This document shows, in pieces, positions 1 to 64,000 of a stretch of DNA of 64,000 nt. A program made the translations under genes and the position numbers. Origin of the DNA: a virus. Its lineage: Duplodnaviria > Heunggongvirae > Uroviricota > Caudoviricetes. The DNA is taken from positions 69,979-133,978 of IMG/VR virus record IMGVR_UViG_3300021387_000091; one strand, written 5' to 3'. The notes under the pieces were generated by a model that saw nothing but the letters and a program-made list of their open reading frames with translations, searched no databases and was not told the DNA's origin. Numbering within the stretch: the stretch's first letter is position 1; the number at the start of each line of letters is the position of its first letter.

Positions 1-630
1 CAACTTACATTTACAGCAGATAATTGCAACCGTTCGGCTAAAACACCAATATCTGTGCCAATTCCATATTCTTCCGTGTATTTATATTTTGCCATAATAG
101 GCGTTGCTTCTTGAAGCCATAATTCGGATGTAGAATAAATACAATTAGTATATGTAATTAAATCAGAATTACCATGTCTATCAGCTTGTACAAAATAAGA
201 AACATCACAGAAAAAATCAATATTATCTGCTGCTGCATCTGCACCTAAAAATCCAATTTCTTCTTCTGTTGTAAAACATACTTTAAGATCTGGAATTTCT
301 TTTAACAATTGTAGTGCAACACAGATACCATTTACATCATCCATACCAAGGCCTATTTGTTTGCCATTAACAGGGTTTTTACCAAATATTTTACCATTTT
401 TAATTTTTACAGCCTTGTTAGCATGTGGTTTGACACAATCTGTATGTGCAACAACACATGGATAATAATCAGGATTTGTTGTATTCTTTGTTATAAATAT
501 ATTAGAATAAGAATCCATTGAAAACTCAAGATCACCTATTTTATAGCATTCATTAATTATTGCAGATAACATAGGCCATTCTTGTTTAGATGGATGATCT
601 ATTACTAATAATCTCTTAAGTAAATTTAAA
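1..630 (-). CDS. M42/M20-family metallopeptidase-like protein (N-terminal part; gene runs off window start)
   Basis: Uninterrupted minus-strand frame from ATG at 630 to window edge; motifs HTD, GMDDxxG, EEEIGFLGA resemble M42 aminopeptidase metal-binding motifs. Confidence 0.5.
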
Positions 631-631
631 T

Positions 632-2512
632 CTAGTTTCATAATGATAATTGTTGACAATTTAATTTGTCAATAATTTTATAAACTTCGTGTATATAATA
701 TTGATAATTTATATGGCGTTCTGAAATATCTTTATTATCAAATGTATTGTATAATGTTACAGCAGAATCCGAACACAAATTTGTAATTCTTTCTCTAACA
801 TCACCGTTTAACTTATATTTCATTAATCTTTTTCCATTAGTAGACATATAATATCTATTAATGTGTCTAACTTCTTGACCTCCATATTCTACGTGAAAAT
901 CTTTAGCGACCTTTTGAAATGTGCAAAATTTCAGAATATCATTACAAGATTTAATTGTAATTTCAGGATCAATATCCTCAACAAAATATTTATTTAGAGC
1001 CTCCGGAATTATTAAAGGCGCTAAACCCTTTCCAAGTTGAGGTTCATCAATAAACATTCCTTTCTTTTTTATAAGATTAGGATTCTTAGATTCACTTCAA
1101 CCCTTTTTTACGCCAATATAATCATTAATTGCATATTGATAAAACCGTTCAAATTCCTCACGTTCCAATTCCAATCCGGTGAGTTTTTCTCACCAATCTT
1201 TTACTTCATTTACTTTTGGAATTAAAGATTTATTTATTGTATAACACAATCCATCTGTATTTGATTGAACAATTTTACCACCAGCAAGAGCAATGCTTTC
1301 TGCGTACATTAATAATAGTAATTGACCATTAATTCTAATTCTTAAGACCGCTTTTGGATCATATACTCAAGAGAATTCAGATTGAAGATTTCCGGTTAAA
1401 CCATTAATTGCAAGTTTTAGTGTTTCATTCTTTAATTTATTACCGCTTCTCTTGGCTTCAATTCTTTCATCACGAATGTTTTTATAAATTCTAACAAAAG
1501 CTTCGCCCAAATGTTGCGGGAATATGTTATTCTGAATAATAATTGACGGATATAGCGACGCAACATCGTCGTCAAATATCGCAATATCATCATCAGCTTT
1601 AAATATTTCTGGAACATTAACACTATGCAATCCACCCATTCCAAATGTGTGTTCAACACCATTTAAAAAGAATTTTCTTTCAAAAGAATTATCGTTTGGA
1701 TCGGCGCAATGTTGTTTTAAATCATCAAGAAGTTGTTTTAATTCTGGAGTTTTAAATTCAATGTATGGAAATATAATTTCTCCAAAACACAAATTATCAC
1801 AAGGGCTTCTTAAATCTTTAATTTGATTTCATGTTAATCCTGTTTCTTTAAGATATCTATCTTTAAGAATTTCCATTCCAAGATTAACTCCATCTTTATT
1901 CATTACATCTATACCATATTCTTCTTCAATTGCAATTCTTAAATCAATGTCCTTTTTACATCTAGTTAAGAATTCTTCAGTACTTTCAACATCATTAAGA
2001 TTATATGCGTTTTCTTTATCAATATCTGACTCTGGCAATGGTGCATCAAAATCACCATCATATTCTTCAACATTTTTATAATTCATTGTTACTTGAAGTG
2101 CTTTTAAACTAGGTCTTAGTTTTTTAGACCATTTCATAGCCAATAAATCTAAATCATTATAAAGATTTGCATATTTATATTTACTTCAAGAAGCAGATGT
2201 TGTTGAATTAATAATTAAATCACTAAACTGTTTAAGCTCCATTGTTATTACTCAAACAGGTTTAGTAATTAAGCGTTTATAATTAATTAAAATATAAGAT
2301 ATAATTGGTTTATCATAATGTAAACTATTATAACCTACAAAATATATATCTTTTCATAAAAACAATCTTGCTATTTTCGGCATATCGTTTCTTCGATTAG
2401 ATATTTCGTATGTAGCATGATTACCAGATTCAGTATTTTTAATAGTAACACTAAAATAATTTACAAATACTTCAATATCATATACAAACGCTGGTAAATT
2501 TTTAATCAGCAT
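632..2512 (-). CDS. polB: Family B DNA polymerase, read through 8 in-frame TGA codons
   Basis: ORFs 638-1057, 1367-1792, 1829-2143 plus upstream segment share one frame and are separated only by TGA (2354, 2252, 2186, 1829, 1367, 1190, 1097, 638); YDIEVF (Exo I), FVGYNSLHYD (Exo II), DxxSLYPSII (motif A), NTDG (motif C); ATG 2510-2512, TAG stop 632-634. Confidence 0.8.
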
Positions 2513-3338
2513 TTAAACTTATACCCTTTTGTGATGCTACTAATTCTAGTTTCTCTTTAAGAGATTCCCACTTTTGTATATGATATTCTAGATCTTGATC
2601 CAAAAGAAGTAAAATCTTATCTCGAAGCAAAGTAATAACATCAGTAGTCATAGTAGAGAACTTTGGACGGCTCTCTATTCTTAGAAGAGAACGAAACTCT
2701 CCATATGTTAAACCTTTAGAGTTAAAATGAATTTCTACATTAGGATTAAGAAAAAGACGCTCTTTAATAACATCTTTCCTATTTCTAAATTTTCCATTTG
2801 CGTCATAATCGGTTAAATCTTTTTTCTCTTGATCTGTCAGTCATATTCCAAGAGAAAGAATAAATTTATCAGATAATAGCTTTTTATTAAATGCAGGTAG
2901 TGCATCCAAACAAGCTGAAAGCAAATAATCAATTGTGATTCTTCCATACCCTTCTGATAATCCAGAAAAAATCTTTGAAACAGGATCAGAATTACTAATA
3001 TTATTTGCTTGCTTATGAGCACTTATATAATCGAGCAGATCTTTATTTGTTTTAAGACCCTCAACATTACAATCATATAAAATATGACGAAGTAACAATT
3101 CTGTGTTTGCACAATCCCACATTTTTCTTACTTGGTCACGCTTTCTTTGTACGCCAGGATGATAAGGATCTTTATTATTAAGCATTTCCAACACATGAGA
3201 ATATGCATGCTGAAGTTGTTCTGGAGTTAAATCCATCATTCGCACTTCTTTCCCATTTGACATTTTTCATACCCAACGATTAATATCGTTTTCCCTATCA
3301 TCAAACGCTTTAGTTAATTTATCTGCTAAATCACTCAT
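2502..3338 (-). CDS. hypothetical protein (2 in-frame TGA)
   Basis: ORF 2841-3263 extends through TGA at 3267 and 2841; ATG 3336-3338, TAA 2502-2504. Confidence 0.5.
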
Positions 3339-3341
3339 AAT

Positions 3342-3653
3342 CTAAAAATTAAAATCTTTTTTGTTTATTATTTGTTGTTGTTTTATAAAATTAATTAGGT
3401 AACATACAGTATAGTTATATATTTCCTTACTACCCGTAGACGGTTTATAATAACATTCGCCTGCATTTACATATTCACATTCAATATATCCAGTATCACC
3501 AATTTGTGGTTTATCGCAGTTTCAATTTGGAGCTAAGGTTGTGGTAATATATCTTAGCAGGCTATTATTTTGTTCATCTAAATTCTTAAATACATATATT
3601 GTATATTGACCTGGTTGTATGGCTACTACTTCTCCAAAGTATGTTGTTCGCAT
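3342..3653 (-). CDS. hypothetical small protein (1 in-frame TGA)
   Basis: Manual translation from ATG 3651-3653 to TAG 3342-3344; absent from track because of TGA. Confidence 0.3.
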
Positions 3654-4138
3654 AACGTTAATACATCGGCATTGTTTTTAACGGCCGCTAGTGCTCTACA
3701 ACATATATGATCAATAGTATCCAACTTTTTTAAAAGATAATGGAAGTTATACCAATCTTTATCTCCAAAAGCAATATCAATTAAACTTATTAACTTACTT
3801 TCAAAGGTATCTTCCATATCAGATAGCATTTTAAACGGAGTTACTGTGTCATCAAAAGATATAATTCCGGGAATAGTAAATTCTGGAACAGCGGCACTAT
3901 TTTTTATTAATTGTTCAATTAAACAATGCTTTATTTCTTCGCAGGATTTATATAAAGTTTTAAAAAACTTTTTATTGTTAATTAAACCATTTTCACAAAA
4001 ATAGAATTTAGCCGAACTAATTAAAGCTAATTTATCTATTTCAAACTGAATTAAATCTATAAAACCTTTATAAAGGCTTAATGACATTTTTCCTTGTTCG
4101 TTGCTTTGTTCTTCTTGGTTGGTCTTGAATTTCATCAT
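3626..4138 (-). CDS. hypothetical protein
   Basis: ORF track 3626-4141; ATG at 4136-4138, TAG stop. Confidence 0.55.
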   Translation of the reverse strand: MMKFKTNQEEQSNEQGKMSLSLYKGFIDLIQFEIDKLALISSAKFYFCENGLINNKKFFKTLYKSCEEIKHCLIEQLIKNSAAVPEFTIPGIISFDDTVTPFKMLSDMEDTFESKLISLIDIAFGDKDWYNFHYLLKKLDTIDHICCRALAAVKNNADVLTLCEQHTLEK

Positions 4139-4263
4139 CAAGTTGCATTATTGTAAAATATGAACCATTTTTAGAATAGTTAAATTTACGTACAATTTTA
4201 TCTGATTCAAACTCTTTTGAGTCAACTAGATGATAATACTTTAATCCATCTACCTTATCTCAT

Positions 4264-4701
4264 TTATATTGTTCAATTACGTATTTCAATTATATAATAA
4301 GTTTTATGAAAATTAGTATTATATTGACGTTCTATTAAACTATACATATCATCTGAAATTGAAAATTCATGATCTCTAACCATAAATCTTATTTCAAGAC
4401 TATCAGAAGTTGTAAAATATTTTAATAAATCATCATCGTTTATAAATATAGTATTATCATAAACTATACTGTAAACTTCATTTAGTTCTATTTCTAATTC
4501 ACCTCGTTTATAAGTATCGTATAAATCAAATACTTTACAAAGTTTATCATTAAATGCAATATCCTCTGGATCTAAATGATCTAAATCAGCATACCATTTA
4601 TTTCCAAGTCGTTTTGCTTTAATTCTATAGTCCATATATCTTTTGGTAAATTGTAACACTGTGCTGCAAATGTACATCATTTGTCAGCTTCCTCGTTTCA
4701 T
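4264..4701 (-). CDS. hypothetical protein (TGA-containing)
   Basis: ORF 4273-4680 extended through TGA at 4684 and 4273; TAA stop 4264-4266. Confidence 0.45.
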
Positions 4702-5026
4702 CTATTATTATTATGACCTTTTACTCACTGCATTGTAACATTATGTTTTGATAATAATTCAACTAACTCAAATCATAAATCTAAGTTTTTCTTAGTTAAA
4801 TCATTATTTTTTATTCAAGATTCAGCAGAACCTGTAACAATGCTTTGAACCACATATTGAGAATCGGAAATAATTGTTAAGTTGCATCTTTCTTTAAAAT
4901 ATTTTAAAGTTTCAATTACAGCTTTTATTTCCATTCTATTATTTGTTGTATCGGTCATACCCTGATAAAGTCTAGCAATTACATTTTCATTTTCATCTAA
5001 AATGATGCTTGCTCAACCTCCAGCAT

Positions 5027-5389
5027 TTAAACTTGCTTGATAGGATCCATCTGTATAGCAAATAAATCTTTGCATTGTTCTGTAAGATATTGTATAATAT
5101 AACAAAAAGCCTCTTGATCCGATTTATCCAATCCAACATCTTCCATTAGATCAAATGTAGCATGACACAATTCATGAACCAAAACACTAACATCAGAACC
5201 AGATTGCATTCAAATTCAAGAAGTACAACAATAATGCATACAAATAGCATCTGTAATATCTGGATTAAATGTTGCTTCATCTAATCCTTCTATATCTTTT
5301 AAATAATCTTGAAATTCATATGGATCTCCTATCAAAATATAAACAGATTGTCTATAAATTGGAATTTTAATTTCGTGAATCAGTAACAT
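5027..5389 (-). CDS. SprT/Wss1-like zinc metalloprotease (HExxH), 2 in-frame TGA
   Basis: ORF 5027-5209 contains HELCH motif; frame continues upstream through TGA 5210 and 5216 to ATG 5387-5389. Confidence 0.45.
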
Positions 5390-5603
5390 CTGCTTTTTGG
5401 TAATCTACATATGGTGCAAGTTGATACGCTGTAAATTGTCCAAATAATTCTCCTTTATTAGAATCTATTGCTTTATTAATTAACTCAAACAATTCATCAG
5501 GATTTTCAGTTTCAATATATCCTTTTAAACTAACTTGATACACCGTAAATTCGTTTTGTTTCATTTTCAAATATTTCACTAACATATTTTTGTGAAATAT
5601 CAT
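5367..5603 (-). CDS. hypothetical protein
   Basis: ORF track; TAA stop; overlaps neighbours in other frames. Confidence 0.35.
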   Translation of the reverse strand: MIFHKNMLVKYLKMKQNEFTVYQVSLKGYIETENPDELFELINKAIDSNKGELFGQFTAYQLAPYVDYQKADVTDSRN

Positions 5604-5889
5604 GAATCTCTTGCATATTGGAAATTTCTACAGTTGCGTATGGTTTCTTAAGAGCTCTTGCCATTGCAATTTTTTGTCCAATTTTCTTTACATACTGATC
5701 TTTATGAGAACAAGTGGCAAAACCAATAGATAGTTTAGTTCCATCAAGAATTGTACAAATTATAACCCTTGGAAGATTTTTAACAAAACTAGAACCTGGA
5801 AACTTATATAGTATGTTTCCATTTACATCTGAAACAAAGTATCCGGATCTAATTTGCTGAGGAGCAGAATAATAATATTTAATTCCCAT
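5530..5889 (-). CDS. hypothetical protein
   Basis: ORF track; ATG 5887-5889; TAG stop. Confidence 0.5.
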   Translation of the reverse strand: MGIKYYYSAPQQIRSGYFVSDVNGNILYKFPGSSFVKNLPRVIICTILDGTKLSIGFATCSHKDQYVKKIGQKIAMARALKKPYATVEISNMQEIHDISQKYVSEIFENETKRIYGVSS

Positions 5890-6274
5890 CTTTAAATAAT
5901 TTTTTATAAAATTTTAATATTAGATAAATAACAAAAGTCATGATTAAGCTTTCAATAATAAAACCTAATCCGATAAGACATCCAAGTGATGCTAGACACC
6001 ACATTAATATAGCGGTAGTTATATTAGCAATTTTATCTGAGTCTCTTTTAAACATCAAACCAGCGCCAATAAAACCAACTCCGGAAACAACTTGTGCCAC
6101 AATTCTAGATGGATCGCCACCAACTCTAACTGATATATATGAGAAAATAAAAGCACCAAGCATTATTAGTGTAACAGATCTTACACCAACAATTCCATGT
6201 GTCTTCTGTCTTTCCAATCCAATTAGAATTCCGGATAAAAGTAAAATTAATAAGCTAAATAAAAACTTAACCAT
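5879..6274 (-). CDS. MgtC/SapB-family membrane protein
   Basis: Multi-TM protein with GLERQ...GVRS...GAGLMF pattern typical of MgtC family. Confidence 0.65.
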   Translation of the reverse strand: MVKFLFSLLILLLSGILIGLERQKTHGIVGVRSVTLIMLGAFIFSYISVRVGGDPSRIVAQVVSGVGFIGAGLMFKRDSDKIANITTAILMWCLASLGCLIGLGFIIESLIMTFVIYLILKFYKKLFKDGN

Positions 6275-6278
6275 TTAT

Positions 6279-6980
6279 CTATAAGTCTAAATATAAAACT
6301 GGATACTCAATTTTATAATCTTCATTTAAAACACTAACACAATAAACATCTGTTTTATCGAGAATTTCTTTATTATGATTAGATGAATGAAGATGGCCGT
6401 GAATATTTATTTTTGGAGATTTTTCTAAAATAGCATCTCTTAAAGCAACATTTCCAATATGTTCAGGATTTCTTCCCCATTTAGTCCAATCAAAACACAT
6501 ATCCGATGTACCATATGGCGCATCATGTGTTAATAATATGTCACAATCTTTAGGAATATAAGAATAAAGTTTATTTAAATTTTCTTGGTCTTTCATAAAA
6601 GCCCAATTTCCAAATATCTTACACCACGGTGTACCGTAAATAGTAATGCCGTTAAAATTATATAATGAATCCTCTAAATAAATAGTCCTATTATTTGTTT
6701 TATCTTGAATATATTTTGCTATTTCAAATCGTCCATCTTCAAGTTTTTGCCATCCAACTTCATGATTACCAGCTATCCATAAAACAACACTGTTTTCGTC
6801 TTTATATGGTAAAGAATTGACCCAATCAACAAAAGTTGTAATATACCATGACATTGTATCATGTTGATTCCGCTGATAATTTAAATCAACATTATCTCCA
6901 GCAACTAATAATAAATCAAAAGATTCCTTTATCTCTGGCAATAAACCGTGACTATCCGAAAATGCAGCCAATTTAATCAT
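6279..6980 (-). CDS. calcineurin-like metallophosphoesterase
   Basis: DSHG, GDNVD, GNHE motifs. Confidence 0.75.
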   Translation of the reverse strand: MIKLAAFSDSHGLLPEIKESFDLLLVAGDNVDLNYQRNQHDTMSWYITTFVDWVNSLPYKDENSVVLWIAGNHEVGWQKLEDGRFEIAKYIQDKTNNRTIYLEDSLYNFNGITIYGTPWCKIFGNWAFMKDQENLNKLYSYIPKDCDILLTHDAPYGTSDMCFDWTKWGRNPEHIGNVALRDAILEKSPKINIHGHLHSSNHNKEILDKTDVYCVSVLNEDYKIEYPVLYLDL

Positions 6981-8565
6981 ATTGTTTAAATATATCTTTT
7001 TCTATAACAACACAATTTGTAGAAATAAACATGTTTAAAACACTAATAGCATTTTCAAAAGCAAGTCTATCAGCTTTTGTTGGATTTATAATTCCACTTT
7101 TTAAGAAATCTACATATTTTTCTGAATTAGCATCCCAAGAAATATTATCTTTAGGAAATACATTTTTTCCAATTTCTTTAGGATCAAATCCAGCATTTGT
7201 TACAATTGTATCAAATATAGATGTTAATGCTAAATTTACAATATCAATACCTTGTTGTTCTCCTTCTGATTCTGACTTTGGCATATCTAGAAATGCTTTC
7301 ATAAAAGTTAAGCCACCACCAGGAACAATTCCTTCTTCTAGTGCAGCTTTTGTAGCACAAACAGCATCATCAATACGATCTTTCTTTTCTCGCATTTCTA
7401 ATTCTGATGTTGCTCCAACTTTAATAACACCTATTCCGCCAACTAATCTTGCAATTCGTTCTTTATAATACTTTTGCAAAGTTTCTTCACTATCTTGAAG
7501 TTTAGAAAGAAGTCCTTTTAATTCTAAAACTCTAGCCTTAATTATATCAACAGTACCATTACCATGTAATAGAGTTGTTGTATCTTTTGTAACTACAACT
7601 TTACCACACAAACCTAACATATCTCCTGTTACTTTAGATAACTCAATACCATTATCATAAGTTGCTAATTTAGCTCCAGTTAAAATTGCAATATCTTCTA
7701 ATATACCTTTTCTATAATCTCCAAATGAAGGGGCTTTAACAAGACAACATTTAATATTACCCTGAATATGATTTAATCTCATATTCTGAATAACTTCGTC
7801 GTCATAATCTTGTGCAATAATTAGTAATGGTTTGTTATTTTTTGCCGCATATTCGGCGGCGGGAATAATTTCTCTAGTAAGCTGAACTTTTTGATCTGTA
7901 ACAAGAATTAAACAATTTTCTAAAACAGATTCAGACTTATTTCTATCTGTTATAAACCAATGTGAAACAAATCCTCTTTCAAATTGCATACCGTTTATAA
8001 TATCAATAGTTGTCTGATTGTTAGCTGATTCTTCAACTGTTATAATTCCATCCAATCCAATCTTCTTAAAAGCAGATGCAACTAATTCTCCAATTTCAGA
8101 ATCTCCATTTGCAGAAATAGTAGCAATTTTTGAAACATCAGATTCATTAATAGGAATAGACGATTCATTAATTGTTTTATTAACAAAATCTTCCGCTATT
8201 TTAATTCCTCTTTTCAAATCTGATATATTTTTGATACCAGATTTATATTTAGCGTAAGCCTGTTCAACCATACTAAATGCTAATACAGTTGAAGTGGTTG
8301 TAGCATCACCAACAGATCTAACTGTATTTAATGCTGCTTGCCTTAGTAATGTAGCACCAACATTTTCATATTTATCTTCAAGAAAAATATTCTTTGCAAC
8401 AGTAACTCCATCTTTTGTTACATGAGGAAGTCCGTTATTATAATCATCTAATATTACGCATTGACCTTTTGGACCAAGTGTTGAACCAACAGCTTTTGCT
8501 AATATAGACATACCTTTTAATAAACTTCCTTTTGCAGAACTATCAAACTTTAACTCTTTTGCCAT
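6973..8565 (-). CDS. groL: chaperonin GroEL (Cpn60)
   Basis: 530 aa; MAKELKFD...GPKG...DGVTVAK N-terminus and overall Cpn60 pattern; no TGA. Confidence 0.9.
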   Translation of the reverse strand: MAKELKFDSSAKGSLLKGMSILAKAVGSTLGPKGQCVILDDYNNGLPHVTKDGVTVAKNIFLEDKYENVGATLLRQAALNTVRSVGDATTTSTVLAFSMVEQAYAKYKSGIKNISDLKRGIKIAEDFVNKTINESSIPINESDVSKIATISANGDSEIGELVASAFKKIGLDGIITVEESANNQTTIDIINGMQFERGFVSHWFITDRNKSESVLENCLILVTDQKVQLTREIIPAAEYAAKNNKPLLIIAQDYDDEVIQNMRLNHIQGNIKCCLVKAPSFGDYRKGILEDIAILTGAKLATYDNGIELSKVTGDMLGLCGKVVVTKDTTTLLHGNGTVDIIKARVLELKGLLSKLQDSEETLQKYYKERIARLVGGIGVIKVGATSELEMREKKDRIDDAVCATKAALEEGIVPGGGLTFMKAFLDMPKSESEGEQQGIDIVNLALTSIFDTIVTNAGFDPKEIGKNVFPKDNISWDANSEKYVDFLKSGIINPTKADRLAFENAISVLNMFISTNCVVIEKDIFKQYD

Positions 8566-9672
8566 TTAAAATCCAATTTTATTTGTTCTCTTTTTCTCTC
8601 CATACTCAGTTTTATCCGCATTATATATTTCAGCAAGAGTCATAGGCTTAATTTCAGTGAGACCTAAATTATATTTTTCATTTAAAGTTTCAACTTTATC
8701 TTTAGTTAACTCTTTAAACTCATACTTTGCATAGCATCTTCCTTTACGAAGTAAAGCTTGGTCAATATCCTTAACGTTTGCATTAAATGTGCAAATAAAT
8801 TTAATATTCATAATATCTGATAGTAAACCATCAGACATATTAAGAATGTTACTAATTGCACCATTAAACATATTAACGCTTCTATCAGTTAATACTTGTT
8901 CGCAGTCTTCAAGAATAAAAACAGAATTTGCATTATCAATCATAAAAGATACAAAATCAGGATCTCCTAATCTACTAGTTAAAGAAGTTGGAACAATTAT
9001 ATAGTTTTTAGGGTATTTATCGCATAAATGTCTCAATAAAGAACTTTTGCCAGTTCCAGGAGAACCATAAAACAATACAAGACCGCTTTCCCTAGAATCT
9101 AGAAACGTAATTAAATCTTTATAAACAGGCATAAAATCATCATTATACGTTTCATTGATATTTATATCAACTTTTTTTATTTTAGATTCTATAGTATAAT
9201 AAGATCCATCCGAATATCCAACAAGATTTGCTGTTGCTTCTTTAGACTCCTTAACTCTTTTAGGCAAACCATCCCATATTTGTTTTAACAGCTCTTCTAT
9301 TTCCGATTCTGTATGTTCTTCTGGAAAATATTTCACAGATATAGAATTAAGATCTATAACAAATATATACTCGTTAGATGTAATAACATTAATAGCAGAA
9401 CCAGAATCGGATATATTTAATGTTGTACCATTAGAATATTCTTGATCTGTAGCACCACCAACAAGACTGTACTTACTTGTTGTTCTCTTAATAAAACTTA
9501 TATCCGGAATTAAACTATACAAAACTTCAGATGTAATTTTTTCTAGATCGCAATGTTTTTCCTCTTCGTTAAAAGTAAGCATTAAAGAATTAGGTACACA
9601 ATTGTACTTAAAAACAAAATATTTAGAAGCAATAAAAACACCGCTTTCAGTGAAACAATCGATTAACTCCAT
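8566..9672 (-). CDS. AAA-family ATPase
   Basis: Walker A GSPGTGKS, Walker B ILEDCE, sensor-2 LLRKGR; immediately upstream of GroEL. Confidence 0.75.
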   Translation of the reverse strand: MELIDCFTESGVFIASKYFVFKYNCVPNSLMLTFNEEEKHCDLEKITSEVLYSLIPDISFIKRTTSKYSLVGGATDQEYSNGTTLNISDSGSAINVITSNEYIFVIDLNSISVKYFPEEHTESEIEELLKQIWDGLPKRVKESKEATANLVGYSDGSYYTIESKIKKVDININETYNDDFMPVYKDLITFLDSRESGLVLFYGSPGTGKSSLLRHLCDKYPKNYIIVPTSLTSRLGDPDFVSFMIDNANSVFILEDCEQVLTDRSVNMFNGAISNILNMSDGLLSDIMNIKFICTFNANVKDIDQALLRKGRCYAKYEFKELTKDKVETLNEKYNLGLTEIKPMTLAEIYNADKTEYGEKKRTNKIGF

Positions 9673-9833
9673 AATTTCTTAATATAAATAAATAAACAAA
9701 TCCAGTTTATAATAGGTACTAAACACAATAATGCCATAAACTGCGGATAATTAAAATACCCACGTTTATAACATTCATTCATTAAAATAAATGATAAAAG
9801 CATGGGTATGGTATAAATAAATAATATTTCCAT
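9663..9833 (-). CDS. small membrane protein
   Basis: ORF 9663-9860 trimmed to ATG at 9833 to avoid tRNA-Asp; two hydrophobic segments. Confidence 0.3.
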   Translation of the reverse strand: MEILFIYTIPMLLSFILMNECYKRGYFNYPQFMALLCLVPIINWICLFIYIKKLWS

Positions 9834-9835
9834 AG

Positions 9836-9911
9836 CGGTGTATATGGGATTTGAACCCATGATCTTTAGCGTGACAAGCTAACATCCTAGACCAGACTGA
9901 ACGAATACACC
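9836..9911 (-). tRNA. tRNA-Asp(GTC)
   Basis: Manual cloverleaf: acceptor GGTGTAT/ATACACC, anticodon arm TTAGC-TTGTCAC-GCTAA, T-arm ATGGG-TTCAAAT-CCCAT. Confidence 0.85.
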
Positions 9912-9921
9912 ATCTCTTTCT

Positions 9922-10137
9922 TTATTTCTTGGAAAATAAATACTTATAAAGCTTATATATTCCAAAACCTTCAGCGCAAATATTAACTCCGGCAACCCAA
10001 CCATAAAAACTTCCAATTGCTTTAAGAGCAACAGCGTTTCATACTCCAGCTGCAGAAATAATAGCGACCATAGCTAAAAGTATTAAACTAGCAACTTTAC
10101 CAAACGTAATTAATGTTTCTTTATTAGCTTCAGTCAT
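9922..10137 (-). CDS. small 2-TM protein with charged C-terminus (holin-like), 1 TGA
   Basis: Manual translation MTEANKETLITFGKVASLILLAMVAIISAAGV(W)NAVALKAIGSFYGWVAGV...KLYKYLFSKK. Confidence 0.3.
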
Positions 10138-10209
10138 ATAAAATACAAGTTTAAATTAATCAAATCTCTAAAAATTGTGATTCTATAGAATCAACATCTA
10201 AATTATTAG

Positions 10210-10302
10210 CAGGGGCTGCAGGACTCGAACCCACATATCCGGTTTTGGAGACCGGCGTTGGCGGTTTTGAAGACCGCTGTGTTACCATTACACCAAACCC
10301 CT
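10210..10302 (-). tRNA. suppressor tRNA, anticodon UCA (reads UGA); tRNA-Trp-derived with tandem duplicated anticodon arm
   Basis: 93 nt: AGGGGTT TG GTGT AATGGTA ACAC A GCGGT-CTTCAAA-ACCGC CAACG CCGGT-CTCCAAA-ACCGG ATAT GTGGG-TTCGAGT-CCTGC AGCCCCT G; second hairpin equals E. coli tRNA-Trp anticodon arm (CCA). Confidence 0.8.
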
Positions 10303-10372
10303 ATAAAATGATACTTATTTAAAAATGATCCACAGTCATTCGCGTAAACCATTCCGCCAATTCGCCAAAATG

Positions 10373-10400
10373 TCGGCAAATGTGGGACTCGAACCCACAA
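10373..10400 (-). pseudogene. tRNA 3' fragment (T-arm plus acceptor strand)
   Basis: GTGGGTTCGAGTCCCACATTTGCC has no matching 5' half; near-copy of the suppressor tRNA T-arm. Confidence 0.4.
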
Positions 10401-10434
10401 TTTATTTTAATTTTGTAAGTATCATAAGATTGTT

Positions 10435-10770
10435 TTAATTTATTAATTTACGACGATACGCAATAGTTGTAAATGCTTCATATTCATTTACACTAGGTAT
10501 TATATCTGTATCACTCCAAATCATCATTTCAGAATAAAGTTCATATCCAGCTGTTACTCCAACAAATCCATCTTCTAACATATAAACGTTAGTTGCAACA
10601 GAAAACCATCTATAGCTATGGATGTTTTGGCAATTAGAAACACATTTAATTTCTTCCCAATCATCTGGATACTCTGTAGAAAAAGCATCTTCAAATTCTG
10701 ACAAAGAATTAATGGAATAAAGAGTTAATAAATTCTTGAACTTTTCAATGAATTGATTAATTGATATCAT
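10435..10770 (-). CDS. hypothetical protein
   Basis: ORF track; TAA stop. Confidence 0.55.
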   Translation of the reverse strand: MISINQFIEKFKNLLTLYSINSLSEFEDAFSTEYPDDWEEIKCVSNCQNIHSYRWFSVATNVYMLEDGFVGVTAGYELYSEMMIWSDTDIIPSVNEYEAFTTIAYRRKLIN

Positions 10771-11890
10771 AACGTATTTTTCCTATAAATTCGTTTAAAA
10801 CTTTAGCATTACAATAACTCATTGTAGAACGTATTGCTGCAACAAATTGAGAAGTCCATTCAGAAAGTGTATATTCAATCGGAATCCAATATTCTTTACC
10901 TTCAGAATGTTTTATTTCAGTTTTACCCATTTCTTTTTGGGCACGCTCTGTTGACATTCCATAATACATTCTTCCAGGTTTAAATACATAATCCTTTATT
11001 TCCACAATTCTTGCTAAACGATTTTCACTAGCAGGTGTAAATATACTATTTATGTTTTTAACAGCCTTTTCAATTATTTCTCCAGCAGCTTCTTGTGATT
11101 GAGCAAATATTTTACCACACATTACATAATCTGCACCAATAGCTAAAGCCACAATTATGTCTCTTATAGAATTACAACCGCCATCATATACAATATATGG
11201 TACAGACCTATACTTTCCTAATGGATAAGAATCATACGATTTAGCAACATATTCTTGTCTATATCTTGTTTCTCTTAACATATACAAAGCATTACGTCCA
11301 ATACCAGTTAAATCGTTTGTTGCACAGCCATTACCAGAACCAATCATTATTCGTACATAATCAATACCGGCTTTAGCATATTCATCATATGCTAATGGCT
11401 CCGCAATATTTCCAGCCATAAGAATTAGTTTGTTATCAAATTTATGTTTTGCAAATTTACAAAGTTCAAGTAATTTTTTCATATGTCCATTTGCAATATC
11501 AATACAAATAAAAGTTTCAGATGTTAATGTATCTGTATTAATAGCAAAACATTCAAATTCTTCTAAACCCATTGCAATCCAAACCTGTTCAAATGCAAGT
11601 TTTATTCTAATATCATATGGAACAGTTCTTGGTATTATTGGAGTAATTTTATTTTTACTAAACTCCAAATAATTTTTATCGTTAACAACACATGACATTG
11701 GTGCAGTAAAAAGAGGTAAATGTGCGGAATCTAAATTCCAATCAAGTTTCTCTTTGGACCAAATAGCATTATAATACGGAGAGCATTCAGATCTATGTTC
11801 TATATTAGTTGTTATAGATGGAATTAATTGTATTTCATCAAAATTAGTCAAATACTTCTTCATTTTTATAAATTTTTGTAAAATCATCAA
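10757..11890 (-). CDS. IMPDH/GMP reductase-family protein (GuaC-like, no CBS domain)
   Basis: GIDYVRIMIGSGNGC and DGGCNSIRDIIVALAIGADYVMCG resemble IMPDH/GuaC catalytic-Cys loop and phosphate-binding motif. Confidence 0.7.
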   Translation of the reverse strand: MMILQKFIKMKKYLTNFDEIQLIPSITTNIEHRSECSPYYNAIWSKEKLDWNLDSAHLPLFTAPMSCVVNDKNYLEFSKNKITPIIPRTVPYDIRIKLAFEQVWIAMGLEEFECFAINTDTLTSETFICIDIANGHMKKLLELCKFAKHKFDNKLILMAGNIAEPLAYDEYAKAGIDYVRIMIGSGNGCATNDLTGIGRNALYMLRETRYRQEYVAKSYDSYPLGKYRSVPYIVYDGGCNSIRDIIVALAIGADYVMCGKIFAQSQEAAGEIIEKAVKNINSIFTPASENRLARIVEIKDYVFKPGRMYYGMSTERAQKEMGKTEIKHSEGKEYWIPIEYTLSEWTSQFVAAIRSTMSYCNAKVLNEFIGKIRYDIN

Positions 11891-12035
11891 AAGTTATTAT
11901 GTCTGAAATATCAAGCCAATTTAATTGTTTTGATTTATATGAAGTAACAAATAAATCATTTCCAATAATTTTCTTGATAATATATTTTATATATCCTTCC
12001 TTTGTTGGATAAAAGACAATATCTCCGACTTGCAT
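11844..12035 (-). CDS. hypothetical protein
   Basis: ORF track. Confidence 0.35.
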   Translation of the reverse strand: MQVGDIVFYPTKEGYIKYIIKKIIGNDLFVTSYKSKQLNWLDISDIITFDDFTKIYKNEEVFD

Positions 12036-12319
12036 GGTTTATTTAAAAATAAAACTTTATTATTTTGTACTATAAATGTTTTAGTATTTGGCCTTGTTAT
12101 AATAAACCTAAAATCTAAAAATTCATCGTCTGATAAACGAACTGTTACAATAACATGTTTTTTATTAATATCAAACACCCAGCCTTCTAATAATGATTCG
12201 TCTGAATTTAAAATCCAAACAGTATCTAAAAAATCTAAGTCTGCTAGAGTTTTCTTGGGTTTATCTATTTTATTATACTTCGGCACTATTATTTTTTTAA
12301 GATTATCTAAAAAAGACAT
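11987..12319 (-). CDS. hypothetical protein
   Basis: ORF track. Confidence 0.45.
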   Translation of the reverse strand: MSFLDNLKKIIVPKYNKIDKPKKTLADLDFLDTVWILNSDESLLEGWVFDINKKHVIVTVRLSDDEFLDFRFIITRPNTKTFIVQNNKVLFLNKPCKSEILSFIQQRKDI

Positions 12320-12338
12320 AATTTTTTATTTTAGTTAG

Positions 12339-12411
12339 GGTGTTCTGAGAGAATCGAACTCTCCTATCTAGAGCCACAATCTAGCCGACTAACCGCTATC
12401 GTAAGAACACC
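12339..12411 (-). tRNA. tRNA-His(GTG)
   Basis: G-1:C73 extra pair, anticodon arm CTAGA-TTGTGGC-TCTAG, T-arm GAGAG-TTCGATT-CTCTC. Confidence 0.85.
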
Positions 12412-13032
12412 AGCGTCTATTCTACAAAATAAATAGTAGAATTAATATCTGTAATAAATTATCGATTAGACTTCCAATAATAGTACAAATCTAATCTAAC
12501 CAATCTCAATTTTTCAAGACCATTCTTTTAATGGTTTATCTCCGTTTGCATAATGACAATCTTTAAATTCCATTCCAGATACAATTCCTAATCCAAATAA
12601 AACTGTAAACATAAATCTCAAAGGAATTACTAAAAGAAAATGTTTATATCGAATCAATTGATACTATTTTTTAATCACTCATTTTTTTTATTTATTACAT
12701 TGTAAGTATTCAAATAATTAATCCGAATAATCTCAAAAATCAATTTTCTTTTCTCGATGATTCTTTTTTTCTGGATGTTTTGTTTCTTTTTGTTGTTTTT
12801 TCTTTTTACTACGAACTTTTTCAAAATTAGTCTCGTCTGACATATGTTCTAGTTCGTAAAATGAAACTTTAGGCATTAAAAATTAAAATTAATAAAACGT
12901 AAAAAGACACTGAAAGTCACTTTTACTTACAGGCCACTAATTAACGTGTTAGAACGGAATCAATTTCGTAGACTCACCGGTACGTCCAGCGTACTTTTAA
13001 AATACATGATTTTAGCAGTTAATAAAAGTTAA

Positions 13033-13049
13033 TATTGTAAGTGTCTTAA
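13033..13049 (+). repeat. motif AATATTGTAAGTGTC (family M1)
   Basis: Recurs at 22063-22078, 26265-26281; variant at 26041-26057. Confidence 0.5.
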
Positions 13050-13280
13050 TCTATTATAATTGTTATAAATCTTTATTCACGTGTGTAGATATTTTTTACC
13101 GATATAAAATATCAAACGTTAAAATACATCCATAAAGGGCAAAAAGTCACGAAGCATACTTGTAGTCATTAGATTCTCTAACTCCAATAATTCATTATCC
13201 ACTTAGTTGGAAGCTCTCGGTGGGAATATAAGTTGTTGAATAGAATCTTATAATCTATACACGATTTTAATTTATAACAG

Positions 13281-13359
13281 TGGTGGAGTTGAAGGGACTC
13301 GGACCCTCAAAAATCCTGCCGTGCAAAGGCAGTGCGGTTACCAATTTTGCTACAACCCC
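13281..13359 (-). tRNA. tRNA-Ala(TGC), CCA encoded
   Basis: G3:U70 pair, anticodon arm CTGCC-TTTGCAC-GGCAG, 3' ...CTCCACCA; D-stem poorly paired. Confidence 0.75.
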
Positions 13360-13604
13360 AAAATCACCTTTTATACTAACCCCAGAGGTGTAACTGTGCC
13401 AACCTACGATTTGGAGGAATAGTATGCTTCTATGAGAGGCCTTTCCCATCTTCGTTCCCTGCGCGCTTAGGGCTCATTAAGTAGTTTGTTTGAAGATTTA
13501 TGGAAAAGCTACAATTACACGCTTGTAGCACACGTAGAGCTTACGTTCTCTCTATAACGATAGTAGTATATAGGATTACGATTCTTCCGTCGAAGACCAG
13601 TGAG

Positions 13605-13777
13605 TAGCGGGAGCAGGATTCGAACCTGCGACCTTCAGCTTAGACACTACGTTTGGACTCGAACCAAAATCCCGAGACTTAGGCTACGTGTACCTTACCA
13701 TTGGTCGACGTAGTGTGGTTCGTTTCAGTGAACCATGCTGTATTGAGGCTGACAAGCTACCACTGCTCTACCCCGCT
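13605..13777 (-). tRNA. class I tRNA (Arg UCU/CCU-like) split by ~100-nt intervening sequence in the anticodon loop
   Basis: 5' half AGCGGGG TA GAGC AGTGGTA GCTT G TCAGC (13777-13748) and 3' half GCTGA AGGTC GCAGG-TTCGAAT-CCTGC TCCCGCT A (13639-13605) pair as acceptor and anticodon stems; insert carries its own T-arm TTTGG-TTCGAGT-CCAAA inside an 8-bp helix. Confidence 0.5.
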
Positions 13778-13784
13778 ATTTTAA

Positions 13785-13991
13785 CTAAAGTTTATATTTC
13801 TTATGAAGTAACTTTCCACACTCTTCACATTGGAGAATATAATTTATTTTTCTACCTATTGGATATTTTTCACCATAATTACCCCATATTTGGGTTTCCT
13901 GTTCTTTAATAATTTTCCATTTATGTTTATGGAAAATGAATCGAATAAAATTTTTTAATTTGTTTAAAATATCTCTCATAATAAATAGCAT
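13785..13991 (-). CDS. small Cys-containing protein between tRNAs
   Basis: ORF track 68 aa, CEECGK motif; lies between two tRNA genes. Confidence 0.3.
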   Translation of the reverse strand: MLFIMRDILNKLKNFIRFIFHKHKWKIIKEQETQIWGNYGEKYPIGRKINYILQCEECGKLLHKKYKL

Positions 13992-13999
13992 TAATTATG

Positions 14000-14084
14000 T
14001 GGGAATGGTAGGATTCGAACCTACTGCGTTTCATAGTGTCGGATTTACAGTCCGATGCCCATCCACCATCTGAGCAGCATTCCC
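14000..14084 (-). tRNA. tRNA-Tyr(GTA), class II
   Basis: 85 nt; acceptor GGGAATG/CATTCCC, anticodon arm TCGGA-CTGTAAA-TCCGA, long variable arm. Confidence 0.85.
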
Positions 14085-14090
14085 AAATTG

Positions 14091-14161
14091 TACTCCCGCC
14101 GAGATTCGAACTCGACCTACCACCGTGAAAGGGTGGGGACCTACCACTAGTCTACAGGAGC
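14091..14161 (-). tRNA. tRNA-Glu(TTC)
   Basis: Anticodon arm CCACC-CTTTCAC-GGTGG, T-arm TCGAG-TTCGAAT-CTCGG; G1:U72. Confidence 0.8.
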
Positions 14162-14469
14162 ATAAAACCAAACTCTTACGCGGTTTGGTATTACGTCTGA
14201 TTGATTACAGAGCACAGTCACCAATCTGTACAAATAACTTTAACGTTTGATAAGATTACAGCACTCCTATGGAATTACCCAATGGTCTGTCACCTCTCTC
14301 TTTGCATAAGGCGGTCGAGACATTTACGAGGTTCAGGGTTTCTGATCTTACCCACTAATACAAACCCTTTTTCGCCAGCTGTTATTTACGTCCCTTGTAA
14401 TATTTTACAAGTTATAGCCGGAATGGTGTTATGTCAAAAGAAGATGTTTGTCCATTTTCCTCAAGCCAT

Positions 14470-14694
14470 TCAAACATTGTTTGTTCTTCGTTTAAGTTCT
14501 TGTTTGAATTGCTCTCTAAAATTGATAATATTTGTTCTACTTGGTTCATTAGAATAATTAACGATTATATTGTACATTTTTATTTGTGCAATTAGCTGAT
14601 AATTGCTCAGATGATTTATTATCATTCTCTTTATCTTTATTATCTGATGTATAACCTTTAATATTATACCTTTGCTGAATAGCATTAGATTCAA
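14470..14694 (-). CDS. hypothetical small protein
   Basis: ORF track. Confidence 0.3.
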   Translation of the reverse strand: MNLMLFSKGIILKVIHQIIKIKRMIINHLSNYQLIAQIKMYNIIVNYSNEPSRTNIINFREQFKQELKRRTNNV

Positions 14695-14724
14695 TATATC
14701 TTAATCATTCTTTAGTAGCGTTCA

Positions 14725-15141
14725 TTATAATAAAGTTAAATGTCCAGTTATTTTATCTATTTCTTCTGATATGTATGGTCCAATACAAAGACACGTGTTT
14801 GTTGGTTCTCCATGAAATTCAGTTAGTCCTGAATCTGTTATAAGTTTAACAGGAAGAAAAGCATTTTTTGCTTTCTTATAAATATCAAGGAGTTCTTCCT
14901 CTGAATTTACACCAACACAAATCTTTGTAAATTTACCATTTAGCCAATCATCTAATACAGATTTTTCATTAAAAGAAACACTATATCTATATGATTTTAT
15001 ATCGGAATTATCTTCTTTAATTTGTTCTTTGTTGAATAATAAAAGTAACGCACCAAGTGAAGCGTGTGCTCCTTGCGCAATCATTTTTCCTTTCCTCATC
15101 CCGAGGTCTTTACGCATTACTATTACTTGTTTTGTGTTCAT
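14725..15141 (-). CDS. peptidyl-tRNA hydrolase, PTH2 family
   Basis: GKMIAQGAHAS and DSGLTEF...T.T.L.IGP motifs. Confidence 0.65.
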   Translation of the reverse strand: MNTKQVIVMRKDLGMRKGKMIAQGAHASLGALLLLFNKEQIKEDNSDIKSYRYSVSFNEKSVLDDWLNGKFTKICVGVNSEEELLDIYKKAKNAFLPVKLITDSGLTEFHGEPTNTCLCIGPYISEEIDKITGHLTLL

Positions 15142-15736
15142 TTCTCCAATTGACAATTTGTTGGTTTATCTTATCATTTAAATCTTTCCAAGAAATAGGA
15201 GTAAAATTATTATTATCTACTCCTACATCATATTGTGTTGGATAAAGATATTGAAGTCTTCCAACATCTTCTGATGAACTTTTTGGCCCACTATGACAGT
15301 GCCCAAATGGAGCAAATGCAAGATTATTATCAGAATACAAACCAGGATCACCGTGAGCAAAACACAAAAAAGGAAAATGATTTAAATAAACACGCCTACC
15401 ATCAATAGTAATTTGCATTTGATATGTAACATAATCAAATAATTGATCTATACCAGCGGTTCTGTTTTTCGCGTCATGATTACCCAATATAAGTATTATA
15501 TGACCATTTAACTGATTTCTAATTTCCTTCCATTTAGGAAATCCTCCAAAACAGAAATCTCCAAGATGAAATACAGTATCTTCTGGCCCTACAACAGAAT
15601 TCCAATTATTAATTAAAATTTTATCTTGCTCTTCAACAGAAGAAAATGGACGGTTACAAAACCTAATTATGGCTTCATGACAGAAATGAGAATCGGATGT
15701 AAAAAATAATCCGTCTCCAGTAAATTTAGTCACCAT
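15110..15736 (-). CDS. metallophosphoesterase
   Basis: TSDSHF, HLGDF, GNHD motifs. Confidence 0.7.
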   Translation of the reverse strand: MVTKFTGDGLFFTSDSHFCHEAIIRFCNRPFSSVEEQDKILINNWNSVVGPEDTVFHLGDFCFGGFPKWKEIRNQLNGHIILILGNHDAKNRTAGIDQLFDYVTYQMQITIDGRRVYLNHFPFLCFAHGDPGLYSDNNLAFAPFGHCHSGPKSSSEDVGRLQYLYPTQYDVGVDNNNFTPISWKDLNDKINQQIVNWRNEHKTSNSNA

Positions 15737-16340
15737 TTAATATAGGATTAGAATTATAAATTTGCATCATCTTTTCTAAAGTAAGATTCTCTATAAGTTC
15801 TGGAAAGTTTTCTAATTGACGCATAAGACCATATCCTAAAACAGGAGACTCTGATTCATTATTAAATAAACAATCTGTAAGCTTATGAATTAAAGAGAAA
15901 TGATTAAATGCCCAGACAAACATATCAATCTTGTTTAACGATATCCATTGAACATCATCTATTTCATTTGGTTCACAATAATTGTTGTTTAAAATAATAT
16001 CAATATAATGTGGTTTATAATTCCAGTAATTTATAGTAACATTTTGTTTATTACTTAAAGGATTATCGTCTATACGCCACATTTTTAAATCAAATGGATT
16101 AACGTATAAACCAGATTCTTCGTGTATTTCTCTAGAGCAAGCACCTACTAAGGTTTCGTTATAATCCAAATATCCACATGGACAACACCACTTACCTACT
16201 TCATCTGGACAACCAGATCCTCTTTTTACAGCCAAAATAGACAAATTATCAGGGCTTCCAGTTAAAACAAAACCACAAACGGCAATAGATCTGCTTATCC
16301 AATATTCCTTATTGCCTAATTTTACAGGAAAATTATTCAT
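15726..16340 (-). CDS. NUDIX hydrolase
   Basis: Nudix box GACSREIHEESGL. Confidence 0.75.
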   Translation of the reverse strand: MNNFPVKLGNKEYWISRSIAVCGFVLTGSPDNLSILAVKRGSGCPDEVGKWCCPCGYLDYNETLVGACSREIHEESGLYVNPFDLKMWRIDDNPLSNKQNVTINYWNYKPHYIDIILNNNYCEPNEIDDVQWISLNKIDMFVWAFNHFSLIHKLTDCLFNNESESPVLGYGLMRQLENFPELIENLTLEKMMQIYNSNPILNGD

Positions 16341-16962
16341 TGTATTTAAAATATAATAATGTTGGATTATCTTTATGTATGTCTATTTCAGGATATTCCT
16401 GACTAAATTTTTGACAATTAAACGGAGATGTTATAATATGAACACCATGTAATGTAGGTACTCTAAATTTTATTTTAGATTTATCGATATGCGGTTCAAG
16501 TGTATCAATAAACACCTCTAATAATTTTAAGCCTCCTTTATTAATGGCCACATGTTCTCGTTCATTCCAGTTATCGTAGTCAATATCCACAACCCAATTT
16601 TTATAAGGTTCGTCAGCATATTTTCCAACTACAGACGGAATTAAATTAGGAAAATGGAGATAATTATCGTCAATTGCCATTTTAGCAGCATCTGCAAGCA
16701 TATTTAACATACATTTTTTATATGATCTTCTATTAAGGAGAATATATACTCTTGCACCTGTACAATCGGATAGTCTTTTTACTTCAGATTCAATGGCATC
16801 ATAGTATTCCAAAGAATAAACAAAATAATATTTAACCATTCTATTATTTGCAGGAAAAGAAGCATCATCTTTCTTTCTCTGCATTAATTCAATGAAATAA
16901 AATTTATCTTTATCTGAAAAATCCAATTTTTCTCTTATTAATTGCCAATTATCTACTATCAT
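16333..16962 (-). CDS. hypothetical protein
   Basis: ORF track. Confidence 0.5.
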   Translation of the reverse strand: MIVDNWQLIREKLDFSDKDKFYFIELMQRKKDDASFPANNRMVKYYFVYSLEYYDAIESEVKRLSDCTGARVYILLNRRSYKKCMLNMLADAAKMAIDDNYLHFPNLIPSVVGKYADEPYKNWVVDIDYDNWNEREHVAINKGGLKLLEVFIDTLEPHIDKSKIKFRVPTLHGVHIITSPFNCQKFSQEYPEIDIHKDNPTLLYFKYNE

Positions 16963-16964
16963 AA

Positions 16965-17396
16965 TTATTTTAATGTATTTAATCTAGATTTGTCAATAGG
17001 CAAACTAGTGTTTTCAGAAATAAATTCATCAAATTTATATACAACTTGTGCAGAAATAATAGGCATTATAGAATTATCTGAAATTAAATCTGTACACAAT
17101 AATATTATTGGTATATTATGAGCATATGCAAATCCTATTTCCCAAGCCGTTCCAGAATCAGAATAATGTTTATCATAAACAGCAATTATTCTATCTGCTT
17201 TTACTAAAGCATCAACGTCCATTTTAAATACAGCATTTGCCCAGTCATAATTACTTATGTTTTCTCCATCTTTTATAAAATGATCCATTGGAAAGAAATA
17301 CTCATGTCCTGATATATTAAGCAAGTATGACTTTAATTTATTCATTCGTTTCCTTTCTGTTTCGTTAAAAAATGGACCTGCTATATAAACTTTCAT
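16965..17396 (-). CDS. nucleoside 2-deoxyribosyltransferase / DNPH1-like protein
   Basis: IAGPFF...E N-terminal motif and DSGTAWEIGFA. Confidence 0.6.
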   Translation of the reverse strand: MKVYIAGPFFNETERKRMNKLKSYLLNISGHEYFFPMDHFIKDGENISNYDWANAVFKMDVDALVKADRIIAVYDKHYSDSGTAWEIGFAYAHNIPIILLCTDLISDNSIMPIISAQVVYKFDEFISENTSLPIDKSRLNTLK

Positions 17397-17402
17397 AATG
17401 CA

Positions 17403-17906
17403 TTATCTATTTAATATATTTTTAGCTAAAATACAATCTTCATCAGATAATCCACGATAAGAATTTATTTGAACAAAATGTGGTTTTTGTTCTTCTGTAA
17501 AGTCAATTCTATCATCAATAATGACATAATTTTCAACCTCTGGATGCCACTCTAGCCACATTTGGATTTCTTCTCCTCTTGTGAAATGATAACAAGATCC
17601 ATAAGAACCAAATATAGTAATTGGTGTTTTATCAATTATGTATTTTAATCCAGCTCTTTCTAATCTTCTTTGCCAACTGCTATCAATTCTCCAATCAGAA
17701 GATATTACAATCTTTGCATCAGTTTCTTGACACAATCTATTAATTCTTTCTATACAAAGTGGATCTACATCTTCCTCTCCGTTTAAGTTTCCTGGATTCC
17801 TATCATCTATATACCATAAAGTATAATTTAAAACCCCATCCACATCAAGGAAGATAATCTTATTATTTTTCATCGTCAAATAATTCATCAATTGCATTAG
17901 GAACAT
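17403..17906 (-). CDS. HAD-superfamily phosphatase
   Basis: Motif I IIFLDVDGVLN. Confidence 0.6.
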   Translation of the reverse strand: MFLMQLMNYLTMKNNKIIFLDVDGVLNYTLWYIDDRNPGNLNGEEDVDPLCIERINRLCQETDAKIVISSDWRIDSSWQRRLERAGLKYIIDKTPITIFGSYGSCYHFTRGEEIQMWLEWHPEVENYVIIDDRIDFTEEQKPHFVQINSYRGLSDEDCILAKNILNR

Positions 17907-18022
17907 AAAGAGATTTTTTCTTTTTCTCCTTTACAATCCTTTTATTCATTTCTCTAATTTGTAAAATTAATTTCCAAGTTTTTGGTTTTATATGTTTTGG
18001 TCTTTTCATATTTTATTTATTG

Positions 18023-18094
18023 AGCGAGTAATCGGAATCGAACCGACATCCTCAGCTTGGAAGGCTGACGCACTAGCCATTGTGCTATACTCGC
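18023..18094 (-). tRNA. tRNA-Gly(TCC)
   Basis: Acceptor GCGAGTA/TACTCGC, anticodon arm TCAGC-CTTCCAA-GCTGA, U73. Confidence 0.85.
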
Positions 18095-18225
18095 ATGGTC
18101 AAGTACCAGGATTTCCACCAACTTTTTACAACCTTAATACAATATAAAAAAATTAACTAGTACTTTTTAAATATTATACTTAGTTCTCCTTCTGGTTTCG
18201 AAACCTAACAGAAGGTGTACTTGGC

Positions 18226-18297
18226 GGACTCAGTAGGGTACGATCCTACAACCTATTGGTTAACAGCCAATTGCTCTACCAATTGAGCTATGAGTCC
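18226..18297 (-). tRNA. tRNA-Asn(GTT)
   Basis: Acceptor GGACTCA/TGAGTCC, D-arm GCTC-AATTGGTA-GAGC, anticodon arm ATTGG-CTGTTAA-CCAAT. Confidence 0.85.
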
Positions 18298-18301
18298 ATT
18301 G

Positions 18302-18374
18302 TCGGGATGATACGACTCGAACGTACGACCCCCTGCTCCCAAAGCAGGTGTTCTAGCCAACTGAACTACATCCC
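18302..18374 (-). tRNA. tRNA-Pro(TGG)
   Basis: Acceptor CGGGATG/CATCCCG, anticodon arm CCTGC-TTTGGGA-GCAGG. Confidence 0.85.
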
Positions 18375-18385
18375 GAATACCACAT

Positions 18386-19402
18386 TTATGGTAATGTGGT
18401 CAACCAGTTTTCAAACTCGAAAGCTTTAATAGGAATATTAAGTGTAGAAACTTTATTAAGTAATTCCTGATTTAATTTATATCCATGACTAAATACAATA
18501 GTACGATCAACATTGTAAGAATAGATAGAATCAATTGTTATAGAATGTTTTAATAACTCTATATCAAATTCAAACGCTCTAAAACTTTTCTGAAAATCGT
18601 TCCATGGATTATTTTCATCATCGATATTTAAAATAGGTTTTCCACTTAATAATGGGCCATTACCATGTCTTGTAATATACGGTCTACAAACATAATTTAC
18701 TGTAATATCATCATTTCTATTAAGTTTTGATATTATTTCAATTGCATTTTTAGATGTTGTATTACTTGGTGTACACCAAGGCATAACACCATGTATTTGA
18801 TCAAGTAATATACCTTGAGATCCCTCAAATATAACATTCTGAAAATTATTTAAATAATCTAAATGATAAATTTGAAATTTATTAGCCATTAAATGAACCT
18901 CTTCAATCCAATCATTTAAATTATTCATTGGTGTTTTAGAATCCAAATGATAATAATTTTCAGCAATACTATAAACTTTCTCTCTTAATACATGAATGTT
19001 TTGTGCATCTACAATTCGTACAGAATATCCATTTTTAATCCTATCCAATGTAGATTTAAACCCAGTTCCTACCGTACCATGTTTTCTGTTATTTTCATTA
19101 TTCCATTGACTAATAACATCAAATGGTGTAACTAATTCACAGAACGGAGAGAAAATAATTTTAGGAAGAATTCCAAGTTGCTTTAACTCAATTGCTTCAA
19201 GAAATAATGTATGTAAATCGCATATACAATACTCAGACCAATAAGTAGGAACATTTTTTAATGTGCCACTTCCAAAATTTCTAAAACAATGTTGTAAATT
19301 ATTATGTTTTACATTATGTCCAACTTGATTTGCACCAGAAAACCTTACAACAATACTATTTTCATCACATAAATTATTAACACATTGTCCCTTTGCTTCC
19401 AA
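18386..19402 (-). CDS. adenylosuccinate synthetase (PurA)-family protein with degenerate P-loop; PurZ-like candidate
   Basis: GHNVKHN (cf. GGHNAGHT), GTVGTGFKST (cf. GTTGRGIGPA), FEGSQGILLDQIHGVMPWCTPSNTT (cf. [25 protein letters not shown]); GDEGKGK replaced by LEAKGQC; TTG start. Confidence 0.7.
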   Translation of the reverse strand: MEAKGQCVNNLCDENSIVVRFSGANQVGHNVKHNNLQHCFRNFGSGTLKNVPTYWSEYCICDLHTLFLEAIELKQLGILPKIIFSPFCELVTPFDVISQWNNENNRKHGTVGTGFKSTLDRIKNGYSVRIVDAQNIHVLREKVYSIAENYYHLDSKTPMNNLNDWIEEVHLMANKFQIYHLDYLNNFQNVIFEGSQGILLDQIHGVMPWCTPSNTTSKNAIEIISKLNRNDDITVNYVCRPYITRHGNGPLLSGKPILNIDDENNPWNDFQKSFRAFEFDIELLKHSITIDSIYSYNVDRTIVFSHGYKLNQELLNKVSTLNIPIKAFEFENWLTTLP

Positions 19403-19655
19403 AATTGTTATCCTATAGACTTTTTATTCTATAGTTCTTATACTTCTTTTTTGTATAAGTTCAGCATATATTTTCATCTACTTATTTTAGTTAAGATGGC
19501 GGATACTCGTGGAAGGATTATATTTATTCACCTTCTATGCGTTACAATGTCAAATAGCCTTTCGAAATCTATTTGCTTATCTCGGTATTAACATCACAGT
19601 CTTCACCGATTTTACCCGCTTCGATATATGATTTCTCATATAAAGGACGAAATTC

Positions 19656-20582
19656 TAAATAACGATTGAATTTTCTTTCAAGATATATATTAGAATCTTC
19701 ATAAAGATATTTTACACAATTTCAAGCTTTTCTATCTGTTGCAATTAATACATGTGTTACAGTATTTCCATTTTCTGGATGAAGTAAACGTATATGTTGA
19801 TATCCATTATTAAAATATTCAGCACATTTATTAAGAAAATCTTTTGTTCCAATAATACTCATTTCTATAGCAGAATGATCTGCGTTGGAATAAGTAATAC
19901 ATCCATCTCCATCAAAGTACCCTCTAATAAAATGTCTTATTAAAGCTGGATCTTTAAATATATTTTCATTTGGAAATTTAATAGTTAACGATTTTCTTGG
20001 AGTACAACCATAAGAATTTAATACTTCAACCATATGTTTATTATCAAAAGACATTCTGCAAAGATCTCCTGTTGGTAAACTCTGATACCTCATTTTGTAA
20101 GTATATCCAAGAAAATCCATAAATTTCTGCAAATGTGCTTTATCTTTAATACTAAGATTTACTGTAATTTTTGGTCTAGTAGAATCAATTCCTCCATCTG
20201 CATACAAAAATCCAAGTCAATAAGCTTTTTCTTCTGTATCAATAGAATCAAAAATATTATAATTTATATTGTTAATTCTATCTTTTCTAATTACTTGAAT
20301 GTTTGTTTGTTTTAATCATCTAGCAAGTGTTGCAACACCAACATTTAAAATAGATGATATTTCTTTAAGAGTTTTTCCCTGATTCTTATAAAGATCAATC
20401 ACTGTGTTTATATCTAAACTAATATTTCTTCTTTTTATTTCTACATTATTTAAACGTAAGTAATTCCCAATTGTTTGAGGACTTACTTTTAACTCTGTAG
20501 AAATATCTTTAATTGTTTTTCCAGACTTATAGATTTCTATAACGTTTGCTTTTTGTAAAAATTCAATCATTCGTTTTTGCAT
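19656..20582 (-). CDS. LAGLIDADG homing endonuclease with N-terminal HTH domains (3 in-frame TGA)
   Basis: ORFs 20316-20582 and 19722-20207 share a frame and join through TGA at 20316 and 20217; motifs Y(W)LGFLYADGG and FIRGYFDGDGC; TAG stop at 19656. Confidence 0.65.
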
Positions 20583-20689
20583 AATTAAAATTATTTTTTT
20601 GTTAAACCTTTGTAAATTTACACAAAAAATTTCAAAAATGCAAATTTATTTTTCATCACCAAAGAAACTTCCTAAAACTATCTCTATCA

Positions 20690-21586
20690 TTAGTACTTAT
20701 ATTCGTTATTATCTAAATCAGACTTTGGCGATTCAGAAGAATCTTTATCTAGATACTTATGAATTGTATCACCAATAACCTTATTAATATCAGAGGAATC
20801 ACATCTAAGAACATGATCTCCAAGCTTTTCATTCCAATCTGAACTAAATCTATTGTATCCATCATTTACATGAATATGAAATACATGATACTGTTCACAA
20901 GCTTTATTATAAGCTTCTGTATCAGTAATAGGTTTACAACCACTTTCATATCCCATGCAACGGACTAATGCATCACTACTTACTTCTGTAGCATTTCCTT
21001 CATCTCCAATTGTAAATAAGAAACCTTTCTTATGACGATTATACCAAGAATCAGTTTCCGTGTGATACCCCGCAGCAATCCAAGCAAGAAGATAAGATTC
21101 TACTCGGTTTCCACCACCGCCTCCTTCGAGATAAAGACTCTGAAGAGAAGAACAGATTTTTTCGGTATCAGATTCAAATTGAGTAATCTGAATAGGAGCA
21201 CGATCATACAAATGATCTCCAATTCCCATAAATAATAACTCAGGGTCAGGAACGCCAATTTCTTTTAATTGATTCATGAGTTTAGGAAGAAGTTCCGTAA
21301 CCATCTTATGTGGAATATGACCCATTGAACCAGTTACATCAAATGCAACAATAATAGGTGTAGTATTAGGATGTTCTTCAGAATCACGACATTCTCTAAC
21401 ACCTACATTTAACATTTTTGCATCAATATCTTTATTATATGTTCTTGCATCAATATTTAGACTTTTAATTGCATTAACATGATTAATACTCCTACTTTTA
21501 AATGCAGTATTAACATTGCTATTTGCTAAATTATTGTCAAGACTATAACTAGCATATGATGCAGTTGACCAACTACCAGAACCCAT
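20690..21586 (-). CDS. vWA-domain protein
   Basis: MIDAS-type motif IIVAFDVTGSM. Confidence 0.65.
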   Translation of the reverse strand: MGSGSWSTASYASYSLDNNLANSNVNTAFKSRSINHVNAIKSLNIDARTYNKDIDAKMLNVGVRECRDSEEHPNTTPIIVAFDVTGSMGHIPHKMVTELLPKLMNQLKEIGVPDPELLFMGIGDHLYDRAPIQITQFESDTEKICSSLQSLYLEGGGGGNRVESYLLAWIAAGYHTETDSWYNRHKKGFLFTIGDEGNATEVSSDALVRCMGYESGCKPITDTEAYNKACEQYHVFHIHVNDGYNRFSSDWNEKLGDHVLRCDSSDINKVIGDTIHKYLDKDSSESPKSDLDNNEYKY

Positions 21587-21942
21587 TAGTTATCCTCCTC
21601 TGTTGTATCAACAACTTCTTCTGTTTCAGGAAACATTTCATCATACCACTTCTTTACAAGATTATATTCAATCTTAGCGATACGAAGATCCTTCTGAAAT
21701 TGAATTTGCGTATCAACCCAAGCTTTAGGATCAAAATCCTTTGAACCAGGACGAAGTGAGTGTGTAGATTCTACTGCAAGATCAGCATGATTCTCAATCT
21801 GATTCTGTAAACGAAGAACCTTTGTTTTGTAAGAAGCAACTAAATTATTTGCTTCAATTTTAGTCATTTCGGCAATATTTGCCGCACGTGCATCTAGTAC
21901 ATTTTTACCAGTAGCACCAAGTCTTTCTTTAAAACTGGCCAT
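21586..21942 (-). CDS. hypothetical protein
   Basis: ORF track; stop overlaps next start (TAATG). Confidence 0.45.
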   Translation of the reverse strand: MASFKERLGATGKNVLDARAANIAEMTKIEANNLVASYKTKVLRLQNQIENHADLAVESTHSLRPGSKDFDPKAWVDTQIQFQKDLRIAKIEYNLVKKWYDEMFPETEEVVDTTEEDN

Positions 21943-21977
21943 TAATTAAAAAATTTAAATTTTTTACGACACTTTGA

Positions 21978-22049
21978 CTATAAATATTGGAATCGAACCA
22001 ATGTATTAACTACCCAAAAGTTATGTCCAAACCACTAGACGAATTTATA
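21978..22049 (-). tRNA. tRNA-Pro(TGG) second copy with all-A/T acceptor stem
   Basis: TATAAAT TC GTCT...GGAC A TAACT-TTTGGGT-AGTTA ATAC ATTGG-TTCGATT-CCAAT ATTTATA G. Confidence 0.55.
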
Positions 22050-22062
22050 TTATCCTTATAAT

Positions 22063-22078
22063 ATTGTAAGTGTCGTTA
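22063..22078 (+). repeat. motif ATTGTAAGTGTC (M1 copy)
   Basis: Next to unresolved tRNA-like element 22083-22135 and inverted M3 copy at 22160-22176. Confidence 0.45.
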
Positions 22079-22239
22079 TTTGAGGCTCCTCCGGATCCCG
22101 AGACCGGTACTAGGGGTTACAAATCCCTTATTTTACCTGTTAAACTAAAGAGCCGTTAATGATACTTATTTAAACATATAAAGCCATTAATTTTTTTTGT
22201 TTTATAAAGTATTATAAGTATCATAAAATATTATAAAAG

Positions 22240-23406
22240 TTAAAAAATACACTCGTTAAAATAATTAAGCACTTCATTATTAACAGGTTCTTTAAAACAT
22301 TCTAATATGTCTTGTTCCCTATCTTTAATAAACTGCTGAGCTAACAAACGAGTATTTTCTTGTACTGGTCTATCGTGACTTAAATAAATTTGATCAAAAA
22401 TAACACCATCTCCTGCTTTATAAGCACTAAAAGTACAATCTTCTGGAGAACTCATATGAAATGCAATATAATTGTGACTTTGGATTCTATCAAAATAACA
22501 ATTATATAAACAATGATGCATTGTTTTAGCCTCAATAAAAACTTCTTTTTCTGAATTTAATAATTTTATATTATCTCCAGAAATTATATTTTTATATATT
22601 GGAACTTCATCTTTATCTTCAATTTCTTTCTCCAAAACAGTACGTATTTGTTTCTGATGTTCTAGATTAATTCTTTTAATAGACCATTTAAAATCTACAA
22701 TTTGATTTAATTTTACTGCATAAGTTAATAAATCATAATATAAATTAAGATTATCTGTATTTGTTAAAATATCAATACTGTCTTCTAAATTTCTAGTGAA
22801 ATCTCTCAGGTCAAAGATATTAAAGTAATAATGTCCATTAGTTAATAAACAATATTTCTTTACAAATCTCCAACCGATGTTTTTAATTCCAAAAACTCGT
22901 TTCTCAATAAATTTATAAAACGTCTCTTCGTTGTATATTTTATGAGTAATAATTGCACGAAATACAGAACTTTTTACAAAAAAGATTCGCATAAGATGTT
23001 GTGGAATATCTCTATACCAATCAATATTACACAAAGTAAAAAATGCGAGAATAAACTGTAAATCACATTTTAGATTTATCCTGTTTGATTCAATATAAAT
23101 ATATTGTGATAAAGGAGCTTTCCGTAAAAAGATTTTGTTTCCAATACGAGTAATTACAGTATTAGTTTGACATAAACAAATATGATTATCTTTAATTGTT
23201 AATATACAATTTGTATTATTAGCATGTTTTTCACAAAGCTTATTCTTTTCAAAATAATCTAAATCTTTAAAATTATCAGGAATTTGTTTTGATCCAATAT
23301 CATTAGTAACTTCTGTAACTAATGAATTGTCTACTTTAAAAGTCTCAATAAATTTCCTAAGACTAATCGATTGATCTTTCATGCTAACAGATTTTCTCTT
23401 AGACAT
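22240..23406 (-). CDS. PcfJ-like protein
   Basis: C-terminal AKTMHHCLYNCY resembles PcfJ-family HHC motif. Confidence 0.4.
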   Translation of the reverse strand: MSKRKSVSMKDQSISLRKFIETFKVDNSLVTEVTNDIGSKQIPDNFKDLDYFEKNKLCEKHANNTNCILTIKDNHICLCQTNTVITRIGNKIFLRKAPLSQYIYIESNRINLKCDLQFILAFFTLCNIDWYRDIPQHLMRIFFVKSSVFRAIITHKIYNEETFYKFIEKRVFGIKNIGWRFVKKYCLLTNGHYYFNIFDLRDFTRNLEDSIDILTNTDNLNLYYDLLTYAVKLNQIVDFKWSIKRINLEHQKQIRTVLEKEIEDKDEVPIYKNIISGDNIKLLNSEKEVFIEAKTMHHCLYNCYFDRIQSHNYIAFHMSSPEDCTFSAYKAGDGVIFDQIYLSHDRPVQENTRLLAQQFIKDREQDILECFKEPVNNEVLNYFNECIF

Positions 23407-23469
23407 AATATTATAAACTATGTTAACTTTATAAAAAATTATTTTATTTTATAAGTATCATAACTATTT

Positions 23470-24147
23470 TTATAGTCCAAATTTTTTTCTATATTTTCTT
23501 ATTGTTGCTTCAGAAACATTATATTTTTGTGCGATTCATAAATTGGATCTACCTTGCGCAATATATTGTTTTATATTTTCAACTTCACTATCTCAATCTA
23601 CAATTTTTCGATGTTTTGAAGCACAAGATAAACATAAACCAGAATTTGTTTTAGTTTCTCTTCCACACTCTGAACAATAATATTTTATCTTTTCCGTTTT
23701 ATTCGCATTACCGCAATAATTTTCTGTTTGCGAATGACAATTTGGACATAGCATTTGTAAATTACTTAATTCATTATTTGTTTCGTCTCCATCTATATGA
23801 TGTAGCTGACAAATAATAGGTTTATTTAATCATTCTGTTAATCCACAGCATTCACACTTATTTTGTTTTAATCCAGCATTGATTAATTTTTCTTTAAGTT
23901 TGGAAGATTTTATACAACTTCCATTAATAAGATATTCTTCAACTGATTTACATCTGCTTTTTCCTTTATCTTTAGACACAAATGTAAAATGAGATGTGTC
24001 TAGCCCATATTCTTTTATTTTATTTTTAAGGGTGTCTGAATTTCTACCTCTAACAGGAATTTCAAGTTCACGTAATGTATCTGCATAACAGAAATTATTT
24101 GCCACTGCTTTTTGTATGCGTTCTAAAGATCAATCATATTTTTTCAT
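23470..24147 (-). CDS. HNH homing endonuclease with C-terminal HTH (4 in-frame TGA)
   Basis: ORF 23830-24105 continues through TGA; CECCG...ICQLHHIDGDETNN...LCPNCHS HNH motif; ATG 24145-24147, TAA 23470-23472. Confidence 0.6.
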
Positions 24148-24226
24148 AATTAAAAATTTATTTGTTAAACATTTTATTTTGTAGTACAAAGATACAAAAT
24201 AATTTTGTGCTATCCAAATAAATTTG

Positions 24227-24522
24227 TTGAAATGCCGGGATTCGAACCCAGATTGCAAGAGCCACTTACTACTATAACTTTCGTTACCGTAAAATACGTT
24301 TGTAGTCTGGAGTTCCTCTTAACCATAACAAATCTTGTTTTAGGTTCGCTCTATAAACTCTCTACACACTGTCTTTAAACATTGGCTCGGGATTGCCATC
24401 ACCTTTACGTGTTAAGGGTTCCCCGAATTAGGAGCGTTCTACTTCTATTCTTTCAAATAGAGCATTCTGGTAACCAATAATGGTCTGGTAAATCTTGTGT
24501 CCTACCATTGGACGACATTTCA
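24227..24522 (-). tRNA. tRNA (most parsimoniously Gln UUG) interrupted by a group I intron in the anticodon loop
   Basis: 5' exon TGAAATG TC GTCC-AATGGTA-GGAC A CAAGA TTT (24522-24490); 3' exon TGGC TCTTG CAAT CTGGG-TTCGAAT-CCCGG CATTTCA A (24264-24227); U1:A72. Confidence 0.65.
24265..24489 (-). other. group I intron (~225 nt) within tRNA anticodon loop
   Basis: P-like AATTCGGGGAA, Q-like AATCCCGAGCC, R-like CCAGACTACA, S-like AAGTTATAGT elements in canonical order; 5' exon ends in U, intron ends in G. Confidence 0.6.
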
Positions 24523-24603
24523 ATTCAAAATGTAACTTAAAATAACATGTAATTCATTGATGACAGTATAAAATATTTAAGTTGTAAGTTACATTATTAA
24601 TAA

Positions 24604-25038
24604 TTAATTTATTGCAGGAACAAGTTTATACTTTTCTCCAACAATGTTTTTAATAATTTTATTTAAACGACTAATATAAACCCAATCGTTATCATAACCA
24701 ATTGTAACAAGAATAACAGAATTAATATCAGATTCATCAATCCACCCATTAACTGTTTCTTCAGAAGATCCAAATCCAATAGCAATTTGTTTGATATGAA
24801 GAATATCTTCCTTTGTTTTTGGAATAACAACAAACACTTCACTTTCACAACTACCGGTATAGAATAAATCCTCTTCGGTAGAAGATTCACGAATAGACAT
24901 ATCCTTTAAATAGGATTTCATTGCACAGGCAAATGTTTTTTCATAAGTCTTACAAGCACCTGAATCAGCAAATTCTTTACCGTCACATGCTACATAAACA
25001 TTAACATAACTTTTCTGTTCAACTTGTTTTGTAACCAT
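24604..25038 (-). CDS. hypothetical protein
   Basis: ORF track. Confidence 0.5.
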   Translation of the reverse strand: MVTKQVEQKSYVNVYVACDGKEFADSGACKTYEKTFACAMKSYLKDMSIRESSTEEDLFYTGSCESEVFVVIPKTKEDILHIKQIAIGFGSSEETVNGWIDESDINSVILVTIGYDNDWVYISRLNKIIKNIVGEKYKLVPAIN

Positions 25039-25207
25039 AATTAATTTTTATTACTCATTATTTTTATAATATTACTTATGTCCTTTCTAGAGTATTGCAA
25101 CTCTTTTAAAAATTTACAAAAACTAATTTTTAAATGTGTTTCTTGTCGATATTCTTTATATCGTTCCTTTAATGTAATACAGTTTCTTAACATATGTAAA
25201 AAATATG

Positions 25208-25288
25208 TGCGGAAGAAGGGACTCGAACCCTTACGCCTTGCGGCATCAGCTCCTAAGGCTGACGTGGCTGCCATTACACCACTTCCGC
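25208..25288 (-). tRNA. tRNA-Leu(TAG), class II
   Basis: 81 nt; anticodon arm TCAGC-CTTAGGA-GCTGA, variable arm GCCGCAAGGCG, A73. Confidence 0.85.
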
Positions 25289-25471
25289 AAATATACTTTA
25301 TTTCATCTACCGGAGGAAAAGTATTAAAACCCGGAAGTCCGTAAGCGTTGGATTAATTTGTTCGCCAGCTACCAACTATCCTACGTTTAGCATCTCACTT
25401 AATTTAATAAGGCTGATCTTTCACATGTTGATACGACGTAGATGGAATTTGCCACTCTCTTACCCTTCCTT

Positions 25472-25852
25472 TTATTTCTCTGGCTCTAATTCAATTAGAA
25501 GTCTAAATGGTCGTGGTTTGCCAGTTTTATTTACTTGCTCTTGTGCACAATTTCTACAAAGGGTTCTATACCAACCACCGCCAATAGTTCCAATATTCTC
25601 TGTTGAACCGCACTCTTCACACGTATAAAAAGATTTTGATTCAGCTTCATAAATCATTTGCTTTAATTCTTCTGTAGGATTATCTACATAAATTCTTAAT
25701 CCTGCAAATTTTTCTTTTATTTGAGTTATTTCTATTTTAGATTCATGGCTTTTATTCCATTCTTCTACATAATCAATAATAGGTTGATATAGAGATTTCC
25801 AACCATGACCACATTCTATACCAAATAATTCATAACATGTTTTTGATTCCAT
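25472..25852 (-). CDS. hypothetical Cys-rich (zinc-ribbon-like) protein
   Basis: ORF 25472-25897 trimmed to internal ATG to avoid tRNA-Arg; CxxC...CxxC. Confidence 0.45.
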   Translation of the reverse strand: MESKTCYELFGIECGHGWKSLYQPIIDYVEEWNKSHESKIEITQIKEKFAGLRIYVDNPTEELKQMIYEAESKSFYTCEECGSTENIGTIGGGWYRTLCRNCAQEQVNKTGKPRPFRLLIELEPEK

Positions 25853-25872
25853 AATATTAGATTTATTATTTG

Positions 25873-25946
25873 TGATTCCGATGCGGCTCGAACGCATGAC
25901 CTACAGCTTAGAAGGCTGTTGCTCTATCCAACTGAGCTACGAAACC
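25873..25946 (-). tRNA. tRNA-Arg(TCT)
   Basis: D-arm GCTC-AGTTGGATA-GAGC, anticodon arm ACAGC-CTTCTAA-GCTGT, T-arm ATGCG-TTCGAGC-CGCAT. Confidence 0.8.
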
Positions 25947-25961
25947 ATTTAAATGTCTCTT

Positions 25962-26040
25962 TTAATGCTTATTGGAATCGAACCAATTATTTTTGAACCC
26001 TATTCAAATGTTAAAACCATTTAACTAAAGCTAATAAATA
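25962..26040 (-). pseudogene. degenerate tRNA-like element (T-arm identical to tRNA-Pro copy 2; acceptor does not pair)
   Basis: ATTGG-TTCGATT-CCAAT T-arm and TTTGA-ATAGGGT-TCAAA hairpin but only 4 acceptor base pairs. Confidence 0.3.
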
Positions 26041-26179
26041 TTGTAAGAGACATATTATAACGAAACCTACTATTTTGAAAATTCTAAATTTCTGAGAAAT
26101 TCCGGAATGATACATCAGAAATGTATTTAAAAATAACAGGGAATAGTAGGAATAAATTGTTCAATAAAAGACACTTTAG

Positions 26180-26330
26180 TATTTTTGCTAAACCACTTAG
26201 CGACTTTTCCTAATATTGGCAGAAAAGACGAGATTCGAACTCGCGTAACAAAATATTTTATAATATTGTAAGTGTCTTATTAAAAGTCTATGATACTTAA
26301 TTACGTGCTCTATCCGCTGAGCTATTTGTA
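26180..26330 (-). ncRNA. tRNA-like module with intact D-arm and T-arm but no anticodon arm (Y-RNA/YrlA-like candidate)
   Basis: GCTC-AGCGGATA-GAGC D-arm at 26321-26306 and GCGAG-TTCGAAT-CTCGT...CTGCCA at 26245-26210; 5' and 3' acceptor strands do not pair; M1/M2 motifs in the spacer. Confidence 0.3.
26265..26305 (+). repeat. adjacent inverted motif copies ATTGTAAGTGTC ... GATACTTAA
   Basis: M1 and inverted M2/M3 copies 15 nt apart inside the tRNA-like module. Confidence 0.45.
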
Positions 26331-26339
26331 AACAATACA

Positions 26340-26400
26340 CAAAACAGGATTCGAACCTGTGACACCGGCATTAAAAGTGCTAAATTTGAGATTATAAGTA
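26340..26400 (-). ncRNA. second tRNA-like fragment (T-arm plus acceptor strand)
   Basis: ACAGG-TTCGAAT-CCTGT TTTGTGT with weak CTTTTAA hairpin; no pairing 5' acceptor. Confidence 0.25.
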
Positions 26401-26408
26401 TCATAAAT

Positions 26409-26446
26409 AGAACTTCTGGGACTATCCCTAATCCCAGAAGTTTTAA
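26409..26446. terminator. rho-independent terminator hairpin (bidirectional)
   Basis: CTTCTGGGA...TCCCAGAAG 9-bp stem flanked by T-runs on both strands. Confidence 0.55.
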
Positions 26447-26482
26447 TACACAAAGATACGAATTTAAACTTGAAAATCCAAA

Positions 26483-28309
26483 TTAAATTACATACTTTCT
26501 AACAAAATCATAACGATTACTTCTATAGATAGACATGAGTGGAGTATAGACATCAAAAATATCAATATCTTTAAAATTAACAAGCATTTGCTCAATTAAT
26601 TCAATTTTACCAGGAATATACATTACCTGATCAATATCTGCAAAATGGTTAATATTATAGTTATTGAAATTTCCAATTTCTATAATTACAATATATGGAA
26701 TAAATCCAAGATACTGTTCACACTTATGTTGAAGCTCGAGAATAGATGATTTAGCATCATAGCTATTATTCAAATCGCCATCAGAGCAGCAAATCCATAC
26801 AGGATATTCTCGTAAAGCATCTAATGTGTCTGGTTCTGATTTTGCAATTTCTTTTAGTCTTTCAGCAATAGAAGAAATATAAGTTCCACCACCTTTAAAT
26901 GTTGCATTTAAGAATTCAGAAATTCGTTTATAATTTTCATAAAAACTCTTTTCTGGAATAATAAATGGCTCTGGAACAATACTAACAACATTCTGTCTAT
27001 GCCAAAAACTATTTACCACTTTTGAACCTTTACAATCAATTGCAGACAAAAATCTTGCCTGATTTGCAAACATTCCAATAAGATTTCTTCCAGTATCATC
27101 AGGATTCTTATAGAGAAGAACAGATGCAAGAAATGCTGCAAAATTATATGGTGCACCCTGCATTGATCCAGATTCATCTATGATGGTTAAGAAATTAAAT
27201 GGAAGATTTACTTTGTTTTCTACAAAAGATTCTAACTTTAATTTATCCGGATTTCCAGAAAGAATCTCTTTATATAAATCTTCAAAAGTTGATGCACCAG
27301 TTGTAACTTTAGCTTCTTTCTTTACTTTTTCAAGACGAATCCTATCCTCTATAGAAGCAGTTCCTTGACGAACTTTTTCCTGAAGAACACGTTGTTCCTG
27401 CTGAGCATTTTCCTTAAACTTTTCCCAATCAAGATACCACTGTTTTAAATTTGGCCATTTAAGAATGGTTTTTGCATCATCCTTATATGAATAGAAAATC
27501 CTATTTTTAACACGATATCTTGCTTGCGCTGGAAGTTTGTTTATCCAATTGGTAAACTGCAATTTATCAAATTCTGATATTTTTCCAGTTGAAAATAGAA
27601 CAGACTCAAGATTGGAATTATACTGTCTTCTCCAAGAACGATATCCTTTAAAATTAGCAAATTTACCATTAAAAACATAAGTCCAACCCATCTTAACAGA
27701 AATATCTTTCAAGAACTGAGCTTTTTCAAGCATTACTCGATAGGTGTCTGGCAACATTTGCTTATGTCCACTTCTTTTTCCAAGTCTAGGTAAAGTTAAG
27801 AATTTAGCAACAAGCATCTTCTTAAATGGATTGTTTCCATTAATAATAGACACTACGTAATCCTCTAAATCCTCTCTATACTTAGGAATAGAAAGCATAT
27901 TATAAACATTTATTACATCTCGAGTTTTAGCTCTTGTTTGAACCCTACTTCTAAAAAGGTTATCGAAACAAGTATATTCATCAAACAAACCTGCCCACAA
28001 GAACTTTTTAAATTGCTCATAATCATTAGCAATTATCCAGTTCATTATAATGAAAAACTCATTTCTTTTAGCTTGTCCTCCAGAATCCACCTTATTTCCT
28101 TTAAAGATATTATGTTCACGATTTGTAATATCTCCAATAGAAAATAAAAGAGAGTAAAACATCTCTCTTTTTACTTTATCATCTTTTACCTCATTATAAG
28201 CAGAAGTTAAAAGACTATTTGTAATAGACTGACCCTGAAAAATAGAAAGACAATTTTTTAATCCATAAAAAGGATTTTCATTCGTTTTATTAAATTCTAC
28301 CTTTACCAT
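26483..28309 (-). CDS. large protein with C-terminal vWA domain (possible TROVE/Ro60-like architecture)
   Basis: 608 aa; MIDAS LTIIDESGSM at ~aa 378, then GGGT and CSDGD motifs; ~375-aa N-terminal domain of unknown fold. Confidence 0.55.
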   Translation of the reverse strand: MVKVEFNKTNENPFYGLKNCLSIFQGQSITNSLLTSAYNEVKDDKVKREMFYSLLFSIGDITNREHNIFKGNKVDSGGQAKRNEFFIIMNWIIANDYEQFKKFLWAGLFDEYTCFDNLFRSRVQTRAKTRDVINVYNMLSIPKYREDLEDYVVSIINGNNPFKKMLVAKFLTLPRLGKRSGHKQMLPDTYRVMLEKAQFLKDISVKMGWTYVFNGKFANFKGYRSWRRQYNSNLESVLFSTGKISEFDKLQFTNWINKLPAQARYRVKNRIFYSYKDDAKTILKWPNLKQWYLDWEKFKENAQQEQRVLQEKVRQGTASIEDRIRLEKVKKEAKVTTGASTFEDLYKEILSGNPDKLKLESFVENKVNLPFNFLTIIDESGSMQGAPYNFAAFLASVLLYKNPDDTGRNLIGMFANQARFLSAIDCKGSKVVNSFWHRQNVVSIVPEPFIIPEKSFYENYKRISEFLNATFKGGGTYISSIAERLKEIAKSEPDTLDALREYPVWICCSDGDLNNSYDAKSSILELQHKCEQYLGFIPYIVIIEIGNFNNYNINHFADIDQVMYIPGKIELIEQMLVNFKDIDIFDVYTPLMSIYRSNRYDFVRKYVI

Positions 28310-28323
28310 AAGTTAACAAATTG

Positions 28324-28689
28324 TTACTTTACATATTTTTTCATTTGATGATATACATCCCATAATGTATCGTTAAGGATTGCATCATCACCCCAATAAA
28401 TGACATCATCTTTATCAACTATATATAGATTTTTACCTGGTTGCTTACAATCACCAAATCTATCAATGGAATATCCAACAGTTATAACAGATATATCTTT
28501 ATCTCCACTATCGTAATCCCAAATAGTCATTATTGGACAATCTTCTGGAGATTCTTTAAAAGTAAATTGGGTTACTTCCCACTCTTCAAGTAACCCAATT
28601 ATTCTTTCTTTAATCTCTGTAGCAATACTACAAATTACCTCCCAAAGATCGTTGTCATTTAATTGTTTGAGATATGAATGTCGTTTCAT
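28324..28689 (-). CDS. hypothetical protein
   Basis: ORF track. Confidence 0.45.
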   Translation of the reverse strand: MKRHSYLKQLNDNDLWEVICSIATEIKERIIGLLEEWEVTQFTFKESPEDCPIMTIWDYDSGDKDISVITVGYSIDRFGDCKQPGKNLYIVDKDDVIYWGDDAILNDTLWDVYHQMKKYVK

Positions 28690-29108
28690 TACTCAAGTTC
28701 TTTAATCTTCTGCTGAAGTTCAGAAATAAGATCTTGAGGAGTCTTCTGAGACTGAACAAGTTCATCAAGCTGTTTTGTAAGACGAGCCTTCTCTTTAGCA
28801 TTATCGGATAGTTGCTGCTGATAAAGCTTCCATCCAATTGTAAGAGAAATAAGTCGTTTCTCAGTTTCCAGTTTAGAAATCTCTTCTGCATTTGGATTTT
28901 CAATCCATTCATCTGCAACAGAAAGTTTTGTAATTTTATTCTGTACAAATTGTGCAAGAGAACGAAGAGAAGAAACAGCCATTCCATTTACAAGGTCAAA
29001 TACATCATATTCTTGACCCATTGGCCCAGAATAAATGCATTTTCCGAGAATAGAATCTGCAATTAATGAACGAAGTTCATTTTCGTTTTCTTTAGTAAAA
29101 TTAATCAT
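28689..29108 (-). CDS. hypothetical protein
   Basis: ORF track. Confidence 0.45.
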   Translation of the reverse strand: MINFTKENENELRSLIADSILGKCIYSGPMGQEYDVFDLVNGMAVSSLRSLAQFVQNKITKLSVADEWIENPNAEEISKLETEKRLISLTIGWKLYQQQLSDNAKEKARLTKQLDELVQSQKTPQDLISELQQKIKELE

Positions 29109-29943
29109 AATTATTGTCCTTTTTAATTATTTCACCTTTCCAACAATATTCTGGAATTTCACACTTTGTATTTTCATCGTTTAATTCAGATGGCTTCATT
29201 AAATGTGTATCTGGATTATATTCAAAAATAGCTCTACAATCAACACATATACCTCCATTCCAAGTTCTAAGTTGTCCAGTTATTTCTCCTTGTTGATGAC
29301 TAAAAACTTGTACACATTGCCATCCTTCTGGATTCATCCAGTCAGAATATAAATCACTCCAAAAAGGACCTCCGTAAGAAGCATCTCCTCCACGAGATCG
29401 TCCAATATCAAATATATTGGAGTTTAGGCTAGCGTATCCAAAATGTTGATTTGGGGCTTCATCGTTTTGTAACTCCAAGGCCCATTCATTTTCAATATAA
29501 GAAACAATATTATCTTCTGTTATTTGAAATGTACTACCTTTGTTTACAAGTATTTCATTAACAACTTTAATCCACCCATCATTAATACCTGCGTGTGTAA
29601 AGATAGTATCTCCTACCTTATAAATTGGATGAAATAAGTTAATATTATCTCTATAAATCTTGTGAAGTTCTTGATAATATTTCCTTGATGTTCTCTCAAA
29701 ACCCATTGGTGACCAAATCCAACTAGCGTCATGATTTCCAGTTAAAAGAATTACGTTTTTATTATTCTTAGCAAATTCAATAATCTCTTTCAACTTTTCA
29801 ATACCATCTTCATCATCAAATCCTTCCCAATAATAAGGATCCATATAATCTCCCATGAAAATGATAGGAGTATCTTTTACATTGAGAACTGGTTTATAGA
29901 ATGATCGACAATGTTCATCACTTACCACAATTATTTTGGCCAT
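29101..29943 (-). CDS. metallophosphoesterase
   Basis: VVSDEH, MGDYMD, LTGNHD motifs. Confidence 0.7.
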   Translation of the reverse strand: MAKIIVVSDEHCRSFYKPVLNVKDTPIIFMGDYMDPYYWEGFDDEDGIEKLKEIIEFAKNNKNVILLTGNHDASWIWSPMGFERTSRKYYQELHKIYRDNINLFHPIYKVGDTIFTHAGINDGWIKVVNEILVNKGSTFQITEDNIVSYIENEWALELQNDEAPNQHFGYASLNSNIFDIGRSRGGDASYGGPFWSDLYSDWMNPEGWQCVQVFSHQQGEITGQLRTWNGGICVDCRAIFEYNPDTHLMKPSELNDENTKCEIPEYCWKGEIIKKDNNYD

Positions 29944-30203
29944 TTACTATAATTAAGTTTAAATGTTAGTAAATCTATTGAATAAGCACTACTACATTCT
30001 TTAATACGTCCATCAGAATCAATTGCCATTTTAAATACGGTAATCCAATTATTGTAAACATCTACAACTTTTACAAGATCTCCATACTTATTTACATAAA
30101 TATCTCCTAATGTTGGCTCGGATAATAGTACTAAACAAATAATTATTACACAAATTATTAAAATAATTGCAACCATTTTTATTCTATTTCTTCTGGAGTC
30201 CAA
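29931..30203 (-). CDS. small membrane-anchored protein
   Basis: ORF track; hydrophobic N-terminal segment. Confidence 0.35.
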   Translation of the reverse strand: MDSRRNRIKMVAIILIICVIIICLVLLSEPTLGDIYVNKYGDLVKVVDVYNNWITVFKMAIDSDGRIKECSSAYSIDLLTFKLNYSKWPK

Positions 30204-30421
30204 AGAGGAGCGGTAATTCCTCCATCTTTTGCAGACTTTACAAGTGAATTATAAAGTTCTACAGACTTTTGATCTACATTATAACCATCAATGAAATACC
30301 CGCGATTTGTCTGAACAAGTTTTCCGGGAACAAATTTGTGGTGAGGAAATCTTTTGTAAGATTTTTCATTTTTACGAACAGTCTTGTTCGATACAATAGA
30401 GTAAAGATTATAAAGTTTCAT
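30179..30421 (-). CDS. hypothetical protein
   Basis: ORF track. Confidence 0.4.
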   Translation of the reverse strand: MKLYNLYSIVSNKTVRKNEKSYKRFPHHKFVPGKLVQTNRGYFIDGYNVDQKSVELYNSLVKSAKDGGITAPLWTPEEIE

Positions 30422-30443
30422 AATAAAAAAACATTAGGTGTTG

Positions 30444-30515
30444 TAGCGGTTCTCGGGCTTGAACCGAGGACCTTACCTTATAAGGGTACTGCTCTAACCG
30501 CTGAGCTAAACCGCT
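30444..30515 (-). tRNA. tRNA-Ile(TAT) candidate
   Basis: AGCGGTT TA GCTC-AGCGGTTA-GAGC A GTACC-CTTATAA-GGTAA GGTC CTCGG-TTCAAGC-CCGAG AACCGCT A; one G.A mismatch in anticodon stem. Confidence 0.65.
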
Positions 30516-30741
30516 AATTACTTTCCAACATCTTGCCAAGATTTTTTAATAAAGCATTGTTAGCAGATTTCAAACTATTAAGAGAATTAACTTCTGCTGT
30601 TAAGTTTGCAATCATTTTATTATTTTTAGTTACTTCAGAATCAATATCTTTATTAACTGATTCCAAATCAGAATACATCTGTCTTAAAGAGCTAAAAGAG
30701 CTAAGAATGTCATTTCTTTTGACGATTAAATCTTGTACCAT
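30514..30741 (-). CDS. coiled-coil small protein
   Basis: ORF track. Confidence 0.4.
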   Translation of the reverse strand: MVQDLIVKRNDILSSFSSLRQMYSDLESVNKDIDSEVTKNNKMIANLTAEVNSLNSLKSANNALLKNLGKMLESN

Positions 30742-30759
30742 ATTATTAATTTAAATGTA

Positions 30760-31077
30760 TTACCATCCCCAATAATCAGATGAAGTTTCCGTAGTTACAA
30801 CAGACTCTGGATCACTGTTTTTGCATTTAGGACATTCCGGAGAATGGATAATTGTGCGGTTTCCATGATTTTTAAGATGAAGCATCCACATCTCATGCCC
30901 TTCTAATTCAAATGTAAATTTTTCAACAATATCCTGATGACCTCTACAATTTTCTGTATGATGCCATTCAATTTTAGTTTTCTTAACTAAAGAACCAACT
31001 GTAGAATTACGAACACTTTCAGAAGAACAACAGCCAACTAAAATTAATAATAATGCTATTATACTAATTCTTTTCAT
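30760..31077 (-). CDS. lipoprotein
   Basis: Signal peptide and lipobox LVGCCS; paralog of 42146-42457. Confidence 0.5.
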   Translation of the reverse strand: MKRISIIALLLILVGCCSSESVRNSTVGSLVKKTKIEWHHTENCRGHQDIVEKFTFELEGHEMWMLHLKNHGNRTIIHSPECPKCKNSDPESVVTTETSSDYWGW

Positions 31078-31370
31078 AAAGGCTTATTAAACCAATCTAG
31101 TATTTGACAAAGTATATCGTCCTTTTTTCTAAGTTTAATGTTTTCAGTCTTTTCGTATTTAGTTGTTAAATACTTAAATGGCACAATTAAAGAACAAATA
31201 ATGTTAAAAATAGGAATTAAGAGAGAAAGAAGAGCAATTGCTATAAATGCTCTATTTATAACAATAGGCTCTTCTCTATTACGATATACTGCAACCATAT
31301 AGTGCATAATTAATATCCATATAAAATAAATAACAATACTAATTAGCACTAACCAAAGTTTCCAACTCAT
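31059..31370 (-). CDS. membrane protein (1 TGA near C-terminus)
   Basis: ORF 31074-31370 extended through TGA at 31074. Confidence 0.45.
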
Positions 31371-32581
31371 TACTTCTTCTGAGTATCAATCTTTTTAACA
31401 ATATCCAGCATCATGTTATATCCAACAGCATCCATTGCATTTGAGCCAGAACCATCTTTACCAGATACCATTATTTCAGGAACCCAACGAACGTTTGATT
31501 TACTAAGAGCTTCAGCAATACCAACTGCTGTCTTATAATCCCATTCAGCTCTCTCCTGAGGTGTTAGACCTGCTGCAACCTTAAGTCTATTGGCTTCAGC
31601 TTCTGCTTGACCTTCAGCAACAATACGCTTTTTATCAAATTCAGCTTTCTCTGCAGCAAGACGAGAAACTTCACGTTCCTGTTCTGCCTTAGTAACTTCT
31701 ACAGCTTTAATCTTTTCCTGTTCCCATTTTGCACGTGCAGCAACAGCTTTTCCTTCCTGTTCAGCACGAACTGCTTCCTGCTGAGCTGCAGCAGACTTTG
31801 CTTTAGAGGTCTGAATTAACATATTTGCCTCTTGCTGCTGTGCAATCTGTTGTTTTACCTTATCGGAATAATCAATCTTAGATACAGCAACCTGTCCAAT
31901 CGAAAGACCGTAATAAGCAAATGGTGAAGCTTCAGAACGTTTAAATCCACCAGGTGCATTTTCATCAGGAATAAGAGTAGCAAGTTTAATTGTCTTCTTT
32001 TCTCCAGTTACAGCATCTGTAGTTTCCTCAACTTTAACAGCAGTTTTATAAACACCATTGTTAAGCTGATCGGTAATGTAATCAATCAGATCATTCTTCT
32101 TTTCAGCATAAGATTCAAATGCTGACATTAGAGGGCCAGATGCATAAATTACCTTAGTAACAGTCTGAGAAACTAAATCGTTCATCAGTCTATCCATGCC
32201 ATTATAATCGGTCTGAATACGACTTAAATGTTCTTCATCAGTAGGAAGTTTTACTCGAAGTGAACCATAAATCTGACCATCTGAAGCATCATTAAAAATT
32301 ACAGGAATAGGAGTACCTTGCTGCTTATTATCGTCATCAGATGAACCAAACCAGAACTGCTGAGTCTTAAAGTAATAAGTAGTCTTACCAAACCACTGGA
32401 ACTTCAGACCCGGTGTAGTCCAGTATGCCATTTCACCAGTGAAAGGATACTGGTTAACAACGATTTCTTCATTACGAACGTCTTCTGCTACAGATTTTGC
32501 GCAGATGAGAAAAATTACACTAACTACTGCTACAATAATAGCAATAATTGAGCCTTTGCTAATGATTTTTTGATTGTTCAT
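31370..32581 (-). CDS. SPFH/band-7 (HflK/C-like) membrane protein
   Basis: N-terminal TM, SPFH core and long Ala/Glu/Lys-rich coiled coil. Confidence 0.7.
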   Translation of the reverse strand: MNNQKIISKGSIIAIIVAVVSVIFLICAKSVAEDVRNEEIVVNQYPFTGEMAYWTTPGLKFQWFGKTTYYFKTQQFWFGSSDDDNKQQGTPIPVIFNDASDGQIYGSLRVKLPTDEEHLSRIQTDYNGMDRLMNDLVSQTVTKVIYASGPLMSAFESYAEKKNDLIDYITDQLNNGVYKTAVKVEETTDAVTGEKKTIKLATLIPDENAPGGFKRSEASPFAYYGLSIGQVAVSKIDYSDKVKQQIAQQQEANMLIQTSKAKSAAAQQEAVRAEQEGKAVAARAKWEQEKIKAVEVTKAEQEREVSRLAAEKAEFDKKRIVAEGQAEAEANRLKVAAGLTPQERAEWDYKTAVGIAEALSKSNVRWVPEIMVSGKDGSGSNAMDAVGYNMMLDIVKKIDTQKK

Positions 32582-32756
32582 GTTTTTTAACTTTTTTATT
32601 TTCTCTATTAAACCAATAATAAAAAGGAATTAACGCTTTTCCAATAGTGATATTCTGATAAGTAATTTTAAATAAGTTAAAACAGTGGCAAACAACAGTT
32701 ATTATATAAAGAAAATATAATAACATGAATGCAAAAATAATTAATTTGTATATCAT
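32559..32756 (-). CDS. small membrane protein
   Basis: ORF track. Confidence 0.3.
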   Translation of the reverse strand: MIYKLIIFAFMLLYFLYIITVVCHCFNLFKITYQNITIGKALIPFYYWFNRENKKVKKHEQSKNH

Positions 32757-33364
32757 TATAATAATTTAGCAAGTTCTATAACAGATATTGAAATCTTATA
32801 CTCCTTAATATAATCTTCCATAGTCTTTCCATCCTTGAGGTACCAACAGGCACACTTGGCGGGGTTTTCATATGTCCAACAGCCCTTACACCAATCACAA
32901 GTCTTGGCAGGACAACCGATCTTACATATATGATCTTCTGGAATGAAAGGTTCGGGGTTACCATTTTCATCCCTATGAAACTCATTCCAAGCCTTTTCAC
33001 TTTCAATGAGCTGATTCTTTTCATCTTCTTCAAACCCACAGGTAAAAGAGTAAAGGCGGAACACCTTTCCAATCTTCTTTTCCCTTTCCTCACGGATCAT
33101 ATCCAGTCTCTTCTGGGTTTCCTCATCAGGTAAATCATTACCATCCTGTGTCTTGAACCATCCATTCTTGCGGTATGCTTCCGGCTGATAAGAATCATAC
33201 CAGGACAGACAGCGGTTATCATGGGGAGCACCCTCCTTGAAAGCATACTCAATGTAATAACCTTTGTCATCCTTCTTGAGAACAACAATGGTGTCAATCA
33301 TAGGGCGTCCAAACACATCCTTCTTATTTTGGAGATCTTCTTTAATAAGTTCTATAACGTCCAT
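32756..33364 (-). CDS. hypothetical Cys-rich protein (start of GC-richer island)
   Basis: ORF track; composition shift to ~45% GC. Confidence 0.5.
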   Translation of the reverse strand: MDVIELIKEDLQNKKDVFGRPMIDTIVVLKKDDKGYYIEYAFKEGAPHDNRCLSWYDSYQPEAYRKNGWFKTQDGNDLPDEETQKRLDMIREEREKKIGKVFRLYSFTCGFEEDEKNQLIESEKAWNEFHRDENGNPEPFIPEDHICKIGCPAKTCDWCKGCWTYENPAKCACWYLKDGKTMEDYIKEYKISISVIELAKLL

Positions 33365-33768
33365 TATAATATTACTTCCTTTTCAATTTTACAAAGCTTA
33401 AGGGCGTGCTGAAGCTGATGAACATATTCACATGTTATATTCGAATCATATATGTTAATGAAGCAAGGCCAATTTCCCTTTTTATCAAGACACGCTGTTG
33501 CTAATTCAAGTCCTTCATAAATCCACCAACCATTCCACACCGAATCCTTATTGTCGTTCCGGAGGAAATCAAATTCATTTTTCTCCAAGATTTCTGGTGT
33601 AAGAGGAACACCATCTACTTTGTCTTCTGAATGATACCTATCCTCAGCGAGGGTATATAATTCATCGTCGGCCATGATTTCGTCATCAATGCCATTTACG
33701 GCTTGAATCTTGCGAGGAGTGCCGTTTATCAGCACCCAATCCCCAACCATTAGTTCATTAGCTTTCAT
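33364..33768 (-). CDS. hypothetical protein
   Basis: ORF track. Confidence 0.5.
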   Translation of the reverse strand: MKANELMVGDWVLINGTPRKIQAVNGIDDEIMADDELYTLAEDRYHSEDKVDGVPLTPEILEKNEFDFLRNDNKDSVWNGWWIYEGLELATACLDKKGNWPCFINIYDSNITCEYVHQLQHALKLCKIEKEVIL

Positions 33769-33786
33769 CTTCTTTCTATGTTAGGC

Positions 33787-34032
33787 TTATAGTTTATCAA
33801 ACAATCTATCAATGACTACAATAGGGAGTAGTACAACAATAAAAGCTACACACAGAGGCCAGATAGCAGTACGGGCGCATACATCACATTTCCATACCTC
33901 CGGAGTAATCTCATGTACCACATCATATTCAATAGTGTACTCTCCATTTTGAAAAGGGAAGAATCGTTTTTCCATCCATATCCAACAAAGGATACCGAGG
34001 ATATAAACTGCTAACAATATCCAACCAATCAT
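33787..34032 (-). CDS. small membrane protein
   Basis: ORF track. Confidence 0.4.
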   Translation of the reverse strand: MIGWILLAVYILGILCWIWMEKRFFPFQNGEYTIEYDVVHEITPEVWKCDVCARTAIWPLCVAFIVVLLPIVVIDRLFDKL

Positions 34033-34158
34033 AATTTCTCTTTTAGGCTTTCGTTAGGTTAATAAAAAGGCGCAGCGTTCATTTTCCTTCTTATGTGTTG
34101 CTATGCAAGTTACCACGAATGTAATGTAGAGCCTTTACTTTTCTTCTGCGCCATATGG

Positions 34159-34599
34159 TTACTGTTTCTTTCGAATTTGAACTATAACCTTATCTCCGGG
34201 ATTAAACTCTTCGTAGGGGACAAACACATATTTTCTATCTTCTAAATCACTATATTTTACTTCATCAGTGTATCCCTGCCCCGTTATCCACTCAACACCA
34301 GCTTTGAAAATGTTAAGGAAAGATAATCCTTCACCATCTTCAAGTCTGATATGTGCCTGTATCGCTGCCTCGTCAAGATTTGAGGGAAGCAGTGAGATGT
34401 TGTCAAGCATTGCTTCTGTTCCATCAACGAACTGAACCACGAAGAAGAATTCTTTTAGACCATCAATAGAAAATGATTTTATTATATGAGGTCTTCCGTC
34501 ACCATCTTTCAGGCGAACTTTATCTCCTATTTTAAAACCATTTATAGAGGTTATGGGTTGTGAAAGTTTGAGCATATTATATTGAGTTAAGTTTGTCAA
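34159..34599 (-). CDS. hypothetical protein
   Basis: ORF track. Confidence 0.5.
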   Translation of the reverse strand: MTNLTQYNMLKLSQPITSINGFKIGDKVRLKDGDGRPHIIKSFSIDGLKEFFFVVQFVDGTEAMLDNISLLPSNLDEAAIQAHIRLEDGEGLSFLNIFKAGVEWITGQGYTDEVKYSDLEDRKYVFVPYEEFNPGDKVIVQIRKKQ

Positions 34600-34821
34600 T
34601 TACATCCATAAAAGCATTCCTTCGTCCGTAAGAACGCTCTGCTTTGCGGCTTTCATCATTTCCTCTTCCGCCCACTCTAGCAGCACGCCCTTGCGGATGT
34701 ATTTTTCATTTTGGACGGTATGACCTCTCATTCCTTTCTTTAACGGTTCAAGAGTCCAGTTTTTACATGGTTCGTCATCAAAAAAATAGCCGTGTAAGAA
34801 AATAGTTTCTGGTGCTTTCAT
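34600..34821 (-). CDS. hypothetical protein (paralog of 37427-37657)
   Basis: Shared YIRKxxLLEWAEE motif. Confidence 0.45.
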   Translation of the reverse strand: MKAPETIFLHGYFFDDEPCKNWTLEPLKKGMRGHTVQNEKYIRKGVLLEWAEEEMMKAAKQSVLTDEGMLLWM

Positions 34822-34982
34822 TTGCTTTCCTCCTTTCTTGTGTTTTTATCCATTTTCTTGTCAAACCTACGATTGGATAAATCTACGAGCCAGCATTCAA
34901 TAAGATCCCACCCTCCGAAGAGAAGAGCGCATATTAACGCTCCTATAATGCCGCACACAATACCATCAATCGTTATTATCAT
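34818..34982 (-). CDS. small membrane protein
   Basis: C-terminal half of ORF 34818-35153 starting at ATG 34980-34982, just after stop of upstream gene. Confidence 0.35.
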   Translation of the reverse strand: MIITIDGIVCGIIGALICALLFGGWDLIECWLVDLSNRRFDKKMDKNTRKEESK

Positions 34983-34983
34983 A

Positions 34984-35607
34984 TTATTCCTCCTTTCTTG
35001 CGTTAAGACCGAGTTCGTAGAAGTAGCGGGCAAACCGAGCAATTCTTGGAGCCCAATCTTTATAGTTTCTAAGTTCTCCAATAAAGCCGATTGTGTATTG
35101 TTCAATTTCTTTCTCCAAATCCACCTCCGACTGCTCCTGCTGGAGAATCTCATTTACTTCATCCTGCGTGAACATAAAATCCATGCAGTATTGTTGTAAG
35201 CAACAAAGGACTATTTCCGCCCCTACACTTTCCATATATTCGCTAAGTATAGCAAGGTCATGTGGAGCAATATTCCTCTTAATTTCGGTGGCTCGTTCTT
35301 TTGTTTCTTTTATGCGGTCAATAGCGTTAGAACGATGCAAGCCAATCTCGCTTATCAGCAGGCCATAATTCATCCAGCCCTTCTTTTGTGTCTCCTGTTC
35401 GATGCGCGGTACCTGTGTAAGTTTCGGCTGCTCCTGCTGGAGAGATGAGATAGTGCGTAAGACATTTTCGTATTGTAAAACTACAGCGTCCCATTTCGTG
35501 CAATCAGATGATGTTCCGGTTTCTCCCGCAAAACGGGCTTTTTCCTTTGCATCAAGATATTTTTTTTCTATCTTCTCTTTTAGTTTGTCCGCGTCAATGT
35601 ATTTCAT
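34984..35607 (-). CDS. hypothetical protein
   Basis: ORF track. Confidence 0.5.
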   Translation of the reverse strand: MKYIDADKLKEKIEKKYLDAKEKARFAGETGTSSDCTKWDAVVLQYENVLRTISSLQQEQPKLTQVPRIEQETQKKGWMNYGLLISEIGLHRSNAIDRIKETKERATEIKRNIAPHDLAILSEYMESVGAEIVLCCLQQYCMDFMFTQDEVNEILQQEQSEVDLEKEIEQYTIGFIGELRNYKDWAPRIARFARYFYELGLNARKEE

Positions 35608-35609
35608 GG

Positions 35610-36383
35610 CTAAAGTAGTTTTTGAAGGTCGTTATAAAGTGACACAAGAATACGATAGGCATCATATCCACCCACAGACGCATTATGAATTTCTTTTGCT
35701 TTGGAAACACAATCCAAAAGGCAACGCATCTGTTCCTCGCTCGGCTTCCAGCGCCTGTAATACATACTTTTTAAAGCGTCGGGATTGCTGTTCTTTTCAA
35801 TAGATAGACATACCCCATTGAATCGCAGAATAAGACATTCACCGATTTTTCTCGCTTCTTCGATGGTATCACTAATCGCCTTGTCGATAATAGTACCAGG
35901 GCGGGGTTCATATACCCTCACATAGCCTTCCTTGCTCCACTCTGCGGGCTGCTGGTCTTGTGTTAAAGTGTCCTTGTCTGCTGGCCAATTTCGTGCAACA
36001 TAGTCTCTGCGCTCCTTGATTATCTCATCGTCTTCTCCGATATGACAGACATACCAACCATGTCTTTTCAGGGCGTGGTGCAATGCTGCTGGAATATAAC
36101 TATCGCAAATACCATAATCAGGTTCAGCTGTACCAGATTCATCTCTGGGCTTCTGCTCTTTCTGCCTTTCGAGGTAGGCAATAGCTTCGTCTTTTGTAAC
36201 ATCATTAATAAGTGTCCCATCCTGGTGGGCTGCTGCACAGATAGCATAACTTATTGCTTTCCTTATTCTCTCGTCCTTGCTCTCCTTGAGCTCAATGATA
36301 ACCTTGTTACCTTCAATTCTAGCTTCATAGCCTTCAGGTATCTCACGCTCATAACGAATCGCCATATTTGCTTGTTCATTCAT
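35610..36383 (-). CDS. hypothetical protein (cassette A; paralog of 44607-45293)
   Basis: Shared IPEGYEARIE...NDLQKLL ends. Confidence 0.5.
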   Translation of the reverse strand: MNEQANMAIRYEREIPEGYEARIEGNKVIIELKESKDERIRKAISYAICAAAHQDGTLINDVTKDEAIAYLERQKEQKPRDESGTAEPDYGICDSYIPAALHHALKRHGWYVCHIGEDDEIIKERRDYVARNWPADKDTLTQDQQPAEWSKEGYVRVYEPRPGTIIDKAISDTIEEARKIGECLILRFNGVCLSIEKNSNPDALKSMYYRRWKPSEEQMRCLLDCVSKAKEIHNASVGGYDAYRILVSLYNDLQKLL

Positions 36384-36386
36384 ATT

Positions 36387-36767
36387 CTAAATCAAATTTT
36401 CGAGACAATACTTGATAGCCGCTTCACAAGCACTCTCATAATGCTCATATATCCATCCTTGATGATACGATTCATTGGTTTTAGCAACAGTTATCTCAAT
36501 ATCCCAAAGAAATTTTTCATTATCGAGTACACTACTTAAAATTGGCACAACAGCCACACCTTTATCTTCTCTCAGCCATTTCATTACCATTTGAATGGTT
36601 GGACAACAAATAAAACAAAAATCAGGTTGAATTATTTGAGAGTTAGTTCTATTACTTGTTGGAATATATTCTCCATTTTTATTATATCCTAAATAACATA
36701 TTTCATCAAACTCTTTCTCTTTTAAGAGTTTCGCTACCTCAAAGCTAACGTAATCTTCAGTTATCAT
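36387..36767 (-). CDS. hypothetical protein (paralog of 46190-46588)
   Basis: Shared MITEDYVSFE...AIKYCLENLI. Confidence 0.5.
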   Translation of the reverse strand: MITEDYVSFEVAKLLKEKEFDEICYLGYNKNGEYIPTSNRTNSQIIQPDFCFICCPTIQMVMKWLREDKGVAVVPILSSVLDNEKFLWDIEITVAKTNESYHQGWIYEHYESACEAAIKYCLENLI

Positions 36768-37015
36768 ATAAGTTTAAATAAAATGTCGGTGTAGAAACAA
36801 AATTCATTAGGCCAGTCTTCAAGATTTCCATTCTTATCAATCCTAATGTATTTATTTTTGAAAAGAATCTTGTATCCAGTAGCCTGTTCTGCTTTTATTT
36901 GTGCCCTAACATTGTCGAGACTTATTATATTTGTTATAAGTCCGAGATTTTTTCTTTCTGGGGAAATCAAAAATGCTTCAAAATTTCCGATGTTGTTGTT
37001 AATTACAATTGCCAT
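36764..37015 (-). CDS. hypothetical protein (paralog of 47371-47652)
   Basis: Shared FEAFL.SP motif. Confidence 0.45.
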   Translation of the reverse strand: MAIVINNNIGNFEAFLISPERKNLGLITNIISLDNVRAQIKAEQATGYKILFKNKYIRIDKNGNLEDWPNEFCFYTDILFKLI

Positions 37016-37017
37016 AT

Positions 37018-37449
37018 CTATTCAGTTTTATACATCCCTTCTGGCGCTTCTAATGCTAGTCCCATAGGAATTAAACCACGATAATCGAAATGATGGGCAT
37101 TGAGCCAGTCCTGTTTATTTGTTGTAAGAAAATATTCTTTGCATTCTCCACTTTCGATAGAAAGAAATTCCCGTGTTTCATCAAATGTCATACTTGACAT
37201 GGGACGGAGATAGGGCTTGATTTCATCCGGATAAAAATACTCAGAAGCTTCATACAAACCAATTTCCTCCGTTTCAACGCAAACGCTCACTATCCTATCG
37301 TCACAATATCTCTCTATGCCTAAATCCGCGTCTTCTTCGTTATCATAATCGATTTGGCACTTGATACCATAAGGCAACCTTGCACATATATCTTTCAGTA
37401 GTAGTCGTTTTTCTTCTTGTGTCATATTACATTGAGTTGAGCTTGTCAA
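37018..37449 (-). CDS. hypothetical protein (paralog of 46928-47359)
   Basis: Shared LLLKD.CARLPYG...GLIPMGLALEA. Confidence 0.5.
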   Translation of the reverse strand: MTSSTQCNMTQEEKRLLLKDICARLPYGIKCQIDYDNEEDADLGIERYCDDRIVSVCVETEEIGLYEASEYFYPDEIKPYLRPMSSMTFDETREFLSIESGECKEYFLTTNKQDWLNAHHFDYRGLIPMGLALEAPEGMYKTE

Positions 37450-37657
37450 TTAAAGTATTCCAGGCTTTCAACATAGCACCTTTACCATTAAGTTTCTCGG
37501 TGATAGAAGCCTGTTCTTCCGCCCACTCCAGTAGAGCGTCCTTGCGGATATACTCTACATTGATATCATGTTCGGACTTATCAAGATACCACAATCCATG
37601 AGGTGAGTTGTCCTCCGAAAAATTACGGGAAACATAAATTTTGTCTGGTTTATTCAT
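37427..37657 (-). CDS. hypothetical protein
   Basis: ORF track. Confidence 0.45.
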   Translation of the reverse strand: MNKPDKIYVSRNFSEDNSPHGLWYLDKSEHDINVEYIRKDALLEWAEEQASITEKLNGKGAMLKAWNTLIDKLNSM

Positions 37658-37851
37658 TTATTCTTCCTCCCTTATAACCGTTAATTTAACTTTATCTCCG
37701 TATTTAATACTTTCGTCATGCGGAAATAAAACAGTAAAAACATGATTATCATCAAATCGAAATGCCGCCTTATCATATCCAAACACGCCACACGCGATTG
37801 TTACGATACCTTCAACATCGTATTTTATTACTTTTCTCTTGTTTTGAAATC

Positions 37852-38094
37852 TTACCTATTCCACCAACAATCCATATACATTCCTTTATATGGACCACTA
37901 TTCCTATTAAGAAAAGCAAGAATATCATCGGGTTTCATAGTTCCTTCTGACAATAGTTGCAAAGCCATACTACAGCATCCGTAATCAACTCCTGGACAGA
38001 CAAGTCTTGAAAGATTTGCACTCCTACAAATATTTTCAGCATATTCAGATGCTGCCCTTTGAATATGCGGTTTATAAAGTTCGTAATTGGTCAT
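37852..38094 (-). CDS. hypothetical protein
   Basis: ORF track. Confidence 0.4.
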   Translation of the reverse strand: MTNYELYKPHIQRAASEYAENICRSANLSRLVCPGVDYGCCSMALQLLSEGTMKPDDILAFLNRNSGPYKGMYMDCWWNR

Positions 38095-38548
38095 ATGTTT
38101 CTATGTTAGTGAGGTTATGAAAACTATATTCATCACCATTATAACAATGATTTAATATTATTAATTGGTCAGAAACCACATCTCCGTTTTTACCAATGTA
38201 ATATAAACTTCCTTTTGGAATCACAGCATTGAAAATTAAACTACCCGATGTACTCATAAGTATCGGTTCTGCAGCAAGACTATTCACATAACTATGGTAT
38301 CCTTCATTCACTATCCAATAATTTCTTCCAGAAAAGAATTGTCGCTTTAACCCTAAAGTGGTCTTTTTACACTCCATGACACAATTAGCATCAAAAAATA
38401 CACACATGCCTTGATATGGTGTATAATATGAATCACTAATTTGTTCCAATACTTTAACCACCCTTATATTGGTTTTGGCAACAAGCGGCTTTGGTTTTAT
38501 AAAAAACAGTCGCTGTTTATGGATTTTTTCATTTATTGATAAACACAT
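38072..38548 (-). CDS. hypothetical protein
   Basis: ORF track. Confidence 0.45.
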   Translation of the reverse strand: MCLSINEKIHKQRLFFIKPKPLVAKTNIRVVKVLEQISDSYYTPYQGMCVFFDANCVMECKKTTLGLKRQFFSGRNYWIVNEGYHSYVNSLAAEPILMSTSGSLIFNAVIPKGSLYYIGKNGDVVSDQLIILNHCYNGDEYSFHNLTNIETYDQLRTL

Positions 38549-38616
38549 ATTTTCTTAAGAGAAGTTGAAAACATAAACTATTTGTAGATTGATAACTTTT
38601 ATTTTATCCACATTTA

Positions 38617-38940
38617 TTATCGTTTGCGTTTTTCAATTAGTTCGTTAAATTTATGTAAGATAATCTCACTTGCCTCTTGAATAGACGGAGCGTCTTCGTC
38701 TTCACATCGACTGATGTTACCAGCTTCTACTTCCTGTTCATAGATGGTAATAAGGATAGCCACATCCTTCCAATTTAGTATAAAATCTTGCTTCACTTCA
38801 ATATGACTGACGATAGCATCTTTTGACTCAATCTCGAAATCAATATTAAAGTCATTATCGTTACATTTAAGAGGCACATCGGCAGAGTTAAGACAATTGC
38901 CGATGTCCTTTATTTTTCTGTATAAATCAAATAGTGTCAT
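38617..38940 (-). CDS. hypothetical protein
   Basis: ORF track. Confidence 0.45.
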   Translation of the reverse strand: MTLFDLYRKIKDIGNCLNSADVPLKCNDNDFNIDFEIESKDAIVSHIEVKQDFILNWKDVAILITIYEQEVEAGNISRCEDEDAPSIQEASEIILHKFNELIEKRKR

Positions 38941-38943
38941 TAT

Positions 38944-39200
38944 TCTTCCTCTAATTTTTTACGAAATGCTTTAATAAAATCGTCACTATATACCTCCACA
39001 AAAACTAGCGCAATTATATAAAACTTTTATTGGAAGCATTGAATTAAGAACATTACAAACTCTTTCTGCTATATCTTTCTCCGCCTGTTCGTAGCCTTTC
39101 CGATGACAAGTCTGCTTTCCATATTCGGGTCATAATCCATATCTCGATAATCCCATTCGAGTTTTTCAGGATATGCCTCTAACGCCCTTTGTTCTGCTCT
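38944..39200 (-). pseudogene. frameshifted paralog of 39206-39460
   Basis: MDRAEQRALEAYPEK... in one frame and ...YEQAEKDIAERV... in another match the N-terminal and middle parts of the neighbouring gene product. Confidence 0.35.
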
Positions 39201-39205
39201 ATCCA

Positions 39206-39460
39206 TTATTCTTCCTCCATTGATGCTCTAAATTGCTTAACAAAAGCATATTTTATATCAGGGTTTTGCGACAATTCTCCAAGATGTCGAACAAGATATT
39301 CTGCTACTCTTTTAATCGTATCTTTTTCTGCCTGCTCATAAGCCTCTTGTGCAATCAGACGGAAAGTAGCATTGACATCTTCGTTCTGTTGAAGCCAACC
39401 AACTTTTTTTATTTTATACGGAAATTGCTTATTAGCATATTCTTCTGCTCTTTTACTCAT
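39206..39460 (-). CDS. hypothetical protein
   Basis: ORF track. Confidence 0.45.
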   Translation of the reverse strand: MSKRAEEYANKQFPYKIKKVGWLQQNEDVNATFRLIAQEAYEQAEKDTIKRVAEYLVRHLGELSQNPDIKYAFVKQFRASMEEE

Positions 39461-39737
39461 ATTTAATGATTAAAGTATCTCCTGGATTTGTATGTTCATA
39501 TGTATATTTTCCAACGAAAATTGAACATAAATGATGATCGTCAATGTCAGAAAGAAATATTCTATAGTTACCTCCCAGAGTTGTTATTTTTTCTTCTACG
39601 AGATACCTATGACTTTCTTTAGTTGATTCTTTACAAGACAATAAACAAAGTAATGTAATAAAAATTATTATTATCTTTTTCATACTTAGTCCTCCTTGAA
39701 TCCGGGAAGTTTTTCGAGAGAACGAACTGGAATACAA
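39453..39737 (-). CDS. lipoprotein
   Basis: MKKIIIIFITLLCLLSCKES signal/lipobox. Confidence 0.45.
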   Translation of the reverse strand: MYSSSFSRKTSRIQGGLSMKKIIIIFITLLCLLSCKESTKESHRYLVEEKITTLGGNYRIFLSDIDDHHLCSIFVGKYTYEHTNPGDTLIIKYE

Positions 39738-40381
39738 AGCATTTTATGATTAACCATACAATTAGGTTCGATAATATGAAAATCATTATCGTTTATCCAA
39801 CCTTTTATAAGCATTGTTTCCGTTGTGACACAATCATTTTCATCTGTTCTTTTGGTGGTAGCTTCTTCTATTGTTCTCCACCTCGGCAAGTCCTTCAAGG
39901 CTTCGGCTTTGCCCTTATTCATTGCCTCTACATACTTCTTATCAAATTCTTCAACCGAGAGCACTATATTCCCGGACAATGCGAGTTCTTTCCTTGCAAG
40001 GGCAAGGAGTTCGGCGGCCATTCCCTTGGTTTCTTCAAGAAGTTCTGTTGCCAATAGGTGTTCACCATTCATAAGATTCAAACGACGGTGTATTGCCATT
40101 TCAAACTCGCTCAGTTCTTCCTCCGGCGTGACGATGAAAAGGTCTTTTCTTCCAACTCTTGAGGAATCAGACAAGCAATAGCCATTTTGTGCATAGAATA
40201 AAGCATTTTCTGTCCCGCCTTTTGATTTGACAAGAGCTAATATATCATCGTGTACTTTTGAATATGAATTCTTCACATCCCAACACACAACACGAACTTG
40301 TCTTCCATCTTTAGTTTCCACCTTATACTCTCCGCTTTCAATTTGCGGTCTGAATTTAATGTCAAAAGGTATCTTTGCCAT
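39686..40381 (-). CDS. hypothetical protein
   Basis: ORF track. Confidence 0.5.
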   Translation of the reverse strand: MAKIPFDIKFRPQIESGEYKVETKDGRQVRVVCWDVKNSYSKVHDDILALVKSKGGTENALFYAQNGYCLSDSSRVGRKDLFIVTPEEELSEFEMAIHRRLNLMNGEHLLATELLEETKGMAAELLALARKELALSGNIVLSVEEFDKKYVEAMNKGKAEALKDLPRWRTIEEATTKRTDENDCVTTETMLIKGWINDNDFHIIEPNCMVNHKMLCIPVRSLEKLPGFKED

Positions 40382-40382
40382 A

Positions 40383-40742
40383 TTAAATGTTTAATTTTAT
40401 TTTTAAAAGATCTATAATTTCAGATTGTATCTTAGGTTCCCAAGGAGACATAATTTCAAGAATAGAGTTGATGATATTCTCTCTTTGACGATCAAATTTT
40501 TTAAATTTAATAACAAGTTCCTTACATCTGGAATCATTTTTGGAAAGACAATTATAATCTTCTATTCCACATGATATACGTCCATCTTCGCTTTCCCATG
40601 TTGTTAACTGAAGATATGGAGTTTGTTTTCCTTTATCGTCAAGATAAAATTCTTTTGTCACTTTGATAATAATAGCAGTTTCAATAGAACCATCTAGACA
40701 TTCAAAGAAAATCCTATCTCCAACTTTATATTGTTTTTTCAT
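40383..40742 (-). CDS. hypothetical protein
   Basis: ORF track. Confidence 0.45.
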   Translation of the reverse strand: MKKQYKVGDRIFFECLDGSIETAIIIKVTKEFYLDDKGKQTPYLQLTTWESEDGRISCGIEDYNCLSKNDSRCKELVIKFKKFDRQRENIINSILEIMSPWEPKIQSEIIDLLKIKLNI

Positions 40743-40752
40743 AATAATTTAG

Positions 40753-41232
40753 TTAAAATTCAGATTGGACAGAAAAGAATGACTTTTCTCCAGAGCCTAC
40801 AACATAGACTTCATCTTTATTAACAACAAAATCAATACTCCCTGTAAAATCTGAAATAACTGTTGCACACCAAGGATGTTCTTTTAGCCAATCCTGATCT
40901 CTATTAGACAAATTATCATAAATAAATACAGCAACATCTCCTCCATCAGCACAAAACTCTCCTAAGCAATTTTCTTTAAGCCAGTTCTTTTTAAATTCAT
41001 TATATTCATCACTTAATTTCTGTTTCTTATCAGGATCTTTCTCTGAATTATAGTCATAAAAGAATTTAAAATATTTTTCGTTCCACTGATTAGGAAGATT
41101 GTTATTTTCTATGGTTCCTGGATATACCATACAACTTCAATCCCCATAAATTGTATTTCTTTTCATTTCTGGAAAAGAAGATTTCATGTAGCAAGGATCT
41201 GTTATTACAATAGTTTCATTTTTAACTTTCAT
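40753..41232 (-). CDS. hypothetical protein (possible N-terminal extension through TGA at 41137)
   Basis: ORF 40753-41130 plus in-frame upstream ATGs at 41166, 41187, 41232. Confidence 0.4.
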
Positions 41233-41233
41233 A

Positions 41234-41653
41234 TTATTTAAATTTATTAGTATTATACCATTCTTCAGATACCCAAATATTATTAGGAATTGAACCTGCA
41301 GCAATAAACATATCAATCATTTCTAATCCAGTATATCCATTTAACGATCTCAAATTAGTGTTTCTATATGCTATTTTAAAATCGTAATTTGGATTATCTT
41401 TAGCACACTGATATAATTTTTTAATGTTTTCTATTATTTGTTCTTTACTAATAGATCTGACTCCTGGAATTCTTAAATCTTTAGTTGGAAGTGCATAAGC
41501 ATGTCCTTGAAGTCCTTCACCCTGTCCATATTTAGCTCCAAACATTTGTATTGCAGTAAGTGCCGCTCCAGCACCATGCCTTCCTTCTGGATTTGAGCCA
41601 AAGACAAAAATTGTATTTTCTTCAGGAATAATGTTTCCAGTATAATATTTCAC
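41234..41653 (-). CDS. hypothetical protein (FGSNPEGRHGAGAA motif; possible nucleotide-binding fold)
   Basis: ORF track; motif not confidently assigned. Confidence 0.45.
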   Translation of the reverse strand: MKYYTGNIIPEENTIFVFGSNPEGRHGAGAALTAIQMFGAKYGQGEGLQGHAYALPTKDLRIPGVRSISKEQIIENIKKLYQCAKDNPNYDFKIAYRNTNLRSLNGYTGLEMIDMFIAAGSIPNNIWVSEEWYNTNKFK

Positions 41654-41655
41654 AA

Positions 41656-41943
41656 CTACTTATGTTTTATTGTAAAACTAATAACTTCAATAGGAGCACT
41701 TGTTTTTTCAAGATGGTGTCCATTACACATAAACCAATTATTGTTTTCAAAAACTGCTAGTGAATTACTTCCTCTATCACTATTTAAAATATATATAGGT
41801 TCATCAGTAGAATTGAATGTATAAGTTTTAACAGTAGGAATATTAGAATAATAAATATTATAAACTATTGTAGCAGTATAATCCCTATTAGAGTTACAAC
41901 TACATAGAAGAAAAGCAATCAAAGCAATTATAACTTTTTTCAT
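41656..41943 (-). CDS. lipoprotein
   Basis: Lipobox LLCSC. Confidence 0.45.
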   Translation of the reverse strand: MKKVIIALIAFLLCSCNSNRDYTATIVYNIYYSNIPTVKTYTFNSTDEPIYILNSDRGSNSLAVFENNNWFMCNGHHLEKTSAPIEVISFTIKHK

Positions 41944-41945
41944 AC

Positions 41946-42131
41946 CTAATCTTGAAAATGTTTTATTCCTTCATACCAATCATCTGGAGTAGGTTCAAAA
42001 TGAGGACCACCAATATTCATTTCATATTCTTTCATTGAATCATAATCATCCAAATGAACGCCAAATCCAGGAGAATCATATTCTGGCTGTATATTACAAC
42101 CATCATCACTAAAATGTTTCATAATTAAGAT
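41946..42131 (-). CDS. hypothetical small protein
   Basis: Manual translation MKHFSDDGCNIQPEYDSPGFGVHLDDYDSMKEYEMNIGGPHFEPTPDDWYEGIKHFQD. Confidence 0.3.
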   Translation of the reverse strand: MLIMKHFSDDGCNIQPEYDSPGFGVHLDDYDSMKEYEMNIGGPHFEPTPDDWYEGIKHFQD

Positions 42132-42145
42132 TTTTGCATTAAAAT

Positions 42146-42457
42146 TTAATTTACGCCAAAAATCTTTTCATAATCAGACAAATCTTCATTCTTTGTTGAT
42201 GAATTCAGATCACCTTTACATTTTCGACAGTCTGGATCATGGACTATTCCACCGTGTTTATAATGTGAATTAACATTAAAACTTTCATTAGTAAACCAAA
42301 TGTAATCATGATTTCTAAAAGTAAAAGTTCTAAAATCTCCACGTTCCGGAACTTCGTTTCGTTCTTCGTAATGTTTTTCTTGTTCTGGAGTCATTTCACA
42401 ACTAGGAATCGCTAGAAAAACTATTACAAATATTAGATCCCAAAAAATTGTTTTCAT
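42146..42457 (-). CDS. lipoprotein (paralog of 30760-31077)
   Basis: Signal peptide; shared H.P.C.KCK motif. Confidence 0.5.
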   Translation of the reverse strand: MKTIFWDLIFVIVFLAIPSCEMTPEQEKHYEERNEVPERGDFRTFTFRNHDYIWFTNESFNVNSHYKHGGIVHDPDCRKCKGDLNSSTKNEDLSDYEKIFGVN

Positions 42458-42488
42458 TTCAATTAAAGTATATATAATTTGTGTTTAG

Positions 42489-42574
42489 TGACTCTAGAGA
42501 GACTCGAACTCTCGACCCCCTGATTAAAAGTCAGGTGCTCTCTAGCCTTTCGGAACCAACTGAGCTATAGAGTC
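42489..42574 (-). tRNA. tRNA-Lys(TTT) with ~11-nt insertion in the D-loop
   Basis: 86 nt; GACTCTA TA GCTC AGTTGG[TTCCGAAAGGC]TAGA GAGC A CCTGA-CTTTTAA-TCAGG GGGTC GAGAG-TTCGAGT-CTCTC TAGAGTC A. Confidence 0.7.
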
Positions 42575-42785
42575 AAATTGGATAGTTACGTCGTCCTATC
42601 CAGTGCTATCCCTCAGTGACTCATTTCTCATTGGGATACACTTATAGCGGATATGTAGTCACCACTCACCGCACGAAAAAAATTTAGATACAGAGATATA
42701 AAGACCTCAATTAGTTCATTAAAACCCACTTACGGAATCCGTATTGGACCGAGGACGTTGAATTGAACTTACTCTATATCTATAC

Positions 42786-43616
42786 TTATTTAACTACAGA
42801 AAATTTAGCAGTTCGACAACCACAGACATAATCCCATCCAGTGAGAATGAATAGGGTATCATCACTTCCTAGGTATGAATCACCTATCTCATTACAATCA
42901 AATTTACTGGTTCTCAGTTTTATGATTATCTCATTACCATAATCATCTATTAAATAACTGCAGTCACGCTGAATCCCAGCTCCTCCTGGAGTTCCTTCAC
43001 ATCGAGGAGACCTTTCTTTATGGACTCGATCTCGTTGCGAAGAGACAAGTACTTCTGGACATCTAGAGGATAAGTAGATTTTACTTCCTCCAACTCGCGT
43101 TCCTTGGATTTCAATTCCCGCTTGGTTGCAATGACGTCCTGCTGTAAGTTGAGGTCGGTTTCTTCCACCATAAAGGATACTTCCTTCGTAATGTTCGGAG
43201 TTAGAATTTCCTTGCTTTTGTAATTGATTTTGATTTTGTCCATTTTGTTTAAAATCTAATATAAGTGTTGATTTAATTATATTTAAAAATTCTCGATAAT
43301 CTGATTCAACTAAATAAGGCCAACAATCGTCTTTAAATAAATCTCTCTTGCAACCTTTATAAGTTTGTGGTTTAGATTTCCAAACCGATGCATTATTAAT
43401 TGTAAAAGTTCTGTCTACTAATTCATTAGACTCTTCTGTATAAAATCCGTCTAGAATAATATAACTGTTTGTAACAGCTCTTTCAATTATTCTTGAGCAT
43501 GCATTAAACACAATAATATCTAAATCCTTTTCTTTTTTTAATTCAGTTAATGCTTTTACTAATTTTTTTACTTGATTATCGTTAAGTAATTTATAATAAT
43601 ATATAACCGATACCAT
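42786..43616 (-). CDS. hypothetical protein whose middle crosses a GC-rich ~400-nt island
   Basis: AT-rich N- and C-terminal parts in one continuous frame; GC-rich middle reads as low-complexity sequence. Confidence 0.4.
   Translation of the reverse strand: MVSVIYYYKLLNDNQVKKLVKALTELKKEKDLDIIVFNACSRIIERAVTNSYIILDGFYTEESNELVDRTFTINNASVWKSKPQTYKGCKRDLFKDDCWPYLVESDYREFLNIIKSTLILDFKQNGQNQNQLQKQGNSNSEHYEGSILYGGRNRPQLTAGRHCNQAGIEIQGTRVGGSKIYLSSRCPEVLVSSQRDRVHKERSPRCEGTPGGAGIQRDCSYLIDDYGNEIIIKLRTSKFDCNEIGDSYLGSDDTLFILTGWDYVCGCRTAKFSVVK
42950..43243 (-). CDS. coiled-coil protein encoded in the GC-rich island (overlaps 42786-43616 in another frame)
   Basis: ORF track 97 aa; GC-rich codon usage unlike surrounding genes. 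Confidence 0.4.
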   Translation of the reverse strand: MDKIKINYKSKEILTPNITKEVSFMVEETDLNLQQDVIATKRELKSKERELEEVKSTYPLDVQKYLSLRNEIESIKKGLLDVKELQEELGFSVTAVI

Positions 43617-43622
43617 ATTTAA

Positions 43623-43886
43623 TTATGATTCTTTTAATATATTATAAAGATCTTTACAATACTTATGATAAGGCACAGGCTGCGTTGAAATACCTGATCT
43701 AGAAATCCATTCTAATCCAGAAATATGCTGTTCTGTTATCTTATCTTTAAATATATTATATCCTCTAATTAAAGCTTCTCTTAAAGGTTCATTTTCATCC
43801 TTCTTACAATTAAATGTACCTTTACTATAAGAACCAACAATTTTAACCGGATATAATTCTAGTGCAATTTGTTCTATTGTTTTCAT
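43623..43886 (-). CDS. hypothetical protein
   Basis: ORF 43623-43931 trimmed to internal ATG to avoid tRNA-Leu. Confidence 0.4.
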   Translation of the reverse strand: MKTIEQIALELYPVKIVGSYSKGTFNCKKDENEPLREALIRGYNIFKDKITEQHISGLEWISRSGISTQPVPYHKYCKDLYNILKES

Positions 43887-43904
43887 AATATTTGTTTTGT
43901 TTTG

Positions 43905-43990
43905 TAGCGGATGTCGGAGTCGAACCGACACAGCCTATGCAGGCCATCAGAGCTTAAATCTGACGTGTCTACCAATTTCACCAATCCGCC
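43905..43990 (-). tRNA. tRNA-Leu(TAA), class II
   Basis: 86 nt; anticodon arm TCAGA-TTTAAGC-TCTGA, variable arm GGCCTGCATAGGCT, T-arm GTCGG-TTCGACT-CCGAC, A73. Confidence 0.8.
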
Positions 43991-44074
43991 AAAAATCCTA
44001 GCTTTTAAATGGAGCTAGGGAACCAGATTTTATAAAAAATAATCTACCACACATTTATCTTTCGATAAAGTGAG

Positions 44075-44570
44075 GCACTATTTTACCACTATAGCTTTCG
44101 CTACCAGAATAAAACTCTGTTCAATCATTGACATTATCTCTGATGTGTCACAGTTAATTCTGTTTAATTCTGTTTGTGGTCTGGACTGTATCTTAACCAT
44201 ATTGAAATCTCGCGAGTTAGGTTTTAGTTTTCTAAGATTCCTCCAACGCTAACTTTTCGAAGATTCGGAATCTCTCAGTTGTCTTTTCCTATTTCAACTT
44301 AGGTTCCTCCTGTATCTAGTCTCTACACACTGTCTATTCGCTTATTGCAACTGTATACTAATTTAATAGTCAAGTTTTCAAACACTCAAAGATGTTATTG
44401 GGTTGCACGAAATAACATTGGCTCGGTATTGGCATACTCAAGGTTAGTTTCAAACCCATTCTATCATTCAGATAGTATAATTTAGAACTATAGCCTTCAC
44501 CGAATTAGGGAGGTTCTACATCCAAGGTTTTCCTTGGTGCACTCAAATTTTTAAACTTAAGATATGATTT
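44075..44570 (-). other. group I intron-like element homologous to the intron at 24265-24489, not within a recognisable tRNA
   Basis: Shared blocks with 24265-24489 (plus-strand): ctacacactgtct, acattggctcgg.attg.cat, ccgaattagg.g, gttctac, tgt.gtctgga, cttaaccata, actata.ctttcg.tacc; two extra insertions. Confidence 0.45.
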
Positions 44571-44606
44571 ATTCTATTCTTAAATACAATTCTCGTACCA
44601 AAATTA

Positions 44607-45293
44607 CTAAAGTAATTTTTGAAGATCATTAATAAGCAACATTAGTATTGGGAGATGTTCATCTTCACCCCATGTATCATGTGTTTTCAGAACAGAATAA
44701 GATGCTTCTAATGCGTCCATTTGTTCCTTGCTCGGCTTCCAGTGAGGCTGTTTACGGAAGGATTTGAGGAAATCTATCTTAATCTCAATAATTGCGGCGT
44801 GGTCTTTATCTTTGACAAGACTATCCTCATAATCTTTAATGATTGATTCCAACCATTGTTCATCTTCCTCGCTCCACTCTACTGACTGCTCTTTCTGTTT
44901 TCCTGCTAAAAATCCCTCACGAAAACCCTTTGCAAAGGCAAGTTCTATACGATTATCTTCATATCCATCTACTGCGGATGCCCCACTATCATTATAGAAT
45001 TTCCAAGCCTTGTCAAGTGCTTCCTCAAAAGATTCTTGGTCATTATAGATAGGAGTCATCCGATTATACTTTTCTTTGGTTTTCTGCCTTTCTATATAAG
45101 CAAGAGCCTCTTCTTTTGTTGTATGTGAACCTGGAGAAATCACACTTCCATCCTCAAGTGCAAATTTTATGAAGGTTACAATATCATTCCTTATCCTTTC
45201 GTCTTCGCTCTGTTTAGGTTGAATAATAACATTATTTTCTTCAATCCGAGCTTCATATCCTTCTGGAATTTCATATTTGTAGTAAGGTTTCAT
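44607..45293 (-). CDS. hypothetical protein (cassette B; paralog of 35610-36383)
   Basis: ORF track; shared motifs. Confidence 0.5.
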   Translation of the reverse strand: MKPYYKYEIPEGYEARIEENNVIIQPKQSEDERIRNDIVTFIKFALEDGSVISPGSHTTKEEALAYIERQKTKEKYNRMTPIYNDQESFEEALDKAWKFYNDSGASAVDGYEDNRIELAFAKGFREGFLAGKQKEQSVEWSEEDEQWLESIIKDYEDSLVKDKDHAAIIEIKIDFLKSFRKQPHWKPSKEQMDALEASYSVLKTHDTWGEDEHLPILMLLINDLQKLL

Positions 45294-45295
45294 GC

Positions 45296-46069
45296 TTACA
45301 AATTTAAAAATGGAAGTTCTTTTTTAAAATTTAAGATTTCTATAAATTCTTTGTTATCAACGAACTCTTTCCAATTCTTATTTAACCAATCAAAATCATA
45401 GTTGAAATTTGGTTTGAATTTGGAATCAATTTTGTTCATTATTTGTAAACACATATCGTCGAACAGTTGTTTACCATACTCAGTATCTATACGTTTACAA
45501 AGAATATGACCCCACCAGTGAACAATATCTTCAAGTTCATAGCATTGATCTGCAATTATTTGCTCACAAGATCCAGAATCAAAATCATCTCTATGTCTTA
45601 CAACACTACAACGAACATTCCAAAGATCAATTACCCTATTTATTTTAATAACCTTTAAAATATTAAGATTTTCTGAAAGACACACATAATAAAGATGCTT
45701 TTGCATTATTAAATTATTAAATTCATCCTCAGAAATAGGTGATATTGGTTCATCAATAATACAATCTTGTAAACTTATAAAGGCCCATCCATTCATTCTG
45801 AATATAGTATAACGGGGATTTATAGATGATTGAAAAACAATATTTACATCTTTAAGTTTCTTAAGATCATTATCTGAAGCCTTACTAATAACAATGTAAT
45901 GTAATGCCCCTTCATGAAGACAATGCCCTATGCTATTACTTCCTGCTGTATAAAATAGACTGTCATCTGGAAGTTCAATTACATGTCTTTGTGCGTCTTT
46001 AGGATGTATACTATAACATCCAAATCTTACAGTAATTTTCATATTATTTACTATTTTTTGCGAGTTCAA
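45296..46069 (-). CDS. hypothetical protein
   Basis: ORF track. Confidence 0.5.
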   Translation of the reverse strand: MNSQKIVNNMKITVRFGCYSIHPKDAQRHVIELPDDSLFYTAGSNSIGHCLHEGALHYIVISKASDNDLKKLKDVNIVFQSSINPRYTIFRMNGWAFISLQDCIIDEPISPISEDEFNNLIMQKHLYYVCLSENLNILKVIKINRVIDLWNVRCSVVRHRDDFDSGSCEQIIADQCYELEDIVHWWGHILCKRIDTEYGKQLFDDMCLQIMNKIDSKFKPNFNYDFDWLNKNWKEFVDNKEFIEILNFKKELPFLNL

Positions 46070-46189
46070 TCAAAGTCTGCATTGCTTCAATATCCTCTTC
46101 AGATACACAATAAGAGGCTTCGTACCAAAACTCATACCATCCATCTATGGATTGCTCGAGTCGCTTTATTGCTTGTTCTTTAGTCATAA

Positions 46190-46588
46190 CTAAATCAGAT
46201 TTTCAAGACAATATTTAATAGCAGATTCACAGACTTCCTCATAGGAATCTTTATACAAACAAACGTTCGGCACATCCACATCATCTATTTCGCCGTTATT
46301 TTTTATCTTAATGACAGATGCTACATATGTGAATCCAAGTCCGCAAATATTTGCATAATCTGTCGTAATGACAATACGATGAACTTCCCTCAACCACTTC
46401 ATTGCCATTTGGAGGGTTGGCGCTAGGATAGCATTATGCATTTCACATCCAGATGCTTCAACCTCATATTTTTCATAACTAAAAGAACCAGCATTCCCAT
46501 AATGAGCTCTGCATCCTTCATCAAACCCCTTTTCCTTCAGGAGTTTTGCTGTTTCAAAAGAAACGTAATCTTCTGTTATCATAATCAT
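46190..46588 (-). CDS. hypothetical protein (paralog of 36387-36767)
   Basis: ORF track. Confidence 0.5.
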   Translation of the reverse strand: MIMITEDYVSFETAKLLKEKGFDEGCRAHYGNAGSFSYEKYEVEASGCEMHNAILAPTLQMAMKWLREVHRIVITTDYANICGLGFTYVASVIKIKNNGEIDDVDVPNVCLYKDSYEEVCESAIKYCLENLI

Positions 46589-46739
46589 ACAATATTATAA
46601 AGTATAGACGTGCTGTTTCAAATTCTATACACCAAACTGTCAAACCATGATGTGTAGGCAGTTTCCAAACAAGGTTCTAACTTGGACTCCTTCCATACTT
46701 AGTTTATTGATACATAATGCAATTATAATAATCATACCT

Positions 46740-46925
46740 TCATTTCTTTAGGCTCTTTCCGTAAAAATCAACATATCGTTTTACTGTATCATCTATACAG
46801 TCTTTTAGAGATTCATATCCGAAGTAAGTATTTTCAGGATAGCCCTTAAGTTTTGAGTATTCCCAGTTTTTAGGATTGTTATATGCCCGAACTATCTTTT
46901 TCTTTAAGATTGATAGCTTTGTCAT
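46740..46925 (-). CDS. hypothetical small protein
   Basis: ORF track. Confidence 0.35.
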   Translation of the reverse strand: MTKLSILKKKIVRAYNNPKNWEYSKLKGYPENTYFGYESLKDCIDDTVKRYVDFYGKSLKK

Positions 46926-46927
46926 GC

Positions 46928-47359
46928 TTATTCGGTTTTATACATATCTTCTTTAGCTTCAAGGGCCAGTCCCATAGGGATTAAGCCACGAAAATCGAAC
47001 ATCTTTTTGTTAAGCCAATCGATTTCATTAAACAATACTCTATCACTAACAATCATTCCATCAGAGTATTTGTATGCTATTGGAGCATCTATACTATCTT
47101 CAAGAATGGCAAAATCTTTCTCAAATGCTTTTCTATATTCATTTCTTTCCTCCTTAGTCATACTTGACATTGGACGGAAATATGGCTTAATAGTATCTAT
47201 CCAATAAGGAAGATTCGAATATTCTCTTATATAAACATCTTCATCCCTTATGTAATGAATTTCTCTTATGCATTCTTCATTATCGGCCTTAAATTTTACT
47301 CCATAAGGCAATCTTGCACAAAGGTCTTTAAGTAGTAGCTGTCTATCTTCTTGTGTCAT
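46928..47359 (-). CDS. hypothetical protein (paralog of 37018-37449)
   Basis: ORF track. Confidence 0.5.
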   Translation of the reverse strand: MTQEDRQLLLKDLCARLPYGVKFKADNEECIREIHYIRDEDVYIREYSNLPYWIDTIKPYFRPMSSMTKEERNEYRKAFEKDFAILEDSIDAPIAYKYSDGMIVSDRVLFNEIDWLNKKMFDFRGLIPMGLALEAKEDMYKTE

Positions 47360-47370
47360 AATAATTGAAT

Positions 47371-47652
47371 TTAAAATTCAAGAAGGGTATCAAGATAATC
47401 ATCAAGATAAGATATTGGAAAGTTATTTATTCTTCCTGTCTTACTTATTTGATATTTTTTACCATTGTAAATAAGATAGTATCCTGATTTACCACTTTTG
47501 GCTATTTTGCATTCAAAATCCAAAAGGACAATGTCATTTCTTATTATACCAAGAAATTGTTTGGTTGGAGAATATAGAAATGCCTCAAATTCTCCCGCAT
47601 GTAGATTAAGAGTTAATTCTTTTTCTTTCTGTGTCATAACTAATATCCCCAT
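47371..47652 (-). CDS. hypothetical protein (paralog of 36764-37015)
   Basis: ORF track. Confidence 0.45.
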   Translation of the reverse strand: MGILVMTQKEKELTLNLHAGEFEAFLYSPTKQFLGIIRNDIVLLDFECKIAKSGKSGYYLIYNGKKYQISKTGRINNFPISYLDDYLDTLLEF

Positions 47653-47942
47653 TCAATAGACCAATATTCCCAAGGATCCCAAACTCTATCAATGTCGAAA
47701 CCATCTTCACGAAGTCTCGCAATCGTATCATATGTTGCTACCCAATTAAATTCATCGGCACTATTCTTACTAGGGAGAAGGACATATGCTTCTCCATTCT
47801 CCATTGCTTCTTTTATTCTCCTTTGCGCTTCTTCATAATTTCGCTCATCATTACCATTTGTGTAGTAAGCATTTACCATTTCTTCTTTTGTCATGATAGT
47901 TTTGTTTATACTGATATACGCTATTTCATTTAAAAAAGCCAC
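47640..47942 (-). CDS. hypothetical protein
   Basis: ORF track. Confidence 0.45.
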   Translation of the reverse strand: MAFLNEIAYISINKTIMTKEEMVNAYYTNGNDERNYEEAQRRIKEAMENGEAYVLLPSKNSADEFNWVATYDTIARLREDGFDIDRVWDPWEYWSIEWGY

Positions 47943-47999
47943 GTTATGTCATAAGGCCTGAAGTGTAAGAGACATTAATTAATAATCACTACTAATTTT

Positions 48000-48570
48000 T
48001 TCACGTGGCTTTTATTGGAATCCCAGTTAAGTATCACCTCTTCTGGGATTTGATTATCTCACACCTTTAATAGTTTATTGTCGGACGTCTCCTATCGTAA
48101 CTGTGAGTAGGGCTGTATACAGCTTTATTGAAATTTGTTTCCTGCCTAGCTTTATCACAGGAATGGTGGACTATAGGCTCTCTCCACTTTGTAGAGCTAT
48201 ATGCTGCTCTCGAACAACAAAAAAATATAAATGAGGTTGTTAACCGGTTACCTCTAGCCTAGCTATCATCAGTGTTAAGCGGTTTCTAGAAAACACTTTA
48301 TAGCTCTCTTAATGATATTACTGCAATATTAAAGTAGCATGTTAGCCCGCATCATGCTTAGCAGGAGCCTTGGTTACCAAGCCAAGGAAAATCGACTGTT
48401 GTGATAGGATTGTACACTCCTATTGGTCAGCCCGAAGCCAACTATCATGAATAATAGCTCTTCTATGACAAAAAAAATAAAATCCTCTCAGTTACTACAT
48501 TCTAACATAGGTATTCCCAGTATGTTCCTTTTAAGTGTGGTTTTGGCATTAGAGAACTCCACTTATCATA
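48000..48570 (-). other. ~570-nt GC-richer non-coding region with several perfect hairpins; candidate structured RNA (group I-like S element CCTATAGTCC)
   Basis: No ORF of 60 aa or more; hairpins CCTTGG-TTACCAAG-CCAAGG, AGCATG...CATGCT, GGAATCCCAG...CTGGGATT. Confidence 0.3.
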
Positions 48571-48577
48571 TTGAGGA

Positions 48578-48772
48578 TTATTCGAAACTGGATTTAATTT
48601 CTTTTATAAAACATCCATAAGAAGATACAATAGATGCAATAATAAGCTTCCACTTTTTACACAATATTACGCAAAGAAAAATCGTGTTAACAACTGGAGT
48701 AGCAAGCATCAATATACTCCATAAGTTGATGGTAAACTCATTATCCGTGTAATAAAACATTACACCTATCAT
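48578..48772 (-). CDS. small membrane protein
   Basis: ORF 48578-48853 trimmed to ATG 48770-48772 adjacent to upstream stop. Confidence 0.35.
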   Translation of the reverse strand: MIGVMFYYTDNEFTINLWSILMLATPVVNTIFLCVILCKKWKLIIASIVSSYGCFIKEIKSSFE

Positions 48773-48773
48773 A

Positions 48774-49826
48774 CTAATTATCCAGACGAGTAGAATTATT
48801 ACTAGCATAATTTGAGTTAAAGTCTCTAAGAATGATAATAGGAATTCCAGCATCTCCAGATCCAGATAATAAATCCATTAAAGATGCATATAAATCAATT
48901 TTTCTACGAGGTGTTGTACCTTGAGAATCCATCTTATTGAATAGATTGGATTTATGATTAATTGTATCTTTAATGTAATTTTCTAACTCTTTACCGGTTA
49001 AATCGGATTGGTCGATAAAGGCTTTGAGTTTAATTTCGTTTGGTGTACCTTCAAGACCTTTAGTATATGCTGGAGATGTTACAGGATCAGCAAATTCCCA
49101 AATACCTGCAAATGGATCTTTGAAACAACCATCTGCATAAACCATAACCTCTACATCATATCCTTTCTGTTTGAGTATGGATTGGATTTGATCTACAAGT
49201 TGTTGGGCCTTTTTGGTATTTGGAAAGAGCTTAAGTTTTTCTTCTGTAGCTTTATTAGAACCTAAAAGACCATATTCTGTTTTATCGGAACATATATCTT
49301 TAAGTGTAATAAAATTACCAGAAGATTTTATTGGTGGACGAAGCTGACAATTGATATTAAAATGTGAGTTTATTGAATTATAATGAATTTTAGACTGAAT
49401 AATTGTTTTACAACCTTCATTTTCGCAGATTTCTCTGTAATAATCATCATAATTCATTCCTGTAAATGGATGATTTCGGATTATATTTCCTACTTCATCA
49501 ATTTCAGGCATAATAATTTCAATTTCATCTGTTGCCCTAGCGATACCCTTAAGAATCATCGCAAATCTATTGCGAGAGTAAATAGGATACCACAATCTAA
49601 TTGGAAGATTCTTTGTATTTAATCTTCTTACTTCTGCGGCTACATCGTCAAGTGTAACATAATTACCTTGAGACCTAGCGACAATTGATTCTGTAATTCC
49701 AATAATATCACCTGATTTAGGTTCTAAAACTCGAAAAATAGAATCTGGAATTATTTTAATGAGATCATCTCCTTCTCTTATTAACGGAGCTGGAATCCCA
49801 ATAGCTTGTCGAGCCATAATAGTCAA
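48774..49826 (-). CDS. CofE/F420-glutamyl-ligase-like domain protein
   Basis: N-terminal GDDL...GD.IGITESIVARSQG pattern resembles CofE/FbiB ligases. Confidence 0.45.
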   Translation of the reverse strand: MTIMARQAIGIPAPLIREGDDLIKIIPDSIFRVLEPKSGDIIGITESIVARSQGNYVTLDDVAAEVRRLNTKNLPIRLWYPIYSRNRFAMILKGIARATDEIEIIMPEIDEVGNIIRNHPFTGMNYDDYYREICENEGCKTIIQSKIHYNSINSHFNINCQLRPPIKSSGNFITLKDICSDKTEYGLLGSNKATEEKLKLFPNTKKAQQLVDQIQSILKQKGYDVEVMVYADGCFKDPFAGIWEFADPVTSPAYTKGLEGTPNEIKLKAFIDQSDLTGKELENYIKDTINHKSNLFNKMDSQGTTPRRKIDLYASLMDLLSGSGDAGIPIIILRDFNSNYASNNSTRLDN

Positions 49827-50043
49827 ATATTTCTGTGATTATAAAATCTGGATATTCTTTAATTCCTTCTTGACTAAGTACGACGTAAGAATCCTCAGAA
49901 ACCTTTTTAACATTTAAGAAGATATAGTGATCTTCATTATTTTGTTTATAGTTTATCTGAAGAAGTTTTGTTTCCGGATAATATTGGTTTTCTGTACATC
50001 CAATAAAACAGATTGATAGAAGAAAAAGAATTATCTTGTGCAT
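49765..50043 (-). CDS. lipoprotein
   Basis: LLSICFIGC lipobox; overlaps next gene start. Confidence 0.35.
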   Translation of the reverse strand: MHKIILFLLSICFIGCTENQYYPETKLLQINYKQNNEDHYIFLNVKKVSEDSYVVLSQEGIKEYPDFIITEIFDYYGSTSYWDSSSVNKRRR

Positions 50044-50312
50044 AACTTTTGAGCAATTCTAATAAATTCACAAATATCATCTTTTGAACAATATCCAACA
50101 TTCCCATCAGATATTTGATTGTTAATAGTTGGTTGATTATCAAAAAGAAGTTCAAATTCATATGGTAACCATTGGTTAGTATTAGATGAATGCATATATA
50201 CATTACATCCATAACCATTTGAGAATTGAAGAGTTGCTTTTAAAATACGAGAATTTGGAGAAATCGGTTGAAAGTCAAGATTATCGAAATTAAATCTCTT
50301 TCTTTTTGGCAT
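50031..50312 (-). CDS. hypothetical protein
   Basis: ORF track. Confidence 0.4.
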   Translation of the reverse strand: MPKRKRFNFDNLDFQPISPNSRILKATLQFSNGYGCNVYMHSSNTNQWLPYEFELLFDNQPTINNQISDGNVGYCSKDDICEFIRIAQKLCTR

Positions 50313-50879
50313 AGTCGGATACTTATTGTAATTGCAAAACTAAGAGCGGATAATAGATAAGTTGAGATTTAGTAAGGGCTGGAAGGGAGAAAAGATAGTC
50401 CACAAAAATTTCCAGCCCTCACCAATTTTCTCTATCGCCTCAACATTCTGTGAGATGGCACAATGTCATTACTTACTCTTACTCGAAGAGTTACGATAGG
50501 ATACTCATCCGTTTTAGGATCCGGGAGTACAGTTTTGTCAATACGTTTAAGGATAATGCCTCTAAATTTTTTCATAATTGTATATTTTTGGATGGTTTTA
50601 CGTTCGGAAATAACAAACCATTTAAGAGAATGGATATCCGAATTTTGGAAAATTTTCTGGAAAAATTTCGGAAATATAATATATATATTTATATAATAAT
50701 ATATGTAATTTCCAAATATATTTTTTCGATTTTTAGATATTTTCGGATTATTCACTCCTATTAAATGTTTGTTACGAAAACATATAGTTACTACGCGCGA
50801 AGACTTAAAACTTGTTCGGAGATTTCGCATTACGAGTGGATTTTTCCAATCTAATTCTCTTAGATGAGATTTCAACATT

Positions 50880-51323
50880 TAGATGAGCGTGTTTAAGCAC
50901 TTCTTCACTAAAATGTTTTGGACAGTCTTTTGCAAACTGTTTGTAGGATTCACTGTGTTTCATTGTGTGTTAAATGGATTTTTTTGACAAATTTTTCTTA
51001 TAATGAAATTTTGAAAATCATATTTATATTATATATGAACAGTATTAAGTTAGACTAAAAATATTAATCTGATGAAGGCATCACTCTATTCTAAGCTTAA
51101 AAATTCATAACCCCCACTTACTTCACAGATGAACTTTTTACATGTGTGAGGTAGAACTTTACATCTGACATGTAAATTTTACAAATTTTGAAGTATATAC
51201 ATTTGATATGTAAAGTCTACAATTTTTTTTGAAAATATTTCAAAATTTTGTAATTTTTGTACAAAATAATTTGTATAATTAAAAAATTATTGTTATATTT
51301 GTACAACAAAATAAATAAATATT
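50880..51323. promoter_or_regulatory. strand-switch region with direct and inverted AT-rich repeats (candidate divergent promoters/origin)
   Basis: Between last minus-strand gene and first plus-strand gene; repeats TTTGTACAAAAT, TTGTATAATT, TTACATGT...ACATGTAAA. Confidence 0.35.
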
Positions 51324-51851
51324 ATGGCAAGAAAAAATGTATTTAGTCAACACACAGAAACCTATGTAGATTCCAACACTGGAGAAGTTTTAGAGTGTAC
51401 TGATTTTAAAAGAGGTTATATACCTATAGATAATACAGAACATTTCTATATGACCTTTATTGAATTCTTATCTCCTTGATACAAATTAAAACCGGAATCT
51501 GCAAAAGTTTTATTAATGTGAATGTGTGAACATGCCGAGTGAGATACTGGGTGTGTTTCCTTAACAACAATTAAACGCAAAGAAGTATGTGATACATTAA
51601 AATTGTCTCCGCAAACGGTATCTAATTGCATTACTGCTTTAAAAAATGCAAAACTGATTGATGGAGAAAAAGGAGAGTATCGCATTAATCCTTTCTTATT
51701 TTGGAAAGGAACTAGAGACAAAAGACGCGAGTTGTTAAAAGATGCTACAATTGAAGCAACGTTTAAAATTGTTCCAAAATCAAAGGTAAAGGAACAACAA
51801 GTAGAAAATGGTCTAGAACCAATTGAAATGAAAAATTTTGAAAATGAATAA
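51324..51851 (+). CDS. winged-helix DNA-binding protein (replication initiator/regulator-like), 3 in-frame TGA
   Basis: Continuous frame from ATG 51324 through TGA 51477, 51519, 51540 into track ORF 51603-51851. Confidence 0.5.
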
Positions 51852-52131
51852 GTCAATTACACCCGAAAAATGAAATGCGTTAGAAGAAGCTTTTGGAAAT
51901 ACTAACGCAGAAGAAATTCTAGATGGCGTACAGTTCCAAGAATATGAAACCGTTGTACGAGCCTTAAAACATCTTTATGATGATACAACAGATACAAAAC
52001 AAAAGAATGATATTGCATCTATTGCCAGACGTTACGAGAATAAATGTCTAGGTATGTTATATGTAACAAATCGTCTTTATGGAGATAAAAACTCAGAGTT
52101 TACTTGGAAATATCTAAGTGAAACAAATTAA
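51844..52131 (+). CDS. hypothetical protein (1 TGA)
   Basis: ATG 51844 overlaps previous stop; MNKSITPEK(W)NALEEAFG... Confidence 0.4.
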
Positions 52132-52214
52132 TCATTAATGATATAAAAGTTTCAGATTTTGGAAACTTTGTTTCATTTTATATGAATGATTTGTTGCAAA
52201 AAAAATGAAAAAAT

Positions 52215-52250
52215 AAATCCCAGACCAACTTAAAGGCCTGGGATTTTCCA
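52215..52250. terminator. bidirectional rho-independent terminator
   Basis: AAATCCCAG...CTGGGATTT 9-bp stem, T-rich flanks. Confidence 0.5.
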
Positions 52251-52274
52251 TTTAAACACATCACACGAAATTTG

Positions 52275-52347
52275 TACTCGATAATGGATTCAAACCATTG
52301 TTTCCTCATAGAGAGTGAGGTATCCTAAGTCGCTAGATGAATCGAGC
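52275..52347 (-). tRNA. atypical tRNA (anticodon CUC, Glu?) paralog A
   Basis: GCTCGAT TC ATC TAGCGACTTAG GAT A CCTCA-CTCTCTA-TGAGG AAAC AATGG-TTTGAAT-CCATT ATCGAGT A; G1:U72, no G18G19, U at T-loop position 56, pyrimidine at 37. Confidence 0.5.
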
Positions 52348-52354
52348 AAATTGG

Positions 52355-52427
52355 TACTCGGTAAAGGATTCAAACCTCTGTCTGTTGCCGGAGAGACAAC
52401 CGTCCTAGATCACTAGACGAACCGAGC
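52355..52427 (-). tRNA. atypical tRNA (anticodon CUC) paralog B
   Basis: GCTCGGT TC GTC TAGTGATCTAG GAC G GTTGT-CTCTCCG-GCAAC AGAC AGAGG-TTTGAAT-CCTTT ACCGAGT A. Confidence 0.45.
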
Positions 52428-52812
52428 ATATATTCCGGAACGTATACAAACCGGAATGACTAACTAACCTAAAACTTAAACGCAAAACAAATGGAGGCTA
52501 TACGTTTTTATGCACTGAATAAAACCAATCATTGTGCCTTTGATTGGAGTGGATTTTTGATTAGCAACAATTGTAGTATCAAAAAACTGTGTTAAGCCTT
52601 TATCACTTACTCAGGTTTAACGGTAAACAGACGACTTTGTGAATGCCGTTTGCATTTAAATGAAATTCATGATATAATATTTGTTTTGGAGGGAGTGTAA
52701 TACTCAAAATCCAGTACATGAATTCCATTTATTTGCGTTTTCTATTCGTAAAGTGCCAGCGTTTGATAGTAAGTAATCACCGTACAAGCGACCTCATACG
52801 GTGATTATAAAA

Positions 52813-53502
52813 CTATTCGGCAGTTGGAGCATACTCGCTGATGAGTACAACTGTCTGCTTCTTGGTAGCAGCTTCGCTCACCTGCTTGCCATCCTTTATT
52901 ACAGGATTTCCTGCAGCATCCAGGACGTCTGTATAGATGCGATTTCCATCGCGATCGAATGCAGGAACATCGATTTCGATAGTACCGACGCCAGTGATTT
53001 CACCGACTTCTGCCAGAGCCTTAAGGCGAGCAAGATTGTTACCGAGATCATACCAGGTAGGATTCACGGCATTGTTGTTAGCATCGCGCTTGGCGAGTGC
53101 AGGAAGACCAAACCAAGTAGCTTTCTTACGGCCATTGAATTCGGATTCACACTTTACGATGTGATAACCAGACTTGCTACCTTTACGAACAGCGACCCAC
53201 TCAACTTCCATTTCTTCGAACTTGGGGAAGCGGAGAGTCTCACCTTCACGAATGGTGTAAGTATCGAAATTTACACCATCGTTCTGCAGAGCAGAGAGAT
53301 TCGTGACTTTCTTGTGCTCACGTGCATTCTGCCCAGTAGTGCCAAAGATAGGCACATCAACGTTGATTTTTTCAATATTCATATTTTTCTCAATTGAGCA
53401 TTTAGTTGCTCTTCCAGTATGGGTTCTTGGTCTTAGTTGGATACATGAAAAAATAAGGGTAGCCGAAGCTACCCTTATTGGATAAGACGGAGAGAGAACC
53501 AC
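52813..53502 (-). CDS. hypothetical protein (GC-rich block; real start probably internal ATG ~53382)
   Basis: ORF track; N-terminal 40 aa low complexity. Confidence 0.45.
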   Translation of the reverse strand: MVLSPSYPIRVASATLIFSCIQLRPRTHTGRATKCSIEKNMNIEKINVDVPIFGTTGQNAREHKKVTNLSALQNDGVNFDTYTIREGETLRFPKFEEMEVEWVAVRKGSKSGYHIVKCESEFNGRKKATWFGLPALAKRDANNNAVNPTWYDLGNNLARLKALAEVGEITGVGTIEIDVPAFDRDGNRIYTDVLDAAGNPVIKDGKQVSEAATKKQTVVLISEYAPTAE

Positions 53503-53699
53503 TTTCCATCTTTACAAACAAACCAGCGATAATGCCATCTTTGAATGAAACCATCGCTGTTTTCAATAGTTGAGCCATCCTCCATTGCTAGAAGATCTTC
53601 ATTACCTTCTGCTCGAATAGCATAGGTAGGAACATCAAAAGTGTCTCCGCCCACACTAATAGTGAACGGAGACATCTTAATGTCTGTAGTGTATCGCAT
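53475..53699 (-). CDS. hypothetical protein
   Basis: ORF track. Confidence 0.4.
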   Translation of the reverse strand: MRYTTDIKMSPFTISVGGDTFDVPTYAIRAEGNEDLLAMEDGSTIENSDGFIQRWHYRWFVCKDGKWFSLRLIQ

Positions 53700-54229
53700 T
53701 ATTCTGATAATACAGAGATTGCCGCAATCGTGATCTTGCGAAGACGATCTGTGCGATGTGCTTTGCCTTCAGAATCTGTCTCAAAGACAGGCTGATGGGC
53801 TTCGAACAGATCATCACACTTGATTGCGCCAATCTCACAGAGTCTGACGAAACGCTGAAGATCAGTTGACATCATTGCCAACTCGCAATTGAGAGAACGT
53901 ACGCTCTCATCATAGAAGGAGTCAAGCTCTCCTTCTCCAGATGGAATTCTCCGGAATGTAGAGACAGGAATCTCTACAAACCTCTTTCTCTGGATAGAAT
54001 AGCCCGAGATGTACAGGACATCTGTTCCTCTGAATTCCTTCACAAACGGAAACGCTTCTTCCTTTCTAGGGAAGACAATTTCTTCATCCTTACGGAATGA
54101 GAAAGCGAGTCCACGACCTTCGCCAAGTTTTGCAATCTTGGCGTTCTTCTGCGCATCAGCAAGAGACATGCCCTTGTTGTTGCGAATCTGATTCTCCTTC
54201 GAAAAGGAGATTTCACTACGATTGATCAT
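53699..54229 (-). CDS. hypothetical protein
   Basis: ORF track. Confidence 0.5.
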   Translation of the reverse strand: MINRSEISFSKENQIRNNKGMSLADAQKNAKIAKLGEGRGLAFSFRKDEEIVFPRKEEAFPFVKEFRGTDVLYISGYSIQRKRFVEIPVSTFRRIPSGEGELDSFYDESVRSLNCELAMMSTDLQRFVRLCEIGAIKCDDLFEAHQPVFETDSEGKAHRTDRLRKITIAAISVLSE

Positions 54230-54348
54230 AATGGTGTTGTGTGTTTAAATGTTTACTGTTATTCCACAGTTGGAACCATTCATATACGTCTAATAGAGAA
54301 AACGCCCCATTTATAGAGGAACTGTAGAATATGTCAAAGAACTATTTT

Positions 54349-54684
54349 CTAATGAAGATTTCGAACCTGGAAACCGTATCTGTACATATGACCAGTGAAC
54401 TTTGTTTCTGAATCATAATATACAATATTAGCGCCGCAATATCCAAGTTGATCTGTGTCTACGAGATGTTGAAGATACTCGAAGCCATCTTTGTTGAGAA
54501 GATGCTCTTTAGCAAACTTAGCTGTGCGTTTAGAAGCAGATGCTGGGCTATCAAACCAGAGTATTCTTGACTCAGGATGAACACGTTGCAGATACTCCTT
54601 AAGATCTTTTGCAGAAGTGGATACTCGTTCAATACTGCGAGGATATCCAACCTCGTCAATCCAATAAGAAACAATTACTTTCAT
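54349..54684 (-). CDS. hypothetical protein
   Basis: ORF track. Confidence 0.45.
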   Translation of the reverse strand: MKVIVSYWIDEVGYPRSIERVSTSAKDLKEYLQRVHPESRILWFDSPASASKRTAKFAKEHLLNKDGFEYLQHLVDTDQLGYCGANIVYYDSETKFTGHMYRYGFQVRNLH

Positions 54685-54702
54685 TGTATAAGATGTTAAA
54701 GG

Positions 54703-55044
54703 TTAGTCATCAAAGATGTCGGATTTACGTTCTGCGTCAAGTGCAAACTTGCGCACGAACTTCAAGATGTTCTGATGAGCGAGATCAAGTCGATCTGGAG
54801 TAATAGTGGGCTTCGGCCTGGGATTGGCCTCATCATAAGCCTTAGCCAGTTGCTCACGCTCCTTCCAGTCAGAACCTTCGTTACGTGCTTCATTACGTGC
54901 AGCTTCCCAGTCAGCAGCGGCCTTCATCTCTGCATCTGCGAGATCGATTACAGCAAGTTCGTCAGTAAGACGATACTGATCAATGATGCTGAGTTCAACA
55001 GTGATGCCACAAGGGCCTTCGCAAGTGTTAATTTGCTTTTTCAT
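54703..55044 (-). CDS. hypothetical protein
   Basis: ORF track. Confidence 0.45.
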   Translation of the reverse strand: MKKQINTCEGPCGITVELSIIDQYRLTDELAVIDLADAEMKAAADWEAARNEARNEGSDWKEREQLAKAYDEANPRPKPTITPDRLDLAHQNILKFVRKFALDAERKSDIFDD

Positions 55045-55232
55045 TGTTTTGTTGGCCCGTATATACCCGATAGCACAGGATTGGATTTTAATTTATTTGT
55101 TAATAACAAACCAGTAGTCTCCTCTTCCATATACACGAGGAGCCACGTGTGCACAGAATGCAGATGCGGCTCCCCATGAACGGAATCGTTTATGAGATTC
55201 GATAAGCCTAGGATAGCTAGGGTTACCTTCAT
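55041..55232 (-). CDS. hypothetical small protein
   Basis: ORF track. Confidence 0.3.
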   Translation of the reverse strand: MKVTLAILGLSNLINDSVHGEPHLHSVHTWLLVYMEEETTGLLLTNKLKSNPVLSGIYGPTKQ

Positions 55233-55247
55233 AAATGGTTACAGTAA

Positions 55248-55862
55248 TCATATGACTTGAGCAATTTCGAGAAGATCATCCATTGTTAGATTATAGGCAG
55301 CAAGGAACTCTTCTACAAGCGCTTTCTTGCGAGCAAGTTCTGCAGCAGCCTTTCTCTCGTCTTCTCTACGCTGAAGTTCTGCAAGAAGCTCTTCATCTGT
55401 GAAAGACTCTAATCTATGTACAGTAGTCTCTTCATTACAGGTAGATACCTCAGGAATGACAGATTCCTCAGGAGAAATCGTTTCGTCACTTGCTGTACGA
55501 GGTGTTGCCTTATAGAGTTTTGCTGCTTCCATAATGTAGGGAACTAACTCTATACCAGTGATCTTCTTGCCAGTCTCTTGATCACGAAAACCAGAGTGAA
55601 GGCGTTCTATTTCATAGCCTTTATTGCTATGAGATGTAATACGGAATAGAACCGTAGGAAGAACATCAGTCTTATGAGACACAGCCCACAAGAACTTGGT
55701 AACAGTTAAGGTGCCAGCACCTTTAAACAGATCTTTCACAAAGCCTGTGAAAATGTTCTTTTGAACATTTCCTTTGGCATCTGTGGTTTCAGCAGTAGCC
55801 TTAGAAATGGCAGTGTACATGTTTGCATAAAGCACTGTACGAGCTTTGTTTGTTTTCATCAT
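55248..55862 (-). CDS. hypothetical protein
   Basis: ORF track. Confidence 0.5.
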   Translation of the reverse strand: MMKTNKARTVLYANMYTAISKATAETTDAKGNVQKNIFTGFVKDLFKGAGTLTVTKFLWAVSHKTDVLPTVLFRITSHSNKGYEIERLHSGFRDQETGKKITGIELVPYIMEAAKLYKATPRTASDETISPEESVIPEVSTCNEETTVHRLESFTDEELLAELQRREDERKAAAELARKKALVEEFLAAYNLTMDDLLEIAQVI

Positions 55863-55863
55863 T

Positions 55864-56181
55864 TTATTTGTTGTTTAGAACGTCGTATTCCCAAGCACAA
55901 AAATCCAATGCATCCCAAGGAAGAGCGTCAGGATTATAATCACGTACCTCTTTGTAATACTGAGCAAAGAGTTCTTTAGAGCAACCATACTTCTTGAATG
56001 CGATAAACTCACAATCATCGTAAGTATGTGTGAGACGGTTTACCGTGGTTTCATCGCCTTTAATATGGGCGATCGCGATGCGAGTAACACGGACTAACTC
56101 GCTTGCAAATATCGCACCTAGTACGATACCTGCGATAACAGAGATAACGATCCACATATGATTATCTGTAAAGCTTCTCAA
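55864..56181 (-). CDS. membrane-anchored hypothetical protein
   Basis: ORF track; N-terminal TM. Confidence 0.45.
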   Translation of the reverse strand: MRSFTDNHMWIVISVIAGIVLGAIFASELVRVTRIAIAHIKGDETTVNRLTHTYDDCEFIAFKKYGCSKELFAQYYKEVRDYNPDALPWDALDFCAWEYDVLNNK

Positions 56182-56482
56182 TGCTGTTGGTTAACTTAGC
56201 TGTTTCTGATTTGACAAATTCAGCAAAGGCATCGATGTAACCATTGAGAATTGACCTTGTGAAGATTCCGTCGAGAGTATAATGCTCATCTTCGGTGATG
56301 GTGATACCTTGACGTTTGTCGCCAATCGTGTGAGATTTAAGTCCGCACTTCTTACAGAATGTTGCAACTGTAAGGACAAATGCGCGAAGATCTGCATCAA
56401 GCGCTTTTGCTTGATTGTTTCGAGTTTCTAATGTTCCCTCGAAATCTTTGATTAGATGATTGAGTTGTTCGATTGTCATCAT
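56162..56482 (-). CDS. hypothetical protein
   Basis: ORF track. Confidence 0.45.
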   Translation of the reverse strand: MMTIEQLNHLIKDFEGTLETRNNQAKALDADLRAFVLTVATFCKKCGLKSHTIGDKRQGITITEDEHYTLDGIFTRSILNGYIDAFAEFVKSETAKLTNSIEKLYR

Positions 56483-56540
56483 AACAAATCGAGGCAGTAG
56501 GTGCCTGTCCTTTACAGGCGTTGCCAGCCATGTGATGTGT

Positions 56541-57428
56541 TTAAAGAACGTTATCGAAATTCCAGAGATCCAGAATTTGCTTTGTAGTCATAAGGCAGCC
56601 TGCAGCCTTGATGTGGCCATTGCCACCATACTGACGGCAGAATGCAGAAGCGTCAAAGTCACTATTCTCCGGAACACGAACAGAGATCTTGTACTTGTTT
56701 TCAATCTCATCTGCGATGCAAATAAACACGTCATGTGTATGAGCAAGCAAATGATTCTGAATACAAGCGTTTGGACGTTCATCAATGCGAAGCATGCATG
56801 CTTTGAAGCCGTTGATTACGGTCTCACGCATGGTTTTGAAGAGTTCTGCTTCGTGAGCAGCACGTTTCTCCTCAAGCGTATGTCCAATAGCAAAGCCTTC
56901 AAAGGCATCGAAGTCATCCATAAGGCGTTCAGCCTCATGAACGTGCTTCTTTGAGATGTCTCCAGTCTCGTCATATCCTTTACCAAAGGTATCGAGATAC
57001 AGACCGTAAGTGAGAGCAGCAGGAAGCGGTGCATAAGCACCACTAGTGTCCATGACGTCAGCAGTGCCAACGAAGCGGATATGTGCAGGCTTGTACTCAT
57101 CTTTGAAGAAGTACCACCAGACGAGCAGACATGCTCCCATTCCATCGACACGAAGTCCAGGGACTTCAGTAAGAACTGGATTGGTCATCAAACGATTGAT
57201 GGTATTCTTGTGGTGATCACACCAGATAAGTTTAGACGCATTCTGAAGCATCCAATCTTCAGATAGAGAGAGATCAACAAGGATAACCTTGTCATAAGAA
57301 GACATGTCCGGCTCAGGATCATTGTAGGTCCAGCCAAACAACTCGGCATCAGGGAAAGCTCTGAGAGCTACCGCGGCGGAAGTATATCCGTCCCAGTCAA
57401 CGCGGTGATACACGATTGCTGTTTTCAT
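56541..57428 (-). CDS. DHH/DHHA1-family phosphoesterase (NrnA-like)
   Basis: CDHH motif and GGNGH motif. Confidence 0.65.
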   Translation of the reverse strand: MKTAIVYHRVDWDGYTSAAVALRAFPDAELFGWTYNDPEPDMSSYDKVILVDLSLSEDWMLQNASKLIWCDHHKNTINRLMTNPVLTEVPGLRVDGMGACLLVWWYFFKDEYKPAHIRFVGTADVMDTSGAYAPLPAALTYGLYLDTFGKGYDETGDISKKHVHEAERLMDDFDAFEGFAIGHTLEEKRAAHEAELFKTMRETVINGFKACMLRIDERPNACIQNHLLAHTHDVFICIADEIENKYKISVRVPENSDFDASAFCRQYGGNGHIKAAGCLMTTKQILDLWNFDNVL

Positions 57429-57588
57429 ATGTTCAATACCAAATAACCTACAGCCTTACAGATTCAATGAAAAAGTAGGTACCATCTGAGAATCTGCTGA
57501 GGAAATTCTCGGATTGGAAACGACTTTTCCAGAGAGAAGGGCAGGGGTAGAATTGGATATAGTGTCTTTTCCCTCACACAACATCTAT

Positions 57589-57618
57589 AAAATAAAAAAT
57601 CCCCAGCATTTGCTGAGG
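57589..57618 (-). terminator. rho-independent terminator
   Basis: AATCCTCAGCA...TGCTGGGGATT stem followed by TTTTTTATTTT on minus strand. Confidence 0.5.
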
Positions 57619-57625
57619 ATTCAAT

Positions 57626-57991
57626 TTAAGATCTAACCCAATTATCCACAATTTGTTGTTTCTTCTGGTTAATTACTGCAATTTTCGCGTCAAGTTTAAT
57701 AAGCTTTGCATTTAATTTAGCGGTTTCTTTTGGATTTTTTAATTTCTCAAAATATTTATCAATCAATCCTTCCGGATCAAAATATTTCTTCATCAATTCT
57801 TTCTTTTCTTCATCCGAAGCATCTTTACTTTCTTCATTATATGCATTTCAAACTTCAGATGTAGCTTCTGGTAAAGTTGGGTATATTCCAGAAGAAAAAC
57901 CTCCGGGAGAAAATAAAGAACCTAACAAAAAGCCTAAAACACCACCTCCAAAATATGGAGTTCAACAAGAATAAGGAATGGGATTATAAGT
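57626..57991 (-). CDS. Gly-rich small secreted/membrane protein (2 in-frame TGA)
   Basis: Manual translation METTYNPIPYSC(W)TPYFGGGVLGFLLGSLFSPGG...; absent from track. Confidence 0.35.
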
Positions 57992-58131
57992 TGTTTCCAT
58001 AATATTAAAAATTTAAGAGTTAAACATATGTTGTTGATCAATAGTTTAATTTTTAAATTATGGCAATACAAATATATAAAATTTTTTGGAGATATCAAAA
58101 TTTTATTGTATATTTGTCAAAATTTATGCTT

Positions 58132-59055
58132 ATGAAGAAACTTTGATTATTGTTATTATGTACATCATGCTCATTCGTTAAAATAGAGCCTGTAAAGGAT
58201 TATGTGTATAAAATTAATCCCAAGTTAGAATATTCGTGTATATTAGAGGATGGATTTATATACGATTGAGATGAATCTACATTGGGTCCAATTGGTTATA
58301 CTGAACCAAATTTATTTTACGCATCTATTTATCAAAATGGAGAGTATTATACATCTAAAAAGTGCGATTCCACATCTATTGAAATTTATAATAATTCTAA
58401 CATAGACGTAATTGTTTCTAATGTTGAATTAAAAGACCAAACGACTATTAAGCTACCGAAAACAAATCAAACAGGATTTCATTTTTTAGAGCAACTTTCG
58501 TTTTACGAACAACCTAATGAAATTTTTATCGGAAGACAATTCTTTTTGTCTGATACAAATTTATATAATTGACATATTGAAAAAGATGGATCTTATTGAA
58601 CAAATCTTACCACAAATATAATCCCGGCAACAAATATTTATATTATACAAATAATAGTAAATAATCCGGATGTTGTATGTGACTCATTAATTGTTTCTGG
58701 TGTAGCTTGTGAATTAAATGTTTTAAATAAACAATCTATTAAAGGAAATGTTTTTGTCTCCTTACAGGAAAAACAAATAAAAGAATCAAATACTGTATAT
58801 GCAGCAAGATTATTATCTTTTGGATTGGGAAATACAGAACAAAATTCATGAGATATATCTGAATCACTAAAAACATATCTCGCTTTTAAAATTTCAAACA
58901 AAAAACTAGAAAAATACATAAAAATAGATATAACAAAGAAGATTATTAAGCCAGGTGGTTTAATTACGATTAAAATCGAATATTCCAATCTAAATGGAGG
59001 AATGGACCTTGATATAAATGATTGGAATGTTCAAGAAATTGAAATTAACTTATAA
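58132..59055 (+). CDS. lipoprotein (5 in-frame TGA)
   Basis: MKKL(W)LLLCTSCSF signal/lipobox; frame runs through track ORF 58282-58572 and TGA codons to TAA 59053. Confidence 0.5.
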
Positions 59056-59056
59056 T

Positions 59057-59941
59057 ATGAAAAAAATTACTACTTTTCTTTTAATGCTTCTACTTTTCGC
59101 ATGTACAAAAGTAGAACAAGTTCAAACTACAATTACTTTTAACGCAGATGGCGTTGTATCAAAAGCTGTTATAGAGTCTACAACATTTCCAAATGCAGAT
59201 TTTGGAGTTTTTGCAGATGTAAACTCTATAGGACAAGAACTAACTACAGAAGGTACAAACTTCATGAATAACGATAAATATACACATGCGTCTGGTACAG
59301 TAACTGCAGAAACAACTAAGTATTGGATTCCGGATACACAAACACAATTTTATGCATATTATCCTTATGGCACAGTAACAAATTACCTATTACATGTTGA
59401 TGCTAATCATAAAGATGATGATTGTGTAGATGTTTTGCTTGCTAAACCTAGCATTGTTACTTATAATTCCGGAGAGAATCCTCCATCTACAATTAATCTA
59501 AATTTTGTACATCAGCTTGCTTTTATAGAATTTCAAGCAAAAGAGGGAACTGTTGTTAGTGGTGTTACAATTAATAGTATAACTTTTGCCGTTGCTCAAG
59601 AAGGAGATCTTAACGTTAAAACACAAGAATGATCCAATATAACTAGTAATGGCACATATACATTCTCGGCAACTTCAATTACAAACACTTATCAAACGAT
59701 TGGAAAGGTTCTTGTAATTCCTCAAAATGTTGTTGCGATAACAATTAATTATAGTGCAAAAATATTTGGATATACCTACACAAATAAAGAACGTACAATA
59801 CCAACATCTAAATTAGGATCTACTAATTGAGAAAAAGGTAAGAAATACATCTACAAAATTTCAATAGACAGTTCTGATGTTATTTCTTTTGGAGTTCAGG
59901 TTTCAAATTGGGATGATGCAACAGATACTGTCATCTACTAA
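59057..59941 (+). CDS. lipoprotein (2 in-frame TGA)
   Basis: MKKITTFLLMLLLFACTK; track ORF 59018-59632 continues through TGA. Confidence 0.5.
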
Positions 59942-59946
59942 TATTT

Positions 59947-59985
59947 AAAAGTCGGTCTATTAAAAAGGCCGACTTTTAATTTTAT
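59947..59985 (+). terminator. rho-independent terminator
   Basis: AAAGTCGG...CCGACTTT stem followed by TAATTTTATT. Confidence 0.5.
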
Positions 59986-60070
59986 TAAGTGCGTAAATAA
60001 AAAATTAATTTGTTTTATTAAAAAATTTTATTATTTTTGCATGAATGTTTAATAAAATTTTATTTATGTT

Positions 60071-61453
60071 ATGGCAAATATACAATTTACTCCTTATACA
60101 AAAACCACTCAAGAAAACTATAAATTACCGAAATTAAATATTCCAACAATAGTAAGACGTTCAAAAACAACTCCAATAATAATTAACACACCTTTAAATG
60201 AAACAGAAGACGAAGTAATAGAAAAGCCTAAGATTATAAAAGGCATAACAACGTTTAAAGGCAACATCAATATTGGAAATATGCAGCCTGTTATTGATAA
60301 ATTTAATGAGCATGGGATATCTATTCGTGTTACTTCTGGATTAAGACCAGGTGCAATGACTGCATCTGGAAATCTTTCACATCATGCACATGGCAATGCA
60401 CTTGATATAACTCCTGGCGAAGGAGAAACGTGGGATACCATGAAATCAAAATTAAAAGCGTCACCTGAACTAGTATCTTGATTACAACAAAATGGATTTG
60501 GTATATTAGATGAAACTAAATCGGACACTATGCGAAAAACCGGAGCTACTGGTGCTCACTGGCATATTGGAAAAGATACATCTGCGATTAAAGGATTACA
60601 AGCGTTAATAGCAAGGCAAGGTGGAATATTAAAGGCACAACAAGGTGTAATGTTAATTGATTCTCAACCAGCATCTTATGCAAAGCAGTATAATTTATCA
60701 TATAACCCATTTATTCAAAAACAATCTGATGATTTTAATAAATGATATGCGGCTGTAGCGGAAGCTAACAATTTATCTCCAAATCCAGATGATCCAGAGC
60801 ATTATTATGATTATAGAGGTTACTTTAAAGAACATAATAATGCAGCTGAAGAAATAAAAGGACATTTTGATGATAAATATAAACTTCCTGGGCATGAAAC
60901 ATTTTCTATAGAAAGTAAATATTATAAACCAGGAATGATGGCTGGACATTGAGAAAACGAAGACGAATATGTTCCAACCCCATTTAGTGAGGATGAAATG
61001 GATGCCAGACAACATTATGCTGAATCGAGATTTAATAATTCAGCTGTATCTAAATCTGGAGCAAGAGGTGCATATCAGATAATGAAGGCCACTTGAGATG
61101 AAATTGTTAAGAAAAACTCACTAAATGCTAATATAAACAATTATTCCGATAATAAGAAGGTTAAAGACATTTATATGCGAAATCTTGAAAGATATCCTAC
61201 TATTGCGAAGGCTAAAGAACCTATTAAAACTGCACTAAAATATGCGGCATATAATATGGGCATTGGAAATTTAGATAAATTTATAGCAAAAGAGCTTGAA
61301 AAAGGAATTGATGTTTATAAAAATTGAGATTGAATTGATGATTTAAATCATCAAACAAAACAATACGTTAATTTTATAGTTAGAGGAATAGATGGCTCTA
61401 ATGATTTAACAGAGTCTGATTTTAAAAAAGCATTACCTAATAGATTTAAATAA
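60071..61453 (+). CDS. peptidoglycan hydrolase with M15 peptidase (VanY-like) plus lytic transglycosylase (SLT) domains, 6 in-frame TGA
   Basis: SGLRPG...SHHAHGNALD (M15/LAS) and ESRFNNSAVSKSGARGAYQIM (SLT); ORFs 60071-60481 and 60530-60745 share a frame. Confidence 0.65.
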
Positions 61454-61455
61454 TT

Positions 61456-63207
61456 ATGTTAGACGAAATTAAGAAAACATTTAACAACATTAAGAACGCT
61501 ATTATAGAAAAAGGTGTTCAGATAGATGATTGTGATTCTCCAAAAACATATGCTAATAAGATATTAGAAATTAAACAGCAAGGAGATCAAACATTTTTAT
61601 TTATACCAGTATTTAAATCATCTTCAACAAAACCTGCAAAACCAACTGGAACAATGAGCATCTCCAATCCTACAGCTTTTCCAGAAGGATGGGGAACTCC
61701 AGACGGACTTCAATCTCCAATTTGGATGTCATATACACTTATAGGAAAAACTACTGTATATATTCCATGGACAGAACCAATATTAATTAGTGGAGATATA
61801 TCTTCATCTGACATTAAAGGAAGTAAAGCATTTCCTATATACACAGATGTTTCGTCTCTTTCTTTAGATATTTCAAAGCCAGTAGGCGGGACTTGAGATT
61901 TAACTACAAATAAACTCACAGGAAATATATCTTCAAGTCTTTCTGATGGAACATCTACATTATGGTCTGAAGACAGTAAACATGTATCTGGAACATATGA
62001 ATATATGTCTTTCGGTACATTTGATGGAAAAAATGGAAGCATCATCGGTGAATGGTCAGAGCCTATTTGTATTAATTCTGCAAAAGACGGAAAAGATGGC
62101 AAAGATGGAACCGATGGAAAAGATGGTATAAACGGAGAAGACGGAGCAGCAGGTTTAGATGGAGAACCTGGAAAAGATGGCGCTAATGGCACTCCAGGTG
62201 TTTCAATAAGAACAACTGTATGAGAGCCAGAAAAAAAATATTATAATGGAGAAGATATTGATCCAGACGATAATATGATTTATTTAGATATAGTTTCTGA
62301 TAAAGAAATGGGAACCGATGAAGAAGTACATTATTATACTTGTATACGAACCCATACATCTTCAGAAGAAATAACATATGAAAATGGAGATTTTTGGGAA
62401 CAAATCGTTGGTATAAATCGTCCGATTAAAACTCCATTAGTTCTTGCAGATAAAATCAAGGCTGATTTAATTGATGTCGATAATCTAGTTGCAGATGAAG
62501 CTTTTATTAATAATTTAACTACAAATGAAGCTTTTATTGAGAATCTTGAAGTAAAACATCTAGATGGTGCAACTGGAAGTTTTTCCGGAGATTTAATTGT
62601 TTCTAATGAGCATGACCTTGGTTATGAATCAGTAGAAATATCATCTACTGGCGATATAAATGTAGAATCTGTATTTAATACAACACCCGAATTAATACAA
62701 TCTTATCCAGAATATAACGAATCTCAATATGTAGAAAAGATTAAAATAGATCCAAGCGCATCACCTTATTCTATTGAAGATCCATTAATTAAAATAAATA
62801 CAACAGTTCCAAATAAACCAGCTGTTAGATTACAAAATGGGTTTATTTGTTATCCTATAAAATTACTTAGGTCCAGTGTTTCTAATTATCAAATTACAAA
62901 CGATTTTATCATATTATGCGTATTTTCTGCAGTTGGTAATGGATCAACTATATATTTACCAAAGGCTAGACATTATCAAATAGGAAGACATATTACTATT
63001 TGAAGATTGCACAAAGAATATAGCGTTTGACCAAAAATTTGTGCGTTTAACGACGAGGATGATGAGCGATTTTGATATGTTGATATGATAAATGGAAATA
63101 CTTTGAGTACAAAAGAACTAGTATGGCCAAGTAGTAGTTATATAAAAGCGGATTGCTATTGTGTTGATGATGATGGTACACCGTATTGATATGTAGTTTT
63201 TAGTTAA
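61456..63207 (+). CDS. collagen-like tail fibre protein, 5 in-frame TGA
   Basis: ORFs 61456-61896, 62005-62223, 62275-63003 share a frame; GKDGKDGTDGKDGINGEDGAAGLDGEPGKDGANGTPG collagen repeats. Confidence 0.6.
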
Positions 63208-63211
63208 ACAA

Positions 63212-63250
63212 AAAATCCCGGCTCTTTCGAGTCGGGATTTATTTTTTTAT
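63212..63250. terminator. bidirectional rho-independent terminator
   Basis: AAATCCCGGCTC-TTTC-GAGTCGGGATTT followed by T7. Confidence 0.55.
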
Positions 63251-63262
63251 TATTGTTTTAAA

Positions 63263-63664
63263 TTAAGCTACGGTTACAGCACACTCACTTGACTTGCCGT
63301 TAATGGTCACTGTAATTGTTGCAGTACCTGCTTTAACTGCAGTAACAACACCGTCTTCTACTGTAGCAACAGTATCATCGGAACTTTCCCATGTGATTGT
63401 TTGCGGTGCTTTAGAATTTGTAGGTTTTGCTGTTGCAACTAGTGTTTCCTCATCATTAACAGCCATAGATAGTGTTTCTTCACTAAGTTCTACTTCAGTT
63501 ATTTGAATACTAGCTTGCTCATAATTACTGCAAGCTTCAGGATCTGTATAAGGTGTGTGTGCATATTCATCGCTTAATTCCTTATTTTCTCCGAGCTTTT
63601 CTGGTTTCTCAATAGGAATGATAACGCTTTGTTCAGCGTTGTACAAAGTTTTTAAATCGTTCAT
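63263..63664 (-). CDS. Ig-like (BIG2-type) domain protein
   Basis: TITWESSDDTVATVEDGVVTAVKAGTATITVTINGKSSECAVTV. Confidence 0.55.
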   Translation of the reverse strand: MNDLKTLYNAEQSVIIPIEKPEKLGENKELSDEYAHTPYTDPEACSNYEQASIQITEVELSEETLSMAVNDEETLVATAKPTNSKAPQTITWESSDDTVATVEDGVVTAVKAGTATITVTINGKSSECAVTVA

Positions 63665-63683
63665 AATTTTAAATAGTTAATTA

Positions 63684-63980
63684 TTAAACACCAAGTATAC
63701 TGTAAAGAAATTTTCTTCACCAAGGTTCGTTAATATCTAAATCAACAGAACGTGTTTGATCTGGTTTATAGCCTCATCTATAAAGTCTATTATGAGATTT
63801 TCATTCAGAAAGAAGATTATTTCAACATCTCTTTTCAAATACAATACATTCTGGATGTTTTTCTTTGATTATATTGAGTATGTTAGCCATTACTTTCTTA
63901 TCATCTACAGTATAGCTATCTTTTATATGTATATTATTTGGAAATATAGAGCATAATAGTCCGCAAATTTTTTCTGACAT
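63684..63980 (-). CDS. hypothetical protein (4 in-frame TGA)
   Basis: Manual translation from ATG 63980 to TAA 63684. Confidence 0.3.
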
Positions 63981-64000
63981 AAGTTTAAACGTTTAAATTT

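Follow-up and report, generated by a model that had tools for sequence, protein, structure and literature searches.

The stretch of DNA analysed here (64,000 nucleotides, referred to as the window) carries at its left end a family-B DNA polymerase gene, polB (632..2512, minus strand), of 626 codons with 8 in-frame TGA and 2 TGG codons and a TAG stop. The polB frame is delimited by TAA/TAG and contains neither within its 626 codons, the probability of such a run being 1.6e-19 at the off-frame stop frequency of the window. Under the standard code the gene falls into 9 pieces of 52, 33, 21, 118, 153, 58, 30, 152 and 1 codons, and the joined protein carries Exo I (FVYDIEVF), Exo II (VGYNSLHYD) and motif A (DVASLYPS), confirming the first-pass annotation, which had described a single polymerase continuing through 8 TGAs. 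A Pfam search (E <= 0.01) did not recognise polB, and its identity is based on these motifs and on tblastn matches to annotated crAss polymerases; its protein shares 43-49% identity with annotated DNA polymerases of Crassvirales. On the same strand follow a hypothetical replication-block gene (2502..3338; 2 TGA and 3 TGG), whose syntenic orthologue in relatives is also TGA-bearing, an RNase HI gene (4581..5075; 6 TGA and 1 TGG; Pfam RNase_H, E=2.9e-27) and the final TGA-bearing gene of this left block (5027..5389; 2 TGA and no TGG). The code boundary falls in the gap 5390-5529 after this last gene; the TGA-bearing genes on the polB side start about 1.6 kb past GroEL. A scan for sigma-70 promoters and terminators at this 5.4-kb boundary performed no better than shuffles.

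At the other end of the window, TGA-bearing genes resume with a small Gly-rich hydrophobic protein (57626..58000, minus strand; 2 TGA) at the divergence point adjoining the late block. The late block itself is encoded on the plus strand and consists of a predicted lipoprotein (58060..59055; 5 TGA and 2 TGG), an Mfa-like fimbrillin lipoprotein (59018..59941; 2 TGA and 2 TGG; Pfam Mfa_like_1, E=4e-26), an SLT lysin (60071..61453; 6 TGA and 2 TGG) and a collagen-repeat tail fibre (61456..63207; 6 TGA and 7 TGG), and a small ORF lies at the right edge of the window (63684..63980, minus strand; 4 TGA and 1 TGG). The lysin had been described as an M15+SLT protein with 6 TGAs; the count and the SLT domain stood, the SLT match being clear, and the N-terminal Peptidase_M15_4 match was weak and below the Pfam cut-off. 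For the fibre, 6 in-frame TGAs were counted in place of the 5 given earlier.

The sequence comparisons place the window as a 64-kb piece of what appears to be a gut crAss-like phage of about 177 kb belonging to the Zeta group. Over 12.5 kb the window matches, at full identity, a contig of 176,743 bp that comes from a metagenome and belongs to a Zeta-group crAss-like phage, and the replication module is syntenic with that of crAss-like phages (DnaB, primase and SNF2-type helicase). The published Zeta traits are a genome of 145-192 kb, many tRNAs and many homing endonucleases or introns, and we found the 176,743-bp contig, 18-19 tRNA genes arrayed within the window, and LAGLIDADG and HNH-like endonuclease genes; GC content is low, at about 30%. 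The assignment rests on polB, on the genome size of about 177 kb and on the published description of the group, the crAss signature structural genes (MCP, portal, TerL, gene 75-type and IHF) and the giant RNAP genes being located outside the window. Positions 600-12600 of the window gave no megablast match in the annotated phage collection, and the nearest annotated relatives are detectable at the protein level only.

Between the two recoded regions lies a standard-code-compatible block (5530..57428, minus strand) of 84 ORFs with 5 internal TGA versus 220 TGG codons. It contains the tRNA array and genes for MgtC, Metallophos, GroEL, AAA, IMPDH-like, PTH2, NUDIX, nucleoside deoxyribosyltransferase, HAD_SAK_2, adenylosuccinate-synthetase-like, SPFH, F420-ligase-like and DHH proteins, and it is broken up by two homing-endonuclease genes that contain TGA and by a RepL-like pair on the plus strand. 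The first of these is a LAGLIDADG homing endonuclease with N-terminal HTH domains (19569..20570, minus strand; 3 TGA and no TGG), in which one TGA sits within EKAY-TGA-LGFLYADGG; the earlier placement of a TGA in this motif was correct, and the gene ends called here replace the previous 19656-20582. The second is an HNH-like endonuclease with a C-terminal HTH (23470..24147, minus strand; 4 TGA and no TGG), whose Pfam matches were below the cut-offs, and the relative L108 has an HNH gene (540-1127) with 4 TGA and no TGG at a comparable position. The plus-strand pair (51324..52131) comprises the RepL-like gene with 3 TGAs and a small ORF with 1 TGA. The possibility that the LAGLIDADG element splits the adenylosuccinate-synthetase-like gene (18386-19423) was dropped after a search of all frames revealed neither an upstream exon nor a P-loop motif.

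When the genes were compared by block, the 17 block-assigned recoded genes had 52 TGA and 25 TGG codons and the other 84 had 5 and 220, respectively (Fisher p = 2.7e-33), so that TGA accounts for 68% of Trp codons in the recoded genes versus 2% in the TGA-free block. Internal TGA was present in 21 of the 104 called ORFs (4,556 of 17,710 codons), and some three quarters of the window's coding capacity reads identically under the standard code. Three of the 5 residual TGAs in the TGA-free block are within 8 codons of the chosen start and may be outside the true genes, and codons 31 and 32 account for the others. Few genes in the window terminate on TGA; those of the TGA-free block stop at TAA or TAG, and a few of them appear to end on TGA, with a TAA or TAG within 12 codons. 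These counts contradict the earlier statement that TGA is a sense codon throughout the AT-rich core. Reading TGA as sense raised the number of ORFs of at least 200 aa from 27 to 37. By comparison, reading TAG as sense changed the number of such ORFs only from 27 to 28, and no tRNA(CUA) or tRNA(UUA) is present in the window, in agreement with the claim that TAA and TAG always terminate. The proteins neighbouring GroEL had been proposed as a test of recoding; GroEL, the upstream AAA ATPase and the IMPDH-like gene are all TGA-free.

Three relatives with polB 61-70% identical to that of the window (L107, L108 and L109) keep its partition gene by gene: AAA, GroEL, Metallophos and MgtC are TGA-free, and RNase H, polB, helicase, DnaB and primase are TGA-rich. 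The remaining replication block of the phage's own genome, beyond the window (L005), is likewise TGA-rich. This conservation bears on the possibility that the TGA-free block simply reflects its origin, as cellular or standard-code phage DNA acquired too recently to have drifted to TGA. Many cellular-type accessory genes (GroEL, IMPDH-like, PTH2, NUDIX and MgtC) and GC-richer islands at 32-38 kb and 52-58 kb would fit such an origin. However, the block includes both AT-rich and GC-richer parts of the window, its AT-rich part (5.5-32 kb, 26-33% GC) is equally TGA-free, and the orthologues in the relatives are still TGA-free beside TGA-rich neighbours, making a recent origin an unlikely explanation. 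Since these orthologues have remained TGA-free despite the divergence of polB to 61-70% identity, ongoing selection against TGA is indicated rather than a lack of time, and judging from the codon counts this selection in the accessory/tRNA block is very strong and conserved in the relatives.

The same partition argues against a uniform code 4, in which the phage, and perhaps its host, would read TGA as Trp everywhere, as in Mycoplasmatales. In-frame TGA does stand for Trp in conserved genes, the GC content is about 30% and TGA is rare as a terminal stop, all of which a uniform code 4 would explain. Yet TGG makes up 220 of the 225 Trp codons in the 84 genes despite the 30% GC and a suppressor tRNA, whereas genuine code-4 genomes use TGA for 80-90% of their Trp codons (10.1101/2022.06.29.495998), and the same genes are TGA-free in the relatives. 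Moreover, the phage supplies its own tRNA(UCA), and crAss-like phages and the Mfa-like fimbrillin lipoprotein point to standard-code hosts. We therefore consider a uniform code 4 very improbable, and the earlier description of a code-4-like recoded phage stands only insofar as TGA is read as Trp in part of the genes.

The meaning of TGA was evaluated from the residues and codons aligned to it. Homologs of the joined polB and lysin have aligned residues at the TGA positions. Of the 8 TGA positions in polB, 7 have W as the most frequent residue among 120 full-length homologs (~627 aa), and at 3 of these W is invariant. In the standard-code polB genes of Suoliviridae, which have no in-frame TGA (L001-L003), the codon is TGG in 3 of 3 genes at positions 109, 228 and 441 and in 2 of 3 at position 625. 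In the three Zeta relatives, 6 Trp columns retain TGA and 2 show TGA/TGG swaps. For RNase H, two TGAs fall on tryptophans of known proteins, namely the conserved W of DLW in solved RNase HI chains and the W of WVKGH in the E. coli enzyme (K in 3h08). In the lysin, W ranks first among the aligned residues at 5 of the 6 TGA positions, and the sixth has Y, then W; overall, homologs have mostly W at these columns, otherwise Y or F. A phmmer search of the lysin against PDB sequences gave no match, and tblastn against phages gave one weak SLT match, in Stenotrophomonas phage C121, that was uninformative at the TGA columns. Because the aligned standard-code codons are TGG and TGA/TGG swaps occur among close relatives, TGA is, on the comparative evidence, decoded as Trp in polB, RNase H, the homing endonucleases, the lysin and the fibre. 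In agreement with this, 13 tRNA(UCA) from other phages all inserted Trp in an E. coli extract (PMC12636597). That there is no reassignment at all, and that the TGAs reflect pseudogenes, assembly or sequencing errors or low-level natural read-through, would fit the splitting of polB into 9 pieces and the fragmented genes known in Zeta phages (PMC7886860), but it is extremely unlikely given the absence of TAA/TAG from polB (P = 1.6e-19), the TGAs shared at Trp columns in four genomes with synonymous TGA/TGG swaps, a public metagenome assembly identical over 12.5 kb and the dedicated tRNA(UCA).

This tRNA, a key mechanistic element that the first-pass annotation did not mention, is an opal-suppressor tRNA(UCA) of 94 nt (10209..10302, minus strand), identified by ARAGORN and scoring 53.8 bits against Rfam with UCA aligned as the anticodon. 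Its gene lies inside the TGA-free block, on the same strand as the first recoded gene and about 5 kb upstream of it. The acceptor stem (AGGGGUU...AGCCCCU-G) has A1-U72, G2-C71, G3-C70, G4-C69, G5-C68 and G73; the bacterial Trp identity set at this end comprises G73, A1-U72 and G2-C71 to G5-C68 (PMC9976931), all of which the tRNA possesses. The 3' half of the molecule matches E. coli tRNA-Trp in 5,405 of 5,426 genomes, and E. coli tRNA-Trp and the phage tRNA have in common the acceptor stem, G73, the T-arm and the sequence CCGGUCUCCAAAACCGG. ARAGORN called the gene tRNA-SeC(tca), and its 94 nt and long variable region would suit a reading of TGA as selenocysteine or, as in code 25, glycine. Such a reading is scarcely tenable, because the aligned residues are W, Y or F with TGG codons, and Gly, Cys and Sec are never among the common ones. 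For Gly this applies to every polB TGA column, and at one lysin TGA column it occurs 3 times versus 18 for W. A tRNA-Sec also needs an 8/5 or 9/4 acceptor/T architecture, a 6-bp D stem and a Sec-type variable arm, whereas this tRNA has a 7/5 architecture, a 4-bp D stem, G73 and the acceptor stem of tRNA-Trp.

The length of the tRNA is due to an extra arm in its variable region. The decoding arm reads GCGGU-CUUCAAA-ACCGC, and 3' of it the variable region forms a pseudo-anticodon arm, CCGGU-CUCCAAA-ACCGG, whose loop CUCCAAA is that of the Trp anticodon; in their 15-nt core the two arms differ at position 34 alone (UCA). Compared with E. coli tRNA-Trp, the CCA arm is thus kept and a second arm is added, resulting in a five-arm molecule. 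The TrpRS identity set includes the anticodon C34-C35-A36 (PMC9976931); the decoding arm has UCA, and a CCA loop is found only in the extra arm. In a sample of IMG/VR, 45 of 66 distinct tRNA(UCA) genes with a long variable arm have UCCA in the extra-arm loop, the sampling pattern having fixed the UCA arm and T-arm sequence and being biased to Trp-like tRNAs; the remaining 21 lack the UCCA loop and make up a class of their own, with variable arms that resemble those of tRNA-Sec in their long stems and short loops. The extra-arm stem covaries, with 92% of cells paired and 67 double-change cells versus 20 +/- 4 in shuffled alignments, a value that none of 500 shuffles reached. Searched for exactly, the dual-arm motif was found in 13 IMG/VR contigs and in only 1 of 185,579 species genomes. 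The structural observation of a conserved, copied Trp anticodon arm is solid. Recoding itself is well documented, but we did not find a conserved pseudo-anticodon arm on a phage suppressor tRNA in the literature. Literature searches for naturally occurring tRNAs bearing a second anticodon arm or a pseudo-anticodon likewise yielded only engineered ones (PMC7590224), and this absence is no proof of novelty.

In engineered tRNAs, a pseudo-anticodon in the variable arm can raise aminoacylation (PMC7590224). We tentatively propose, at somewhat below even confidence, that many phage opal-suppressor tRNAs are five-arm molecules carrying a natural, previously undescribed pseudo-anticodon (loop N-U-C-C-A-A-N) for TrpRS or another tRNA-Trp-specific factor. 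The variable arm of class II tRNAs points away from the anticodon, which counts against use of the extra arm by TrpRS. In addition, the arm is not needed for recoding, since the tRNA(UCA) of the close relative L108 is of the ordinary type, 72 nt long, and lacks it. The engineered tRNAs (Mukai 2020, PMC7590224) resemble the phage tRNA in having a variable-arm hairpin that mimics the cognate anticodon arm, and the anticodon-mimic hairpins of mRNAs regulated by aminoacyl-tRNA synthetases likewise recruit a synthetase apart from a decoding anticodon. However, the former are synthetic and needed synthetases fused to an extra anticodon-binding domain (PMC7590224) and the latter are operators, whereas the extra arm described here is natural, phage-encoded, conserved with covariation and situated on a stop-codon suppressor.

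Taken together, these data make it very probable that the window derives from a Zeta-group crAss-like phage with two coding styles, in which a phage tRNA(UCA) licenses the recoded genes. In this model, the 52-kb minus-strand accessory/tRNA block could be translated by the host ribosome from the start of infection because it reads alike under the standard code. Host TrpRS would most likely charge tRNA(UCA) with Trp, the extra arm possibly offering it a CCA anticodon while the UCA arm decodes; E. coli tRNA-Trp opal derivatives with a UCA anticodon insert Trp. The accumulated tRNA would outcompete RF2 at UGA and would then license genes in which about two thirds of the Trp codons have drifted to TGA. 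These would be the same-strand downstream replication module (RNase H and polB and, beyond the window, helicase, DnaB and primase), the homing endonucleases and the divergently transcribed late/lysis genes (lipoproteins, lysin and fibre). The order of 'early' and 'late' is one that we infer from gene content, strand and analogy.

Block-wise TGA-to-Trp recoding is known in Zeta crAss-like phages (Yutin 2021, PMC7886860; Pfennig 2022, 10.1101/2022.06.29.495998; Babkin 2025, PMC12386605), and an early-standard/late-recoded arrangement underlies the lysis-timer model (Borges 2021, 10.1101/2021.08.26.457843). The recoding reported here is a well-resolved example of this known behaviour and no new principle. 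Like the Zeta opal suppressors (PMC7886860; Lera, PMC12386605), the phage has a genome of about 177 kb, about 30% GC, PolB, a large tRNA array and many homing endonucleases, and it uses TGA for Trp in part of the genome only, polB included. In Lera the recoded genes are mostly structural or lysis genes, whereas the replication module is also recoded here, with a sharp boundary at 5.4-5.5 kb. No detectable suppressor tRNA was reported for several Zeta opal genomes (PMC12386605), and the window in contrast has a clear but atypical one. As in the dual-coded phages found by Mgcod (10.1101/2022.06.29.495998), a dual-readable block with a suppressor tRNA lies upstream of the recoded block; with these and the Borges phages it also shares recoded codons concentrated in lysis and structural genes, and presumed standard-code hosts. 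Unlike the dual-coded phages, the window has no phage RF1 or TrpRS 'code-change module', and the code switches partly without a strand switch, as the TGA-free and replication blocks are both on the minus strand. In code-4 genomes (Mycoplasmatales and relatives) UGA is similarly read by a tRNA-Trp with a UCA anticodon, but there the change is genome-wide and RF2 is lost, while here it affects about 20% of genes and depends on a phage tRNA in a presumed standard-code cell. Published summaries place recoding mostly in structural and lysis genes. Our results sharpen this picture in two respects, as the replication module joins morphogenesis and lysis on the recoded side and selection against TGA in the accessory/tRNA block is very strong and conserved. 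Since replication genes are recoded here, a timing switch, if any, would separate the accessory/tRNA block from replication rather than replication from morphogenesis.

For annotation, neither table 11 nor table 4 by itself is what the sequence calls for. Table 11 shatters about 20 genes, polB, lysin and fibre among them; the expectation that standard annotation would be badly fragmented therefore held for these genes and applies to only about 20% of the total. Under table 4 the proteins come out correctly, apart from an extension of at most a few residues in the five genes that seemingly end on TGA. How phage suppressors are efficiently charged by a host synthetase is an open question in the recoding literature, and the extra arm, if functional, suggests a concrete answer that would be relevant beyond this phage. 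It would then be a new way to uncouple tRNA identity from decoding, suggesting a natural design for orthogonal or stop-codon-reading tRNAs. ARAGORN labels such dual-arm tRNA genes SeC, '???' or Phe, and surveys have found suppressor tRNAs in only about one third of TGA-recoded phages; because tRNA finders mislabel the dual-arm genes, suppressors may have been missed, and this mislabelling could partly explain the low detection. Among the loci examined for analogous arms on suppressors of TAG there were only two tRNA(CUA) genes, and the one inspected was an ordinary tRNA of 77 nt.

Treating TGA as a sense codon raised the number of ORFs of at least 200 aa in the window from 27 to 37, while the same treatment of TAG hardly lengthened any (27 to 28), and no CUA or UUA tRNA was found among the window's tRNA genes. 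With TAA and TAG left as the only stops, polB (632-2512, minus strand) forms one frame of 626 codons that carries 8 TGAs and holds Exo I, Exo II and motif A within a single joined protein; at the off-frame stop frequency of the window, the probability of such a stretch without TAA or TAG is 1.6e-19. TGAs within a Zeta polB were previously shown by Yutin et al. (PMC7886860). The lysin (60071-61453) has 6 TGAs, and the LAGLIDADG gene, called here at 19569-20570, has 3, one of which lies inside its motif (EKAY-TGA-LGFLYADGG). These results confirm the first-pass annotation, except for its scope and for one count, since the fibre gene (61456-63207) has 6 TGAs and not the 5 claimed.

We examined which amino acid is aligned with these codons. 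Among 120 full-length homologs of the polB protein, from contigs of up to ~177 kb, W is the commonest residue at seven of the eight TGA positions and is invariant at three. Because database proteins may themselves be table-4 translations, codons were compared at the DNA level with three Suoliviridae polB genes, each lacking in-frame TGA. All three Suoliviridae genes have TGG at query positions 109, 228 and 441, two of them also have it at 625, and positions 382 and 472 hold aromatic residues. In three Zeta relatives (polB 61-70% identical), six Trp columns keep TGA and two show exchange between TGA and TGG. Two RNase H TGAs are matched by the conserved W of the DLW motif in solved RNase HI chains and by the WVKGH tryptophan of E. 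coli RNase HI, and the lysin TGAs align mostly with W, otherwise with Y or F. There is no support for Gly, Cys or Sec. The code-4-like recoding that had been proposed holds as far as decoding of TGA as Trp goes, but the codon is reassigned block by block and not globally.

To define these blocks, 104 ORFs were called using a codon-usage score and Trp codons were then tallied per block. The recoded set, comprising the left block (632-5389), two homing endonucleases, a plus-strand pair at 51.3-52.1 kb and the right block (57.6-64 kb), contains 17 genes with 52 internal TGA and 25 TGG. The remaining 84 genes (13,180 codons; 5.5-57.4 kb plus one TGA-free ORF at 63.3 kb) have 5 internal TGA against 220 TGG (Fisher p = 2.7e-33), so TGA cannot be said to be a sense codon throughout the AT-rich core; three of those five TGAs fall at most 8 codons from the chosen start. 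When blocks are ignored, 21 of the 104 ORFs have an internal TGA. The 84-gene set includes MgtC, phosphoesterases, GroEL, an AAA ATPase, IMPDH-like, PTH2, NUDIX, nucleoside deoxyribosyltransferase, an RNA-repair HAD domain, adenylosuccinate-synthetase-like, SPFH, F420-ligase-like and DHH proteins, many small unknowns and the tRNA array, with no recognisable structural genes. Five minus-strand ORFs of the TGA-free block (31059-31370, 36761-37015, 55239-55862, 12718-12876 and 46704-46925) carry a single TGA 1-12 codons ahead of TAA or TAG. Each such TGA is probably a true stop, backed up by the second one in tandem, and its read-through late in infection would lengthen the protein by a few residues only. 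In the three Zeta relatives, the AAA, GroEL, Metallophos and MgtC orthologues lack TGA, and RNase H, polB, helicase, DnaB and primase are rich in it, as are the replication genes that flank the window on its left in this genome. Of the Trp codons, 68% are TGA in the recoded genes and 2% in the others. With a suppressor present and GC at 30%, drift would push Trp codons towards TGA, and a share of 2% where drift favours TGA implies that TGA is selected against in the non-recoded genes. Block-wise recoding has already been described for the Zeta group, to which this genome adds another example.

The window encodes a 94-nt suppressor tRNA(UCA) (10209-10302, minus strand). ARAGORN calls it 'tRNA-SeC(tca)', a label ruled out by its 7/5 acceptor/T architecture, 4-bp D stem and Trp identity set. 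It has the bacterial Trp identity set (A1-U72, G2-C71 to G5-C68, G73), and E. coli tRNA-Trp matches its nucleotides 48-94. The UCA arm (GCGGU-CUUCAAA-ACCGC) is followed by a 5-nt linker and a second hairpin (CCGGU-CUCCAAA-ACCGG) with exactly the sequence of the anticodon arm in E. coli tRNA-Trp; within a 15-nt core, the two arms differ solely at position 34. The Rfam tRNA model places the anticodon in the UCA arm and reads the second hairpin as an insertion of 23 nt in the variable region, and the predicted minimum-free-energy fold is a five-arm cloverleaf.

Bacterial TrpRS recognises C34-C35-A36, plus G73 and acceptor pairs (PMC9976931), and the retained CCA loop could serve as a handle for TrpRS while UCA decodes, although geometry is a real difficulty for this model. 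Alternatively, the extra arm may be a site for another tRNA-Trp-specific factor (for example a modification enzyme or a nuclease decoy), or the tRNA may have two alternative folds. The handle model shares its idea with the 'pseudo-anticodon' variable arm of Mukai (PMC7590224), but that arm was engineered, whereas the phage arm is natural. We found no report of a natural pseudo-anticodon-arm tRNA in the literature searched, which is not proof of novelty; this suppressor may be the single new element here.

Thirteen IMG/VR contigs carry the exact dual-arm motif. In a wider scan that held constant just the UCA arm and the T-arm, UCCA was present in the extra-arm loop of 45 of 66 distinct long-variable-arm phage tRNA(UCA) genes sampled, the loops being mostly 7 nt (CUCCAAA, GUCCAAA, UUCCAAC); the other 21 lack UCCA and have long stems and short loops, as in tRNA-Sec variable arms. 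The five loop-adjacent stem pairs are 92% paired and covary strongly (67 double-change cells versus 20 +/- 4 when shuffled, with none of 500 shuffles as high), and the signal falls sharply once pairing partners are slid. On many of these contigs, ORF coverage rises with TGA as sense, but not with TAG. Among 185,579 species genomes the dual-arm motif has one match, on a 41.7-kb contig of a 'Bacilli bacterium' MAG (JAEDHQ010000011.1), which might be phage sequence that was binned wrongly or a clue to the host. ARAGORN called two dual-arm genes (L028:1370-1467 and L045:12-109) 'tRNA-???' with a 4-base anticodon, and one without the UCCA loop (L071:2905-3002) tRNA-Phe(aaa); mislabelling of this kind could help to explain the shortfall of suppressor tRNAs reported for phages with recoded TGA. 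The extra arm is optional, because in a close relative (L108, polB 67% identical) the tRNA(UCA) (L108:1135-1206) is of the ordinary class I type, 72 nt long, lacks the arm and differs in its acceptor stem. This gene adjoins an HNH gene, and suppressor tRNAs appear to be exchanged between closely related Zeta phages.

Minus-strand transcription from ~57 kb to 0.6 kb would read the TGA-free block first and the replication module after it. The tRNA(UCA) gene, at 10.2 kb, precedes the first recoded gene (5027-5389) by ~5 kb, and beyond a divergence at 57.5 kb the late/lysis genes are on the opposite strand. This layout fits the published model in which the suppressor and standard-code-compatible genes are the first to be expressed, with translation of recoded genes becoming possible later (10.1101/2021.08.26.457843; 10.1101/2022.06.29.495998). 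We infer this order of expression, charging by the host TrpRS and competition with RF2. Published summaries place recoding mostly in morphogenesis and lysis genes, whereas here the switch comes earlier, upstream of the replication genes.

The window has ~30% GC, genes on the minus strand over 0.6-57.4 kb and on the plus strand over 58-63.2 kb, and 18-19 tRNA genes (ARAGORN, Rfam). The polB region with 12.5 kb of flank matches ENA contig ERZ12302816 NODE_85 (176,743 bp) with 0 mismatches, and annotated Crassvirales DNA polymerases are 43-49% identical to the window's polB. Compared with published Zeta traits (PMC7886860, PMC12386605), the phage matches this crAss-like group in genome size, PolB, low GC, tRNA array, homing endonucleases and opal suppression; the structural signature genes lie outside the window. 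For similar Zeta genomes, Firmicutes (Holdemanella, Faecalibacillus) are among the published host predictions. The late block encodes an Mfa-like fimbrillin lipoprotein (59018-59941, plus strand; Pfam E=4e-26), of a family associated with Bacteroidota. Two GC-richer islands (32000-38000 and 52000-58000; 37-42% GC versus 26-33% elsewhere in the window) are both TGA-free. The proteins encoded at 35610-36383 and 44607-45293 have motifs in common at their N- and C-termini (IPEGYEARIE..., ...NDLQKLL), pointing to a paralogous family.

Immediately downstream of the LAGLIDADG gene, an adenylosuccinate-synthetase-like ORF (18386-19423, minus strand; Pfam E=7e-32) covers the first two thirds of the PurA model only; it has no recognisable GDEGKG P-loop, and no upstream exon was found. 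Odd minus-strand tRNA genes (21978-22049, 22083-22154, 25963-26034, 42488-42574 and 52274-52427) include two very AT-rich 'tRNA-Pro' calls (tgg, agg), a tRNA-Lys with an 8-nt Rfam extension and a tandem pair of tRNA-Glu(CUC); that at 22083-22154 was detected by Rfam only (38.5 bits). Within the tRNA region, a PTH2-type peptidyl-tRNA hydrolase (14725-15141) and a protein with a HAD_SAK_2 (RNA-repair 'Swiss army knife') domain (17403-17873), both on the minus strand, may be linked to manipulation of tRNA or translation in recoding.

Follow-up and report, generated by a model that had tools for sequence, protein, structure and literature searches.

The tRNA gene described here carries two consecutive anticodon-type arms between its D arm and its T arm, the first with a UCA anticodon in the normal anticodon position and the second, in the position of the variable arm, with the CCA loop of tRNA-Trp. 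Judged by comparison with its relatives, the extra CCA arm is a stable and selected feature that is found in ~70 distinct sequences. The explanation to which we lean is that the first arm (arm 1) decodes UGA, while the second (arm 2) would be a natural pseudo-anticodon arm, through which an unchanged tryptophanyl-tRNA synthetase (TrpRS) would still accept the tRNA as its substrate.

The gene is 93 nt long and lies on the minus strand of the window, by which is meant the whole 64,000-nt stretch of DNA that was analysed, and runs from 10302 (5' end) to 10210 (3' end) (Table 1). Read from 5' to 3', its first half is AGGGGTT TG GTGT AATGGTA ACAC A GCGGT CTTCAAA ACCGC CAACG and its second half CCGGT CTCCAAA ACCGG ATAT GTGGG TTCGAGT CCTGC AGCCCCT G, which gives the order 7-bp acceptor stem, D arm, UCA arm, 5-nt linker, CCA arm, 4-nt linker, T arm and G73. 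A single nucleotide (A, 10278) separates the D stem from arm 1, like position 26 of a normal tRNA, and the UCA and CCA triplets are located at 10268-10270 and 10246-10248, respectively. According to the sequence and the ARAGORN drawing, the acceptor stem consists of A1-U72, G2-C71, G3-C70, G4-C69, G5-C68, U6.G67 and U7-A66. The acceptor determinants and the G73 rule of bacterial tRNA-Trp (PMC9976931) are therefore represented by A1-U72, the four pairs from G2-C71 to G5-C68 and G73, but the C34-C35-A36 anticodon is missing from the anticodon arm, where UCA takes its position and CCA is present only in arm 2. An earlier note on this DNA had described a two-hairpin, UGA-reading suppressor of the Trp type with a Trp-like second hairpin, and all of the sequence elements that it listed are present, with the correction that the gene is on the minus strand; indeed, the CUCCAAA loop of arm 2 is identical to the loop in 25 of 25 canonical tRNA-Trp(CCA) genes examined.

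The whole gene is recognised by the tRNA family model of Rfam (RF00005) with a full-length match (1-71) of 53.8 bits (E = 9e-9; family gathering threshold 29 bits), in which the UCA hairpin takes the place of the anticodon arm and the variable region accommodates the second hairpin as 23 inserted nucleotides. The five-arm cloverleaf is also the minimum-energy structure of RNAfold (-31.3 kcal/mol), while the folding energy itself is unremarkable (z = -1.3) and the structural evidence is comparative. ARAGORN labels the intact gene (10209-10302, minus strand) as 'tRNA-SeC(tca)'; when arm 1 and the linker are removed in silico a perfect 73-nt tRNA-Trp(cca) is left, and when arm 2 is removed a class-I tRNA(tca) is left. 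The earlier note had envisaged two folds, one with the CCA hairpin as variable arm of a tRNA(UCA) and one corresponding to a tRNA-Trp(CCA) with a 23-nt insertion. The former agrees with RNAfold and Rfam, and either arm can indeed be deleted. The latter is conceivable for the window gene, with its CUCCAAA loop, but unlikely in the half of the family that has a G at loop position 32 (see below).

The window has a G+C content of 32% and is phage-like, with a GroEL-like chaperonin, an IMPDH/GMP-reductase-like protein and many tRNAs. All of its 18-19 tRNA genes are on the minus strand and, as the note had stated, a tRNA-Trp(cca) is absent from them (ARAGORN, Rfam), the sole anticodon in the window that matches UGA being the UCA of the five-arm gene (ARAGORN). 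No TrpRS or RF1 gene was found within the window by tblastn with approximate query protein sequences. The use of TGA is mosaic, such that ~45 ORFs between 5.5 and 57 kb contain no in-frame TGA and encode Trp as TGG, whereas 50 in-frame TGA codons are concentrated in replication and homing-endonuclease genes (Table 1). Of the six TGA positions in the RNase H-like ORF, three to four stand opposite a Trp that is conserved in solved RNase HI structures. Together with the TGA-rich replication and homing genes, this establishes that TGA is Trp in the window, so that the gene has both marks of a phage opal suppressor, namely a UCA anticodon and in-frame TGA at Trp positions. The surrounding DNA is poorly represented elsewhere: among 50,697 deposited phage genomes, only 4 matched positions 9000-14000, weakly and over short segments that make up 1-3% of this region, and the exact 37-mer spanning the double arm was not found in JGI metagenome contigs. 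No deposited phage genome covers at least 80% of the five-arm tRNA gene, and consequently there is no cultured host for it.

Table 1. Positions of the five-arm tRNA gene, its parts and the TGA-containing genes in the window
Feature	Position	Strand	Basis or remark
Whole tRNA gene	10210..10302	-	ARAGORN, Rfam RF00005; 3' CCA not encoded, next bases CTA
Acceptor stem, 5' strand, AGGGGTT	10296..10302	-	Pairs with AGCCCCT at 10211-10217
D arm, GTGT-AATGGTA-ACAC	10279..10293	-	4-bp stem and 7-nt loop, class-I type
Arm 1, putative decoding anticodon arm, GCGGT-CUUCAAA-ACCGC	10261..10277	-	Anticodon position in the Rfam covariance model alignment
Single-stranded inter-arm linker, CAACG, 5 nt	10256..10260	-	Sequence and fold; 2-7 nt in the family
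Arm 2, putative pseudo-anticodon (variable) arm, CCGGT-CUCCAAA-ACCGG	10239..10255	-	Sequence, fold, family covariation and loop invariance
3' linker, ATAT, 4 nt	10235..10238	-	Matches the 4-nt variable loop of phage tRNA-Trp(CCA) (alignment)
T arm, GTGGG-TTCGAGT-CCTGC	10218..10234	-	Sequence, Rfam alignment, ARAGORN drawing
Discriminator G73	10210..10210	-	Same as the bacterial Trp discriminator (rule: PMC9976931)
TGA-rich genes needing the tRNA	632..5400	-	In-frame TGA also in neighbouring ORFs
DNA-polymerase-like ORF	635-2512	-	8 in-frame TGA, 2 TGG
RNase H-like ORF	4584-5075	-	6 TGA, 1 TGG
Homing-endonuclease-like ORF	19569-20582	-	3 TGA, 0 TGG
Homing-endonuclease-like ORF	23470-24147	-	4 TGA, 0 TGG
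Region of both homing-endonuclease-like ORFs	19569..24147	-	Trp encoded solely as TGA

Relatives of the gene were collected from viral contigs in three scans. The first, of IMG/VR with an exact pattern demanding both loops, returned 13 contigs, in 9 of which a canonical tRNA-Trp(cca) gene is located 3-300 nt away. In the second scan the UCA arm and the T loop were fixed and the variable region was left free, which gave 98 contigs with 85 unique genes. These comprise 18 class-I genes with a short variable loop, to which the presence of UCCA in a variable-arm loop does not apply, 22 Sec-like genes with an 8/5 branch, none of which has UCCA in the variable-arm loop, and 45 genes with a 7/5 branch and a long variable region, 43 of which have UCCA in the loop of the variable-arm hairpin. 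The third scan, in which the anticodon stem was relaxed and TCCAA was forced, added ~30 more unique genes on further scaffolds, including some with class-II-type D arms. When pooled, the scans comprise 68 unique 7/5, G73, long-arm tRNA(UCA) genes, 63 of which show a 7-nt loop on a stem in which at least 4 of the 5 positions are paired, with the proviso that part of the motif was forced in two of the three scans and that only the second left the variable region unconstrained. The earlier note had proposed looking for the same double-arm architecture in other recoded phages and had named a sequencing error at the locus as an objection; the design recurs in ~100 independent contigs of uncultured phages, so that a sequencing or assembly artefact is excluded. 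Around the tRNAs with the mimic (CCA) loop, reading TGA as sense raises the coverage by long ORFs from a median of 0.47 to 0.73, with a median gain of +0.15, compared with +0.04 in the control in which TAG is read as sense. At the loci of the Sec-like tRNAs the gains are +0.06 (TGA) and +0.05 (TAG).

The latter class also bears on the label given by ARAGORN, since a selenocysteine tRNA would likewise have a UCA anticodon, a long extra arm and G73. However, the gene has a 7/5 acceptor/T branch instead of the 13-bp (8/5) branch of tRNA-Sec, and its D arm consists of a 4-bp stem and a 7-nt loop instead of a 6-bp stem and a 4-nt loop. Moreover, the Sec-like tRNAs of the second scan form a separate class with UCCA loops in 0 of 22, and TGA is frequent in the window and stands opposite Trp. 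The selenocysteine reading can for practical purposes be dismissed.

The design is not confined to phages. Bacterial contigs were scanned with one genome per species and, although most of the matches listed are tRNA-Sec genes in which TCCA occurs by chance in the stem of the arm, at least four genuine five-arm cases were obtained. In a Phoenicibacter-labelled MAG (L099) and a Coriobacteriia MAG (L194) the five-arm gene is located on chromosomal contigs with housekeeping genes, where a comparison of orthologues shows TGA alternating with W. This agrees with a recent report on UGA=Trp Eggerthellaceae, which mentions a tRNA-Trp(UCA) gene without describing its structure. The five-arm design is therefore present in UGA=Trp Coriobacteriia as well as in phages.

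The same codon evidence weighs on the idea that the gene is a serine-accepting or other class-II-like suppressor that acts in the manner of allo-tRNAs, with UGA read as Ser through SerRS. A long variable arm together with G73 and G2-C71 could recruit SerRS, which senses the size of the long arm rather than its sequence, and tRNA-Ser does have G73 (PMC5389517; PMC9976931). Indeed, a long paired variable arm as in class II tRNAs is present (5-bp stem, 7-nt loop). By contrast, class II tRNAs have a 3-bp D stem with an enlarged loop and flanks of 1-2 nt around the variable arm, as seen in three members of the family (L222, L246 and L253), whereas the window gene has a class-I D arm (4 bp, 7-nt loop) and flanks of 5 and 4 unpaired nucleotides. 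In the tRNA-Leu genes of the window, the arm flanks are 1-3 nt and the loops 3-4 nt. Nor does the gene have the 8/4 or 9/3 branch by which allo-tRNAs are defined (PMC5389517), its branch being 7/5. Since, in addition, TGA stands opposite conserved Trp and not Ser, TGA alternates with W in Coriobacteriia, and the conserved loop sequence would be left unexplained, charging with serine is highly improbable. On the grounds of acceptor/T geometry, the D arm and TGA = Trp, the assignments as tRNA-Sec, allo-tRNA and tRNA-Ser were all rejected.

The pooled family reveals an opposite behaviour of stem and loop in the extra arm. Pairs 1-4 of the stem are each formed by 4-8 pair types, while the loop (n=63) reads [G33/C18/U12]-U-C-C-A-A(61)-A(56). 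Of the 63 genes, 48 have a 3' linker of 4 nt, and the length of the 5' linker varies from 2 to 7 nt. For the 26 window-type sequences, in which the D arm is nearly invariant, RNAalifold independently predicted the five-arm cloverleaf, in which two pairs of the extra-arm stem show 15 and 8 double-sided changes. This turnover of the stem around a fixed loop indicates that the loop is selected and sequence-specific. The motif occurs together with 49 distinct D regions, class-II-type D arms among them, which points to convergence between scaffolds, and the CCA arm is retained in the 9 of 13 loci where a canonical tRNA-Trp(CCA) gene stands beside it.

How the arm arose can be read most easily from the window-type genes. 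In an alignment with canonical phage tRNA-Trp(CCA), the anticodon arm and the 4-nt variable loop of the latter match arm 2 and its 4-nt linker, so that the UCA arm and the inter-arm linker appear as a 23-nt insertion. Likewise, the two halves of the gene separately match annotated tRNA-Trp genes in the deposited phage collection, the whole gene being found in no record. The window-type gene thus resembles a tRNA-Trp gene whose anticodon arm has been duplicated in tandem (22-23 nt). By contrast, four members (L222, L246, L253 and L250) have class-II-type D arms, 1-nt linkers and 6-bp arm stems, and appear to have acquired the same loop independently. The earlier note had regarded the gene as a captured duplication intermediate. 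The origin by duplication stands for the window-type group, but not the intermediate state, in which arm 2 would persist without selection as the relic of a tandem duplication in tRNA-Trp. Although the alignment of arm 2 and its 3' linker with the anticodon arm and variable loop of tRNA-Trp, and a difference of 23 nt that resembles a tandem repeat unit, are as expected of such a relic, an unselected hairpin should lose its loop at least as fast as its stem. Instead, the stem has been fully turned over by compensatory changes while 63 of 68 genes, with 49 D regions, have kept UCCAAA unchanged, the arm is kept beside a CCA gene and in bacteria, and the class-II-type scaffolds that bear the motif cannot be derived from such a duplication. 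We consider a frozen relic very unlikely.

A selected loop might still be selected for decoding, and here the details of the loop are informative. Of the true anticodon loops in 571 unique tRNAs encoded at the same loci, 561 carry C or U at position 32 and 4 (0.7%) carry G, whereas the mimic loop has G at this position in 33 of 63 genes, and its closing pair is often U.G or C.A. Since U33-A38 is constrained but position 32 is relaxed, the features that are needed by the decoding center are not those that are conserved. In terms of sequence, the relaxation fits recognition of arm 2 by a protein rather than ribosomal decoding. This argues against a tRNA with two anticodons, which would alternate between two cloverleaf registers so that arm 1 reads UGA and arm 2 reads UGG in the ribosomal A-site. 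Such a tRNA would agree with the retention of both canonical junctions (1 nt between the D stem and arm 1, 4 nt between arm 2 and the T stem), with the perfect class-I tRNA that is left after deletion of either arm, and with the window itself, where the loop is a perfect CUCCAAA and a tRNA-Trp(CCA) is absent. However, U34 tRNAs in UGA=Trp systems normally read UGG also, so that a second anticodon would be redundant if the U34 tRNA already reads this codon, and most relatives (9 of 13 loci) have a separate tRNA-Trp(CCA) gene adjacent. Furthermore, a G at position 32, as in half of the family, and non-Watson-Crick closing pairs are very rare in decoding loops, and the 1-nt linkers on class-II-type scaffolds bar the alternative register. 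Dual decoding is accordingly a reading that we regard as unlikely, if less so than a relic.

We therefore return to TrpRS as the candidate reader of arm 2. In this mechanism arm 1, with UCA in the normal anticodon position, would pair with UGA on the ribosome, and probably with UGG too, while arm 2 would present U33-C34-C35-A36-A37-A38 to the host TrpRS from the variable-arm position. The enzyme depends on the CCA anticodon, G73 and the A1-U72/G2-G5 acceptor pairs, of which arm 2 would supply CCA, so that the tRNA could stay a good substrate of TrpRS despite its changed decoding anticodon. Two ways of reading the arm are conceivable. In the first, TrpRS would dock the variable-arm loop directly. 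Class Ic enzymes (TyrRS and TrpRS) are dimers that bind the tRNA across subunits from the side of the variable arm, which leaves one anticodon-binding domain free. In the second, the arms would be exchanged, such that arm 2 is transiently placed in the anticodon position. This could be possible because both canonical junctions are kept, with 1 nt after the D stem and a variable loop of class-I length (4 nt) before the T stem, but it is ruled out for the class-II-type members by their 1-nt linkers. That an engineered pseudo-anticodon in the variable arm can enhance charging has been reported (PMC7590224). On the other hand, the same work places the tip of the variable arm distant from the anticodon-binding site in canonical docking, which is a point against the TrpRS reading. 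A further one is that the arm is not universally required, since plain UCA suppressors are reported in the literature on recoded phages to be charged by E. coli TrpRS and phage tRNA(UCA) are active in E. coli extract (9 of 31, with Trp inserted by 13 of 13 analysed; PMC12636597).

A second family of phage tRNAs repeats the design with another pair of anticodons. The first case was a 91-nt tRNA-Ile(UAU) with GAU in the loop of a variable-region hairpin. GAU is the anticodon expected by IleRS, and UAU reads AUA. A scan for tRNA(UAU) that left the variable region free gave at least 120 matches; among the matches listed, GAU is centred in a 7-nt variable-arm loop in 48 of 66 unique A73 phage tRNA(UAU) genes with a long variable region, the loop consensus being C/U-A-G-A-U-N-A/G, with covarying stems and a 3' linker of 5-6 nt. 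As far as the sequences go, the rule common to both families is that the extra arm bears the cognate anticodon of the synthetase, and dependence on the anticodon is common to TrpRS and IleRS (PMC9976931 and further literature). No other long-arm suppressor type was seen in the loci examined, where the sole CUA tRNA is of class I. As to mechanism, the arm exchange considered above would suit IleRS. This enzyme is a monomer and approaches the tRNA from the side opposite to TrpRS, so that no single static docking mechanism can serve for both families.

The GAU family also helps to weigh whether arm 2 binds a factor other than TrpRS that reads the anticodon loop of tRNA-Trp, or stabilises the fold of the tRNA. 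Candidates for such a factor would be an enzyme that modifies the anticodon loop, a phage protein, or an anticodon nuclease of the host against which the arm would serve as decoy or shield. Selection is seen for the U-C-C-A-A-A loop as such, so that any reader is possible, and the relaxed position 32 would suit any protein. However, a GAU arm on tRNA(UAU) repeats the same logic, and the feature shared by the two families, the anticodon that the synthetase expects, points to synthetases. In addition, the arm is kept in free-living UGA=Trp bacteria, where a role in phage defence is less natural, and no gene for a candidate factor is linked to the tRNA in the loci examined. A reader of this kind, or a purely structural role, is improbable in our view, though it is the alternative to which we give most weight. 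Recruitment of the cognate synthetase remains the preferred reading, and the Coriobacteriia cases together with the GAU-loop arm suggest that the principle is general. Whether pseudo-anticodon arms are a general way of separating decoding from synthetase recognition, with CCA for TrpRS on tRNA(UCA) and GAU for IleRS on tRNA(UAU), in phages and in at least one UGA-reassigned bacterial lineage, is a question on which we judge the chances to be evenly balanced.

Among known systems, the closest in function are the opal-suppressor tRNA(UCA) of code-4 gut phages (bioRxiv 10.1101/2021.08.26.457843, Borges et al.; PMC12636597, Seki et al.), which are likewise encoded by phages, have a UCA anticodon with a Trp-type acceptor and G73, serve TGA = Trp in a subset of genes and are presumed to be charged by the host TrpRS. 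These were treated as ordinary suppressors and no extra arm was described, whereas the present genes have a conserved CCA stem-loop in the variable-arm position. Closest in design are the engineered tRNAs with a 'pseudo-anticodon arm' (Mukai 2020, PMC7590224), in which a variable-arm hairpin with the cognate anticodon loop recruits the synthetase to a tRNA with a suppressor anticodon. The defining feature, a variable-arm loop equal to the cognate anticodon loop, is seen in the window gene with CUCCAAA, by sequence. The engineered versions are synthetic, use 9/3 allo-tRNA scaffolds and the His/GUG pair, require a HisRS fused to an extra anticodon-binding domain and had a modest effect, whereas the tRNAs of the present family are natural, 7/5 and of the Trp type, and presumably rely on an unmodified enzyme. 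In the full-text literature searched, which lies mostly outside subscription journals, no natural copy of an anticodon in a variable arm is described and the only precedent is the engineered one; a 2020 review of non-canonical natural tRNAs contains nothing of this design.

With canonical tRNA-Trp(CCA) of bacteria and phages the gene shares the acceptor stem, G73, the D arm and the T arm, and arm 2 with its linker corresponds to their anticodon arm and variable loop, but it differs by the 23-nt insertion (UCA arm and linker) between the D and CCA arms and by the changed decoding anticodon. A long paired extra arm between the anticodon and T arms is also found in class II tRNAs (Ser, Leu, Tyr and Sec), allo-tRNAs and the nev-tRNAs of nematodes. 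In these, the arm is read by its size and orientation and has a short (3-5 nt), unconserved loop, whereas the present family has a fixed 7-nt copy of an anticodon loop and the window gene additionally differs by its class-I D arm and long linkers. Hairpins that copy an anticodon loop and bind the matching synthetase are known from the operator of the E. coli thrS mRNA and from viral tRNA-like structures. These differ in being parts of mRNAs or viral genomes that serve regulation or 3'-end charging, and not of a tRNA that decodes with a different anticodon. Such anticodon-arm mimics outside tRNAs are mentioned in PMC9976931 and PMC10870377. That the extra arm can govern the choice of synthetase is established for tRNA-Ser, nev-tRNAs and bacterial tRNA-Tyr (literature including PMC9976931).

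In a survey of recoded phages, the charging of suppressor tRNAs in a host with the standard code was named as an open question, to which a conserved pseudo-anticodon arm would be a concrete and easily tested answer. If the explanation is true, the arm would represent a new class of natural tRNA identity element, namely a copy of the anticodon outside the anticodon position. It would also provide a route by which codons could be reassigned through no more than a 22-nt duplication plus a single point mutation in a tRNA gene, such that a stop codon or a rare codon could be captured without a prior change of the synthetase. The genes may moreover serve as ready-made scaffolds for genetic-code engineering, where the synthetic version had modest success (PMC7590224). 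On the practical side, the mislabelling of such genes as 'tRNA-SeC' by ARAGORN can mislead the annotation of genetic codes.

Class-I Trp-like phage tRNA(UCA) genes that have neither the arm nor a TrpRS in the examined flanks were observed at five loci (L074, L079, L026, L033 and L083), which also counts against the TrpRS reading. Among 33 phage loci with a TrpRS, a single one (n=1) contains a tRNA(UCA), which is of class I with A73, has no extra arm and adjoins the TrpRS gene, and this one case fits the existence of two alternative solutions, a TrpRS of the phage's own or the arm.

An additional hairpin in the variable region also occurs in phage tRNA(UAU) genes. The matches listed include 66 unique phage genes for tRNA(UAU) that combine A73 with a long variable region, and 48 of them carry GAU, the standard Ile anticodon, in the loop of the extra-arm hairpin. 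These loops read CAGAUUA, CAGAUGG and UAGAUGG, among others, and the stems beneath them covary. A second subgroup, again among the matches listed, has loops of the form CUNNCAA, which do not contain GAU. The extra arm is likewise present on the tRNA(UCA) of four further loci (L061, L095, L034 and L226), where its loop contains UCCAA or ACCAG, and these tRNAs have a G1-C72 pair together with U73, features that are not Trp-like. In several of the phage contigs with a five-arm tRNA (L003, L005, L011 and L012) a tmRNA gene lies inside the tRNA cluster.

The five-arm tRNA(UCA) is also found on two chromosomal contigs (L099 and L194) of bacteria that read UGA as Trp. Their extra-arm loop is GUCCAAA and their D arm is identical to that of the phage type, whereas the acceptor stem (ACCTCCT) differs from it. 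Given this likeness, the question arises as to whether the five-arm tRNA(UCA) could have been transferred from phage to host.

Class-I tRNA(UCA) genes with A73 were found in two other settings. In the phage contig L024 such a gene precedes a TrpRS gene, the product of which comprises 328 amino acids and shares 39% identity with E. coli TrpRS; the two together make up what may be called a phage “code-change module.” In the second (L035), an RF1-like fragment is located nearby. TrpRS is also encoded on each of three contigs of 104–482 kb (L408, L410 and L412) that bear a tRNA-Trp(CCA) with a long variable arm, the loop of which is in no case an anticodon copy.

Positions of tRNA genes, tRNA-like elements and associated ORFs
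Feature	Location	Strand	Remarks
Circularly permuted tRNA-His-like element	window 10320-10398	minus	directly upstream of the tRNA(UCA) gene
Homing-endonuclease-like ORFs	window 19569-20582; 23470-24147		Trp encoded solely by TGA
19th tRNA	window 22083-22154	minus	Rfam, 38.5 bits; absent from ARAGORN output
tRNA-Lys(ttt)	window 42488-42574	minus	14-nt hairpin inserted in D loop
Class-I tRNA(UCA), A73, with phage TrpRS gene	L024 4430-5533		tRNA directly upstream of TrpRS; contig shared with L379, L380
tRNA-Trp(CCA), long variable arm	L408 5905-5990; L410 4731-4814; L412 2697-2780		84-86 nt
Phage tRNA(UAU), A73, long variable region	L250 370-460; L260-L379		viral contigs
Chromosomal five-arm tRNA(UCA)	L099 4597-4692; L194 4024-4119		Coriobacteriia/Eggerthellaceae MAGs (UGA=Trp)

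Within the window the use of TGA is mosaic, such that Trp is encoded mostly or solely by TGA in the replication genes (632-5400) and in two homing-endonuclease-like ORFs, while some 45 other ORFs between 5500 and 57000 lack TGA altogether and specify Trp by TGG.

In the tRNA-His-like element, a T arm and 3′ acceptor strand (GTGGG TTCGAGT CCCAC ATTTGCC G) stand ahead of the matching 5′ acceptor strand, the D arm and a GUG anticodon arm, with 7 nt in between. ARAGORN made no call for the element as it stands in the window, Rfam returned a weak, sub-threshold match to the 3′ half only (19.9 bits), and a 20-mer of the element had no match in IMG/VR. When the halves are placed in normal order, ARAGORN identifies a tRNA-His(gtg). 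The element may be what is left of two tandem genes, or it may be a true permuted gene.

What the first reader, a model, noticed from the sequence alone, without database searches (positions are those of the whole stretch)
10757..19402. PurA-like enzyme with degenerate P-loop plus GuaC-like enzyme: possible purine-pool remodelling or PurZ-type base modification
The PurA homolog keeps the IMP/aspartate-binding regions, but the GDEGKGK P-loop is LEAKGQC. A GMP-reductase/IMPDH-family protein is also present, and nearby are NUDIX, HAD phosphatase, deoxyribosyltransferase-like and three metallophosphoesterase genes. Together these could channel G nucleotides to A nucleotides for a ~30%-GC genome. 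Alternatively the PurA homolog could be a PurZ-like enzyme making 2-aminoadenine (Z) nucleotides, as in Z-genome phages.
Basis: inference. Interest (0 to 1): 0.65.

Follow-up and report, generated by a model that had tools for sequence, protein, structure and literature searches.

The report
Intron-split phage PurA-like gene, not PurZ
The "degenerate P-loop" is an artefact of a self-splicing-type intron that cuts the gene; once joined, the gene encodes a normal-looking member of a huge, uncharacterised phage family of adenylosuccinate-synthetase-like enzymes. This family always sits next to a vWA protein, is not the Z-base enzyme PurZ, and is only sometimes linked to a GMP-reductase-like gene.

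Summary
ORF 18386-19402(-) is only exon 2. A 36-nt exon 1 (20655-20690) encodes MIEIVLGSFFGD. A 1,255-nt group I-type intron carrying a LAGLIDADG endonuclease lies between the two exons. The spliced 349-aa protein has the P-loop GDEAKGQ and matches intron-less homologues residue for residue.

The protein is not PurZ. It keeps Asp where PurZ has its diagnostic Ser. It scores 26.5 bits against the NCBIfam PurZ cut-off of 300. No DatZ or MazZ analogue was found in the window.

It is not an orthodox PurA either. The aspartate loop (GATTGRRRR) and the guanine-binding C-terminus are missing or remodelled, and V273 is replaced by an invariant His.

It belongs to a very large phage-only clade that includes Mycobacterium cluster C, Vibrio and Rhizobium phages. 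In 79 of 84 loci it is immediately preceded by a vWA/MIDAS protein gene.

The GuaC-like protein keeps the GMP-reductase Cys/Thr/Glu triad. It is linked to the vWA-PurA-like pair in only three lineages.

The most likely reading is a phage purine-nucleotide conversion module (G to I to A-type). The amine substrate and the role of the vWA partner are unknown.

The parts
20655..20690 (-). Exon 1 of the PurA-like gene (MIEIVLGSFFGD). Its ATG overlaps the stop codon of the vWA gene (TAATG).
   Evidence: Sequence read. Spliced translation. Identical N-terminus in intron-less homologues P0002 and P0005 and identical DNA in L004 and L001.
19400..20654 (-). Group I-type intron, 1,255 nt. The 5' exon ends in U (GGUGAU|) and the intron ends in G (..AACAAUUUUG|). 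The boundary is ambiguous by 3 nt (GAA).
   Evidence: precise excision restores the intron-less allele. A homologous intron in L098 splits the Walker A codons of an AAA gene. Core covariation. Rfam gave no hit.
19569..20582 (-). Intron-encoded homing endonuclease: two N-terminal HTH domains plus LAGLIDADG, 337 aa, with three in-frame TGA codons read as Trp.
   Evidence: code-4 ORF. Pfam LAGLIDADG_3 at 2e-09 and HTH_23/HTH_28 at 3e-09. 42% identical homologue inside the L098 intron.
19400..19619 (-). Structured intron core: P3 (GCGGGUA/UAUCCGC), P4-P5, P6 with GAAA loop, P7 (GCAUA/UAUGC), P7.1, P8, P9 hairpins and the terminal G. It overlaps the 3' end of the endonuclease ORF.
   Evidence: RNAalifold on 23 copies gave 43 pairs, 30 of them with compensatory double changes. 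The motif is found in at least 120 viral contigs. P3 covaries between the window and L098 (sequences).
18386..19399 (-). Exon 2 of the PurA-like gene (EAKGQCVNN...TTLP, then stop).
   Evidence: AlphaFold model with pLDDT 92.6; best structural matches are bacterial PurA at TM 0.70-0.74.
20690..21586 (-). vWA/MIDAS-domain protein (298 aa), the conserved and translationally coupled upstream partner of the PurA-like gene.
21586..21942 (-). 118-aa protein of unknown function, a frequent third member of the block.
   Evidence: Present just upstream in 63 of 84 loci. No Pfam or PHROG hit.
10757..11890 (-). GMP-reductase-like (IMPDH/GMPR family) protein, 377 aa, without a CBS subdomain.
   Evidence: Pfam IMPDH 4e-29. 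Best PDB matches are human GMPR2 and GMPR1 (E 6.5e-23). NCBIfam GMP reductase 104 bits, below the 397 cut-off. C189, T191 and E330 are invariant in the family. phrog_9582.
17403..17906 (-). HAD phosphatase (HAD_SAK_2 type).
   Evidence: Pfam 6.7e-32. Co-located only in the closest relatives.
16965..17396 (-). Nucleoside 2-deoxyribosyltransferase-family protein (143 aa).
   Evidence: Pfam PF05014 1.1e-21; phrog_7995.
16333..16962 (-). 209-aa protein of unknown function in the same overlapping gene string.
   Evidence: phrog_14949, no Pfam hit.
15726..16340 (-). NUDIX hydrolase (204 aa).
   Evidence: Pfam 7.3e-12. Weak NCBIfam similarity to ADP-ribose-type Nudix proteins.
15110..15736 (-). Calcineurin-like metallophosphoesterase (208 aa).
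   Evidence: Pfam 6.4e-05; phrog_547 4e-50.

Best explanation
Shown:
- The PurA homologue is a complete gene interrupted in its P-loop codons by a group I-type intron that carries a LAGLIDADG homing endonuclease.
- The spliced product (349 aa, P-loop GDEAKGQ) belongs to a very large phage-specific clade of adenylosuccinate-synthetase-like enzymes.
- That clade is almost always encoded immediately downstream of, and translationally coupled to, a vWA/MIDAS protein.

Inferred:
- The enzyme keeps the first half of PurA chemistry. The P-loop Lys, the Asp13 base, the His41 acid and the Gln224/Leu228/Thr239 nucleotide pocket are retained. It therefore probably binds a 6-oxopurine nucleoside monophosphate (IMP or dIMP-like) and phosphorylates O6 with an NTP.
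- The phosphate donor is probably not GTP-specific, because the guanine-binding TKLD motif and the C-terminal element are gone.
- The second half differs from PurA. The aspartate-binding loop is replaced by a conserved N-x-[FY]-Q-x-x-[FLM]-R loop, and Val273 is an invariant His. The amine that displaces the phosphate is therefore bound differently from PurA's aspartate, possibly with help from the vWA partner.
- In this phage lineage a GMP-reductase-like enzyme with an intact Cys/Thr/Glu triad can supply the 6-oxo substrate from G nucleotides. The net effect would be conversion of G-type to A-type purine nucleotides for a 30%-GC genome.
- It is not a PurZ (2-aminoadenine) system.
For: Intron and splice junction.

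Family membership and size:
- 772 close relatives, 345-370 aa, on 90-400 kb contigs.
- 3,735 clusters at 50% identity with E<=1e-30.
- 240 GenBank phage records, including 202 mycobacteriophage records such as Catera and I3 (Bixzunavirus), plus Vibrio and Rhizobium phages.

Catalytic residues kept and aspartate/GTP elements lost.

Structure: PurA fold, pLDDT 92.6, closest to bacterial PurA.

Not PurZ: plus the PurZ Ser signature described in PMC8342488 and bioRxiv 10.1101/2025.10.22.683976.

vWA coupling.

GuaC-like catalytic triad and closest structures GMPR1/2.

Recurrent linkage of GuaC-like with the vWA-PurA-like pair:
- Window, L001 and L053.
- L128, L139 and L157, as one operon with a PRPP-motif protein.
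- L160.

Precedent for GMPR-homologue plus AdSS (plus Nudix and PRTase) converting a G-type into an A-type nucleotide: the tubercidin and toyocamycin pathways (PMC6112128).
Against: - No enzymology exists for any member of either family.
- The aspartate site is not conserved, so formation of adenylosuccinate (and therefore AMP via host PurB) is not assured.
- The conserved partner is a vWA protein, and a protein-kinase-like or J-domain-like protein in distant lineages. An ordinary metabolic role does not explain this.
- GuaC-like is absent within 10 kb in 81 of 84 PurA-like loci.
- None of the 67 GuaC-like phage records is from Mycobacterium, Vibrio or Rhizobium, the groups that hold nearly all PurA-like records. 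Mycobacteriophages have about 65% GC (from prior knowledge), so AT-richness cannot be the general rationale.
- The neighbouring HAD (Swiss-army-knife RNA-repair type), PTH2 and the many tRNA genes suggest that part of the 'cluster' may serve RNA or tRNA maintenance rather than nucleotide pools.
- Rfam does not recognise the intron, and splicing has not been shown.
Confidence: 0.4

Rival explanations
1. The vWA-PurA-like pair (plus a kinase-like or J-domain-like protein in other lineages) is not a pool-feeding enzyme. It would be a host-manipulation or conflict module. In it, the AdSS-like protein would use its NTP-dependent ligase chemistry on an unusual acceptor, for example a peptide or protein amine such as the invariant N-terminal Gly of the vWA partner, or would make a signalling or decoy nucleotide.
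For: The vWA gene is adjacent in 79 of 84 loci with overlapping stop/start. In distant lineages the order is kinase-like (Pkinase 2e-9 in Catera gp249; weak DnaJ in L072), then vWA, then PurA-like. The vWA N-terminal Met-Gly and the MIDAS motif are invariant across very divergent members. The free-aspartate site is lost.
Against: The nucleotide pocket and catalytic residues are conserved, as expected for a small-molecule enzyme. There are no PADLOC hits. No genuine fusion or structural evidence for a complex was obtained; the one fusion ORF, L059, looks like a deletion. GuaC-like and PRPP-motif genes in the same operon in L128 point to nucleotide metabolism.
Confidence: 0.2
2. The module makes a non-canonical A-type purine nucleotide, such as a 7-deazaadenine-type or N6-substituted (d)AMP, from a modified G-type precursor. 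The route would be analogous to toyocamycin and tubercidin biosynthesis (GMPR homologue, AdSS, Nudix/HAD, PRTase), and the product would be incorporated into phage DNA.
For: The enzyme set matches: GMPR-like, AdSS-like, NUDIX, HAD and NDT in the window, plus a PRPP-motif protein in L128. TubD (GMPR homologue) and TubG (Nudix) act in tubercidin synthesis together with PurA/PurB (PMC6112128). The remodelled third-substrate loop would allow a different amine.
Against: No FolE, QueC, QueD, QueE, DpdA or other base-modification genes were found among about 50 window ORFs scanned. Only 64 kb of a roughly 170-kb genome was seen. The cluster genes are not co-conserved with PurA-like outside close relatives.
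Confidence: 0.1
3. It is a PurZ-type enzyme that makes 2-aminoadenine (Z) nucleotides from dGMP.
For: Its length is similar to PurZ (about 350 aa). Like PurZ, it lacks guanine-specific GTP recognition and the R303 contact with the 2'-OH. An NDT-family gene is nearby, and an NDT-family enzyme (DmtZ) works in some Z phages (PMC12884076).
Against: It has Asp, not Ser, at the PurZ-defining position. The PurZ HMM scores 26.5 bits against 300. Profile E-values to PurZ and PurZ0 are 0.0025-0.03 against 3e-35 to bacterial PurA. hhalign aligns only 51 columns. It is 14.5% identical to phiVC8 PurZ and groups with the phage clade, not with PurZ. The PurZ aspartate-loop threonines are absent. No DatZ, MazZ or DpoZ analogue was found.
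Confidence: 0.03
4. The gene is a pseudogene inactivated by insertion of a mobile endonuclease element.
For: Rfam finds no group I intron. P1 pairing could not be identified by eye. A stop codon follows two codons after the junction.
Against: The insert excises exactly to the intron-less sequence with U|...G| boundaries. Exon 2 is an intact 338-codon frame that is 99% identical in another sample (P0001). The insert has a strongly covarying core shared by at least 120 copies, placed in conserved codons of other genes.
Confidence: 0.05

Closest known systems
Bacterial adenylosuccinate synthetase (PurA, PF00709; E. coli 1ADE, Legionella 6BS7)
   Same: Same fold (Foldseek TM 0.70-0.74). P-loop GDxxKG with Asp13, His41, Gln224, Leu228 and Thr239 conserved. 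Best sequence match of the family profile, E 3e-35.
   Different: - About 80 residues shorter.
- The aspartate loop GATTGRRRR is replaced by a shorter conserved Q-x-x-[FLM]-R loop.
- The guanine-binding TKLD motif and C-terminal element are absent.
- N38 is Gln, T129 is Val and V273 is His (TRVG becomes TRHG).
- It scores 107.7 bits against the NCBIfam cut-off of 402.
- It is obligately paired with a vWA protein.
PurZ / PurZ0 (succino-amino-deoxyadenylate synthase of Z-genome phages; 6FM1, 7ODX, 7VF6)
   Same: Phage-encoded short PurA-family enzymes that have lost GTP specificity and the R303 contact with the 2'-OH.
   Different: PurZ has Ser where this protein has Asp. PurZ keeps the Thr-rich aspartate loop and derives from archaeal-type PurA. 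It sits with DatZ and MazZ. Here identity to phiVC8 PurZ is 14.5%, the HMM score is 26.5 against 300, and there is no Z-cluster.
GMP reductase (GuaC; human GMPR1/GMPR2, 2BLE/2BZN)
   Same: The GuaC-like protein has a (beta/alpha)8 barrel without CBS domains. The Cys186/Thr188/Glu289 equivalents and the phosphate-binding DGG and YGMS motifs are invariant.
   Different: It scores only 104 bits against the 397 cut-off. It has two insertions of about 20-30 residues. It belongs to a phage family (phrog_9582) found in Lak megaphages, a crAss-like phage and phage G. Whether it prefers ribo- or deoxyribonucleotides is unknown.
Toyocamycin/tubercidin tailoring set (ToyE/TubD GMPR homologue, ToyG or host PurA, ToyF or PurB, TubG Nudix, ToyH/TubE PRTase)
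   Same: The same combination of enzyme families converts a G-type nucleotide to an A-type nucleotide (PMC6112128). GMPR-like, AdSS-like, NUDIX and HAD are in the window, and a PRPP-motif protein is in L128.
   Different: No 7-deazaguanine synthesis genes and no adenylosuccinate lyase were seen. The AdSS-like enzyme lacks the aspartate site. The genes are scattered among tRNA genes rather than forming one operon.
Phage group I introns with homing endonucleases (subgroup IA type, e.g. T4 td, Staphylococcus phage Twort orf142; from prior knowledge)
   Same: 5' exon ending in U and a terminal G. P3-P9 core with extra P7.1-type hairpin(s). Endonuclease ORF (LAGLIDADG here, GIY-YIG in other copies) in a peripheral position and overlapping the core. 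Insertion in highly conserved codons.
   Different: It is not detected by Rfam RF00028 at any threshold tried. The endonuclease ORF uses TGA as Trp. Two copies split P-loop codons of unrelated NTPases (GD|E of PurA-like, GSG|KT of an AAA gene).

Membership tests
PurZ (succino-amino-deoxyadenylate synthase) | [quoted passage not shown] | tested here: not met
   The window protein has G11-D12-E13. Asp is nearly invariant in the family. The signature is taken from PMC8342488 and bioRxiv 10.1101/2025.10.22.683976.
PurZ (succino-amino-deoxyadenylate synthase) | Score above the curated cut-off of NCBIfam NF038379 (300 bits) | tested here: not met
   26.5 bits.
PurZ (succino-amino-deoxyadenylate synthase) | Synteny with DatZ (HD dATPase) and/or MazZ, or a DUF550- or Dut-like dATP/dGTP hydrolase | tested here: not met
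   No HD, MazG or dUTPase domain among about 50 window ORFs. The HD protein near the Vibrio phage homologue is unrelated to DatZ. The rest of the genome was not seen.
PurZ (succino-amino-deoxyadenylate synthase) | dGMP + Asp + (d)ATP gives dSMP; Z replaces A in virion DNA | not testable with these tools
   Needs enzymology and nucleoside LC-MS.
Adenylosuccinate synthetase PurA | PF00709 domain and fold | tested here: met
   128 bits against a cut-off of 27. Foldseek top 28 hits are PurA.
Adenylosuccinate synthetase PurA | Catalytic Asp13, His41, P-loop Lys16, and IMP pocket Gln224/Leu228/Thr239 | tested here: met
   D12, H40, K15, Q207, L211 and T222 are invariant or nearly invariant. N38 is Gln and T129 is Val.
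Adenylosuccinate synthetase PurA | Aspartate-binding loop (Thr300, Thr301, Arg303, Arg305) | tested here: not met
   Replaced by N-D-F-Q-K-S-F-R with a 4-residue deletion.
Adenylosuccinate synthetase PurA | Guanine recognition (Lys331, Asp333 in TKLD; Ser414 region) | tested here: not met
   TKLD aligns to the diverged 'NVDRT' segment just upstream of 'IVFSHG', so Lys331 and Asp333 have no counterpart. The C-terminal region is absent.
Adenylosuccinate synthetase PurA | Score above the NCBIfam equivalog cut-offs (402 and 395.55 bits) | tested here: not met
   107.7 and 96.7 bits.
GMP reductase (GuaC/GMPR) | Catalytic Cys186 and the Thr188/Glu289 dyad; barrel without CBS subdomain | tested here: met
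   C189, T191 and E330 are invariant. The alignment to GMPR2 shows G-C-A-T against V-C-T-T and SEGK against SEGK.
GMP reductase (GuaC/GMPR) | Score above the NCBIfam equivalog cut-off (397 bits) | tested here: not met
   104.3 bits. This is still higher than for the IMPDH models, at 75 bits.
GMP reductase (GuaC/GMPR) | NADPH-dependent reductive deamination of GMP | not testable with these tools
   Enzymology needed.
Group I intron | Precise insertion relative to an intron-less allele, 5' exon ending in U, intron ending in G | tested here: met
   The same rule holds in the L098 copy.
Group I intron | Conserved P3-P9 core supported by covariation | tested here: met
   30 of 43 pairs have compensatory changes in 23 copies. 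The P3 and P7 long-range pairs were identified. P1 and P2 were not identified.
Group I intron | Match to Rfam Intron_gpI (RF00028) | tested here: not met
   No hit at gathering threshold or at E<=10.
Group I intron | Self-splicing with guanosine cofactor | not testable with these tools
   In vitro transcription and splicing assay needed.

The most novel reading that the evidence does not exclude
The phage AdSS-like enzyme and its inseparable vWA/MIDAS partner would form a two-protein ligase. It would activate the 6-oxo group of (d)IMP and couple it to an amine other than free aspartate. Candidates are ammonia (a one-step, PurB-independent AMP synthesis) or a peptide amine such as the invariant N-terminal glycine of the vWA protein. 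The product would be a previously unknown purine nucleotide or a protein-nucleotide conjugate, made by thousands of large phages, including Mycobacterium cluster C phages.
Probability: 0.15. Interest if true: 0.85.

Novelty: new variant of a known kind. Interest (0 to 1): 0.5.

Why it matters
- It removes a false lead. There is no degenerate P-loop and no PurZ or Z-genome here. It also shows how an unrecognised intron, together with TGA-as-Trp recoding, can mislead ORF-based reading.
- It defines a very large, experimentally untouched phage clade of adenylosuccinate-synthetase-like enzymes. The clade has 3,735 clusters at 50% identity and is present in well-studied, cultivable phages such as Bxz1/Catera. 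Its third-substrate site is rebuilt and it has a fixed vWA partner.
- Because cultured members exist, the question 'what does phage PurA-like do?' is directly testable.
- The recurrent attachment of a GMP-reductase-like gene, and in one lineage a PRPP-motif gene, suggests a modular phage purine-conversion pathway.
- The intron belongs to a widespread family (at least 120 viral contigs) that Rfam misses and that can target P-loop codons.

Tried and rejected
- Rfam on the window, on the intron region at E<=10, and on 30 loci holding the core motif found no group I model hit. The intron was classified from boundaries, the endonuclease and covariation instead.
- The first pattern scan used a wrong spacer (5 N instead of 4) and found nothing. 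The corrected scan is.
- A near-identity DNA search of the region against GenBank phages matched only a tRNA.
- PDB sequence search with the vWA profile found nothing. Its fold was identified only after structure prediction.
- Literature searches for PurA-like/adenylosuccinate with mycobacteriophage, vWA or anti-defence terms found no functional study.
- PADLOC gave no relevant hit.
- phiVC8 DatZ against the HD protein near the Vibrio phage homologue showed no similarity.
- The search for 7-deazaguanine, DatZ, MazZ or dUTPase genes among window ORFs found none.
- Intersecting the contig lists of PurA-like and GuaC-like loci was uninformative, because the GuaC list was truncated at 80 of at least 593.
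- P1 and the internal guide sequence of the intron could not be assigned by inspection.
- The afdb50 fold library was unavailable.
- The apparent vWA-PurA-like fusion in L059 was rejected as evidence of a natural fusion. It lacks the vWA C-terminus and the PurA-like P-loop, so it looks like a deletion or an assembly artefact.

Full report
**Setting.** The window has about 30% GC. Genes run mostly on the minus strand up to about 50 kb, and it carries 18 tRNA genes. It has no close relative among GenBank phages. TGA is read as Trp in a subset of genes. The LAGLIDADG ORF and an RNase H gene carry in-frame TGA at positions of conserved Trp, and a 94-nt tRNA with anticodon UCA lies at 10209-10302. 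All ORFs were therefore re-called with table 4.

**The observation.**
- The listed genes exist. Pfam finds an adenylosuccinate synthetase domain in the 18386-19402(-) ORF, an IMPDH/GMPR domain at 10757-11890, and NUDIX, a deoxyribosyltransferase-family domain, HAD_SAK_2, PTH2 and a metallophosphoesterase between them. Two further metallophosphoesterases lie outside the span.
- The 'LEAKGQC P-loop' is not real. Upstream, at 20690-20655(-), a mini-exon overlaps the stop codon of the preceding gene (TAATG). It reads MIEIVLGSFFGD followed by E-K-stop.
- Joining it to GAAGCAAAGGGA at 19399 gives a 349-aa protein beginning MIEIVLGSFFGDEAKGQCVNN.
- An intron-less homologue, P0002 (349 aa, 81% identical), has exactly this N-terminus. 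The DNA of two intron-less alleles (L004, L001) runs straight through the junction.
- The 1,255-nt insert is bounded by U| and G|. It encodes a 337-aa HTH+LAGLIDADG endonuclease with three TGA codons.

**The insert is a group I-type intron.**
- Rfam finds nothing.
- A homologous element in L098 shares a 42% identical endonuclease and a 76% identical 3' non-coding part. It is inserted, again with U|...G| boundaries, in the Walker A codons (GPTGSG|KT) of an AAA gene.
- The core motif AACGCATAG-N4-TGAATAAATAT occurs in at least 120 viral contigs.
- RNAalifold on 23 copies including the window gives 43 pairs, 30 of them with compensatory double changes.
- The pattern reads as P4-P5, a long P6 with a GAAA loop, a long-range P7 (GCAUA/UAUGC) enclosing two hairpins, and 3' hairpins before the terminal G.
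- P3 (GCGGGUA/UAUCCGC in the window, UCGAGUA/UACUCGA in L098) also covaries.
- Other copies carry GIY-YIG ORFs in a different loop.
- I could not assign P1, and splicing itself is untested.

**What the spliced protein is.**
- Fold: it has the PurA fold (AlphaFold pLDDT 92.6). Its best structural matches are bacterial PurA at TM about 0.72. PurZ and PurZ0 rank lower.
- Sequence: a family profile hits bacterial PurA at E 3e-35, archaeal PurA at 1.7e-18, PurZ0 at 0.0025 and PurZ at 0.016-0.03.
- Curated models: NCBIfam scores are 107.7 bits for purA (cut-off 402) and 26.5 bits for PurZ (cut-off 300).
- Residues kept, from alignments to E. coli PurA: Asp13, Lys16, His41, Gln224, Leu228 and Thr239.
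- Residues changed: Asn38 becomes Gln, Thr129 becomes Val and Val273 becomes an invariant His.
- Loops changed: GATTGRRRR is replaced by a shorter conserved N-x-[FY]-Q-x-x-[FLM]-R loop. The guanine-binding TKLD motif and the C-terminal element are absent.
- The PurZ-defining Ser (PMC8342488; bioRxiv 10.1101/2025.10.22.683976) is Asp here.
- Identity is 23% to E. coli PurA and 14.5% to phiVC8 PurZ.
- In a small neighbour-joining tree the window protein groups with the phage homologues from Catera and Vibrio phage SRILMA, apart from PurA and PurZ.
- The TRHG and Q-x-x-x-R signatures are shared by those distant phage members.

**The family and its partner.**
- Size: the family has 772 close relatives, all unnamed, on contigs of 90-400 kb. 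It has 3,735 clusters at 50% identity with E<=1e-30.
- Cultured carriers: 202 Mycobacterium phage records (for example Catera and I3, genus Bixzunavirus, and related phages), Rhizobium RHph_Y65/TM30 and Vibrio Va1/SRILMA/phiTY18. They are annotated 'PurA-like adenylosuccinate synthetase' or, through PHROG 1211, '2-aminooxy adenylosuccinate synthetase'.
- Neighbours: in 84 loci with 10-kb flanks the gene is immediately preceded by a homologue of the 298-aa protein at 20690-21586 in 79 cases. The 118-aa protein is present in 63. GuaC-like, NDT, NUDIX and the 208-aa metallophosphoesterase are each near it in only 2-3 loci, the closest relatives L001 and L053 among them; HAD-like matches occur in 7.
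- Third gene: in distant lineages a roughly 295-aa protein precedes the pair. It has a protein-kinase domain (Catera gp249) or a weak J-domain hit.

**The GuaC-like protein.**
- Its best solved relatives are human GMPR2 and GMPR1 (E 6.5e-23).
- The catalytic Cys, the Thr/Glu dyad and the phosphate-binding motifs are invariant in its family.
- It is far below the NCBIfam GMP-reductase cut-off (104 against 397 bits) but scores higher there than for IMPDH.
- Homologues occur in Lak megaphages, a crAss-like phage, phage G and at least 593 viral contigs.

**Link between the two enzymes.**
- Among 80 GuaC-like loci with 3-kb flanks, L128 and L139 carry one operon: vWA, PurA-like, a 273-aa protein with a PRPP-binding motif (ILVFDDLCDGGGT; Pfam Pribosyltran E 1e-3, below cut-off), a 118-aa-like protein, then GuaC-like. 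L157 holds the downstream part of the same operon.
- L160 has a vWA gene 2.5 kb downstream of GuaC-like.
- The two enzymes have therefore been brought together at least three times. The association is accessory, not universal.

**Interpretation.**
- The most economical reading is a phage purine-nucleotide conversion module.
- The GMPR-like enzyme would turn (d)GMP into (d)IMP.
- The AdSS-like enzyme would activate the 6-oxo group with an NTP and aminate it.
- The toyocamycin and tubercidin pathways use the same enzyme families to turn a G-type into an A-type nucleotide (PMC6112128).
- Two things do not fit an ordinary PurA: the loss of the aspartate site and the fixed vWA (and sometimes kinase-like) partner.
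- I therefore hold the mechanism at 0.4. Three rivals remain: a non-metabolic conflict or ligase role, a modified-purine pathway, and, at low weight, PurZ or a pseudogene.
- The HAD (RNA-repair type), PTH2 and the surrounding tRNA genes may belong to RNA or tRNA maintenance rather than to this pathway.

**Verdict.** The finding as written is partly right about gene content and wrong about its central anomaly. What is really there has moderate interest: an intron-split member of a vast, uncharacterised, vWA-coupled AdSS-like phage family with a rebuilt third-substrate site. It is testable in cultured phages.

Noticed in passing
window 10209-10302(-); ORFs 632-5400(-), 19569-20582(-), 23470-24258(-), 58060-63207(+): TGA is read as Trp, but in a patchy way. 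Counts of TGA against TGG are 21/8 in the 632-5400 block (DNA-polymerase-like, RNase H), 3/0 in the intron endonuclease and 23/15 in the + strand genes after 58 kb. They are only 2/51 in 5.5-19.5 kb and 23/128 in 20.7-50.5 kb. In RNase H the TGA codons align with conserved Trp. A 94-nt tRNA with anticodon UCA is encoded at 10209-10302.
   Followed up: partly
window 19400-20654(-); L098 about 4560-5786; L169-L288: A widespread group I-type intron family (at least 120 IMG/VR contigs share the core motif) that Rfam does not detect. Two copies split P-loop codons of unrelated NTPases (GD|E of PurA-like; GSG|KT of an AAA/MoxR-like gene). Different copies carry LAGLIDADG or GIY-YIG endonucleases in different loops.
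   Followed up: partly
L086 (Mycobacterium phage Catera gp249-gp252), L064-L084: In distant lineages the conserved block has three genes: a protein-kinase-like or J-domain-like protein (about 295-357 aa), the vWA protein and the PurA-like protein. The annotated start of Catera gp250 is probably 12 codons too early, because the conserved N-terminus is MGSGA.
   Followed up: partly
L128 442-4053 (also L139, L157): An operon of vWA, PurA-like, a 273-aa protein with a type I PRTase/PRPP-synthetase-like PRPP motif, a 116-aa protein and GuaC-like. A cREC_REC (cyclic-phosphate processing receiver) protein lies 1.5 kb downstream.
   Followed up: partly
L059 9278-11008: A single 576-aa ORF fuses a C-terminally truncated vWA protein to a PurA-like protein lacking its first roughly 13 residues, including the catalytic Asp. 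This is probably a deletion variant or an assembly artefact.
   Followed up: no
window 23470-24258(-) and 24121-24174: A 262-aa ORF with a Cys-rich, HNH-like motif (my reading of the sequence, e.g. CPNCH; Pfam found only a weak C-terminal GerE/LuxR HTH hit) and four TGA codons. It may be a second, free-standing homing endonuclease. A 59-nt stretch inside it (24121-24174) is 81% identical to nt 44-102 of the purA-like intron, which span the endonuclease start.
   Followed up: no
window 48774-49826(-): A 350-aa protein matching Pfam F420-0:gamma-glutamyl ligase (CofE-like, E 3e-37), an unusual gene for a phage.
   Followed up: no
window 5879-9672(-), 14725-15156(-), 31370-32581(-): A set of host-physiology genes: MgtC-family protein, a third metallophosphoesterase, GroEL-like chaperonin (530 aa), AAA ATPase, PTH2 peptidyl-tRNA hydrolase and an SPFH/Band 7 protein.
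   Followed up: no
window 32000-38000 and 52000-58000: GC content rises from about 0.30 to 0.37-0.42 in two blocks. In the 52-58 kb block long ORFs overlap on both strands, so gene calls there are uncertain.
   Followed up: no
window 12411-13280: About 870 nt between tRNA-His and tRNA-Ala has no ORF of 70 aa or more on the coding strand, even with table 4. Its content was not examined.
   Followed up: no
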